Below are positions 1 to 64,000 of a stretch of DNA of 64,000 nt, piece after piece. Under the pieces are notes generated by a model. The model made no database searches and had not been told where the DNA came from. It saw only the letters and a program-made list of their open reading frames with translations. Within the stretch, counting starts at the first letter, position 1. Every line of letters begins with the position of its first letter. The position numbers and the translations under genes were made by a program. This stretch comes from Squalus acanthias (taxonomy: Eukaryota): contig JASTWF010000034.1 of the NCBI GenBank assembly GCA_030390025.1, forward strand, positions 5,642,001 to 5,706,000, in the 5' to 3' direction.

Positions 1-3000
1 AGTCCCTCTCTACCCAGTCTGGGTATACTCCTGACACCAGTCCCTCACTACCCAGTCTGGGCCTACACCTGAATCCAGTCTCTCACTACCCGGTCTGGGC
101 CTACACCTGACTCCAGTCCCTCACTACCCGGTCTGGGTCTATTCCTCACTCCAGTCCCACACTACTCGGTCTGGGCCTATACCAGACTCCAATCTCTCAC
201 TTCCTGGTCTGTGCCGGCAACTGACTCCAGTCCCTCACTTCCCGGTCTGGGTCTATACCTCATTCCAATCCCTCACTACCTGGTCTGGGTATACACCTGA
301 CTCCAGTCCCCTCACTACCAGGTCTGGTCCTACACCTGAGTCCGATCCCTCATTACCTGGTCTGGGCCCACACCGGACTTCAATCCCTCAATACCTGGTC
401 TGGTCCTACACTCGACTCCAGTCCCCCACTACCCGGTCTGGGCCCACACCTGACTCCAGTCCCTCATTACCCGGTCTGGGTATACACCTGAATCCAGTTC
501 CTCAACACCTGGTCTGGTCCTACAGCTGACTTCAGTCCCTCACTGCACGGTCTGGGCCTACATCTGACTCCATTCCCTCTAAACCAGGTCTGACCCTACA
601 CCTGACTCCAGTCCCTCACTACCCAGTCTGGGTCTACACCTGACTCCAGTCTCTCACTATCCGGTCTGGGTCTGCACCTGACTCCAGTCCCTCACTACCC
701 GGTCTGGGTATACACCTGAATCCAGTTCCTCATTACTCGGTCTGGGTCTACACCTGACTCCAGTCCCTCACTACCCCCTCTTAGCCTACACCTGATTCCG
801 GTCCCTCACTACCTGGTCTGGGTCTACACCTGACTCCGGTCCCTCACTACCCGGTCTGGGTCTATTCCTCACTCCAGTCCCACACTACTCGGTCTGGGAC
901 TATACCTGACTCCAATCTCTCACTACCTGGTCTGTGCCGGCACCTGACTCCAGTCCCTCACTTCCCGGTCTGGGTCTATACCTCACTCCAATCCCTCACT
1001 ACCTGGTCTGGGTATACACCTGACTCCAGTCCCTCACTACCAGGTCTGGTCCTACACCTGAGTCCGATCCCTCATTACCTGGTCTGGGCCCACACCTGAC
1101 TCCGGTCCCTCAATACCTGGTCTGGTCCTCCACCCGACTCCAGTCCCCCACTACCCGGTCTGGGCCCCTACAGCTGACTTCAGTCCCTCACTACCCGGTC
1201 TGGGTATACACCTGAATCCAGTTCCTCAATACCTGGTCTGGTCCTACAGCTGACTTCAGTCTCTCACTGCACGGTCTGGGCCTACATCTGACTCCATTCC
1301 CTCTAAACCAGGTCTGCCCCTACACCTGACTCCAGTCCCTCACTACCCAGTCTGGGCCTACACCTGACTCCAATCCCTCACTACCCAGTCTGGGCCTACA
1401 CCTGACTCCAGTCCCTCACTACCTGGTCTTGGCCTACACCCGAATCCAGTCCCTCACTACCCGGTCTGGGTATGCACCTGATTCCTTCCCTCACTAGCCG
1501 GTCCTGGCCTACACCCGACTCCAGTCCCCCACTACCCGGTCTGGGCCCACACCTGACTCCAGTCCCTCATTACTCGGTCTGGGTCTACACCTGACTCCAG
1601 TCCCTCACTACCCCCTCTTAGCCTACACCTGACTCCAGTCCCTCACTACCAGGTCTGGTCCTACACCTAAGTCCGATCCCTCAATACCTGGTCTGGGCCC
1701 ACACCTGAATCCGGTCCCTCAATACCTGGTCTGGTCCTACATCCGACTCCAGTCCCCCACTACCCGGTCTGGGCCCACACCTGACTCCAGTCCCTCATTA
1801 CCCGGTCTGGGTCTACACCTGACTCCTGTCCCTCACAACCCAGGCTGGGTCTACACCTGACTCCAGTCCCTCACTACCCCCTCTTAGCCTACACCCGACT
1901 CCAATCCCTCACTACCTGGTCTGGGCCGAAACCTGACTCCAGCCCCTCTAAACCCGGTCTGGGCCTATTTCTGACTCCAGTCCCTCACTACCCATTCTTG
2001 GCCTGCACCTGACTCCGGTCCCTCACTACCTGGTCTGGGCCTGCACCTGGCTCCAGTACCTCACTATCCGGTCTGGATATACACCTGACTCCGGTCCCTC
2101 AATACCTGGTCTGGTCCTACACCTGACTCCAGTCCCTCTCTACCCAGTCTGGGTATACTCCTGACACCAGTCCCTCACTACCCAGTCTGGGCCGACACCT
2201 GAATCCAGTCTCTCACTACCCGGTCTGGGCCTACACCTGACTCCAGTCCCTCACTACCCGGTCTGGGTCTATTCCTCACTCCAGTCCCACACTACTCGGT
2301 CTGGGACTATACCTGACTCCAATCTCTCACTACCTGGTCTGTGCCGGCACCTGACTCCAGTCCCTCACTTCCCGGTCTGGGTCTATACCTCACTCCAATC
2401 CCTCACTACCTGGTCTGGGTATACACCTGACTCCAGTCCCTCACTACCAGGTCTGGTCCTACACCTGAGTCCGATCCCTCATTACCTGGTCTGGGCCCAC
2501 ACCTGACTCCGGTCCCTCAATACCTGGTCTGGTCCTACACCCGACTCCAGTCCCCCACTACCCGGTCTGGGCACATACCTGACTCCAGTCCCTCATTACC
2601 CGGTCTGGGTATACACCTGAATCCAGTTCCTCAATACCTGGTCTGGTCCTACAGCTGACTTCAGTCCCTCACTGCACGGTCTGGGATTACATCTGACTCC
2701 ATTCCCTCTAAACCAGGTCTGGCCCTACACCTGACTCCGGTCCCTCAATACCTGGTCTGGGTCTACACCTGACTCCAGTCTCTCACTATCCGGTCTGGGT
2801 CTGCACCTGACTCCAATCCCTCACTACCCGGTCTGGGTATACACCTGAATCCAGTTCCTCAATACCTGGTCTGATCCTACAGCTGACTTCAGTCCCTCAC
2901 TGCACGGTCTGGGCCGACATCTGACTCCATTCCCTCTAAACCAGGTCTGGCCCTACACCTGACTCCAGTCCCTCACTACCCGGTCTGGGTATACACCTGA

Positions 3001-6000
3001 CTCCAGTCCCTCATTACCAGGTCTGGGCCGACACCTGACTCCTGTCCCTCATTACCAGGTCTGGGTCTACACCTGACTCCAGTCCCTCACTACCCGGTCT
3101 GGGTCTACACATGACTCCAGTCCTTCACTACCCAGGCTGGGTCTACATCTGACTCCTCTCCCTCACTACCCGGTCTGGGCCACATCTGACTCCACTCCCT
3201 CGCTACCCGGTCAGGGCCTACATCTGACTCCAGTCCCTCATTACCAGGTCTGTGTCTACACCTGACTCCAGTCCCTCACTACCCGGTCTGGGCCCACACC
3301 AGACTCCGGTCCCTCAAAACCTGGTCTGGTCCTACACCTGACTCCAGTCCCTCACTTCCCGGTCTGGGTCTGTACCTCACTCCAGTCCCTCACTATCCAT
3401 CTGAGCCTACACCTGACTCCAGTCCCTCACTACCCGGTCTGGGCCTACACCTGACTACAGTCCCTCACTACCCGGTCTGGGCCCACACCTGACTCCAGTC
3501 CCTCACTACCCGGTCTGAGTCTACACCTGACTCCAGTCCCTCACTACCCGGTCTGGGTCTACACCTGACTCCAGTCCCTCACTACCCAGTCTGGGCCTAC
3601 AGCTGACTGCAGTCCCTCACTACCCAGTCTGGGCCTATACCTGACTCCAGTCCCTCTATACCAGGTCTGGCCCTACACCTGACTCCGGTTACTCACTACC
3701 CGGTCTGGGCCGACACCTGACTCCTGTCCCTCATTACCAGGCTGGGTCTACACCTGACTCCAGTCCCTCACTACCCCCTCTTAGCCTACACCCGACTCCA
3801 ATCCCTCACTACCTGGTCTGGGCCGAAACCTGACTCCAGTCCCTCACTACCCGGTCTGAGTCTACACCTGACTCCAGTCCCTCACTACCCGGTCTGGGCC
3901 TACACCTGACTCCAGTCCCTCACTACCCGGTCTGGGCCTACACCTGACTGCAGTCCCTCACTACCCAGTCTGGGCCTATACCTGACTCCAGGCCCTCTAT
4001 ACCAGGTCTGGCCCTACACCTGACTCCGGTCGATCACTACCTTGTCTGGGCCGAAACCTGACTCCAGTCACTCACTACCCGGTCTGGGCCGACACCTGAC
4101 TCCTGTCCCTCATTACCAGGTCTGGGTCTACACCTGACTCCAGTCCCTCACTACCCGGTCTGGGTCTACACATGACTCCAGTCCTTCACTACCCAGGCTG
4201 GGTCTACATCTGACTCCACTCCCTCACTACCCGGTCTGGGCCACATCTGACTCCACTCCCTCGCTACCCGGTCAGGGCCTACATCTGACTCCATTCCCTC
4301 CAAACCAGGTCTGGCCCTACACCTGACTCCAGTCCCTCACTACCCGGTCTGAGTCTGCACCTGACTCCAGTCCCTCATTACCAGGTCTGGGTCTACACCT
4401 GACTCCAGTCCCTCACTACCCGGTCTGGGCCCACACCAGACTCCGGTCCCTCAAAACCTGGTCTGGTCCTACACCTGACTCCAGTCCCTCACTTCCCGGT
4501 CTGGGTCTGTACCTCACTCCAGTCCCTCACTATCCATCTGAGCCGACACCTGACTCCAGTCCCTCAATACCCGGTTTGGATCTACACCTGACTCCAGTCC
4601 CTCACGGCCCGTTCTGGGCCTACACCTGACTCCAATCCCTCACTACGCAGTCTTGGTATACACCTGACTCCATTGCCTCACTACCCGGTCTGGGCCTACA
4701 CCTGACTCCAGTCCCTCACTACCCGGTCTGGGCCCACACCTGACTCCAGTCCCTCATTACCTGGTCTGAGTCTACACCTGACTCCAGTCCCTCACAACCC
4801 AGGCTGGGTCTACACCTGACTCCAGTCCCTCACTACCCCCTCTTAGCCTACACCCGACTCCAATCCCTCACTACCTGGTCTGGGCCGAAACCTGACTCCA
4901 GTCCCTCAATACCCGGTCTGAGTCTACACCTGACTTCAGTCCCTCACTACCCGGTCTGGGCCTACACCTGACTCCAGTCCCTCACTACCCTGTCTGGGCC
5001 TACACCTGACTCCAGTCCCTCACTACCCAGTCTGGGCCTATAGCTGACTCCAGTCCCTCTAAACCCGGTATGGGCCTATTTCTGACTCCAGCCCTCACTA
5101 CCCGTTCTTGGCCTGCACCTGACTCCGGTCCCCCACTACCTGGTCTGGGCCTGCAACTGGCTCCAGTACCTCACTATCGGGTCTGGATATACACCTGACT
5201 CCGGTCCCTCAATACCTGGTCTGGTCCTACACCTGACTCCTGTCCCTCACAACCCAGTCTGGGTATACTCCTGACTCCAGTCCCTCACTACCCAGTCTGG
5301 GCCTACACCTGAATCCAGTCTCTCACTACTCGGTCTGGGCCTACACCTGACTCCAGTCCCTCACTACCCGGTCTGGGTCTATTCCTCACTCCAGTCCCAC
5401 ACTACTCGGTCTGGGCCTATACCTGACTCCAATCTCTCACTACCTGGTCTGTGCCGGCACCTGACTCCAGTCCCTCACTTCCCGGTCTGGGTCTATACCT
5501 CACTCCAATCCCTCACTACCTGGTCTGGGTATACACCTGACTCCAGTCCCTCACTACCAGGTCTGGTCCTACACCTAAGTCCGATCCCTCAATACCTGGT
5601 CTGGGCCCACACCTGAATCCGGTCCCTCAATACCTGGTCTGGTCCTACACCCGACTCCAGTCCCCCACTACCCGGTCTGGGCCCACACCTGACTCCAGTC
5701 CCTCATTACCCGGTCTGGGTCTACACCTGACTCCTGTCCCTCACAACCCAGGCTGGGTCTACACCTGACTCCAGTCCCTCACTACCCCCTCTTAGCCTAC
5801 ACCCGACTCCAATCCCTCACTACCTGGTCTGGGCCGAAACCTGACTCCAGCCCCTCTAAACCCGGTCTGGGCCTATTTCTGACTCCAGTCCCTCACTACC
5901 CATTCTTGGCCTGCACCTGACTCCGGTCCCTCACTACCTGGTCTGGGCCTGCACCTGGCTCCAGTACCTCACTATCCGGTCTGGATATACACCTGACTCC

Positions 6001-9000
6001 GGTCCCTCAATACCTGGTCTGGTCCTACACCTGACTCCAGTCCCTCTCTACCCAGTCTGGGTATACTCCTGACACCAGTCCCTCACTACCCAGTCTGGGC
6101 CTACACCTGAATCCAGTCTCTCACTACCCGGTCTGGGCCTACACCTGACTCCAGTCCCTCACTACCCGGTCTGGGTCTATTCCTCACTCCAGTCCCACAC
6201 TACTCGGTCTGGGCCTATACCAGACTCCAATCTCTCACTTCCTGGTCTGTGCCGGCAACTGACTCCAGTCCCTCACTTCCCGGTCTGGGTCTATACCTCA
6301 TTCCAATCCCTCACTACCTGGTCTGGGTATACACCTGACTCCAGTCCCTCACTACCAGGTCTGGTCCTACACCTGAGTCCGATCCCTCATTACCTGGTCT
6401 GGGCCCACACCGGACTTCAATCCCTCAATACCTGGTCTGGTCCTACACTCGACTCCAGTCCCCCACTACCCGGTCTGGGCCCACACCTGACTCCAGTCCC
6501 ACATTACCCGGTCTGGGTATACACCTGAATCCAGTTCCTCAACACCTGGTCTGGTCCTACAGCTGACTTCAGTCCCTCACTGCACGGTCTGGGCCTACAT
6601 CTGACTCCATTCCCTCTAAACCAGGTCTGACCCTACACCTGACTCCAGTCCCTCACTACCCAGTCTGGGTCTACACCTGACTCCAGTCTCTCACTATCCG
6701 GTCTGGGTCTGCACCTGACTCCAGTCCCTCACTACCCGGTCTGGGTATACACCTGAATCCAGTTCCTCAATACCTGGTCTGGTCCTACAGCTGACTTCAG
6801 TCTCTCACTGCACGGTCTGGGCCTACATCTGACTCCATTCCCTCTAAACCAGGTCTGCCCCTACACCTGACTCCAGTCCCTCACTACCCAGTCTGGGCCT
6901 ACACCTGACTCCAATCCCTCACTACCCAGTCTGGGCCTACACCTGACTCCAGTCCCTCACTACCTGGTCTTGGCCTACACCCGAATCCAGTCCCTCACTA
7001 CCCGGTCTGGGTATGCACCTGATTCCTTCCCTCACTAGCCGGTCCTGGCCTACACCCGACTCCAGTCCCCCACTACCCGGTCTGGGCCCACACCTGACTC
7101 CAGTCCCTCATTACTCGGTCTGGGTCTACACCTGACTCCAGTCCCTCACTACCCCCTCTTAGCCTACACCTGACTCCAGTCCCTCACTACCAGGTCTGGT
7201 CCTACACCTAAGTCCGATCCCTCAATACCTGGTCTGGGCCCACACCTGAATCCGGTCCCTCAATACCTGGTCTGGTCCTACACCCGACTCCAGTCCCCCA
7301 CTACCCGGTCTGGGCCCACACCTGACTCCAGTCCCTCATTACCCGGTCTGGGTCTACACCTGACTCCTGTCCCTCACAACCCAGGCTGGGTCTACACCTG
7401 ACTCCAGTCCCTCACTACCCCCTCTTAGCCTACACCCGACTCCAATCCCTCACTACCTGGTCTGGGCCGAAACCTGACTCCAGCCCCTCTAAACCCGGTC
7501 TGGGCCTATTTCTGACTCCAGTCCCTCACTACCCATTCTTGGCCTGCACCTGACTCCGGTCCCTCACTACCTGGTCTGGGCCTGCACCTGGCTCCAGTAC
7601 CTCACTATCCGGTCTGGATATACACCTGACTCCGGTCCCTCAATACCTGGTCTGGTCCTACACCTGACTCCAGTCCCTCTCTACCCAGTCTGGGTATACT
7701 CCTGACACCAGTCCCTCACTACCCAGTCTGGGCCTACACCTGAATCCAGTCTCTCACTACCCGGTCTGGGCCTACACCTGACTCCAGTCCCTCACTACCC
7801 GGTCTGGGTCTATTCCTCACTCCAGTCCCACACTACTCGGTCTGGGCCTATACCAGACTCCAATCTCTCACTTCCTGGTCTGTGCCGGCAACTGACTCCA
7901 GTCCCTCACTTCCCGGTCTGGGTCTATACCTCATTCCAATCCCTCACTACCTGGTCTGGGTATACACCTGACTCCAGTCCCTCACTACCAGGTCTGGTCC
8001 TACACCTGAGTCCGATCCCTCATTACCTGGTCTGGGCCCACACCGGACTTCAATCCCTCAATACCTGGTCTGGTCCTACACTCGACTCCAGTCCCCCACT
8101 ACCCGGTCTGGGCCCACACCTGACTCCAGTCCCTCATTACCCGGTCTGGGTATACACCTGAATCCAGTTCCTCAACACCTGGTCTGGTCCTACAGCTGAC
8201 TTCAGTCCCTCACTGCACGGTCTGGGCCTACATCTGACTCCATTCCCTCTAAACCAGGTCTGACCCTACACCTGACTCCAGTCCCTCACTACCCAGTCTG
8301 GGTCTACACCTGACTCCAGTCTCTCACTATCCGGTCTGGGTCTGCACCTGACTCCAGTCCCTCACTACCCGGTCTGGGTATACACCTGAATCCAGTTCCT
8401 CATTACTCGGTCTGGGTCTACACCTGACTCCAGTCCCTCACTACCCCCTCTTAGCCTACACCTGATTCCGGTCCCTCACTACCTGGTCTGGGTCTACACC
8501 TGACTCCGGTCCCTCACTACCCGGTCTGGGTCTATTCCTCACTCCAGTCCCACACTACTCGGTCTGGGACTATACCTGACTCCAATCTCTCACTACCTGG
8601 TCTGTGCCGGCACCTGACTCCAGTCCCTCACTTCCCGGTCTGGGTCTATACCTCACTCCAATCCCTCACTACCTGGTCTGGGTATACACCTGACTCCAGT
8701 CCCTCACTACCAGGTCTGGTCCTACACCTGAGTCCGATCCCTCATTACCTGGTCTGGGCCCACACCTGACTCCGGTCCCTCAATACCTGGTCTGGTCCTA
8801 CACCCGACTCCAGTCCCCCACTACCCGGTCTGGGCACATACCTGACTCCAGTCCCTCATTACCCGGTCTGGGTATACACCTGAATCCAGTTCCTCAATAC
8901 CTGGTCTGGTCCTACAGCTGACTTCAGTCCCTCACTGCACGGTCTGGGATTACATCTGACTCCATTCCCTCTAAACCAGGTCTGGCCCTACACCTGACTC

Positions 9001-12000
9001 CGGTCCCTCAATACCTGGTCTGGGTCTACACCTGACTCCAGTCTCTCACTATCCGGTCTGGGTCTGCACTTGACTCCAATCCCTCACTACCCGGTCAGGG
9101 TATACACCTGAATCCAGTTCCTCAATACCTGGTCTGATCCTACAGCTGACTTCAGTCCCTCACTGCACGGTCTGGGCCGACATCTGACTCCATTCCCTCT
9201 AAACCAGGTCTGGCCCTACACCTGACTCCAGTCCCTCACTACCCGGTCTGGGTATACACCTGACTCCAGTCCCTCATTACCAGGTCTGGGCCGACACCTG
9301 ACTCCTGTCCCTCATTACCAGGTCTGGGTCTACACCTGACTCCAGTCCCTCACTACCCGGTCTGGGTCTACACATGACTCCAGTCCTTCACTACCCAGGC
9401 TGGGTCTACATCTGACTCCTCTCCCTCACTACCCGGTCTGGGCCACATCTGACTCCACTCCCTCGCTACCCGGTCAGGGCCTACATCTGACTCCAGTCCC
9501 TCATTACCAGGTCTGTGTCTACACCTGACTCCAGTCCCTCACTACCCGGTCTGGGCCCACACCAGACTCCGGTCCCTCAAAACCTGGTCTGGTCCTACAC
9601 CTGACTCCAGTCCCTCACTTCCCGGTCTGGGTCTGTACCTCACTCCAGTCCCTCACTATCCATCTGAGCCGACACCTGACTCCAGTCCCTCAATACCCGG
9701 TTTGGATCTACACCTGACTCCAGTCCCTCACGGCCCGTTCTGGGCCTACACCTGACTCCAATCCCTCACTACGCAGTCTTGGTATACACCTGACTCCATT
9801 GCCTCACTACCCGGTCTGGGCCTACACCTGACTCCAGTCCCTCACTACCCGGTCTGGGCCCACACCTGACTCCAGTCCCTCATTACCTGGTCTGAGTCTA
9901 CACCTGACTCCAGTCCCTCACAACCCAGGCTGGGTCTACACCTGACTCCAGTCCCTCACTACCCCCTCTTAGCCTACACCCGACTCCAATCCCTCACTAC
10001 CTGGTCTGGGCCGAAACCTGACTCCAGTCCCTCAATACCCGGTCTGAGTCTACACCTGACTTCAGTCCCTCACTACCCGGTCTGGGCCTACACCTGACTC
10101 CAGTCCCTCACTACCCTGTCTGGGCCTACACCTGACTCCAGTCCCTCACTACCCAGTCTGGGCCTATAGCTGACTCCAGTCCCTCTAAACCCGGTATGGG
10201 CCTATTTCTGACTCCAGCCCTCACTACCCGTTCTTGGCCTGCACCTGACTCCGGTCCCCCACTACCTGGTCTGGGCCTGCAACTGGCTCCAGTACCTCAC
10301 TATCGGGTCTGGATATACACCTGACTCCGGTCCCTCAATACCTGGTCTGGTCCTACACCTGACTCCTGTCCCTCACAACCCAGTCTGGGTATACTCCTGA
10401 CTCCAGTCCCTCACTACCCAGTCTGGGCCTACACCTGAATCCAGTCTCTCACTACTCGGTCTGGGCCTACACCTGACTCCAGTCCCTCACTACCCGGTCT
10501 GGGTCTATTCCTCACTCCAGTCCCACACTACTCGGTCTGGGCCTATACCTGACTCCAATCTCTCACTACCTGGTCTGTGCCGGCACCTGACTCCAGTCCC
10601 TCACTTCCCGGTCTGGGTCTATACCTCACTCCAATCCCTCACTACCTGGTCTGGGTATACACCTGACTCCAGTCCCTCACTACCAGGTCTGGTCCTACAC
10701 CTAAGTCCGATCCCTCAATACCTGGTCTGGGCCCACACCTGAATCCGGTCCCTCAATACCTGGTCTGGGCCTGCACCTGGCTCCAGTACCTCACTATCCG
10801 GTCTGGATATACACCTGACTCCGGTCCCTCAATACCTGGTCTGGTCCTACACCTGACTCCAGTCCCTCTCTACCCAGTCTGGGTATACTCCTGACACCAG
10901 TCCCTCACTACCCAGTCTGGGCCTACACCTGAATCCAGTCTCTCACTACCCGGTCTGGGCCTACACCTGACTCCAGTCCCTCACTACCCGGTCTGGGTCT
11001 ATTCCTCACTCCAGTCCCACACTACTCGGTCTGGGCCTATACCAGACTCCAATCTCTCACTTCCTGGTCTGTGCCGGCAACTGACTCCAGTCCCTCACTT
11101 CCCGGTCTGGGTCTATACCTCATTCCAATCCCTCACTACCTGGTCTGGGTATACACCTGACTCCAGTCCCTCACTACCAGGTCTGGTCCTACACCTGAGT
11201 CCGATCCCTCATTACCTGGTCTGGGCCCACACCGGACTTCAATCCCTCAATACCTGGTCTGGTCCTACACTCGACTCCAGTCCCCCACTACCCGGTCTGG
11301 GCCCACACCTGACTCCAGTCCCTCATTACCCGGTCTGGGTATACACCTGAATCCAGTTCCTCAACACCTGGTCTGGTCCTACAGCTGACTTCAGTCCCTC
11401 ACTGCACGGTCTGGGCCTACATCTGACTCCATTCCCTCTAAACCAGGTCTGACCCTACACCTGACTCCAGTCCCTCACTACCCAGTCTGGGTCTACACCT
11501 GACTCCAGTCTCTCACTATCCGGTCTGGGTCTGCACCTGACTCCAGTCCCTCACTACCCGGTCTGGGTATACACCTGAATCCAGTTCCTCATTACTCGGT
11601 CTGGGTCTACACCTGACTCCAGTCCCTCACTACCCCCTCTTAGCCTACACCTGATTCCGGTCCCTCACTACCTGGTCTGGGTCTACACCTGACTCCGGTC
11701 CCTCACTACCCGGTCTGGGTCTATTCCTCACTCCAGTCCCACACTACTCGGTCTGGGACTATACCTGACTCCAATCTCTCACTACCTGGTCTGTGCCGGC
11801 ACCTGACTCCAGTCCCTCACTTCCCGGTCTGGGTCTATACCTCACTCCAATCCCTCACTACCTGGTCTGGGTATACACCTGACTCCAGTCCCTCACTACC
11901 AGGTCTGGTCCTACACCTGAGTCCGATCCCTCATTACCTGGTCTGGGCCCACACCTGACTCCGGTCCCTCAATACCTGGTCTGGTCCTACACCCGACTCC

Positions 12001-15000
12001 AGTCCCCCACTACCCGGTCTGGGCACATACCTGACTCCAGTCCCTCATTACCCGGTCTGGGTATACACCTGAATCCAGTTCCTCAATACCTGGTCTGGTC
12101 CTACAGCTGACTTCAGTCCCTCACTGCACGGTCTGGGATTACATCTGACTCCATTCCCTCTAAACCAGGTCTGGCCCTACACCTGACTCCGGTCCCTCAA
12201 TACCTGGTCTGGGTCTACACCTGACTCCAGTCTCTCACTATCCGGTCTGGGTCTGCACTTGACTCCAATCCCTCACTACCCGGTCAGGGTATACACCTGA
12301 ATCCAGTTCCTCAATACCTGGTCTGATCCTACAGCTGACTTCAGTCCCTCACTGCACGGTCTGGGCCGACATCTGACTCCATTCCCTCTAAACCAGGTCT
12401 GGCCCTACACCTGACTCCAGTCCCTCACTACCCGGTCTGGGTATACACCTGACTCCAGTCCCTCATTACCAGGTCTGGGCCGACACCTGACTCCTGTCCC
12501 TCATTACCAGGTCTGGGTCTACACCTGACTCCAGTCCCTCACTACCCGGTCTGGGTCTACACATGACTCCAGTCCTTCACTACCCAGGCTGGGTCTACAT
12601 CTGACTCCTCTCCCTCACTACCCGGTCTGGGCCACATCTGACTCCACTCCCTCGCTACCCGGTCAGGGCCTACATCTGACTCCAGTCCCTCATTACCAGG
12701 TCTGTGTCTACACCTGACTCCAGTCCCTCACTACCCGGTCTGGGCCCACACCAGACTCCGGTCCCTCAAAACCTGGTCTGGTCCTACACCTGACTCCAGT
12801 CCCTCACTTCCCGGTCTGGGTCTGTACCTCACTCCAGTCCCTCACTATCCATCTGAGCCGACACCTGACTCCAGTCCCTCAATACCCGGTTTGGATCTAC
12901 ACCTGACTCCAGTCCCTCACGGCCCGTTCTGGGCCTACACCTGACTCCAATCCCTCACTACGCAGTCTTGGTATACACCTGACTCCATTGCCTCACTACC
13001 CGGTCTGGGCCTACACCTGACTCCAGTCCCTCACTACCCGGTCTGGGCCCACACCTGACTCCAGTCCCTCATTACCTGGTCTGAGTCTACACCTGACTCC
13101 AGTCCCTCACAACCCAGGCTGGGTCTACACCTGACTCCAGTCCCTCACTACCCCCTCTTAGCCTACACCCGACTCCAATCCCTCACTACCTGGTCTGGGC
13201 CGAAACCTGACTCCAGTCCCTCAATACCCGGTCTGAGTCTACACCTGACTTCAGTCCCTCACTACCCGGTCTGGGCCTACACCTGACTCCAGTCCCTCAC
13301 TACCCTGTCTGGGCCTACACCTGACTCCAGTCCCTCACTACCCAGTCTGGGCCTATAGCTGACTCCAGTCCCTCTAAACCCGGTATGGGCCTATTTCTGA
13401 CTCCAGCCCTCACTACCCGTTCTTGGCCTGCACCTGACTCCGGTCCCCCACTACCTGGTCTGGGCCTGCAACTGGCTCCAGTACCTCACTATCGGGTCTG
13501 GATATACACCTGACTCCGGTCCCTCAATACCTGGTCTGGTCCTACACCTGACTCCTGTCCCTCACAACCCAGTCTGGGTATACTCCTGACTCCAGTCCCT
13601 CACTACCCAGTCTGGGCCTACACCTGAATCCAGTCTCTCACTACCCGGTCTGGGCCTACACCTGACTCCAGTCCCTCACTACCCGGTCTGGGTCTATTCC
13701 TCACTCCAGTCCCACACTACTCGGTCTGGGCCTATACCTGACTCCAATCTCTCACTACCTGGTCTGTGCCGGCACCTGACTCCAGTCCCTCACTTCCCGG
13801 TCTGGGTCTATACCTCACTCCAATCCCTCACTACCTGGTCTGGGTATACACCTGACTCCAGTCCCTCACTACCAGGTCTGGTCCTACACCTAAGTCCGAT
13901 CCCTCAATACCTGGTCTGGGCCCACACCTGAATCCGGTCCCTCAATACCTGGTCTGGTCCTACACCCGACTCCAGTCCCCCACTACCCGGTCTGGGCCCA
14001 CACCTGACTCCAGTCCCTCATTACCCGGTCTGGGTCTACACCTGACTCCTGTCCCTCACAACCCAGGCTGGGTCTACACCTGACTCCAGTCCCTCACTAC
14101 CCCCTCTTAGCCTACACCCGACTCCAATCCCTCACTACCTGGTCTGGGCCGAAACCTGACTCCAGTCCCTCACTACCCGGTCTGGGCCTACAGCGGACAC
14201 CTTCCCTCACTACCCGGTCTTGGCCTACACCCGACTCCAGTCCCCCACTACCTGGTCTGGGTCTACACCTAACTCCAGTCCCTCACTACGCAGTCTTGGT
14301 ATACACCTGACTCCATTCCCTCACTACCCGGTCTGGGCCTACACCTGACTCCAGTCCCTCACTACCCGGTCTGGGCCTACACCTGACTCCAGTCCCTCAC
14401 TACCCGGTCTGGGTCTACACCTGACTCCAGTCCCTCACTACCTAGTCTGGGCCTACACCTGACTCCAGTCCCTCACTACCCGGTCTGGGCCTACACCTGA
14501 CTCCAGTTCCTCACTACCCGGTCTGGGCCTACACCTGACTCCAGTCGCTCTAAAACCGGTCTGGGCCTACATCTGTCTCCAGTCCCTCACTACCCGTTCT
14601 TGGCCTACAGCTGACTCCGGTCCCTCACTACCTCGTCTGGGCCTGCACCTGGCTCCAGTACCTCACTATCCGGTCTGGATAAACACCTGTCTCCGATCCC
14701 TCACTACCCAGTCTGGGTTTACTCCTGACTCCAGTCCCTCACTACCCAGTCTGGGCCTACACCTGAATCCAGTCTCTCACTACTCGGTCTGGGCCTACAC
14801 CTGACTCCAGTCCCTCACTACCCGGTCTGGGTCTATTCCTCACTCCAGTCCCACACTACTCGGTCTGGGCCTATACCTGACTCCAATCTCTCACTACCTG
14901 GTCTGTGCCGGCACCTGACTCCAGTCCCTCACTTCCCGGTCTGGGTCTATACCTCACTCCAATCCCTCACTACCTGGTCTGGGTATACACCTGACTCCAG

Positions 15001-17155
15001 TCCCTCACTACCAGGTCTGGTCCTACACCTAAGTCCGATCCCTCAATACCTGGTCTGGGCCCACACCTGAATCCGGTCCCTCAATACCTGGTCTGGTCCT
15101 ACACCCGACTCCAGTCCCCCACTACCCGGTCTGGGCCCACACCTGACTCCAGTCCCTCATTACCCGGTCTGGGTCTACACCTGACTCCTGTCCCTCACAA
15201 CACAGGCTGGGTCTACACCTGACTCCAGTCCCTCACTACCCCCTCTTAGCCTACACCCGACTCCAATCCCTCACTACCTGGTCTGGGCCGAAACCTGACT
15301 CCAGTCCCTCACTACCCGGTCTGGGCCTACAGCGGACACCTTCCCTCACTACCCGGTCTTGGCCTACACCCGACTCCAGTCCCCCACTACCTGGTCTGGG
15401 TCTACACCTAACTCCAGTCCCTCACTACGCAGTCTTGGTATACACCTGACTCCATTCCCTCACTACCCGGTCTGGGCCTACACCTGACTCCAGTCCCTCA
15501 CTACCCGGTCTGGGCCTACACCTGACTCCAGTCCCTCACTACCCGGTCTGGGTCTACACCTGACTCCAGTCCCTCACTACATAGTCTGGGCCTACACCTG
15601 ACTCCAGTCCCTCACTACCCGGTCTGGGCCTACACCTGACTCCAGTTCCTCACTACCCGGTCTGGGCCTACACCTGACTCCAGTCGCTCTAAAACCGGTC
15701 TGGGCCTACATCTGTCTCCAGTCCCTCACTACCCGTTCTTGGCCTACAGCTGACTCCGGTCCCTCACTACCTCGTCTGGGCCTGCACCTGGCTCCAGTAC
15801 CTCACTATCCGGTCTGGATAAACACCTGTCTCCGATCCCTCACTACCCAGTCTGGGTTTACTCCTGACTCCAGTCCCTCACTACCCAGTCTGGGCCTACA
15901 CCTGAATCCAGTCCCTCACTACCCAGTCTGGGCCTACACCTGAATCCAGTCCCTCACTACCCGGTCTGGGCCTACACCTGACTCCAGTCCCTCACTACCC
16001 GGTCTGGGTCTATTCCTCATTCCAGTCCCTCACTACTCGGTCTGGGCCTATACCTGACTCCAGTCTCTCACTACCTTGTCTGTGCCACCACCTGACTCCA
16101 GTCCCTCACTACCCGGTCTGGGTCTATACCTCACTCTAATCCCTCACTACCTGGTCTGGGTATACACCTGACTCCAGTCCCTCACTACCCGGTCTGGTCC
16201 TACACCTGAGTCCGATCCCTCAATACCTGGTCTGGGCCCACACCTGACTCCGGTCCCCCAATACCTGGTCTGGTCCCACACCAGACTCCAGTCCCTCACT
16301 ATCTGGTCTGGGTCGATACATCACTCCAGTCCCTCACTATCCGTCTGAGCCGACACCTGACTCCAGTCCCTCAATACCCGGTTTGGATCGACACCTGACT
16401 CCAGACCCTCACAGCCCGTTCTGGTCATACACCTAACTCCAGTCCCTCACTACCCGGTCTGGGCTACAACTGACTCCAATCCCTCACTACCCAGTCTGGG
16501 CCTACACCTGATTCCAGTCCCTCACTACCCGGTCTTGGCCTACACCCGACTCCAGTCCCTCACTACCCGGTCTGGGCCTACACCTGATTCCAGTCCCTCA
16601 CTACCCGGTCTGGGCCTCCACATGACACCAGTCCCTCACTACCTGGTCTGGGCCTACACCTGACTCCAGTCCCGCACTACGCGGTCTTGGTATACACCTG
16701 ACTCCATTCCCTCACTACCCGGTCTGGGCCCACACCTGACTCCAGTCCCTCACTACCCGGTCTGGGTCTACACCTGACTCCAGTTCCTCACTACCCGGTC
16801 TGGGCCTATACCTGACTCCAGTCCCTCTAAACCCGGTCTGGGCCTACACCTGACTCCAGTCCCTCACTACCCGGTCTTGGCCTACACCTGACTCCGGTCC
16901 CTCAATACCTGGTCTGGTCCTTCACCTCACTCCAGTCCCTCACTACCTGGTCTGGGCCTACACCTGAATCCAGTCCCTCACTACCCAGTCTGGGTATACT
17001 CCTGACTCCAGTCCCTCACTACCCAGTCTGGGCCGACACCTGAATCCAGTCCCTCTCTACCCGGTCTGGGTCTATACCTCACTCCAGTCCCTCAATACCC
17101 GGTCTGGGCCTACACCTGACTCCAGTCCCTCACTACGCGGTCCGGGCCTGCACCT
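1..17155. repeat. 38-bp tandem satellite, consensus ACACCTGACTCCAGTCCCTCACTACCCGGTCTGGGCCT, ~450 monomers, with higher-order duplications; runs off the left edge
   Basis: Period measured directly (ACACCTGACT at 14341 and 14379). Uninterrupted array ending at ...gggcctgcacct near 17155. No ORFs called in it. Confidence 0.97.
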
Positions 17156-17339
17156 TCAGTCCTGTCAGTCTTAATGGGCACTGAGTGTTGGAGAGAGAGT
17201 ATTGACAGTATAAATGCCTCTTATATCAGTAATGGGTCAGTATTGGGGAAATAGGTTATGTATATTAACGAAATGGTACAATTGTAAAGTGGGTGCAGTA
17301 ACAGAGACACCGCTTTAAGAGACCGCTGTGAAATATAGT

Positions 17340-18100
17340 TGCACAACCATAATTAGCGGGATGCGTCTCCGCTTTAAGGTCTCTCATTGATTCCAGTGCG
17401 CAAACTCGCCGCTGAAGCGGAAGATGCAATCACGCTGGGCGGGTAATTACGGAACGCTGCTGGGCGGGGATTGAGGACAAAGGCTGCACTCCGATTGGTG
17501 GAAGCGCAGCGGCGCCACCCAGTGATTGGTTCACTCAAATGTCCATCAGCGTGTGGCCGGGGAGGCGGGAGCTGAGAGGCTCAGGTGCTGGAGCGACCGT
17601 TTGATTGGTTGGCGAGCTGTCCATCGTCGAGCGAGTCGGCGGATCCCCCAGAGCGGCACTAGCTATTGGTTGGGGCGGCTGTCGGTCAAGCAACGGGCGG
17701 CTGCGATTGGTCAGCGGCCCCTTCAGTGGGCGGGGCAGGGGGACGAGAGTCAGCGCCTGAAGCGGCGGCAAAGCCCCGGGATTGGGCAGGCGGAGCAAGA
17801 GGAGGGTCCACCTCAGCCCAGAGCCCAGAACAGGCGGTCACACCGGCAGCTAATGTTCCCAATCCCCACCACGGCACTGCCCGGGATTAGGCATCAAGCC
17901 TCCATCTGGAGGAGGAAGAGGATGGTGAATCGGGGAGAGAAGGCCAGAAAACCCAGGGAGGGAGAAGAGATTTGGGGGCCTGGAGCACCCCCTCCCCTCC
18001 GCTCCGGTGGAAATTCCCGCCTCTGGGCTTCCCAATGGGAGATCCTATGTAAACATGTCAAGCTGTGGTTCCCACTCCTGCCAGAGGGGTCGCTGCAGCA
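17340..18100. promoter_or_regulatory. CpG-rich promoter-like island with six ATTGG (reverse CCAAT) boxes and GC boxes
   Basis: ATTGG at 17494, 17525, 17604, 17665, 17706 and 17781. GGGCGG boxes near 17462 and 17728. CpG density is visibly higher than in the flanks. The target transcript was not identified. Confidence 0.6.
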
Positions 18101-18110
18101 GCTGGAATTT

Positions 18111-18925
18111 TTTAGGATGCACGGCAGGGCAAGAGGCCATTCGGCTCAACCAGTCCACCCTGGGGTTTATGCTCCACTTGAGCCTCCTCCCGTCTTTCCT
18201 CATCCACCTGTATTAGAGTAACCCTCTTTTGCCTTTTCCCTCATATGCTTATCTAGCCTCCCCTTAAATGCATCAATACTGTTTGCTTCAACCGCTCCCT
18301 GTGGAAGTGAGTTCCACATTCTCACCACTCTCTGGGTGAAGAATTTTCTTCTGAATTCCCTATTTGTTTTCTTGGTGACTATCGTATAATGATGGCCTCT
18401 AATCTTGCTCTTCCCCACAAGTGGAAACACTCTCTCTGTATCTTTTCTTTCAAAACCTTTCATTATTTTAAAGATCTTTGTTATGTTACCCCTCAGCCTT
18501 CTCTTTTCAAGAGAAAAGCCTGTTCATCCTTTCCTGATAGAGGTACCCTCGCATTTCCTGTATTATCCTTGTAAATCTGCTCTGCACCCTCTCCAGCCTC
18601 TCTCTATCCTTTTTATAATCTGGTGACCAGAACTGTATGCAGTACTCCAAGTGTGGTCTAACCAAAGTTTGATACAGGTTTAGCAGAACTTCACTACTTT
18701 TCAATTCGATCCCCCTCGGAATAAACCCACAGGCTTGGTTTGCTTTTTTATGGCCTCGTTAATCTGTGTCGCTATTTTCAGTGCGGTGTGTATTTGTACT
18801 CCGAGATCTCCACTCCATTTAAATTCTTGGTTTCCAAGTGATATATGGCCTCGTTATTTTTCTTACCAAAATGAAATACCTCACATTTATCTGTTGAATT
18901 TCATTTGCCAATTATATGCCAATTA
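18111..18925 (-). mobile_element. CR1 LINE 3' fragment (ORF2 C-terminus plus 3' UTR), degenerate; module copy A
   Basis: Minus-strand peptides LYQTLVRPHLEYCIQFWSP and FFTQRVVRMWNSLPQGAVEANSIDAFKGRLDKHM are typical of the CR1 ORF2 C-terminus. Frameshifted. Confidence 0.9.
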
Positions 18926-19159
18926 AAGATGTGTTACGAATGCATAATAAATAGTATCAAACAATAATGCAAATATATGACTGTAACTATAATATTTATG
19001 TCTCCCCATCTCCTCTCTCCCGCTCTCTCCATCGGTCTCTCCTCCTCCCCCTTTGTGTCCCTCTCCCTCTCTCACTCAGAATTATAAAAAGTCTCTTTAC
19101 ATAGGATACACGGCACTGAAACAGGTCATTCAGCCAAAGCAGTCCAGGCTTTATTGCAG

Positions 19160-20593
19160 GTCTCCAAGCCACCGGGATCTGTTGCAGAGGAGTAGGTGAG
19201 GAGGACAAACACAGTTATCGTGTCAGCCTGTAATCCAGGCTCCATTCACCGTGTGAGGATCAGGGTAACTCAGCACAGGCCGAGGATGGATCCTGGGCCT
19301 TTCCTGCTCTGCGTGTGTGGGGGCTCTCAGTACCCACTCCGGGTGGGGACATTTGAGGATTGGGGCACATATCATTGTGTGGGTCTAATTGCCGCCTCTC
19401 TCTCTCACAGTTAGTTTCGGAGTTTGTGACTGAGCAGAATGGGCGGCTGCTGACCCGGGCATCTCACACATTCAAAATGGACGACCTGCTGGCGGAGATG
19501 CAGCAGATTGAGACCTCGAGACTTCGCCACGCTCCGCAGCGAGGTAAGATCACCCCTGGGAGTAGAGGGTAGAGCAGGGAAACAACTCAGCACAGTCCGG
19601 GGATAGAGCCTGGGCCTTTCCGTGTATGTGTGTGACTGACCACGGGCTTTGTGGGTACAGAGACACTGACCACGGGTATTGTGGGTACAGGGTCACTGAC
19701 CCCGGGCATTGTGGGTACAGGGTCACTGACGCCGGGCATTGTGGGTACAGGGTCACTGACCCCGGGCATTGTGGGTATAGGTTCACTGACCCCGGGCATT
19801 GTGGGTACAGGGACACTGACCCCGGGCATTGTGGGTACAGAGTCACTGACCCCGGGCATTGTAGGTACAGGGACACTGACACTGGGCATTGGGGTACAGG
19901 GTCACTGACCCCGGGCATTGTGGGTACAGGGCCTCTGCCCCATGGCATTGTGGGTACAGGGTCACTGACCACGGGCATTGTGGGTGCACGGTCACTGACC
20001 ACGGGCATTGTGGGTATAGGTTCACTGACCCCGGGCATTGTGGGTACAGGGACACCGACCCCGGGCATTGTGGGTACAGGGCCACTGCCCCATGGCATTG
20101 TGGGTACAGGGTCACTGACCACGGGAATTGTGGGTACAGGTTCACTGACCCCGGGCATTGTGGATACAGGGACACTGACCCTGGGCATTGTGGGTATATG
20201 TTCACTGACCCCGGGCATTGTGGGTACAGGGACACTGACCCCGGGCATTGTGGGTATAGGTTCACTGAACCCGGGCATTGTGGGTACAGGGACACTGACC
20301 CCGGGCATTGTTGGTACAGGGCCACTGACCCCGAGCATTGTGGGTACAGGGTCACTGCCCCATGGCATTATGGGTAAAGGGTCACTGACCCTGGGCATTG
20401 TGGTTAAGGTCTGAGGGTGATTACGGCCGCTCTGACTGTTTCACTTTAAATGATGTTTGACTTCTGAACCTTCCTCTACCCTTAGACCCCGCGTTGACCT
20501 GTCCAGCAAAGTAGACCCTGGAATACCTGGAACAAACGGCAGAGGAACTGTAGCTGGTGAACCCGAGCTGGAGCAGGGTCAGGAACAGAAATG
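19160..20593 (+). pseudogene. PEX5: PEX5 (PTS1 receptor) partial unprocessed pseudogene, copy A: exons 19160-19195, 19411-19543, 20486-20593
   Basis: AG/GT-bounded exons translate [55 protein letters not shown] and DPALTCPAK*TLEYLEQTAEEL*L. These match the recalled human PEX5 segments [56 protein letters not shown] and [28 protein letters not shown]. Stops at 19193, 20512 and 20551, a 1-bp deletion, and the intervening 132-bp exon is missing. Confidence 0.9.
19632..20405. repeat. 30-bp minisatellite (GGCATTGTGGGTACAGGGTCACTGACCCCG), copy A, intronic in the PEX5 fragment
   Basis: 30-bp period visible in the aligned lines. Produces the GIVGTGSLTP / PGVSDPVPTM pseudo-ORFs. Confidence 0.95.
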
Positions 20594-20624
20594 GTATGGA
20601 GCGGGAGGGAGTAACTGTGGTAAT

Positions 20625-21000
20625 GTCAGGGTAATGTAGAGGGAGCTCTGTCTTGTACCAGCCCTGGGAGTGCTGGATGCTGACACTGGGTATAAAGTGG
20701 GGGGACACTGTCAGGGTAATGTAGAGGGAGCTCTGTATTATACCTGCCCTGGGAGTGCTGGATGCTGACATTTGGATAAAGTGGGGGGACACTGTCAGGG
20801 TCGTGTAGAGGGAGCTCTGTATTATACCTGCCCTGGGAATGCTCGATGCTGACACTGGGTATAAAGTGGGGGTACAGTGTCAGGGTCGTGTAGAGGGTGC
20901 TCTGTATTGTACCTGCCCGGGGAGTGCTCGATGCTGACACTGGGTATAAAGTGGGGGGACACTGTCAGGGTAATGTAGAGGGAGCTCTGTTTTGTATCTG
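20625..21000. repeat. 85-bp minisatellite, copy A (~4.5 units)
   Basis: Unit GGGTAATGTAGAGGGAGCTCTGTATTGTACCTGCCCTGGGAGTGCTCGATGCTGACACTGGGTATAAAGTGGGGGTACACTGTCA, counted as 85 bp. Confidence 0.92.
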
Positions 21001-21009
21001 CTCCGGTAG

Positions 21010-21565
21010 TGGGAGGGGCGATGGCCACTTTGTGACATTGTTCCAGGCTGCCATGTGATTGGCTCCCGGTTCCTTTGTGATGTAACCTGGAGTCAGGGCC
21101 CCGCCTCTGGTTACGGCCCATCAGTGGGATGTCAGTGTGGGAGGAGCTGGAGTGACAGCTGACACTGGCAGTGTGCAGATCCCGATAAACAGGGCAAAGA
21201 ACAGAATAGAACAATTTGATATTAAAGTAAGTAATTCGTACCCACTCATTAATTGCAAATTTATTCAAATTAGTTACAATCACAGTCACAAAAACTGTAC
21301 TCCAGGTATAGATTCTGGGAATAATATGAATCATGTTTCTATTGACAGTCTCTGGGAGTGAGCAATACCTCAGGAAGGTGTAGAGAGAGAAGTCGAATCA
21401 TCGCCTCACTGACTGGGACTGGAGAAATGTCGCTGGCTTCACAGAGCAAGACTGGTGGGTTCGAGACCCCCAGTGTCAGAGATGGGAAAAAACGGGAAGC
21501 TTCAACAATGATTGGAAAGGGGAGGAGCTTTACTGAGAATCCCACCAGTCCAGGAATTTTCCGAG
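21010..21565 (+). other. Orphan 5' gene module, copy A: promoter-like block plus 217-bp exon (21349-21565) of an unidentified gene
   Basis: ATTGG at 21058, TGATGTAA, GC box CCCCGCC, possible donor GTAAGT near 21227. Acceptor tttctattgacAG, donor GAG|GTGCG. ACAATG at 21508 opens MIGKGRSFTENPTSPGIFR, ending in phase 1. Confidence 0.5.
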
Positions 21566-21814
21566 GTGCGAATCTAACCACATACTGGGAGCTGTTCAAC
21601 ATCTGTTTTCAGGCTCGCCTCAAGCGGCAAGTTGAGCAGAGCTTAACTCAGTGATAAACATTGCCCGTACCTCACCCGGGAGTGTTTGACACTTACAGGT
21701 AGTGGGATCTTTATTCACCCCATGCTGTACCTGAGCTGGTTGTGCTTCATTGGGCACTGACAAGGGAACTGTATGCTGCATTGAATACGTGCTGTATCTG
21801 AGTTGGTTCTGTTT

Positions 21815-22342
21815 GTGGGTCACTGAACTCGGGCATTGTGGATACAGATCACTGACCCTGGGCCTTGTGGGTACTGGGTGATTGATCCTGGGCATTGTGG
21901 GTACAGATCACTGATCCTGGATCTTGTGGGTACTGGGTCACTGACCCTGGCCCTTGTGGGAACGGGTCATGACCTTGGGTATTGTGGGTAAGGTAACTGA
22001 CCCTCAGGAATAGTGAGTAGAATGTCACTGACTCTGGGCATTGTGGGTACAGGGGACTGACACTGGGCAGTTTGGGTAAGCTCAATGACCCTGGACATTT
22101 TCGGTAAATGATCACTGCCCCTGGACATTGTGGGTACAGGGTCACTGCCCTTGGGCATTATGGATGCAGCGTTACTGACCCTGGGCATTGTGGGAACAAG
22201 CGACTTACACTGGGCATTGTGGGTAAGCTCAATGACCCTGGATATTGTCGGTAAATGGTCACTGCCCCTGGGCATTGTGGGTACAGGGTCATTGCCCCTG
22301 GGAATTGTGGATACAGCGTCACTGACACTGGGCATTGTGGGA
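21815..22342. repeat. 30-bp minisatellite, copy B (most diverged)
   Basis: Degenerate GGCATTGTGGGTACAGGGTCACTGACCCTG units. Confidence 0.88.
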
Positions 22343-22426
22343 AAGGTCCGGAGGGTGATTACAGCGGCCTGTGGGTGTATAACTTTAAATGGTGTTTGAC
22401 CTCTGACACTTCCTGTCCCCCCGCAG

Positions 22427-22535
22427 AACCTGCTGTGTCCTGCCCAGCGAAGTGGACCCAGGAATACCTGCAACATACAGAAGAGAAACTGTAGCTGGGG
22501 GAACACGAGCTGGAGCACAGTCTGGAACGGAATTG
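22427..22535 (+). pseudogene. PEX5: PEX5 exon fragment, copy B (109-bp exon)
   Basis: ccgcAG acceptor and TG|GTACGG donor. Translates PAVSCPAKWTQEYLQHTEEKL*LGEHELEHSLERNW, resembling PEX5 [22 protein letters not shown]. TAG at 22492. Confidence 0.85.
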
Positions 22536-22574
22536 GTACGGAGCGGGGAGAGGGAGGTAGTAATAATGTTAATG

Positions 22575-23385
22575 TCAGGGTAATATAGATGGAGCTCTTT
22601 ATTGTACCTGCCCCGGGAGCGCTCCATGCTGACACTGGGTATAAAGTGGGGGGACACTGTCAGGGTATTGTAGAGGGAGCTCCTCATTGTACCTGCCCCG
22701 GCAGTGCTTGCTGCTTATACTGGGTATAAAGTGGGGATACTCTGTCAGAGAAATGTAGAGGGAACTCTGTATTGTACCAGCCCTAGGAGCGCTCGATGCT
22801 GACAAAGGATATAAATTGGGGGTACACTCTCAGGGTAATGTAGATGGAGCTCTGTATTGTACCTGTCCTGGGAGTGCTCGATGCTGACACTGGGTATAAA
22901 GTGGGGGTACACTGTCAGGGTAATGTAGAGGGAGCTCTGTATTGTACCTGCCCTGGGATCACTCGATGCTGACACTGGGTATAAAGTGGAGGTCACTGTC
23001 AGGGTATTGTAGAGCGAGCTCCTTATTGTACCTGCCGCGGGAGTGCTTGCTGCTTATACTGGGTATAAAGTGGGGGTACACTGTCAGGGTAATGTAGAGG
23101 GAACTCTGTATTGTACCAGCCCTGGGAGCACTCGATGCTGACACTGGGTATAAAGTGGGGGGTACACTGTCAGGGTAATGTAGAGGGAGTTCTGTATTGT
23201 ATCTGCCCTGGGAGTGCTCGATGCTGACACTGGGTATAAAGTGGGGGTACACTGTCGGAGTAATGTAGAGGGAGCTCTGTATTGTACCTGCCCTGGGAGC
23301 ACTCGATGCTGACACTGGGTATAAAGTGGGGGTACACTGTCGGAGTAAAGCAGAGAGAGCTCTGTACTGTACCTGCCCCGCGAGT
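22575..23385. repeat. 85-bp minisatellite, copy B (~9.5 units)
   Basis: Same unit as at 20625. Confidence 0.92.
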
Positions 23386-23945
23386 GGGAGGGGCTACGGC
23401 TACTTTGTGACATTGTTCCAAGCTGCTGTGTGATTGGCTCCCGGTTCCTGTGTGATGTCACCTGGAGACAGGGCCCCACCCCTGGTTACGGCCCATCAGT
23501 GGGGTGTCAGGGTGGGAGGAGCTGGAGTGACTGCTGACACTGGGAGTGTTTAGTCCCAATAAACAGGGCAAAGGGCCGAAAAGAACTATTTAATATTATC
23601 TACAGTAATTCAAGCACTCATTAATTGCAAATATCTTCATAATAGATACAATCACAGACACAAAAACAGTCCTGCTGTATTACAGGTAGAGATTCTGGGA
23701 CTAATATGTCTCATTTTTCTATTGACAGTCTCTGGGAGTGAGCAATATCTCAGGAAGGTGAAGAGAGAGAAGTCGAATCATCGCCAAACTCACTGGGACT
23801 AGAGAAATGTCGCTGGTTTCACAGAGCAGATCTGGTGGGATCGAGACCCCCCGTGTCGGAGACGGGATAAAACGGGAAGCTTCAACAATGATTGCAAAGG
23901 GGAGGAACTTTACTGAGAATTCCAGCAGTCCATGAATTTGCTGAG
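23385..23945 (+). other. Orphan 5' gene module, copy B (217-bp exon 23729-23945; short ORF has a premature TGA)
   Basis: Colinear with 21010-21565. Donor GAG|GTGAGA. ATG at 23888 reads MIAKGRNFTENSSSP*. Confidence 0.5.
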
Positions 23946-24182
23946 GTGAGAGTCTAACCAGATACTGGGAGCTGTTCAACATCTGCCGTCAGGCTCGGCC
24001 TTTGATGTGGCAAGTTGAGCGGAGCTTAACTCGGAGATAAACCTTGCCTGTAACTCACCCGGGAGTGTTTGACATTTACATGTAGAGGGATCTTTATTCT
24101 GTATTGACCCCGTGCTGTACCTGAGCTGGTTGTGCTTCATTGGGCAATGTCAAGGGAGCTGTACGCTGCATTGAACACATGC

Positions 24183-24410
24183 TGTTACGTCAGATAACGA
24201 CTAGGCACCTGGTCTAATCGTTAAACAACGCTTTAATCAACTGTTTTACAACATGGAGATCGAGTTGTGTCCTTCACTAGTTCCGGTTAAGTATGTCCCG
24301 CGCAAGCTGGGCCCGTGCCCGTGTATTGATACTCTCCTTGGACAGCGCCACCCACAGGCCACTCAGTATAATTTCATAAGTCATGAATGACAGATTCATG
24401 TCGTGCTACA
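24183..24410. mobile_element. 228-bp insertion with TGT...ACA ends; possible solo LTR
   Basis: Absent from the homologous position in copy A (~21795). Starts TGTTACG and ends GCTACA. ATTAAA on the minus strand. No clean TSD seen. Confidence 0.45.
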
Positions 24411-24439
24411 CCTGAGTCAGTTGTGTTGATGAACCAAAT

Positions 24440-25046
24440 TGGAGGGAGCTTTACTCTGTATCTAACCCGTGCTGTACCTGCCCTGGGAGTGTTTGATGGG
24501 ACAGTGTTGAGGGAGCTTTACTCTGTGTCTAACCCGTGCTGTACTTGCCCTGCGACTGTTTGATGGAACAGTGTAGAGGGAGCTTTGCTCTGTATCTTAC
24601 CCGTGCTGTACCTGCCCTGGGAGTGTTTGATGGGACAGTGTAGAGGGAGCTTTACTCTGTATCTAACCCGTGCTGTACCTGCCCTGTGAGTGTTTGATGG
24701 GAGAGTGCAGAGGGAGCTTTACTCTGTATCTAACCCGTGGTGTACCTGCCCTGGGAATGTTTGGTGGGAACTGTTGAGGGAGCTTTACTCTGTATCTAAC
24801 CCGTGCTGTTCCTGCCCTGGGAGTGTTTGGTGGGGCAGTGTAGAGGGAGCTTTACTTTGTATCTAACCCGTGCTGTACCTGCCCTGGGAGTGTTTGATGG
24901 GACAGTGTAGAGGGAGCTTTACTCTGTATTTAACCCGTGCTGTAACTGCCCTGGGAGTGTTTGATGGGACAGTGTAGAGGGAGCTGCATTTTGTATCTAA
25001 CCCACTGTACCTGTCCTGGAGCTATTTGATGACAGCTTTACTCTGT
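24440..25046. repeat. 67-bp minisatellite (GAGGGAGCTTTACTCTGTATCTAACCCGTGCTGTACCTGCCCTGGGAGTGTTTGATGGGACAGTGTA), ~9 units
   Basis: Period 67 (CCGTGC at 24601 and 24668). Confidence 0.93.
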
Positions 25047-26092
25047 AACAGAGGATTACATGGGGTATACAGCACAGAACCAGGCCATCGGCCCAACCAG
25101 TCCATGCCAGCGTTTATGCTCCACTCGAGACACCTCCCGTCTTACCTCATCTAATTCTATCAGCATAACCCTCTATTCCCTTCTCCCACATATGCTTATC
25201 TAACTGCCCCTTAAATGCATCTATACTATTCGCTTCAACCACTCCCTGTTGTAGCGAGTTCCACATTCTCACCACTCTCGGGATAAAGAAGTTTCTTCTG
25301 AATTCCCCATTTGATTTCTTGGTTACTACCTTATATTGATGGCCTCTAATTTTGCTGTTCCCCACAAGTGGAAACATGCTCTCTGTATCCACTCCATCAA
25401 AACCTTTCCTCATTTTAAAGAGCTTTATTAGATCACCCCTCAGCCTTCAAGATAAAGGAGACCCAACGTTTTCATCCGTTCCTGATATGTATTTTGTTTT
25501 ATTCGTTTAAGGGATCTGGGCACCGCTGGCAAGGCCAGCATTTATTGCCCATTCCGAGTTGCCCTTGAGAAGGTGGTGGTGAGCCGCCTTCTTGAACCGC
25601 TGCAGTCCGTGTGGTGATGGTACTCCCACAGTGTTGTTAGGTAGGGAGTTCCAGGATTTTAACCCAGCGACGATGAAGGATCGGCGATATACTTCTAAGT
25701 CACCCTAGCTTTTCTGGTATTATCCATGTAAATCTTCTCTGCACCCTCTCCAGTGCCTCTATCCTCTTTATAATACAGCGACCAGAACTGTACACAGTTT
25801 TCCAAGTGTGGTCTAACCAAGGTTCGATACAAGTTTAGCATCAATTCACTACTTTTCAATTCTACCTTTCCAGATATAAACCCGAGTGATTGGTTTGCTT
25901 TTTATGGCCTTATTAACCTGTGTCGCTACTTTCAGTGATTTGTGTATTTGTACTCCGAGATTCCTTTGCTCCTCTACCCCATTTAGATTCTTATTTTCGA
26001 AGTAATATGTGACCTCTCTACATTTCTTCACAAAATGTAACACCTCAGGTTCATCTGTGTTAAATTTCATTTGCCAATTATATGCCCATTAA
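25047..26092 (-). mobile_element. CR1 LINE 3' fragment, module copy C (paralogue of 18111-18925), interrupted by a second LINE fragment
   Basis: Peptides RNFFIPRVVRMWNSLQQGVVEANSIDAFKGQLDKHM and MKFNTDEPEVLHF...EEQRNLGVQIHKSLK. Colinear with copy A. Confidence 0.9.
25492..25701 (-). mobile_element. 3' end of a different CR1/L2-group LINE nested in the CR1 fragment
   Basis: Minus strand reads SFIVAGLKSWNSLPNNTVGVPSPHGLQRFKKAAHHHLLKGN, then AATAAA and an A-rich tail. Absent from copy A. Confidence 0.7.
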
Positions 26093-26268
26093 AGAGCTAT
26101 TAGAAATAGATAATAAATAATATCAATCAGTAATGCAAATCTATGACTATAAATATAATATTTACGCCTCCTGTGCCTCTCTCTCTCAATCCCTCTCCCT
26201 CAGAATTAAAAAACGTCTCTTAGACAATAACAGGCCATTCGGCCCAACCAGTCCATGCCATATTCCAG

Positions 26269-29209
26269 GTCTCCAAGCCACTGGGATCTGCCTGAGAGGA
26301 CAAAGATGGTTATTGTGTCAGCCTGTAATCCAGGCTTCATTCACCGGGCGAGAATCAGGCTAACTCAGCACAGGCAGGGGATCGAGCCTGGGCCTTTCAT
26401 GCTCTGTGTGTGGGCGTCACAGTCCCTCACCGGGGGAGATCAGGCTAACTCAGCACAGGCCGGGGATGGAGCCTGGGCCTTTCCTGCTCTGTGTTTGGGG
26501 GATCTCAGTACCCACTCCGGGAGGGGACATTTCAGGGGTGAGCACCCATCATTGTACGGGTCTAATTCCGCCTCTCTCTCTTGCAGTTAGTCTCGGAGTT
26601 CGTGACTGAGCAGAATGGCCCGCTGCTGCCCCGCGCACCCCACACGTTCAAGATGGACGACCTGCTGCGGGAGATGCAGGAGGTTGAGAACTGAAGGCTT
26701 TGACATGCTTAGCAGCGAGGTAAGATCACCCCTGGGTGCAGAGGGTCAAATCAGCACAGGCCGGGGATGGACCCTGGGCCTTTCCTGCCCAGATTCAGGC
26801 CCTGTTTCCACACCTCAAGCCCCCGTTGTGGCAGAGCTGGCGATGTCGGGGACATGAGTCGAGGACTTTCTGGCCACCGAGACGGCGGCAGACATATCGC
26901 AGGCCGACAGTGCAGCCGATTGGTCAAAGGAGTTCATCGCCCAGGTGACAGGTATGTGGACGGGCCACTCAGCATTGTGGGTACAGCGTCACTGAGCCCG
27001 GGCATTATGGGCACAGGATCATTGACACTGGGCATTGTGGGTACAGGGCCACTGACTCCGGGCATTGTGGGTACAGAGTCACTGACACTGGGCATTGTGG
27101 GTACAGAGTCACTGACCCCGGGCATTGTGGGTACAGGGTCACTGACACTGGGCATTGTGGGTACAGGGCCACTGACCCCGGGAATTGTGGGTACAGAGTC
27201 ACTGACACTGGGCATTGTGGGTACAGGGCCACTGACCCCGGGCATTGTGGGTACAGTGGCACTGACACTCGGCATTGTGGGTACAGGGCCACTGACCCCG
27301 GGAATTGTGGGTAAAGAGTCACTGACACTGGGCATTGTGGGTACAAGGTCACTGACACTGGACATTGTTGGTACAGGATCATTGACACTGGGCATTGTGG
27401 GTACAGGTTCACTGACCCCGGGCATTATGGGTACAGGGCCACTGACCCCGGGAATTGTGGGTAAAGAGTCACTGACACTGGGCATTGTGGGTACAAGGTC
27501 ACTGACACTGGACATTGTTGGTACAGTATCATTGACACTGGGCATTGTGGGTACAGGGTCACTGACCCTGGGCATTGTGGGTACAGGGCCACTGAGCCCG
27601 GGCATTATGGGTACAGAGTCACTGCCCCTTGGCATTGTGGACACAGGGTCACTGACCACGGGCATTATGGGTACAGAGTCACTCACCTGGGCATTGTGGG
27701 TACAGGGTCCCTGACACTGGGCATTGTGGGTACAGAGTCACTGACCCTGGGCATTGTGGACACAGGGTCACTGACCCTAGGCATTGTGGGTACAGAGTCA
27801 CTGACCATGGGAATTGTGGGTAAAGAGTCACTGACCCTGGGCATTATGGACACAGGGTCACTGACCCTGGGCATTGTGGTTACAGAGTCACTGACCCCGG
27901 GCATTATGGGTACAGAGTCACTGACCCTGGGCATTGTGGGTACAGGGTCCCTGACCCTGGGCATTGTGGACACAGGGTCACTGACCCTGGGCATTGTGGA
28001 CACAGGGTCACTGACCCTGGGCATTGTGGACACAGGGTCACTGAACCTGGGCATTGTGGACACAGGGTCACTGACCCTGGGCATTGTGGGTACAGGGTAA
28101 CTGACCCTGGCCATTGTGGGTACATGGTCACTGACACTGGGCATTGTGGACACAGAGTCACTGACACTGGGCATTGTGGGTACAGGGTCACTGACCCTGG
28201 GCCTTGTGGACACAGTGTCACTGAACCTGGGCATTGTGGGTACAGGGTCACTGACCCCGGGCATGTGGGTACAGGGTCACGGACATTGGGCATTGTGGGT
28301 ACAGGGCCACTGACCCAGGGCATTGTGGGTACAGGGTCACTGACGCTGCGCATTATGGACACAGGGTCACTGTCCCTGTGCATTGTGGGTACAGGGCCAC
28401 TGACCCCGGGCATTATGGGTACAGGGTCACTGACCCTGGGCATTGTGGATACAGGGTCACATTTCACTGGGCATTGTGGACAAATCGCCACTGACCCTGG
28501 GCATTGTGGGTACAGGGTCACTGACCCTGGGCATTGTGGACACCGAGTCACTGACCCTGGGCATTGTGGGTACAGGGCCACTGACACTGGGCATTGTGGG
28601 TACAGGGTCACTGACACTGGGCATTGTGGGTACAGGGTCACTGACAATGGGCATTGTGGGTACAGGGTCCCTGACCCCGGCCATTATGGACACAGGGCCA
28701 CTGACCCTGGGCATTATGGACACAGGGCCACTGACCCTGGGCATTGTGGGTACAGGGTCACTGCCACTGGGCATTGTGGGTTCAGGGTCACTGACCCGGC
28801 CATTATGGACACAGGGCCACTGACCCTGGGCATTATGGACACAGGGTCACTGACCCTGGGCATTGTGGGTACCGGGTCACTGACACTGGGCATTGTGGGT
28901 ACAGGGCCACTTACCCTGGGCATTGTGGGTACAGGGTCACTGACCCTGGGCATTGTGGGTACAGGGTCACTGACCCTGGGCATTATGGATACAGGGTCAC
29001 TGACCCTGGGCATTGTGGTTAAGGTCCTGAGGGTGATTACGGTCGCTCTGACTGTTTCACTTGAAATGGTGTTTGACCTCTGAATCTTCCTCTACCCTTA
29101 GACCCCGCTGTGACCTGCCCAGCAAAGTGGACCCTGGAATACCTGGAACAAACGGCAGAGGAACTGTGGCTGGGGAACCCGAGCTGGAGCAGAGTCAGGA
29201 ACTTAAATA
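26269..29209 (+). pseudogene. PEX5: PEX5 partial unprocessed pseudogene, copy C: exons 26269-~26292 (truncated), 26587-26719, 26820-26951, 29102-29209
   Basis: Translates [92 protein letters not shown] (cf. human [44 protein letters not shown]); DPAVTCPAKWTLEYLEQTAEELWLG. Canonical AG/GT sites with compatible phases, and multiple stops. Confidence 0.92.
26965..29020. repeat. 30-bp minisatellite, copy C (~68 units), intronic
   Basis: Continuous 30-bp period. Source of the 315-aa and 319-aa GIVGTGSLTL ORFs. Confidence 0.95.
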
Positions 29210-29239
29210 GTATGGAGCGGGAGGGGGTAACTGTGGTAA

Positions 29240-29970
29240 TGTCAGTGTAATGTAGAGGGAGCTCTATATTATACCTGCCCAGGGTGTGCACGATGCTGAC
29301 ACTGAGTATAAAGTGGGGGTACACTCTCAGGGTAATGTAGAGGGAGCTCTGTATTGTACCTGCCCTGGGAATGCTGGTGCTGACACTGGGTATAAAGTGG
29401 GGTACACTGTCAGGGTAATGTACAGGGAGCTATGCATTGTACCTGCCCTGGGAGTGCACGATGCTGACACTGGGTATAAAGTGGAGGGACTCTGTCAGGG
29501 TAATGTAGAGGGATCTCTGTATTGTACCTGCCCTGGGATTGCTCGATGCTGACACTGGGTATAAAGTGGGGGTACACTCTCAGGGTAATGTAGAGGGAGC
29601 TCTGTATTGTACCTTCCCCGGGAATACACGATGCTGACACTGGGTATAAAGTGGGGGTGCAGTGTCAGGGTAATGTAAAGGGAGCTCTGTACTGTACCTA
29701 CCCTGGGAGTGCATGATGCTGACACTGGGTATAAAGTGGGGGGACACTGTCATGGTAATGCAGAGGGAGCTCTGTACTGTACCTGCCCTGGGAGTGCACG
29801 ATGCTGACACTGGGTATAAAGTGGGGGTACACTCTCAGGGTAATGTAGAGGGAGCTCTGTATTGTACCTTACTCGGGAATGCACGATGCTGACACTGGGT
29901 ATAAAGTGGGGGTACAGTGTCAGGGTAATGTAGAGGGAGCTCTGTATTGAAACTTCCCCGGGAGTGGGAG
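29240..29970. repeat. 85-bp minisatellite, copy C (~8.5 units)
   Basis: Same unit as at 20625. The ORF track shows 85-bp offsets (29410, 29495, 29580). Confidence 0.92.
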
Positions 29971-30254
29971 AAACAGAGAAGATAGAAGCAGGAGTAGGCC
30001 ATTCGGCCCCTCGAGCCTGCTTCACCATTCAATGCGATCATGGCTGATCATACAAATTCAGTACCCTGTCCCGGCCTTCTCCCCATATCCCTTGATCCCT
30101 TTAGCCTTAAGAAATATATCCAAATCCTTCTTGAATATATTTAATGAATTGGCCTCTACTGCCTTCTATGGTAGATAATTCCACAGGTTCACCAGTCTCT
30201 GGGACAATAAATTCCTCCTCATTTCTGTCCTAAATGTCTTACCCCTTATCCTTA

Positions 30255-31176
30255 AAAATGAGAAGTCGCACAACATCAGGTGATAGTCCAACAGATTTAT
30301 TTAAAATTACAAGCTTTCGGAGCTGTTGCCCCTTCATCAGGTAGAGTTACAATGAGGGAATCTACAATATATCACAGTATATAAACACCGAAAGCAATTT
30401 GTCTGCAGAGACACAATCTTTCAGGGAGGCCTTACATCAAAGACACACCAGAGCACAGCCAAGACAATGAGATGGGTCACAGGGGGTCCAACGTGTCAAA
30501 TCCTTCCTACCTGATACATTGCAGGAAAGGATGCCCCAGAGCATGGTACATTGGCGAGACCATGCAGACACTGAGACAACGTATGAACGGACACCGCACA
30601 ACAATCGCCAGGCAGGATTGTTGCCTCCCAGTCGGGGAACACTTCAGCAGTCAAGGACATTCAGCCTCGGATCAGCGGTTTAGCGTTCTCCAAGGCGGCC
30701 TTCGAGACACACGACAACGCAAAATCATCGAGATAGCCAAGTTACGCACCCATGAGGATGGCCTCAATAGGGATATAGGGTTCATGTCACGCTAGAGAAC
30801 GTGACTCGACATCGTTGTCTGTCTTTCCAGTTTTTAAAAGAAAAACACACACCAAAAAAAAAAGTTAAAAGCTGAACTGCAGACAGCAGGATTTGACACG
30901 TTGGGCCCCCTGTGACCCATGTCATTGTCTTGGCTGTGCTCTGGTGTGTCTTTGATGTAAGGCCTCCCTGAAAGATTGTATCTCTGCAGACAAATTGCTT
31001 TCGGTGTTTATATACTGTGATATATTGTAGATTCCCTCATTGTAACTCTACCTGACGAAGGGACAACAGCTCCGAAAGCTTGTAATTTTAAATAAATCTG
31101 TTGGACTATAACCTGGTGTTGTGCGACTTCTCATTTTTGTCATCCCCAGTCCAACACCGGCATTTCCGCATCATGA
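30255..31176 (+). mobile_element. Penelope-like element fragment: GIY-YIG endonuclease C-terminus with inverted pseudo-LTR
   Basis: ORF ending at 30795 (YLIHCRKGCPRAWYIGETMQTLRQRMNGHR...VGEHFS...HEDGLN). ~250-bp inverted repeat at 30255-30504 versus 30888-31138. TSD CCCTTATCCTTA at 30243-30254 and 31177-31188. Confidence 0.88.
31048..31085 (+). ncRNA. Minimal hammerhead-ribozyme-like motif in the Penelope pLTR (inverted twin on the minus strand at 30307-30344)
   Basis: CTGACGA-A-GGGAC-AACA-GCTCC-GAAA-GCTT. The twin reads CTGATGA-A-GGGGC-AACA-GCTCC-GAAA-GCTT, with a pairable helix II and palindromic AGCT helix III. Helix I is weak (3 bp). Confidence 0.6.
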
Positions 31177-32190
31177 CCCTTATCCTTAGACTGTGACGCC
31201 TGGTTCTGGACTCCCCGGCCATCGTGAACATCCTTCCTGCATCTAGTCTGTCCAGTCCTGTCAGAATTTTATATGTTTCAATGAGATCCCCTCTCATTCT
31301 TCTAAACTCCAGCGAGTATAAGCCCAATCGATCCAATCTCTCCTCATACGTCATTCCTGCCATCCCGGGTATCCGCGTGGTGAATCTTCGCTGAACTCCT
31401 TCCATGGCAAGAACCTCCTTCCTCAGATAAGGCGACCAAAACTGCACACAATACTCAAGATGTGGTCTCACCAGGGCCCTGCACAACTGCAGCAAGACAT
31501 CCTTGTTCCTGTACTCAAACCCTCGCTCCGAAGGCCAACATTCATTTGCTGCCTTAACCGCCTGCTGCACCTGCATGCTTACCTTCAGCAACTGGTGCAC
31601 TAGGACACCCAGGTCTCGTTGCACTTCCCCTTCTCTCAATCTATTGCCATTCAGATAATAATCTGCCTTCCTGTTTTTGACACCAAAGTGGATAACCTCG
31701 CATTTATTCACGTTATCTTGCATCTGCCATGCTTCTGCCCAATCATCCAAACTGTCGAAATCATCCTGGAGTTTCTCGGCATCCTCCTCACAGCACACAC
31801 GCCCACCCAGCTTTGTGTCGTCTGCAAACTTGGAGATATTACATCTGGGTCCCTCGCCTAGATCATTTAATATATATTGTGAATAGCTGGGGTCCAAGGA
31901 CCGATCCCCACTAGTCACTGCCTACCACTCGGAAAAAGACCCATTAATTCTTACTCTCTGCTTTCTGTCTGCCAACCAGTTCTCTATCCAAGTCAATACC
32001 TTGCCCCCCAATCCCATGTGCCTTAACTTTACACGCTAATCTCTTATATGGGACCTTATCAAAAGCCTTTTGAAAGTCCAAATACACCACATCCACTGGT
32101 TCTCCCTTATCTATTTTACCAGTTACATCCTCAAAAAATTCCAGTGGATTAGTCAAACACGATTTACCTTTTGTAAATCCATGTTGACTT

Positions 32191-32668
32191 TGGAGGGGCT
32201 ATGGCTGCTTTGTGTCATTATTCCCGGCTGCTGTGTGATTGGCTCCCGGTTCCTTTGTGATGTCACCTGGAGTCAGGTTTTCGCCCCTGGTTACGGCCCA
32301 TCAGTGGGATGTCGGTGTGGGAGGAGTTGGAGTGACAGCTGACACTGGCAGTGAGTTTAGTCAAATTAAATATAATCAGAATAAAAAAACAGTCCCACTG
32401 TATTCCAGTTACAGATTCTGGGATTAATATGAATCATCTTACTGTTGACAGTCTCTGGGAGTGAGCAATATCTCAGGAAGGTGGAGAGAGAGAAGTCGAA
32501 TCATCGCCTCACTGACTGGGACTGGAGAAATGTCGCTGGTTTCACAGAGCAGATCCGGCGGGACCGAGATCCCCATTTTCGGAAAAGGGATAAAACAGGA
32601 AGCTTCAACAATGATTGGAAAGGTGAGGAAATTTACTGAGAATCCCATCAGTCCAAGATTTATCCAAT
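32191..32668 (+). other. Orphan 5' gene module, copy C (217-bp exon 32452-32668)
   Basis: Colinear with copies A and B. Possible donor GTGAGT at 32351. ATG at 32611 reads MIGKVRKFTENPISPRFIQ, followed by donor GTGAGA. Confidence 0.5.
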
Positions 32669-32911
32669 GTGAGAGTCTAACCAGATACTGGGAGCTGGTC
32701 AACATCTCGCATAAGGCTCAGCTGAACCAAATTAGTGGGAGCTTTACTCTGTACGCCACCCATTCCGTGCCTGCCCAGAGAGTGTTTTGGGTTTCCATTG
32801 TAGAGGAAGCTTTACTTTGCATCTCTCTATCTTACCCGTGCTTTACCTGCCCTTTGACTGTCTGATTGGGCAGTCTAATGCGAGCTTTAGTCTGTGTATA
32901 ACGCATGATAT

Positions 32912-33021
32912 ATGCAGGAAGAAATCACTGGACTGGTCAGTTGTGCAGAAAAGGGGCAAATGGGATTCAATCTGGAGAATTGTGAGGTTATGCGTTTCGG
33001 AATGACTGACAAGGCAAGAGG
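32912..33021 (+). mobile_element. Short decayed CR1 RT fragment
   Basis: Reads QEEITGLVSCAEKGQMGFNLENCEVMRFGMTDKAR, resembling the CR1 W(A)EKWQMEFN..KCEVMHFGR.NKAR segment. Confidence 0.65.
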
Positions 33022-33170
33022 TCCCACAGTATCAGAGATTGTCAGATACAGAATGAATCGCACGCTCATACACAGCAGCAGAGACTGACAGAAACAGAAT
33101 AAATTGCACACTCACACAGAGGGAGTCACAGAGTGGGTCTATACTTAGGGACTCCACAGATGGAGTCACA

Positions 33171-35620
33171 GAGTCTTCTTCTTAGGCAGTCCCACGGAAA
33201 CGAGGATGAGTGAGCACAGATGCAAGTGTCGTCTGCATACTGTAATTCGATGACAGAGGATGGAACGACCTTGGATCTGGACTGGAGGCGATGGAGATTG
33301 AACAGTTTCCCATTTGTTCTGTAGATTAGCTCCACTCCGGCGGGGAGCTTACTGAGGGTGAGATGGAGCATTGCAGCCAGGAACAACGAGAAGAGCGTTG
33401 TTGCGATGACACAGCCTTGCTTGACCCCGGTCCATACATGAATTGGGTCTCTGGTGGATCTGTTTGTCAGGATTACAGCTTGAATGTTGTCGTGAAGCAG
33501 GCGGAGGAAGGTGACAAACTTTTGAGGGCTGCTGAATTTGAGGAGGATACTCCATAATCACTCACGGTTGATGGTGTCGAAGGCCTTTATGAGGTCAAAG
33601 AAGACCATGTACAGCGGTTGGTGCTGTTCCCTGAATTTCTCTTGTAGTTGAGGCGCGGTGAAGATCATGTCCATTGTGCCCCTTCGTGGGCGTAATCCGC
33701 ATTGCCATTCTGGGAGTAGCTCTTCAGCCACTGGGAGAAGGCGATTGAGGAGGTTTCTTGCGATGACTTTCCCTGTGGCAGACAGCAGGGAGACTGCTCT
33801 GTAATTACCACAATCAGACTTGTCACCTTTCTTGAAGATGGTCACGATTACGGCGTCTCTGAGATCCCCTGGCATGCTCTCCTCCTTCCAAATAAGAGAA
33901 ATGAGTTCATGTATTCGCGCCAATAGTACTTCTTCACCATGTTTTAGCGCCTCGGCGGGGATTCCATCTGCTCCTGAGGCCTTGTTGTTCTTCAGTTGTC
34001 GGATGGCCTTTTCAACCTCATGCCGGACTGAGGTTGTGCTGAGGTGGTTGCGGGCAGCATGCTGCGGGATGGAGTTGAGGACACTCGCATCGAAGACAGA
34101 GTTTCGGTTAAGCAGGTCTTCGAAGTCTCCTTCCAGGGGGCACTGTCTACCTCTCTGTCCTTGATGAGTACCTCTCCATTCTTAGCCCGCAGTGGGGTAG
34201 GACCATGGGTGCTTGGGCAGTAGGTGGTCTTGAATGCGCTAAAGAATCCACGCACGCCGTGGTTGTCGGCTAGCTGCTGGATCTCCTGCGCTTTCTCCAC
34301 CCACCATCTGTTCTTAGGTCGCGAGTTTTTTGTTGGACCTCGGCCTTCAATGTCTCTAGAGCTGCTTTCTTGCTCTCGAGTTCTGTTACTGTTTCCAGAT
34401 CAGCAATGCCTTGCCCTTGCGACTTATCAGCTAGTGGATCTCCTGGTCGTTCTTGTTGAACCAGTCTTGATTTTTCCTGGTCGAGTGACCGAGCGTCTCT
34501 TCGCAGGTGCTGATTATGGAGGCCTTGAGTGCAGACCAGGCGCCGTGGACACTGTGTCTCTGAATCACTGGGAGTCGTCAGGGTGGTTGTGAGGCGCAGG
34601 CTGAATAGAGCTTTCTTAGCAGGGTCTTTGAGTGCTCCAGGCGTTGATTTTCCTGCGGCATTGCATCTGTTGCCGCCGCTGTTTTGGGGCTACGTTGATG
34701 GAGATCACAGAGCTGATTAGGCAGTGGGCTGTCCAGCCTGCATCAGCTCCTGTCATGGCACAGGTGATGCGGACGTCCTTGCGGTCCCTCGCTCGGGCGA
34801 TGACGTAGTCCAACAGATACCAGTGTTGGAGCGAGGGTGTTGCCATGAAGCCTTGTACTTGTCTCTCTGACGGAACAAGGTGTTGGTTATGAAAAGGCCA
34901 TGTTCTTAGCATTTCGTCAGGAGGAGGGTACCATTGGAGTTGGCTTTCCCTACCCCCTCTCTGCTGATCACACCTCCCAGAGGTCTGTGTCCTTTCCACC
35001 TCTGGTGTTGAAGTCGCCAAGGGGGATCAACTTGTCGCCCATTGGGACTCGGGACAGGGATTGTTCGAGGCTGGAGTAGAATTCGTCTTTGGTCTTGTCT
35101 GTGGCTTCCAGTGTTGGGGCGGATGCACTGATGACCGTAGCGCACTGGTTCCGGGCTAGGTTGAGCCATGAGTGATGAGGCGTTCATTTATTCCACAAGG
35201 GGAGTCTCTGAGACGTTTAACTAGCTCATTTTTTATGGCCACAACTACCCCATGGAGGCGGCGTTCTTCTTCAGGTTTGCCTTTCCAGAAGAAGGTGTAC
35301 CCACAGCCTTGCTCCTTGAGCTGGCCTTCCTCTGGCCACTGGGTCTCGCTTAGGGCGGTGATGTCTATGTCGAAACGTCTGAGCTCCCGGGCAACGATAG
35401 CACAATGGCGTTCCGGTCTGTCGCTGTTGGGCTTGTCCATGAGGGTTCTGATGTTCCAGGTCCCGAACTTCATTTTAAAGGGTGGAAGATGCCTTTGCGT
35501 GAATTCTTTTAACGTGGGTTGGCCGTTGCACACCAGCTACCAAAAAAGGCTTGACAGAGCAAGGTCTTGGTCCAATGGCAAGGGGATCCAAGACGATTGG
35601 AGACCAGGCTCTGCTACATC
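33171..35620 (-). mobile_element. RTE-clade LINE, degenerate; intact 5' endonuclease start, internal deletion after YADD joined to the 3' tail
   Basis: APE N-terminus MKFGTWNIRTLMD...ELRRFDIDITALSET..EEGQLKEQGCGYTFFWKG. RT segments DAVIVTIFKKGDKSDCGNYRAVSLLS, FFDLIKAFDTINRE and IELQYADD. 3' end GGGACTGCCT(AAG)n. Many frameshifts. Confidence 0.9.
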
Positions 35621-35794
35621 GGCCGAGCACACGCACTCAACCCACCCCTACTGTCCTCCTCCCTCTTCCCGCAGGTCCTCTCTGCCTGGGTTTCATAGGC
35701 TGCAGTGTGGTCCTCCCGACCCCGCTGCGCCACTCCTGGGCATCGACCTTGCCCCCGGGCCCCTCCCTCGCCCCTGGGCCCCGCCCTTCTCATC

Positions 35795-36028
35795 GTGTGT
35801 CTCCTTCCAGTGAGTGTATCCCGCGGTGTGTCTCCTTCCAGTGAGTGTGTCCCGCGGTGTGTCTCCTTCCAGCGAGTGTGTCCCGCGGTGCCTCCTTCCA
35901 GTCAGTGTGTCCCGCGGTGTGTCTCCTTCCAGTGAGTGTGTCCCGCGGTGTGACTCCTTCCAGTGAGTGTGTCATGCGGTGTGTCTACTTCCAGTGAGTG
36001 TGGCCCGCGGTGTGTCTCCTTCTAGTGA
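35795..36028. repeat. 31-bp minisatellite (GTGTGTCTCCTTCCAGTGAGTGTGTCCCGCG), ~7.5 units
   Basis: CCGCGG at 35821 and 35852. Confidence 0.9.
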
Positions 36029-36443
36029 GGGAGCTTTATGCTGTATCTAACGTGTACTGCATCTGCCCTGGGAGCGTTTGATGGGACAGAGTAGAGGGAG
36101 CTTTAATCTGTATCTAATCCATGCTGCAGCCGCCCTGCGAGTGTTGATGGGACAGTACAGAGGGAGCTTTACTCTGTCTAACTCGTGTTCTCCCTGTCCT
36201 GGACGGGTTTGATGGGACAGTGTAATCGGGAGCTTTACTCTGTATCACACATTGTCTGAATGTGTCCTGGAAGTGTTTGATGGGATAGTGTAGAGGGAGC
36301 TTTGCTCTGTTTCTAACTCCCGCTGTACCTGCCCTGGGAAAGTTTGATGGGACAGTGTAAAGGGAGCATTACTCTCTATCAAACGTGGTCTGAACCTGCC
36401 CTGGGAGTGTTTGATGAGACTGTTTAGAGGAAGCTTTACTCTG
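36028..36443. repeat. 67-bp minisatellite, diverged block
   Basis: GAGGGAGCTTTACTCTGTATCTAA...GATGGGACAGTGTA units. Confidence 0.85.
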
Positions 36444-37148
36444 CACATTCACTTTCAATGACACATGTACAAGGACACCCAGGTCCCTTTGTGCATCTGC
36501 GTTCACCAATCTTTCACCATTTAGGAAATACTCTGCCTTTCTGTTTTGTCTACCAAACTGGATAACTTCACATTTATCGACATTATATTCCATCTGCCAT
36601 GTTCACGCCCCTCACTGAGCCCTTTGAGATCCCCTTGAAGTCTCTTCACATCTTCTTCACAACTGACACTGCCACCTAGCTTTGTATCATCAGCAAATTT
36701 GGAAATGTTACATTTAGTCCCCTCATCCAAATCCTTGGTATAGATTGTGAATAGCTGGGGTCCAAGCACCGATCCTTGTGGTACACCACTGGTCACAGCC
36801 TGCCATCCTGAAAAATACCCGTTTTTCCCTACTCTTTGTTTTCTGTCTGTTAACCAATTCTGAAACCATGCTATTATATAACCCCCAATTCAATGTGCCC
36901 TCATTTTGTTCACCAAACTCTTGTGTGGGACCTTATCGAAGGTCTTATGAAAATACAGATACACCACATCCACCGGTTCCCCTTTGTCTACTCCAGTAGT
37001 TACATCCTCAAAGAACTCCAATATGTTTGTCAAACAGGATTTCCCTTTCCTAAATCCATGCTGACTCTGCCCAATCTTACTATTAGTTTCTAAGTGCCCA
37101 GTTATTGCATCCTTTATAATAGATTCCTGCATTTTCCCAACTACTGAT
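36444..37148 (-). mobile_element. CR1 LINE internal RT fragment
   Basis: QHGFRKGKSCLTNILEFFEDVT...FDKVPH; WQAVTSGVPQGSVLGPQLFTIY; FADDTKLGG. Confidence 0.92.
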
Positions 37149-37149
37149 C

Positions 37150-37668
37150 GACCTGCCCTAGGAATGTTTCATGGGACATTGTAGAGGGAGCTTTACTCTT
37201 TATCTAACCCGTGCTTTACCTGCCCTGGGAGTGTTCGATGGGACAGTGTAGAAGCAGCTTTACACTGTATCAAACGTGGTCTGAACCTGCCCTGGGAGTG
37301 TTTGATGGGACAGTGTAGAGGCAGCTTTACTTTGCATCTAATAGAAGCTGTACTTGCCCTGGGAGCATTTGATGGGACTTTGTAGAGGGAGCTTTACTCC
37401 GTGTCTAACCTGTGCTGTACCTGCAGTGGGAATGTTTGATGCGACAGTGTAGAGAGAGCTTTACTCTATCTAAAATAACAACAGAAAACGCTGGAAAAAC
37501 TCAGCAGGCCAGGCAGCATCCGTGGAGAGAGAAAGAGAGTTAACGTTTCAGGTCGATGACCTTTACTCTATCTAACCCGTGCTGCACCTGCCCTGAGAGG
37601 GTTTGATGGGACATTGTAGAGGGAGCTTTAATCTCTATCTAACCCGTGCTGTACCTGTCCTGGGAGTG
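37150..37668. repeat. 67-bp minisatellite block containing a short insertion
   Basis: Same unit as at 24440. Confidence 0.85.
37474..37560 (-). mobile_element. 87-bp Penelope-type pLTR remnant (3' half of a hammerhead-like motif) with 15-bp TSD
   Basis: CTTTACTCTATCTAA flanks both sides (37459-37473, 37561-37575). Minus strand reads AGGTCATCGACCT-GAAACGTT (hairpin, GAAA, ACGT). The CTGATGA core is missing. Confidence 0.6.
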
Positions 37669-37669
37669 A

Positions 37670-39213
37670 TTTGAATGTTGTGAGCGTTCCTGCCTCTACC
37701 ACCCTTTAAGGGAGTGAGCTCCAGATTTCAACCACCCTCTGGGTGAAAAGGTTTTGCCTCAAATCCCCTCTAAACCTCCTGCCCCTTACCTTGAAACTAT
37801 GCCCCCTGGTTATTGACCCGTCTGCGAAGGTGAAGAATTTCCTTTTTATCCACCCGAGCTATGCCCCTCATAATTTTGTACACCTCAATCAGGTCCCCCC
37901 TCAGCCTTCCCTGCTTTAAGGAAAACAACCCCATCCTGTCCAGTCTCTCTTCACAGCTGAAACGCTCCAGCCCAGGTGACATCCTGGTGAATCTCCTCTG
38001 CACCCTGTCCAATTCAATCACATCCCTCCTATAGTGTGGTGACCAGAACTGCACACAGTATTCCAGCTGTGGCCTAACCAGCGTTTTGTACAGCTCCATC
38101 ATAACCTCCCTCCTCTTATATACTATGCCTCGGCTAATGAAGGCAAGTATCCAATATGCCTTTTTAACCACCTTATCTGCCTGTCCTGCTGCCTTCAGGG
38201 ATCTATGTACATGCACGCCAAGGTCCCTCTGATCCTCTGTCCTTCCTAGGGTCCTACCATTCATTGTGTATTCCCTTGCCTTGTTTGTCCTCCCAAAATG
38301 CATCACCTCACACTTTTCAGGGTTAAATTACATTTGCCACTGTTCTGCCCATCTAACCATCCAGCCTGTATCGTCCTGTAGTCTGAGGCTTCCCTTCTCG
38401 CTATTTACCACTCCACCAATTTTCGTGTCATCTGCGAACTTACATTCATATCTAAATCATTAATGTACACTACAAACAGCAAAGGACCCAGCACCGTTCC
38501 CTGCTGTACACCACTGGACACTGGCTTCCATTCACAAAAACTACCTTCGAGCATCACCATCTGCCTCCTGCCACTAAGCCAATTTTGAATCAAATGTGCC
38601 AAATTGCCCTGGATCCCATGGCCTCTCACCGTCTTGATCAGTCTCCCATGTGGGACTTTATCAAAAGCCTTACTGAAGACCATGTAGACGACATCAACTG
38701 CACTATCCTCATCCATACACCTAGTCACCCCCTCAAAAATTCAATCAAATTTGTTAGAGATGATCTCACCCTGACAAAGCCATGCTGACTATCCCTGATT
38801 AATCCTTGCCTCTCCAAGTGGAGACTAATTTTGTCCCTCAGAATTTTTTCCAATAATTCCCCTATCACTGATGTTAGGCTCACTGGCCTGTAATTCCCTG
38901 GTTTATCCCAACTACCCTTCTTGAACAATGGTACTATGTTAGCTGTTCTCCAGTCCTCTGGCACCTCCCCTGTGGTCAGAGAGGTTCTGAAAATTTGAGT
39001 CCGAGGCCCTGCAGTCTCCTCCCTTGCCTCACACTGCAGCCTGGGATACATCCCGTCAGGACCTGGGGATTTATTCACTTTGAAGCCCACTAAAACCGCT
39101 AGTACCTCCTCCCTCTCAATACTAATTTGTTCAAGTATATCACAATACCCCTGCCTGATTTCTATGCCTCCATCGTCCTTCTCCATAGTGAACACAGATG
39201 CAAAATATTAATT
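37670..39213 (-). mobile_element. CR1 LINE ORF2 fragment, frameshifted
   Basis: KSPGPDGMYPR, VPEDWRTANIVPLFKKG..PGNYRPVSLTS, WKPVSSGVQQGTVLGPLLFVVYINDLD and LYKTLVRPQLEYCVQFWSP, across three frames. Confidence 0.93.
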
Positions 39214-42200
39214 TCAGAGGTTTACTCTGTAACAAACATTGTCTGAACCTGCCCTGGGATTTTTTGATGGGACAGTGTAGAGAGTTTTTCTCTGTATCGA
39301 ACCCCTGCTGACACCAGTACTGAACCCTGGGGAATCGTCCTGTAAACCTCTCTCCAGCACCCCCGTACGGACTCTTGGGGAACTCCACTGTCGATCTACC
39401 TCCAGACCCCAGTACTGAACCCTGGGGAACTCCACGGTATACCTCCCTCTAGCCCGTTGTACTGACCCCTGGGGAACAGCACTGTATACCTCCCTCCAGC
39501 ACCCAGTACTGAAACCTGGAGAACTCCGCTGGAAACCTCTCTCCAGCACTCCCGTACAGACCCTTGGGGAACTCCACTGTCTATCTCCCTCCCGCTCCTG
39601 ATACTGTACCCTGGGGAACTCCACTGTTTACATCCCTCCAGACCCCAGTACGGAACCCTGGGGATTTGCGCAGCATACATTCCCCCAGACAGCCGTACTG
39701 AACCCTGGGGAACTCCACTGTACACCTCCTTCCAGACCCCAGTACTGAACCCTGGGGAACTGCACTGTTTCCATCCCTCCAGCCCCCATTACTGAACCCT
39801 GGGGAACTCCACTGTATACCTCCCTCCAGCCTCCAGTACTGAACCCTGGGGAACTCCACTGTGTAACTCCCTCCAGCACCCAGTACTGAACCCTGGGGAA
39901 CTCCACTGTATACCTGCCTCCAGCCCCTGCTACTGAACCCTGGGGAACTCCACTGTACACCTCCCTCCAGACACCAGTACTGAACACTGGGGAAATCCAC
40001 TGTATACTTCCCGCCAGACCCCAGTACTGAACCCTGGGGAACTCCACTGTACACCTCCCTCCAGACCCCTGTACTGAACCCTGGGGAACTCCACTGTTTA
40101 CCGCCCTCCAGACACCAGTACTGAACCCTGGGGAACTCCACTGTATACCTCCCTCCAGCCCACAGTACAGAACCCTGGGGAACTCCACTGTATACATCGC
40201 TCGAGCCCCCAGTACTGTACTGTGGGGAACACCACTGTACACCTCTCTCCAGACCCCAGTACTGAACCCTGTGGAACAGCACTTTATACCTCCCTCCAGC
40301 CCAAAGTACAGCGTCCTGGGTATGTCCAGTGTTTGCCTACCTCCAGCCCCCTGTTTTACACCCTGGGGAACTCCAATATATAACTCCCATCAGCCCACAA
40401 TACTGAACCCTGGGAAACTCCACTGTATATCCAACTCCAGACCCCAGTACTGAACCCTGGGGAACTCCACTGTATACGTCCACCCAGATCACAGTACTGA
40501 ACCCTGGGTAACTCCACTGTATATCTCCCTCCAGCCCACAGTACTGAACCCTGGGAAACTGCACTGTATACCTCCTTCCAGACTCCAGTGCGTAACCCTG
40601 GGAAACTCCACTGTATACCTCCTTCCAGACCCCAGTACTGAACCCTCGGGATCTCCAAAGTATACCTCCCTCTAGACCCTGCTACAGAACCCTGGGGAAC
40701 TCCAATGGACACCTACCACCAGACACCAGGAATGAATGCTGGGGAACTCCAATGGACACCTCCCACAAGGCACCAGGACTGACCCCTGGGTAACCCCACT
40801 GTATACCTCCCTCCAGCCCCCAGGACTGAACCCTGAGGAAATCCACTGAATAGCTCCCCCCCATCACCAGTACTTAACCCTGGGTATCTCCACTGTAGAG
40901 CTCCCTCCGACCCCCCAGTAATGAACCCTGTGGAACAGCACTGTATATCTCCCCGAAGCACACAGTACTGAACCCTGGGGAAATCCACTGTATACCTCCC
41001 TCCAGCCCCTGCTACTGATCACTGACGAAATCCAGTGTATACTTCCCTCCAGACCACAGTACTGAACCCAGGGGAACTACACTGTATACCTCCCCCCAGT
41101 CACCAGTACTGAACCCTGGGGAACTCCACTGTATACCTCCCTCCAGAAACCCAGTACTGAACCCAGGGGAACTCCAATGTATACCTCCCTCCAGCCCACA
41201 GTACTGAACCCTGGGGAACTCCATTGTATACCTCCCTCCAGCCCACAGTACTGAACCCTGGGGAACTCCATTGTATACCTCCCTCTAGACCCTGCTACTG
41301 AACCCTGGGGAACTCCACTGTATACATCCCTCCATACACCAGGACTGAACCCTGGGGAACGCCACTGTATACCTCCCTCCAGCCCCCAGTACTGAACCCT
41401 GGGGAACTCCACTGTATACCTCCCTCCAGCCCACAGTACTGAACCCTGGGGAACTCCACTGTATACCTCCCTACAGCCCACAGTACTGAACCCTGGGAAA
41501 TTGCACTGTATACCTCCTTCCAGACTCCAGTGCGTAACCCTGGGAAACTCCACTGTATACCTCCTTCCAGACCCCAGTACCGAACCCTCGGGAACTCCAA
41601 AGTATACCTCCCTCTAGACCCTGCTACTGAACCCTGGGGAACTCCAATGGACACCTCCCACCAGACACCAGGAATAAATGCTGGGGAACTCCAATGGACA
41701 CCTCCCACAAGGCACCAGGACTGACCCCTGGGGAACCCCACTGTATACCTCCCTCCAGCCCCCAGTACTGAACCCTGGGGAACTCCACTGTATACCTCCC
41801 TCCAGCCCACAGTACTGAACCCTGGGGAATTCCACTGTATACCTCCCTCCATACACCAGGACTGAACCCTGGGGAGCTCCACTGTATACCTCCCTCCAGC
41901 CCACAGTACTGAACCCTGGGAAACTGCACTGTATACCTCCTTCCAGACTCCAGTGCGTAACCCTGGGAAACTCCACTGTATAACTCCTTCCAGACCCCAG
42001 TACTGATTCCCTCGGGAACTCCAAAGTATACCTCCCTCTACACCCTGCTACTGAACCCTGGGGAACTCCAATGGACGCCTCCCACCAGACACCAGGAATG
42101 AATGCTGGGGAACTCCAATGGACACCTCCCACAAGGCACCAGGACTGACCCCTGGGGAACCCCACTGTATACCTCCCTCCAGCCCCCAGGACTGAACCCT

Positions 42201-45200
42201 GAGGAAATCCACTGAATAGCTCCCCCCCATCACCAGTACTTAACCCTGGGTATCTCCACTGTAGAGCTCCCTCCAACCCCCCAGTAATGAACCCTGTGGA
42301 ACAGCACTGTATATCTCCCTGAATCACACAGTACTGAACCCTGGGGAAATCCACTGTATACCTCCCTCCAGCCCCTGCTACTGATCCCTGACGAAATCCA
42401 GTGTATACCTCCCTCCAGACCACAGTACTGAACCCTGGGGAACTCCACTGTATACCTCCCCCCAGTCACCAGTACTGAACCCTGGGGAACTCCACTGTAT
42501 ACCTCCCTCCAGAAACCCAGTACTGAACCCAGGGGAACTCCACTGTATACCTCCCTCCAGCCCACAGTACTGAACCCTGGGGAACTCCATTGTATACCTC
42601 CCTCCAGCCCACAGTACTGAACCCTGGGGAACTCCATTGTATACCTTCCTCTAGACCCTGCTACTGAACCCTGGGGAACTCCACTGTATACATCACTCCA
42701 TACACCAGGACTGAACCCTGGGGAACGCCACTGTATACCTCCCTCCAGCCCCCAGTACTGAACCCTGGGGAACTCCACTGTATACCTCCCTCCAGCCCAC
42801 AGTACTGAACCCTGGGGAACTCCACTGTATACCTCCCCGCAAGACAACAGTATTGAACCCTGGGGAGCTCCACTGTATACCTCCCTCCAGCCCCCAGTAC
42901 TGAACCCTGGGGAACTCCATTGTATACCTCCCTCCAGCCCCCAGTACTGAACCCTGGGGAACGCCACTGTATACCTCCCTCCAGACACCTGTACTGAACC
43001 CAGGGGAACTCCAGTGTATACCTCCCTCTGGACATCAGTACTGAACCCTGGGGAACTCCATTGTATACCTCCCTCCAGCCCACAGTACTGAACCCTGGGG
43101 AACGCCACTGTATACGTCCCCTCCAGACCCCAGTACTGAACCCTGGGGAACTCCACTGTATACCTCCCTCCAGACCCCAGGACTGAACCCTGGGAAACTC
43201 CACTGCATACCTCTCTTCTGACCCCAGTACTGAACCCTGGGGAACTCCACTGTATCCCTCCCTCCAGACCCCAGTACTGAACCCTGGGGAACTCCACTGT
43301 ATACCTCCCCGCAAGACAACAGTATTGAACCCTGGGGAACTCCACTGTTTCCCTCCCGGCAAGACAACAGTACTGAACCCTGGGGAACTCCACTGTATCC
43401 CTCCCTCCAGACCCCAGTACTGAACCCTGGGGAACTCCACTGTATACCTCCCCGCAAGACAACAGTATTGAACCCTGGGGAACTCCACTGTTTCCCTCCC
43501 GGCAAGACAACAGTATTGAACCCTGGGGAACTCCACTGAATACCTCTCCCCAAGACATCAGTATTGAACCCTGGGGAACTCCACTGTATACCACTCTTCA
43601 GACCCCAGTACTGAACCCTGGGGAACTCCACCGTATACCTCCCTCCAGCCCACAGTACAGAACCCTGGGAAACTCCACTGTATACATCGCTCGAGCCCCC
43701 AGCACTGAAACCATGTTGAACTCCACTGTATACCTCCCTCCAGCTCCCAGTACTGAACGCTGTGGAACTGCACTGTGTACATCCCTGCAGCCCCCAGTAC
43801 AGCGTACTGGGTATGTCCAGTGTTTGCCTACCTCCAGCCCCCTGTTCTACACCCTGGTGAACTCCAAGAGATAACTCCCTACAGCCCACAGTATTGATCG
43901 CTGGGGAACTCCACTGCATACCTCTCCCCAGACCCCAGTACTGAACCCTGGGGAACTCCACTTTATACCTCCCTCCAGCCCCCAGTACTGGACCCTGGGG
44001 AACTGCACTGTATACATGCCCCCAGACTCCAGTAATTTAAACCCTGGGGTACTCCATTGTATACCACCCTCCAGCCCCTGCTACTGAACACTGGAGAACT
44101 CCACTTTATACACCCCTCCAGACCCCAGCACTGAACCATGTGGAAGTCCATTGTATACCTTACCCAGACAACAGTGCTGAATCCTGGGGAACTCCACTGT
44201 ATACCTCCCCCCAGACCCCAGTACTGAACCCTGGGGAACTCCACTGTATACCTCCCTCCAGCCCCCAGTACTGAACCCTGGGGAACTCCACTGTATACCT
44301 CCCTCCAGCCCCCAGCACTGAACCATGTGGAAGTCCATTGTATACCTTACCCAGACAACAGTGCTGAATCCTGGGGAACTCCACTGTATACCTCCCCCCA
44401 GTCACCAGTACTGAACCCTGGGGAACTCCACTGTATACCTCCCTCCAGAAACCCAGAACTGAACCCAGGGGAACTCCACTGTATACCTCCCTCCAGCCCC
44501 CAGTACTGAACCCTGGGGAACTCCACTGTATACCTCCTCCCAGACACCAGTACTGAACCCTGGGGAACTCCACTGTATACCTCCCTCCATACACCAGTAC
44601 TGAACCCTGGGGAACTCCACTGTATACCTCCCTCCAGCCCCCAGTACTGAACCCTGGGGAACTCCATTGTATAGCTCCCTCCAGCCCCCAGTACTGAACC
44701 CTGGGGAATGCCACTGTATACCTCCCTCCAGACACCAGTACTGAACCCAGGGGAACTCCAGTGTATACCTCCCTCTGGACATCAGTACTGAACCCTGGGG
44801 AACTCCACTGTATACCTCCCTCCAGCCCCCAGTACTGGACCCTGGGGAACTCCACTGTATACATGCCCCCAGATTCCAGTAATTTAAACCCTGGGGTACT
44901 CCATTGTATACCACCCTCCAGCCCCTGCTACTGAACACTGGAGAACTCCACTTTATACGCCCCTCCAGCCCCCAGTACTGAACCCTGGGGAACGCCACTG
45001 TATACCTCCCTCCAGACACCAGTACTGAACCCAGGAGAACTCCAGTGTATACCTCCCTCTGCACATCAGTACTGAACCCTGGGGAACTCCACTGTATATC
45101 TCCCTCCAGACCCCAGTACTGAACCCTAGGGAAATCCAATGTATACCTCCCTCCAGACCCCCAGTACTGAACCCTGGGAAACTCCACTGTATACATCCCT

Positions 45201-46984
45201 GCAGCCCACAGTACTGAACCTTGGGGAACTCCACTACATACATCCCCCAGACCCCAGCACTGAACCCTGGGGAACTCCACTGTATACCTCCCACAAGACC
45301 CCAGTACTGAACCCTGGGGAACTCCACTGTATACCTCCCTCCAGACACCAGTACTGAACCCTGGGGACCTCCACTGTATACCTCCCCCCAAGACAACAGC
45401 ATTGAACCCTGGGGAACTCCGCTGTATACCTTCCTCCAGACAACAGTGCTGAACCCTTTGGAACTCCACTGCATACCACTCCCCAAGACACCAGTATTGA
45501 ACCCTGGGGAACTCCACTGCATACCTCTCACCAAGACACCAGTATTGAACCCTGGGGAACTCCACTGTGTACCTCCCCCCAGACACCAGTACTGAACCCT
45601 GGGGAACTCCACCGTACACCTCCCCGCAGACCCCAGTACTGAACCCTGGGGAACTCCACTTTATACCTCCTCCCAGACACCAGTACTGAACCATGGGGAA
45701 ATCCACTGTATATCTCCCTCCAGACCACAGTACTGAATCCTGGGGAACTCCACTGTATACCTCCATCCAGCCCCCAGTACTGAACCCTGGGGAACTCCAC
45801 TGTATATATGCCTCCAGACCCCAGTACTGAACCCTGGGGAACTCCACTGTATACCTCATTCCAGCCCCCAGTACTGAACTCTGGGGAACTCCACTGTATA
45901 CCTCCATCCAGCCCCTAGCACTGAACCCTGAGGCACTCCACTGTAAACTTCCCTCCAGCCCCCAGTGCTGAATCCTGGCGAACTCCACTGTAAAATTCCC
46001 TCCAGCCCCTGCTACTGAACCCTGGCGAACTCCACTGTATACCTCCCTCCAGACCCCAGCACTGAACTCTGGGGAACTCCACTGTATACCTCCATCCAGC
46101 CCCCAGCACTGAATACTGGGGAACTCCACTGTATACCTCCCTCCCTACCCCAGTACTGAACCCTGGGGAACACCAGTGTATACCTCCCTCCAGCCCCCAG
46201 TACTGAACCCTGGGGAACTCCACTGCATACCTCCCTCCAGACCCCGAGTACTGAACTTTGGGGAACTCCAATGTATACCTTCATCCAGCGCCCAGCACTG
46301 AACCCTGGGGAACTCCACTGTATACCTCCCTCCAGACCCCAGTACTGAACCCTGGGGAACTCCACTGTATACCTCCCTCCATACCCCAGTACTGAACCCT
46401 GGGGAACTCCACTGTATACCTCCCTCCAGACCCCAGTACTGAACACTGGGGAACTCCACTGTATACCTCCCTCCAGACCCCAGTACTGAACACTGGGGAA
46501 CTCCACTGTATACCTCCCTCCAGACCCCAGTACTGAACACTGGGGAACTCCACTGTATACCTCCCTGCAGACCCCAGTACTGAACCCTGGGGAACTCCAC
46601 TGTATACCTCCCTCCAGATCCCAGTACTGAACCCTGGGGAACTCCAATGTATACCTCCCCTCAGGCACCAGTAATGAACCCTGGGGAACTCCACTGTACA
46701 CCTCACTCCAGATCCCTGTACTGAACGCTGGGGAACTCCACTTTATACCTCCCTCCAGACCCCAGTACTGAATCCTGGGGAACTCCACAGTACACCTCAC
46801 TCCAGATCCCTGTACTGAACGCTGGGGAAATCCACTGTATACCTCCATCCAGCCCCTGCTACTGAACCCTGTGGAAATATACTGTTACCCTCCCTCAAGA
46901 CACCAGTACTGAACTCTGGGGAAATCCATTGTATACCTCTCTCCAGCCCCCCAGTACTGAACCCTAGGGACCTCCACTGTATAC

Positions 46985-47226
46985 TGTATATTAGTGTGAG
47001 GGGGGGATTAAATATGTGGGGTTATGGGGATAGGATGGGATATGTTAGGGGGAATTAAATACGTGGGGTTACGGGGGTAGGGTGGGATATGTATACTGTG
47101 GGGATTAAAGCAGGGACAGGGTACTGGATTTGAATGATCAGCCATGATCGTATTGAATGGTGGAGCAGGCTCGACGGGCCGAATGGCCTACTCCTGCACC
47201 TAGATTCTATGTTTCTATGTTTCTAT
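46985..47226 (+). mobile_element. CR1-type 3' end insertion in the 47-bp satellite, copy 1 (3 tail units)
   Basis: GATCAGCCATGATCGTATTGAATGGTGGAGCAGGCTCGACGGGCCGAATGGCCTACTCCTGC followed by (TTTCTATG)n. Homologous to the CR1 3' UTR at 29975-30052. Confidence 0.88.
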
Positions 47227-48961
47227 ACCTACCTCCAGCGCCCTGTGCTGTACCCTGGGGAATCGCCCTGTATACCTCCCTCCAGACCCCAGTACTGAAC
47301 CCTGGGGAACTCCACTGTATACCTCCCTCCATACCCCAGTACTGAACCCTGGGGAACTCCACTGTATACCTCATTCCACACCCCAGCACTGAAACCTGGG
47401 GAACTCCACTGTCTACCTCCCTCCAGACACCAGTACTGAACACTGGGGAACTCCACTGTATACCTCATTCCAGCCCCCAGTACTGAACTCTGGGGAACTC
47501 CACTGTATACCTCCATCCAGCCCCTAGCACTGAACCCTGTTGCACTCCACTGTAAACTTCCCTCCAGCCCCCAGTGCTGAATCCTGGCGAACTCCACTGT
47601 AAAATTCCCTCCAGCCCCTGCTACTGAACCCTGGCGAATTCCACTGTATACCTCCCTCCAGACCCCAGCACTGAACCCTGGGGAACTCCACTGTATACCT
47701 CCATCCAGCCCCCAGCACTGAATACTGGGGAACTCCACTGTATACCTGCCTCCAGACCCCATTGGTGAATCCTGGGGAACTCCAATGTATACCTCCATCC
47801 AGCGCCCAGCACTGAACCCTGGGGAACTCCACTGTATACCTCCCTCCCGACCCAGTACTGAACCCTGGGGTACTCCACTGTATACCTCCCTCCATACCCC
47901 AGTACTGAACCCTGGGGAACTCCACTGTATACCTCTCTCCACACCCCAGCACTGAAACTTGGGGAACTCCACTGTCTACCTCCCTCCAGACCCCAGTACT
48001 GAACCCTGGGGAACTCCACTGTATACCTCATTCCAGCCCCCAGTACTGAACTCTGGGGAACTCCACTGTATACCTCCCTCCCTACCCCAGTACTGAACCC
48101 TGGGGAACACCAGTGTATACCTCCCTACAGACACCAGTACTGAACCCTGGGGAACTCCACTGCATACCTCCCTCCAGACCCCGAGTACTGAACTTTGGGG
48201 AACTCCACTTTATACCTCCCTCCAGACCCCAGTACTGAATCCTGGGGAACTCCAATGTATACCTCCATCCAGCGCCCAGCACTGAACCCTGGGGAACTCC
48301 ACTGTATACCTCCCTCCAGACCCCAGGACTGAACCCTGGGGCACTCCACTGTATACCTCACTCCACACCCCAGTACTGAACCCTGGGGAACTCCACTGTC
48401 TACCTCCCTTCAGACCCCAGTACTGAACCCTGGGGAACTCCACTGTACACCTCCCTCCAGACCCCAGTACTGAACACTGGGGAACTCCACTGTATACCTC
48501 CCTGCAGACCCCAGTACTGAACCCTGGGGAACTCCACTGTATACCTCCCTCCAGATCCCAGTACTGAACCCTGGGGAACTCCACTGTATTCCTCCCCTCA
48601 GGCACCAGCACTGAACCCTGGGGAACACCACTGTATACCTCCCTCCAGATCCCAGTACTGAACCCTGGGGAACTCCACTGTCTACCTCCCCCCAGTACTG
48701 AACCCTGGGGAACTCCACTGTATACCTCCCTCCAGACGCCACTACTGAATCCTGGGGAACTCCACTGTACACCTCACTCCAGATCCCTGTACTGAACGCT
48801 GGGGAAATCCACTGTATACCTCCATCCAGCCCCTGCTACTGAACCCTGGGGAAATATACTGTTACCCTCCCTCAAGACACCAGTACTGAACTCTGGGGAA
48901 ATCCATTGTATACCTCTCTCCAGCCCTCCAGTACTGAACCCTGGGGAACTCCACTGTATAC

Positions 48962-49219
48962 TGTATATTAGTGTTAGGTGGGGATTAAATATGTGGGGTT
49001 ATGGGGATATATTGGGATATGTTAGGGGGAATTAAAGACGTGGGGTTACGGGGGTAGGGTGGGATATGTATACTGTGGGGATTAAAGCAGGGACAGGGTA
49101 CTGGATTTGAATGATCAGCCATGATCGTATTGAATGGTGGAGCAGGCTCGACGGGCCGAATGGCCTACTCCTGCTCCTAGATTCTATGTTTCTATGTTTC
49201 TATGTTTCTATGTTTCTAT
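48962..49219 (+). mobile_element. CR1-type 3' end insertion, copy 2 (5 tail units)
   Basis: Same sequence and same insertion point within the monomer as at 46985. Confidence 0.88.
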
Positions 49220-52100
49220 ACCTACCTCCAGCGCCCTGTACTGAACCCTGGGGAATCGCCCTGTATACCTCCCTCCAGACCCCAGTACTGAACCCTGCGG
49301 AACTCCACTGTATGCGTCCCCCCCAGATCCCAGTACTGAACCCTGGGTAACTCCACTATATACCTCCCTCCAGCCCACAATACTGAACCCTGGGAAACTG
49401 CACTGTATACCTCCTTCCAGACTCCAGTGCGTAACCCTGGGAAACTCCACTGTATACCTCCTTCCAAACCCCAGTACTGTACCCTCGGGAACTCCAAAGT
49501 ATACCTCCCTCTAGACCCTGCTACTGAACCCTGGGCAACTTCAATGGACACCTCCCACCAGACACCAGGACTGAACCCTGGGGAACTCCAATGGACACCT
49601 CCCACCAGACACCAGGACTGACCCCTGGGGAACCCCACTGTATACCTCCCTCCAGCCCCCAGGACTGAACCCTGAGGAAATCCACTGAACGCCTCCCTCC
49701 CGTCACCAGTACTGAACCCTGGGGATCTCCACTGTATAGCTCCCTCCAACCCCCCCCCAGTAATGAACCCTGTGGAACAGCACTGTATATCTCCCTGAAG
49801 CACACAGTACTGAACCCTGGGGAAATCCACTGTATACCTCCCTCCAGCCCCTGCTACTGATCCCTGATGAAATCCAGTGTATACCTCCCTCCAGACCCCA
49901 ATACTGAGCCCTGGGGAACTCCACTCTATACCTCCCCCCAGGCACCAGTACTGAACCCTGGCGAACTCCACTGTATACCTCCGTCCAGAAACCCAGTACT
50001 GAACCCTGGGGAACTCCACTGTATACCTCCCTCTAGATCCTGATACTGAACCCTGGGGAACTCCACTGTATGCCTACCCCGAGACCCAAGTACTGAACCC
50101 TGGGGAACTCCACTGTATACCTCCCTCCAGCCCCCAGTACTGATCCCTGGGGAACTCCACTGTATACCTCCCTCCAGACACCAGTACTAAACCCAGGGGA
50201 ACTCCAGTGTATACCTCCCTTCAGACCCCAGTACTGAACCCTGGGGAACTCGACTGTATACATCCCTCCAGCCCCCAGTAATGAACACTGGGGAACTCCA
50301 CTATATACCTCCCTCCAGACCCCAGTACTGAACCCTGGGGAACTCCACTGTATACCTCACTCCAGTTCCCAGTACTGTACCCTAGGGAACTCCACTGTAT
50401 ACCTCCCCCAAGACCCCAGTACTGAACCCTGGGGAACTCCACTGGAAACCGTCCTCCATACACCAGGACTGAACCCTGGGGAACTCCACTGTATACCTCT
50501 CTCCAGCCCCCAGTACTGAACCCTGGGGAACTCCACTGTATACCTCCCTCCAGACACCAGTACTGAACCCAGCGGAACTCCAGTGTATACCTCCCTCTGG
50601 ATATCAGTACTGAACCCTGGGGAACTCCACTGTATACCTCCCTCCAGCCCACAGTACTGAACCCTGGGGAACTCCACTGTATACGTCCCCTCCAGACCCC
50701 AGTACTGAACCCTGGGGAACTCCACTGTATACCTCCCTCCAGACCCCAGTACTGAACCCTGGGGAACTCCACTGTATACCTCCCTCCAGACCCCAGGACT
50801 GAACCCTGGGGAACTCCACTGCATACCTCTCTTCAGACCCCAGTACTGAACCCTGGGGAACTCCACTGTATACCGCCCCCCAAGACAACAGTATTGAACC
50901 CTGGGGAACCCCACTGTTTCCCTCCCCGCAAGACAACAGTATTGATCCCTGTGGAACTCCACTGCATACCTCTCCCCAAGACATCAGTATTGAACCCTGG
51001 GGAACTCCACTGTATACCTCTCTTCAGACCACAGTACTGAACCCTGGGGAACTCCACTGTATACCTCCCTCCAGCCCACAGTACAGAACCCTGGGAAACT
51101 CCACTGTATACATCGCTCGAGTCCCCAGTACTGTATTGTGGGGAACTCCCCTGCACACCTCTCTCCAGCCCTCAGTACTGAAACCATGTTGAACTCCACT
51201 GTATACATCCCTCCAGCTCCCAGTACTGTACGCTGTGGAACTGCACTGTATACTTCCCTGCAACGCCCAGTACAGCGTACTGGGTATGTCAAGTGTTTGC
51301 CTACCTCCAGCCCCCTGTTCTACACCCTGGGGAACTCCAATATATAACTCCCTTCAGCCCACAGAATTGATCGCTGGGGAACTCCACTGTATACCTCTCC
51401 CCAGACCCCAGTACTGAACCCTGGGGAACTCCACTATATACCTCCCTCCAGCCCACAATACTGAACCCTGGGAAACTGCACTGTATACCTCCTTCCAGAC
51501 TCCAGTGCGTAACCCTGGGGAACTCCACTGTATACCTTCCTCCAGCCCCCAGTACTGGACCCTGGGGAACTCCACTGTATACATGCACCCAGACTCCAGT
51601 AATTTAAATCTGGGGAAATCCACTGTATACCTCCCTCCAGACCCCAGTACTGAACCCTGGGGAACACCACTGTATACCTCCATCCAGCACCCAGTACTGA
51701 ACCCTGGGGAAATCCACTGTATACCTCCCTCCAGCCCATAGTACTGAACCCTGGGGAACTCCACTGTATACCTCCAACCAGCCACTGGCACTGAACCCTG
51801 AGGCACTCCACTGTAAACTTCCCTCCAGCCCACAGTATTGAACCCTGGCGAACTCCACTGTAAACTTCCCTCCAGCCCCTGCTACTGAACCCTGGTGAAC
51901 TCCACTGTATACCTCCCTCCAGACCCCAGTACTGAACCCTGGGGAACTCCACTGTATACCTCCCTCCAGCCCCCAGTACTGAACCCTGGGGAACTCCACT
52001 GTGTTCCTCCCCCCAGCCCCCAGTACTGAACCCTGGGGAACTCCAATGTTAACCTCCATCCAGACCCCAGCACTGAACCCTGGGGAACTCCACTGTATAC

Positions 52101-52366
52101 TGTATATTAGTGTTAGGTGGGGATTAAATATGTGGGGTTATGGGGATAGGATGGGATATGTTAGGGGGAATTAAATACGTGGGGTTACGGGGGTAGGGTG
52201 GGATATGTATACTGTGGGGATTAAAGCAGGGACAGGGTACTGGATTTGAATGATCAGCCATGATCGTATTGAATGGTGGAGCAGGCTCGACGGGCCGAAT
52301 GGCCTACTCCTGCTCCTAGATTCTATGTTTCTATGTTTCTATGTTTCTATGTTTCTATGTTTCTAT
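52101..52366 (+). mobile_element. CR1-type 3' end insertion, copy 3 (6 tail units)
   Basis: Same sequence and same insertion point within the monomer as at 46985. Confidence 0.88.
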
Positions 52367-55300
52367 ACCTACCTCCAGCGCCCTGTACTGAACCCTGGGG
52401 AATCGCCCTGTATACCTCCCTCCAGACCCCAGTACTGAACCCTGCGGAACTCCACTGTATGCGTCCCCCCCAGATCCCAGTACTGAACCCTGGGTAACTC
52501 CACTATATACCTCCCTCCAGCCCACAATACTGAACCCTGGGAAACTGCACTGTATACCTCCTTCCAGACTCCAGTGCGTAACCCTGGGAAACTCCACTGT
52601 ATACCTCCTTCCAAACCCCAGTACTGTACCCTCGGGAACTCCAAAGTATACCTCCCTCTAGACCCTGCTACTGAACCCTGGGCAACTTCAATGGACACCT
52701 CCCACCAGACACCAGTACTGAACCCTGGGGAACTCCACTGTATACCTCCCTCCAGACACCAGTACTGAACCCTGGGGAACTCCACTGTATACCTCCCTCC
52801 AGCCCCCAGTACTGAACCCTGGGGAACTCCACTGTATACCTCCCTCCAGACACCAGTACTGAACCCTGGGGAACTCCACTGTATACCTCCCTCCAGACCC
52901 CAGTACTGAACCCTGGGGAACTCCACTGTATACCTCCCTCCAGCACCCAGTACTGAACCCTGGGGAACTCCACTGTATACCTCCCTCCAGCCCCAGTACT
53001 GAACCCTGGGGAACTCCACTGTATACCTCCCTCCAGACCCCAGTACTGAACCCTGGGGAACTCCACTGTATACCTCCCTCCAGACCCAGTACTGAACCCT
53101 GGGGAACTCCACTGTATACCTCCCTCCAGACCCCAGTACTGAACCCTGGGGAACTCCACTGTATACCTCCCTCCAGACCCCAGTACTGAACCCTGGGGAA
53201 CTCCACTGTATGCCTACCCCGAGACCCAAGTACTGAACCCTGGGGAACTCCACTGTATACCTCCCTCCAGCCCCCAGTACTGATCCCTGGGGAACTCCAC
53301 TGTATACCTCCCTCCAGACACCAGTACTAAACCCAGGGGAACTCCAGTGTATACCTCCCTTCAGACCCCAGTACTGAACCCTGGGGAACTCGACTGTATA
53401 CATCCCTCCAGCCCCCAGTAATGAACACTGGGGAACTCCACTATATACCTCCCTCCAGACCCCAGTACTGAACCCTGGGGAACTCCACTGTATACCTCAC
53501 TCCAGTCCCCAGTACTGTACCCTAGGGAACTCCACTGTATACCTCCCCCAAGACCCCAGTACTGAACCCTGGGGAACTCCACTGGAAACCGTCCTCCATA
53601 CACCAGGACTGAACCGTGGGGAACTCCACTGTATACCTCTCTCCAGCCCCCAGTACTGAACCCTGGGGAACTCCACTGTATACCTCCCTCCAGACACCAG
53701 TACTGAACCCAGCGGAACTCCAGTGTATACCTCCCTCTGGATATCAGTACTGAACCCTGGGGAACTCCACTGTATACCTCCCTCCAGCCCACAGTACTGA
53801 ACCCTGGGGAACTCCACTGTATACGTCCCCTCCAGACCCCAGTACTGAACCCTGGGGAACTCCACTGTATACCTCCCTCCAGACCCCAGTACTGAACCCT
53901 GGGGAACTCCACTGTATACCTCCCTCCAAACCCCAGGACTGAACCCTGGGGAACTCCACTGCATACCTCTCTTCAGACCCCAGTACTGAACCCTGGGGAA
54001 CTCCACTGTATACCGCCCCCCAAGACAACAGTATTGAACCCTGGGGAACCCCACTGTTTCCCTCCCCGCAAGACAACAGTATTGATCCCTGGGGAACTCC
54101 ACTGTATACCTCTCTTCAGACCACAGTACTGAACCCTGGGGAACTCCACTGTATACCGCCCTCCAGCCCACAGTACAGAACCCTGGGAAACTCCACTGTA
54201 TACATCGCTCGAGCCCCCAGTACTGTATTGTGGGGAACTCCCCTGCACACCTCTCTCCAGCCCTCAGTACTGAAACCATGTTGAACTCCACTGTATACAT
54301 CCCTCCAGCTCCCAGTACTGTACGCTGTGGAACTGCACTGTATACTTCCCTGCAACGCCCAGTACAGCGTACTGGGTATGTCAAGTGTTTGCCTACCTCC
54401 AGCCCCCTGTTCTACACCCTGGGGAACTCCAATATATAACTCCCTTCAGCCCACAGAATTGATCGCTGGGGAACTCCACTGTATACCTCTCCCCAGACCC
54501 CAGTACTGAACCCTGGGGAACTCCACTATATACCTCCCTCCAGCCCACAATACTGAACCCTGGGAAACTGCACTGTATACCTCCTTCCAGACTCCAGTGC
54601 GTAACCCTGGGGAACTCCACTGTATACCTTCCTCCAGCCCCCCGTACTGGACCCTGGGGAACTCCACTGTATACATGCACCCAGACTCCAGTAATTTAAA
54701 TCTGGGGAAATCCACTGTATCCCTCCCTCCAGACCCCAGTACTGAACCCTGGGGACACCACTGTATACCTCCCTCCAGCCCCCAGTACTGAACCTGGGGA
54801 ACTCCACTGTATACCTCCCTCCAGCCCCTAGTACTGAACCCTGGGGAACTCCACTGTGTACCTCCCACCAGACCCAAGCACTGAACCCTGAGGCACTCCA
54901 CTGTATACCTCCCTCCAGCCACCAGTACTGAACCCTGGCGAACTCCACTGTAAACATCCCTCCAGACCCCTGCTACTGAACCCTGGGAACTCCACTGTAT
55001 ACCTCCCTCAGACCCCAGTACTGAACCTGGGGAACTCCACTGTATACCTCCCTCCAGCCCCCAGTACTGAACACTGGGGAACTCCACTGTGTTCCTCCCC
55101 CAGACCCATACTGAACCCTGGGGAACTCCACTGTTACCTCCCTCCAGACCCCAGTACTGAACCCTGGGAACTCCACTGTCTCCCTCCAGACACCAGTACT
55201 GAACCTGGGGAACTCCACTGTAATACCTCTCTCCAGACCCAGTACTGGAACCCTGGGGAACTCCAGTGTAACCTCCCTCCAGACCCCAGTACTGAACCCT

Positions 55301-58300
55301 GGGGATCTCCACTGTATACCTCCCTCCAGACCCCAGTACTGAACCCTGGGGAACTCCACTGTATACCTCCCTCCAGACCCAGTACTGAACCCTGGGGAAC
55401 TCCACTGTATACCTCCCTCCAGACCCCAGTACTGAATCCTGGGGAACTCCACTGTATACCTCCCTCCAGACCCCAGTACTGAACCCTGGGGAACTCCACT
55501 GTATACCTCCCTCCAGACCCCAGTACTGACCCTGGGGAACTCCAAAGTATACCTCCCTCTAGACCCTGCTACTGAACCCTGGGCAACTTCAATGGACACC
55601 TCCCACCAGACACCAGGACTGAACCCTGGGGAACTCCAATGGACACCTCCCACCAGACACCAGGACTGACCCCTGGGGAACCCCACTGTATACCTCCCTC
55701 CAGCCCCCAGGACTGAACCCTGAGGAAATCCACTGAACGCCTCCCTCCCGTCACCAGTACTGAACCCTGGGGATCTCCACTGTATAGCTCCCTCCAACCC
55801 CCCCAGTAATGAACCCTGTGGAACAGCACTGTATATCTCCCTGAAGCACACAGTACTGAACCCTGGGGAAATCCACTGTATACCTCCCTCCAGCCCCTGC
55901 TACTGATCCCTGACGAAATCCAGTGTATACCTCCCTCCAGACCCCAATACTGAGCCCTGGGGAACTCCACTCTATACCTCACTCCAGTCCCCAGTACTGT
56001 ACCCTAGGGAACTCCACTGTATACCTCCCCCCAGACCCCAGTACTGAACCCTGGGGAACTCCACTGTATACCATCCTCCATACACCAGGACTGAACCCTG
56101 GGGAACTTCACTGTATACCTCCCTCCAGACACCAGTACTGGACCCTGGGGAACTCCACTGTATACATGCACCCAGACTCCAGTAATTTAAATCTGGGGAA
56201 ATCCACTGTATACCTCCCTCCAGACCCCAGTACTGAACCCTGGGGAACACCACTGTATACCTCCATCCAGCACCCAGTACTGAACCCTGGGGAAATCCAC
56301 TGTATACCTCCCTCCAGCCCATAGTACTGAACCCTGGGGAACTCCACTGTATACCTCCCTCCAGCCCATAGCACTGAACCCTGAGGCACTCCACTGTAAA
56401 CTTCCCTCCAGCCCACAGTATTGAACCCTGGCGAACTCCACTGTAAACTTCCCACCAGCCCCTGCTACTGAACCCTGGTGAACTCCACTGTATACCTCCC
56501 TCCAGACCCCAGTACTGAACCCTGGGGAACTCCACTGTATACCTCCCTCCAGCCCCCAGTACTGAACACTGGGGAACTCCACTGTGTTCCTCCCCCAGCC
56601 CCCAGTACTGAACCCTGGGGAACTCCAATGTTAACCTCCATCCAGACCCCAGCACTGTACCCTGGGGAACTTCACTGTATACCTCACTCCATACCCCAGT
56701 ACTGCACCTTGGTGAACTCCACTGTACACCTCCCTCCATACCCCAGTACTGAACCCTGGCGAACTCCACTGTATACCTCACTCCACACCCCAGCACTGAA
56801 CCCTGGGGAACTCCAGTGTCTTCCTACCTCCAGACCCCAGTACTGAACCCTGGGGAACTCCACTGTATACCTCACTCCAGCACCCAGTACTGAACCCTGG
56901 GGAACTCCACTGTATACCTCCCTCCAGACCCCAGTACTGAACCCTGGGGAACTCCACTGTATAACTCCCTGCAGACCCCAGTACTGAACCTCGGGGAACT
57001 CCACTGTATACCTCCCTCCAGACCCCGGTACTGAACCCTGGGGAAATCCAATGTTTACCTCCCTGCATCCCACAGTACTGAACCCTGGGGAACTCCACTG
57101 TATACCTCCCTCCATCCCCCAGTACTGAACCCTGGGGAACTCCACTGTATACCTCCCTCCAGACCCCAGTACTGAACCCTGGAGAATTCCACTGTATACC
57201 TCCCTCCAGCCCCCAGTACTGAACCCTGGGGAACTCCACTGTATACCTCCCTGCAGCCCCCAGTACTGAACCCTGGGGAACTCCACTGCATACCTCCCTC
57301 CAGCGCCCAGTGCTGAACACTGGGGAACTGCACTGTATACGTCCCCCCCACACCCCCAAGTACTGAACCCTGGGGAACTCCACTGTATATCTCCCTCCAG
57401 ACCCCAGTACTGAACTTGGGGAACTCCACTGTATACCTCCCCCCAGAACCCAGTATTGAACCTGGGGAACTCCACTGGAACCCTCCCTCCAGCCCCTGCT
57501 ACTGAACCCTGGGGAACTCCACTGTCTGCCTCCCTCCAGACCCCAGTACTGAACCCTGGGGAACTTCATTGTATACCTCCCCCAGAACCCAGTATTGAAC
57601 CTGGGGAACTCCTCTATACACCTCCACTGCCAGACACCAGTATTGAACCCTGGGGAACTCCACTGTATACCTCCCTCCAGCGCCCAGTACTGAAACCTGG
57701 GGAACTCCACTGTATACCTCCCCCCAAAACAACAGTGCTGAACCCTGTGGAACTCCACTGCATCACTCTCCCCAAGACACCAGTATTGAACCCTGGGGAA
57801 CTCCACTGCATACCTCACCCCAAGACACCAGTATTGAACCCTGGGGAACTCCACTTTGTACCTCCCCCCAGACACCAGTACTGAATCCTGGGATACTCCA
57901 CTGTACACCTCCCCCCTGACCACAGTACTGAACCCTGGGGAACTCCACTGTATACCTCCCCCCAGACCCCAGTACTGAACCCTGGGGAAATCCACTGTAT
58001 ACCTCCATCCAGCCCCCAGTACTGAACCCTGGGGAACTCCACTGTATACCTCCCTCCAGACCCCAGTACTGAACCCTGGGGAACTCCACTGTATACCTCC
58101 CTCCAGCCCCAGTACTGAACCCTGGGGAACTCCACTGTATACCTCCCTCCAGACCCCAGTACTGAACCCTGGGGAACTCCACTGTATACCTCCCTCCAGA
58201 CCCCAGTACTGAACCCTGGGGAACTCCACTGTATACCTCCCTCCAGACCCCAGTACTGAACCCTGGGGAACTCCACTGTATACCTCCCTCCAGACACCAG

Positions 58301-61300
58301 TACTGAACCCTGGGGAACTCCACTGTATACCTCCCTCCAGACCCCAGTACTGAACCCTGGGGAACTCCACTGTATACCTCCCTCCAGACCCCAGTACTGA
58401 ACCCTGGGAACTCACTGTATACCTCCCTCCAGACACCAGTACTGAACCTGGGAACTCCACTGTATACCTCCCCCCAGACCCCAGTACTGAACCTGGGTAA
58501 CTCCACTGTATACCTCCCTCCAGCCCCAGTACTGAACCCTGGGGAACTCCACTGTATACCTCCCTCCAGCCCCAGTACTGAACCCTGGGAACTCCACTGT
58601 ATACCTCCCTCCAGACCCCAGTACTGAACCCTGGGGAACTCCACTGTATACCTCACTCCAGACCCCAGTACTGAACCCTGGGAACTCCACTGTATACCTC
58701 CCTCCAGACCCCAGTACTGAACCCTGGGGAACTCCACTGTATACCTCCTCCAGACCCCAGTACTGAACCCTGGGGAACTCCACTGTATACCTCCCTCCAG
58801 ACACCAGTACTGAACCCTGGGGAACTCCACTGTATACCTCCCTCCAGACCCCAGTACTGAACCCTGGGGAACTCCACTGTATACCTCCCTCCAGACCCCA
58901 GTACTGAACCCTGGGGAACTCCACTGTATACCTCCCTCCAGACCCCAGTACTGAACCCTGGGGAACTCCACTGTATACCTCCCTCCAGCCCCAGTACTGA
59001 ACCCTGGGGAACTCCACTGTATACCTCCCTCCAGACCCATAGCACTGAACCCTGAGGCACTCCACTGTAAACTTCCCTCCAGCCCACAGTATTGAACCCT
59101 GGCGAACTCCACTGTAAACTTCCCACCAGCCCCTGCTACTGAACCCTGGTGAACTCCACTGTATACCTCCCTCCAGACCCCAGTACTGAACCCTGGGGAA
59201 CTCCACTGTATACCTCCCTCCAGCCCCCAGTACTGAACACTGGGGAACTCCACTGTGTTCCTCCCCCCAGCCCCCAGTACTGAACCCTGGGGAACTCCAA
59301 TGTTAACCTCCATCCAGACCCCAGCACTGTACCCTGGGGAACTTCACTGTATACCTCACTCCATACCCCAGTACTGCACCTTGGTGAACTCCACTGTACA
59401 CCTCCCTCCATACCCCAGTACTGAACCCTGGCGAACTCCACTGTATACCTCACTCCACACCCCAGCACTGAACCCTGGGGAACTCCAGTGTCTTCCTACC
59501 TCCAGACCCCAGTACTGAACCCTGGGGAACTCCACTGTATACCTCACTCCAGCACCCAGTACTGAACCCTGGGGAACTCCACTGTATACCTCCCTCCATA
59601 CCCCAGTACTGAACCCTGGGGAACTCCACTGTATAACTCCCTGCAGACCCCAGTGCTGAACCTCGGGGAACTCCACTGTATACCTCCCTCCAGACCCCGG
59701 TACTGAACCCTGGGGAAATCCAATGTTTACCTCCCTGCATCCCACAGTACTGAACCCTGGGGAACTCCACTGTATACCTCCCTCCAGCCCCCAGTACTGA
59801 ACCCTGGGGAACTCCACTGTATACCTCCCTCCAGACCCCAGTACTGAACCCTGGAGAATTCCACTGTATACCTCCCTCCAGCCCCCAGTACTGAACCCTG
59901 GGGAACTCCACTGTATACCTCCCTGCAGCCCCCAGTACTGAACCCTGGGGAACTCCACTGCATACCTCCCTCCAGCGCCCAGTGCTGAACACTGGGGAAC
60001 TGCACTGTATACGTCCCCCCACACCCCCAAGTACTGAACCCTGGGGAACTCCACTGTATACCTCCCTCCAGACCCCAGTACTGAACCCTGGGGAACTCCA
60101 CTGTATACCTCCCTCCAGACCCCAGTACTGAACCCTGGGGAACTCCACTGTATACCTCCCTCCAGACCCCAGTACTGAACCCTGGGGAACTCCACTGTAT
60201 ACCTCCCTCCAGACCCCAGTACTGAACCCTGGGGAACTCCACTGTATACCTCCCTCCAGACCCCAGTACTGAACCCTGGGGAACTCCACTGTATACCTCC
60301 CTCCAGACCCCAGTACTGAACCCTGGGGAACTCCACTGTATACCTCCCTCCAGACCCCAGTACTGAACCCTGGGGAACTCCACTGTATACCTCCCTCCAG
60401 ACCCCAGTACTGAACCCTGGGAACTCCACTGTATACCTCCCTCCAGACCCCAGTACTGAACCCTGGGGAACTCCACTGTATACCTCCCTCCAGACCCCAG
60501 TACTGAACCCTGGGGAACTCCACTGTATACCTCCCTCCAGACACCAGTACTGAATCCTGGGATACTCCACTGTACACCTCCCCCTGACCACAGTACTGAA
60601 CCCTGGGGAACTCCACTGTATACCTCCCCCAGACCCCAGTACTGAACCCTGGGGAAATCCACTGTATACCTCCCTCCAGCCCCAGTACTGAACCCTGGGA
60701 ACTCCACTGTATACCTCCCTCCAGCCCACAGTACTGAACCCTGGGGAACTCCACTGTATACCTCCATCCAGCCCCTAGTCAATGAACCCTGGGGAACTCC
60801 ACTGTATACTCCCTCCAGACCCCAGTACTGAACCCTGGAGAACTCCACTGTAAACCTCCCTCCAGCCCCTGCTACTGAACCCTGGGGAACTCCACTGTAT
60901 ACCTCCCTCCAGACCCCAGTACTGAACCCTGGGGAACTCCACTGTATACCTCCCTCCAGCCCCCAGTACTGAACCCTGGGGAACTCCACTGTATACCTCC
61001 TACCAGCCCCCAGTACTGAACCCTGGGGAACTCCAATGTATACATGCACCCAGACTCCAGTAATTTAAACCCTGGGGAAATCCACTGTATACCTCCCTCT
61101 AGACCCCAGTACTGAACCCTGGGGAACACCACTGTATACCTCCATCCAGCACCCAGTACTGAACCCTGGGGAACTCCACTGTATACCTCCCTCCAGCCCA
61201 TAGTACTGAACCCTGGGAAACTCCACTGTATACCTCCATCCAGCCACTGGCACTGAACCCTGAGGCACTCCACTGTAAACTTCCCTCCAGACCCCAGTAC

Positions 61301-64000
61301 TGAACCCTGGGGAACTCCACTGTATACCTCCCTCCAGCCCCCAGTACTGAACCCTGGGGAATCCACTGTGTTCCTCCCCCAAGCCCCCAGTACTGAACCC
61401 TGGGGAACTCCAATGTTAACCTCCATCCAGACCCCAGCACTGAACCCTGGGGCACTCCACTGTATACCTCCCTCCAGACCCCAGTACTGAAGCCTGGGGA
61501 ACTCCACTGTATACCTCCCTCCATACCACAGTACTGAACCCTGGGGAACACCACTGTATACCTCACTCCAGACCCCAGTACTGAAGCCTGGGGAACTCCA
61601 CTGTATACCTCCCTCGATACCCCAGCACTGCACCCTGGGGAACTCCACTGTATACCTCACTCCATACCCCAGTACTGAACCCTGGTGAACTCCACTGTAC
61701 ACCTCCCTCCATACCCCAGTACTGAACCCTGGGGAACTCCACTGTATACCTCACTCCACACCCCAGCACTGAACCCTGGGGAACTCCAGTGTCTACCTAC
61801 CGCCAGAACCCAGTACTTAACCCTGGGGAACTCCACTGTATACCTCCCTCCATACCCCAGTACTGAACCCTGGGGAACTCCTCTGTATAACTCCCTCCAG
61901 ACCGCAGTGCTGAACCTCGGGGAACTCCACTGTATACCTCCCTCCAGACCCCAGTACTGAACCCTGGGGAAATCCAATGTTTACCTCCCTGCAGCCCACA
62001 GTACTGAACACTGGGGAACTCCACTGTATACCTCCCTCCAGCCCCCAGTACTGAACCCTGGGGAACTCCACTGTATACCTCCCTCCAGCCCCCAGTACTG
62101 AACCCTGGGGAACTCCACTGTATACCTCCCTCAGACCCCAGTACTGAACCCTGGGGAACTCCACTGTTTACCTCCCTCCAGACACAGTACTGAACCCTGG
62201 GGAACTCCACTGTAAACCTCCCTCCAGCCCCCAGTACTGAACCCTGGGCAACTCCACTGTATACCTCCCTCCAGCGCCCAGTACTGAACCCTGGGGAACT
62301 GCACTGTATACCTCCCTCCAGACCCCAGTACTGAACCCTGGGGAACTCCACTGTATACCTCCCTCCAGACCCCAGTACTGAACCTGGGGAACTCCACTGT
62401 AAACCTCCCTCCAGCCCCAGCTACTGAACCCTGGGGAACTCCACTGTCTTCCTCCCTCCAGACCCCAGTACTGAACCCTGGGGAACTCCACTGTATACCT
62501 CCCTCCAGACCCAGTACTGAACCTGGGGAACTCCACTGTATACCTCCCTCCAGCCCCTGCTACTGAACCCTGGGGAACTCCACTGTCTGCCTCCCTCCAG
62601 ACCCCAGTACTGAACCCTGGGGAACTCACTGTATACCTCCCCCCAGACCCCAGTACTGAAACCTGGGGAACTCCACTGTATACCTCCCTCCAGATCCCAG
62701 TACTGAACCCTGGGGAACTCCACTGTATTCCTCCCTCAGGCACCAGCACTGAACCCTGGGGAACACCACTGTATACCTCCCTCCAGATCCCAGTACTGAA
62801 CCCTGGGGAACTCCACTGTCTACCTCCCCCCAGTACTGAACCCTGGGGAACTCCACTGTATACCTCCCTCCAGACGCCACTACTGAATCCTGGGGAACTC
62901 CACTGTACACCTCACTCCAGATCCCTGTACTGAACGCTGGGGAACTCCACTGTCTACCTCCCTCAGACCCCAGTACTGAACCCTGGGGAACTCCACTGTA
63001 CACCTCCCTCCAGACCCCAGTACTGAACACTGGGGAACTCCACTGTATACCTCCCTCAGACCCCAGTACTGAACCCTGGGGAACTCCACTGTATACCTCC
63101 CTCCAGACCCCAGTACTGAACCCTGGGGAACTCCACTGTATACCTCCCTCCAGCACCAGTACTGAACCCTGGGGAACTCCACTGTATACCTCCCTCCAGA
63201 CCCCAGTACTGAACCCTGGGGAACTCCACTGTATACCTCCCTCCAGCCCCAGTACTGAACCCTGGGGAACTCCACTGTATACCTCCCTCCAGACCCCAGT
63301 ACTGAACCCTGGGGAACTCCACTGTATACCTCACTCCAGATCCCAGTACTGAACCTGGGGAACTCCACTGTATACCTCCCTCCAGACCCCAGTACTGAAC
63401 CCTGGGGAACTCCACTGTACACCTCCCTCCAGACCCCAGTACTGAACCCTGGGGAACTCCACTGTATACCTCCCTCCAGACCCCAGTACTGAACCCTGGG
63501 GAACTCCACTGTATACCTCCCTCCAGACCCAGTACTGAACCCTGGGGAACTCCACTGTATACCTCCCTCCAGACCCCAGTACTGAACCCTGGGGAACTCC
63601 ACTGTATACCTCCCTCCAGACCCCAGTACTGAACCCTGGGGAACTCCACTGTATACCTCCCTCCAGACCCCAGTACTGAACCCTGGGGAACTCCACTGTA
63701 TACCTCCCTCCAGACCCCAGTACTGAACCCTGGGGAACTCCACTGTATACCTCCCTCCAGACCCCAGTACTGAACCCTGGGGAACTCCACTGTATACCTC
63801 CCTCCAGACCCCAGTACTGAACCCTGGGGAACTCCACTGTATACCTCCCTCCAGACCCCAGTACTGAACCCTGGGGAACTCCACTGTATACCTCCCTCCA
63901 GACCCCAGTACTGAACCCTGGGGAACTCCACTTTATACCTCCCTCCAGACCCCAGTACTGAACCCTGGGGAACTCCACTGTATACCTCCCTCCAGACCCC

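What the first reader, a model, noticed from the sequence alone, without database searches (positions are those of the whole stretch)
39305..64000. A >24-kb satellite whose 47-bp monomer is the conserved GVPQGSVLG motif of a CR1 reverse transcriptase
Seen: the minus-strand monomer reads tgg agg gag gta tac agt gga gtt ccc cag ggt tca gta ctg ggg = WREVYSGVPQGSVLG. The CR1 fragment in this window at 36761-36805 reads tgg cag gct gtg acc agt ggt gta cca caa gga tcg gtg ctt gga = WQAVTSGVPQGSVLG. That is 12/15 aa identical but only 29/45 nt. Nine of the ten SGVPQGSVLG codons differ only at the third position, a synonymous signature that chance similarity would not give. Established: G(V)PQGSVL(G/S)P is a core motif of non-LTR RTs, upstream of (F/Y)ADD, and transposon-derived satellites are known in general. 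Inference: a 47-bp piece of RT coding sequence from a different CR1 subfamily was amplified into a large satellite. I do not know whether this family has been described.
Basis: partly seen in the sequence, partly recalled or inferred. Interest (0 to 1): 0.85.

Follow-up and report, generated by a model that had tools for sequence, protein, structure and literature searches.

The report
Satellite born from CR1 reverse-transcriptase DNA
A long run of 47-base repeats is a copy of one short stretch of a jumping gene's reverse-transcriptase code, with the broken parent copy still attached to many arrays; repeat DNA arising this way is already known, and this one is likely non-coding.

Summary
Observation and interpretation both hold. 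The donor is not the local fragment but another CR1-type subfamily: one dispersed copy matches 45 contiguous bases of the repeat perfectly; shuffled monomers reach at most 28/45 against other CR1 copies. Beyond the window the array runs in register into about 260 bp of the parent RT sequence. That parent-plus-array junction recurs at 40 or more places on 24 contigs (20 of 20 examined). Five such flanks form one clade inside the donor subfamily. So: one birth, likely by local duplication, then spread with larger duplicated blocks. The synonymous signature is inherited from LINE evolution; inside the array there is no selection on the peptide (0.26 synonymous against 0.252 expected). Public runs of other organisms hold the tandem form. 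Satellites from LINE coding DNA are published, and the scan noted four others in this genome. My searches found no description of this family. New member of a known kind; function unshown.

The parts
39303..64000 (-). 47-bp tandem array (RT sense on the minus strand). It continues beyond the window; its far end, at G000:C2671:5757718-5757978 (L083:7718-7978), joins about 260 bp of the parent CR1 RT sequence in register
   Evidence: 504 gapless monomers, mean identity 0.90 to the commonest copy, 54 of 504 identical to it; parent flank
58152..58292 (-). Three consecutive copies of the commonest monomer, used as reference; 45 nt read WREVYSGVPQGSVLG, 2 nt complete the unit
   Evidence: 45 contiguous nt of the repeat identical to dispersed CR1 copy L051
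46985..47240 (+). Insert 1: truncated retroposon ending in an 8-nt TTCTATGT tail
   Evidence: the element is 95.7% over 230 nt to a dispersed copy in L068 (insert 2 as query)
48962..49233 (+). Insert 2: same element at the same monomer position
52101..52380 (+). Insert 3: same element at the same monomer position; 8 copies in the 118 kb examined, so one insertion multiplied by multi-kb duplication (inferred)
39220..39302 (.). Left border: a degenerate unit of the unrelated 67-bp repeat; no parent CR1 sequence on this side
36761..36805 (-).
   Evidence: 29/45 nt; RVT_1 E 7.8e-08; long branch outside the donor clade
38486..38530 (-). Second local CR1 motif (WKPVSSGVQQGTVLG), in a fragment at about 37695-38973; also not the donor

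Best explanation
The monomer is 47 bases of reverse-transcriptase coding DNA from one CR1-type LINE subfamily, likely first duplicated in place inside a single truncated copy and then amplified as likely non-coding satellite DNA. Steps: (1) shown: a truncated copy of the donor subfamily sits next to degenerate 52-bp satellite units; (2) inferred: a slippage or unequal-exchange event duplicated the stretch from 4 bases before the W codon to the G codon (1 base of microhomology for a 47-bp unit, or 3 bases for a 46-bp unit plus one G); (3) shown: arrays of 8 units upward follow the same parent flank at many places; inferred: unequal exchange changes the unit number and larger block duplications spread flank and array together; (4) shown: monomers mutate with no regard to the reading frame; inferred: the array is neutral heterochromatic DNA, and a T variant at the junction has largely replaced the parent-like G.
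For: 45 contiguous nt identical to L051. 30 dispersed copies found with a monomer-based pattern match 40-44/45 and almost all read on as RT. 30 copies from a peptide-based pattern match a median of 38/45, best 40; 300 shuffles reach at most 28 against them. Five arrays on five contigs begin with about 260 bp of colinear RT sequence. The 431-bp flank is found at 40 of 40 scored places at 95-100% on 24 contigs, 11 on this one; 20 of 20 loci examined have the first monomer at the same offset. Flank-only tree, motif excluded: five flanks are one clade (99/97) inside the donor subfamily (100/98) (58 of 76 rows kept). The parent flank ends in GGGC, which matches the G variant of the junction; G is 10 of 12 in the most divergent array and 178 of 504 in the window. 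Synonymous share of single-base codon changes 0.26 against 0.252 expected (328 distinct monomers). Tandem joints in runs of organisms F, G and J; one G contig crosses flank and array; one J contig crosses the parent's start.
Against: The 30 subfamily copies L041-L070 were picked by a pattern that fixes 35 of the 45 positions, so their high identity is partly circular; the flank tree and L031-L033 are not affected. AU tests on about 260 nt did not reject placing the flanks with the younger subfamily (p 0.057) or with the local fragments (p 0.057 and 0.24), although flank plus donor had 99/100 support there. The parent's downstream side was not found on any array (0 matches; other sequence), so the original unit boundaries are inferred from one side. 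The window's array is separated from the parent-bearing end by a 500-N gap. Neutrality rests on codon statistics only; monomer positions 16-33 vary somewhat less than the rest (0.069 against 0.104, p 0.011 to 0.034, a post hoc choice, related copies not independent).
Confidence: 0.88

Rival explanations
1. Same origin, but the arrays are kept as a source of small RNAs (piRNA or siRNA) against the conserved RT core of CR1 elements.
For: The unit is long enough for a 26-30 nt guide. Its best 26-nt window has 1-4 mismatches (mostly 2) to 30 of 30 copies of the more abundant subfamilies; 5,166 places in the genome match the motif pattern. The motif core varies slightly less than the rest. The tandem form is shared with other organisms.
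Against: The monomer keeps the synonymous states of the older, minor subfamily (copies about 88% alike) and does not track the abundant one (median 38/45). Monomers are 10% diverged on average.
Confidence: 0.06
2. The satellite is centromeric DNA, as for CR1-related repeats at chicken centromeres.
For: Arrays reach tens of kb, with multi-kb duplications. A review table lists CR1-C related satDNAs at chicken Cen2, 3, 4, 7 and 11 (PMC6947457).
Against: Only 1,727 exact junction matches in 3.7 Gb, extrapolating to about 6,600 monomers or 0.3 Mb in the assembly (collapse would hide more). None on C1-C47, which include the 100-266 Mb sequences. Most arrays examined are short and mixed with 52-, 67- and 31-bp repeats.
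Confidence: 0.05
3. The array encodes a repetitive protein, because three monomers form a 47-codon unit with no stop on the RT strand.
For: 13 stop-free frames of 304-624 codons, all on the minus strand.
Against: No synonymous bias in any frame; 252 stops over three frames; frequent 46- and 48-bp units shift frames; no protein hit at E 1e-10 among 8,000 scored candidates.
Confidence: 0.01
4. The peptide match is chance, or the LINE took the sequence from the satellite.
For: None found.
Against: Shuffle controls. The motif is shared by distant CR1 subfamilies that differ at third positions and lies inside Pfam RVT_1, so it is older than the satellite.
Confidence: 0.005

Closest known systems
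Chicken HinfI (SCR1) tandem repeat containing CR1 (Li and Leung 2006; seen only as cited in PMC9659126 and PMC6947457)
   Same: Tandem repeat that holds CR1 ORF2 sequence.
   Different: There the unit holds the CR1 3' UTR plus part of ORF2; here the whole 47-bp unit is internal RT coding DNA and the parent flank survives.
PROsat (Phodopus roborovskii) and Pvc 20 (Phoca vitulina), from LINE-1 ORF2 (table and section 2.2 of PMC9659126)
   Same: Tandem repeat related to LINE ORF2.
   Different: LINE-1, mammals; for PROsat only a small region is 88% similar.
Transposon-derived minisatellites (Alu, B1, LTR; Haber and Louis slippage model, as summarised in PMC6947457; 7,276 human cases cited in PMC9659126)
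   Same: Short unit duplicated inside a transposon copy and then expanded; variable unit number per locus.
   Different: That model expects 5-10 bp flanking repeats; here only 1-3 bp of microhomology is seen, and some arrays reach satellite size.
Other LINE-derived satellites noted by this scan in the same genome (28-bp L2 RT; 49- and 51-bp CR1 ORF2 end; 54-bp CR1 5' UTR, unchecked AI notes)
   Same: Same process, parent often attached.

Membership tests
Transposon-derived satellite DNA | Head-to-tail array of many units | tested here: met
   524 copies in the window; 1,354 in the region
Transposon-derived satellite DNA | Unit homologous to part of a dispersed element beyond chance | tested here: met
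   45 contiguous nt identical to L051; shuffles at most 28/45 against L001-L030
Transposon-derived satellite DNA | Direction: element older than the repeat | tested here: met
   Parent flank in register; flanks nested in the donor subfamily; AU tests of alternatives not significant
Transposon-derived satellite DNA | Heterochromatic location | not testable with these tools
   Only indirect: small contigs rich in other repeats
CR1 LINE (donor) | Reverse-transcriptase domain | tested here: met
   PF00078 in 3 of 3 fragments, two of them donor copies, E 3.6e-07 to 2.7e-10
CR1 LINE (donor) | 3' end with an 8-nt microsatellite (PMC8535693) | tested here: met
   TTCTATGA-type repeats at the 3' end of 2 of 6 copies examined, L071 and L031; the hairpin before it was not folded
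CR1 LINE (donor) | RT groups with named CR1 references in a tree | not testable with these tools
   No Repbase or Dfam library on hand; the name CR1 rests on the tail and on recall
Centromeric satellite | CENP-A binding | not testable with these tools
   Needs ChIP
Centromeric satellite | Large homogeneous arrays on most chromosomes | tested here: not met
   No exact junction on C1-C47; about 0.3 Mb in the assembly; assemblies can collapse centromeres
Protein-coding tandem repeat | Purifying selection on a reading frame | tested here: not met
   Synonymous share 0.26, 0.193, 0.228 against 0.252, 0.222, 0.230 expected in the three frames
piRNA source locus | Piwi-bound 24-32 nt RNAs from the array | not testable with these tools
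   Only contigs were served; no small-RNA reads

The most novel reading that the evidence does not exclude
The array is a thousands-fold amplified guide against the most conserved RT motif of CR1: its transcripts would give small RNAs that hit thousands of CR1 copies of several subfamilies, which would explain its retention across related organisms, and LINE coding DNA would be a recurrent source of such defensive satellites in this lineage.
Probability: 0.06. Interest if true: 0.75.

Novelty: new member of a known kind. Interest (0 to 1): 0.33.

Why it matters
It is a clean, datable record of a satellite's birth: donor subfamily, parent copy, junction, derived variant and spread can all be read. 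The shared flank-array junction could serve as a lineage marker. With the scan's other notes it suggests LINE coding DNA is a routine source of satellites in this genome. Practically, such arrays can be mislabelled as LINE or as long open reading frames. It does not show a new mechanism or function.

Tried and rejected
Selection on the peptide: none. Hairpin as cause or function: the monomer holds a perfect 6-bp inverted repeat, but folding energy is ordinary (z -0.7 to -1.4) and its 3' arm is among the most variable columns. Local fragments as donor: 29/45 and long outside branches. Parent's downstream side: exact pattern search found 0, which does not show absence; the CR1 sequence after the arrays on C295 and C218 belongs to another subfamily (81% to a different element in L006). 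LINE origin of seven other repeat units (38, 30, 85, 67, 31, 52 and a second 31 bp): no match to 258 kb of CR1 loci except one locus for the 38-bp unit; other LINE families were not tested. Expression: no RNA holder listed; X17, X18, X19 and X20 are only guessed to be RNA; X17 shows a DNA-like repeat background and X20 gave one contig of depth 4 over the junction; no evidence either way. Protein search with a 350-codon frame: nothing. Literature: seven searches showed no description of this family in their listings; two shark genome papers read by passages do not mention CR1 or this unit; their supplements were not opened and may list satellite units.

Full report
Observation. TRF finds one array from 39303 to the window end, period 47, 524 copies, 82% matches between neighbours. 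The commonest minus-strand copy reads WREVYSGVPQGSVLG plus two bases. Of 504 gapless monomers, 54 equal the commonest copy and the mean identity is 0.90.

Donor. A pattern back-translated from YSGVPQGSVLGP has 5,166 exact matches in the 3.7-Gb genome, against 0 for the reversed control. The first 30 match the monomer at a median of 38/45. A monomer-based pattern lists 76 dispersed matches on C1-C28 among its first 100 rows; the 30 fetched match 40-44/45 and almost all read on as RT on both sides. These were selected on 35 of the 45 positions, so that identity is partly circular. L051 shares 45 contiguous bases with the repeat; 300 shuffles reach at most 28/45 against L001-L030, where the real monomer reaches 40. 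Three of three fragments hit Pfam RVT_1. Two of six donor copies examined show an 8-nt TTCTATGA-type tail, the CR1 hallmark named in PMC8535693 (passage). Donor copies are about 88% alike, so the subfamily is likely older than the abundant one, which has shorter branches.

Parent copy. The array goes on beyond the window: 1,354 monomers up to position 115,716 in continued window numbering, with a 500-N gap, a second copy of the window's left flank, and a 4.9-kb match at 42-kb offset. At the far end (G000:C2671:5757718-5757978) the first monomer runs in register into about 260 bp of upstream RT sequence, and arrays on C48, C224, C283 and C295 do the same; the other five array starts shown lack this flank (three follow a CR1 insert that splits an array). 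A 431-bp probe of the flank finds 40 of 40 scored places at 95-100%, on 24 contigs, 11 on this one. In 20 of 20 loci examined the array starts at the same offset, with 8 to 31 or more units in 1.5 kb. In a tree of the flank alone (58 of 76 rows; 18 dropped for aligning under 200 nt) the five array flanks are one clade (99/97) inside the donor subfamily (100/98), far from both local fragments. On 33 rows, flank plus donor had 99/100 support, but AU tests did not reject the alternatives (p 0.057, 0.057, 0.24). Just upstream of the parent lie degenerate units of a 52-bp satellite (74% over 127 nt), so the birth likely took place in repeat-rich DNA.

Birth. The parent flank ends in GGGC before the W codon, where 36 of 36 donor copies have A at the third of these places. 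The junction of the G-variant monomer equals the motif's end plus these four bases. G is 10 of 12 in the most divergent array (C295) and 178 of 504 in the window, where T leads with 283. I infer a single local duplication with 1 base of microhomology, or 3 bases and a later extra G; 46-bp spacings exist (35 in the window). The parent's downstream side was not found, so this is read from one side only.

Growth and spread. One truncated retroposon insert occurs 8 times at the same monomer position in 118 kb, and a 2.9-kb CR1 insert is shared by arrays on C2671, C283 and C48 at 93-94%: growth by multi-kb duplication. The exact junction occurs 1,727 times; the first 100 rows lie on C48, C84, C218, C224, C283 and C295, none on C1-C47. 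At the local rate of 0.26 exact junctions per monomer this is about 6,600 monomers or 0.3 Mb, a rough figure for the assembly only.

Other organisms. 20 of 24 listed runs hold at least five of six sampled words; without the 10 flagged as possible sources, six organism labels in six studies remain. Of four runs laid, those of F, G and J show go-back joints and loose ends of the tandem form; a G contig crosses flank and array (17 differences in 140), and a J contig crosses the parent's start (10 in 168). The birth therefore likely predates the split of these organisms, whose relatedness is not given. That the host is a shark is my recall of its repeats and the wording of scan notes, not a test.

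Function. Among 328 distinct monomers the synonymous share is 0.26 against 0.252 expected, and changes fall evenly on codon positions (549, 559, 517). Long stop-free frames (up to 624 codons) follow from a stop-free trimer, and no protein relative was found. The 6-bp inverted repeat gives no unusual folding. Positions 16-33 vary a little less than the rest, a weak post hoc signal. The best reading is neutral satellite DNA (0.88); small-RNA guide (0.06) and centromere (0.05) are untested.

Known cases. PMC9659126 (passages and section 2.2) lists chicken HinfI from CR1 ORF2 and 3' UTR, PROsat and Pvc 20 from LINE-1 ORF2, and concludes that any part of an element can seed a repeat. PMC6947457 (passages) gives the slippage model and lists CR1-related chicken centromere repeats. 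I did not see the primary papers. PMC11406177 and PMC10620051 (passages) report abundant satellites or tandem repeats on shark sex and small chromosomes without naming this unit; supplements were not opened. Seven searches showed no description of this family.

Verdict. Real, correctly interpreted, unusually well documented, but a new member of a known kind. Interest 0.33.

Noticed in passing
window 46985-47240, 48962-49233, 52101-52380; L068:250-700: The insert is the 3' part of a short element whose longer copy in L068 looks like a SINE with a CR1-type tail (SINE label from recall); an apparent 5-bp target duplication flanks it.
   Followed up: partly
window 1-17155, 19635-29966, 35795-37467: Other tandem repeats of 38, 30, 85, 67 and 31 bp fill much of the window; none matched the RT region of the CR1 loci tested.
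   Followed up: partly
L037 (G000:C2671:5716001-5726000) and L036-L040: After a 500-N gap the window's 35.8-39.3 kb flank recurs about 42 kb further on; a real block duplication or a false haplotype duplication.
   Followed up: partly
L083:3016-5950; L080:5436-8350; L077:5723-8641: A 2.9-kb CR1 of another subfamily is inserted in the array at the same place on three contigs; parts match window 29983-32192 at about 90%.
   Followed up: partly
L077, L078, L079, L080, L081, L083-L085: An AT-rich 50-52 bp satellite lies next to the 47-bp arrays on six of seven contigs examined.
   Followed up: no
window 33200-33650 (minus strand): A fragment of another LINE-type RT (DLIKAFD and YADD motifs) unlike the CR1 copies.
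   Followed up: no
L081:5080-5850; L082:3380-4100: Arrays on C295 and C218 end at the same point in the 3' part of a different CR1 subfamily.
   Followed up: partly
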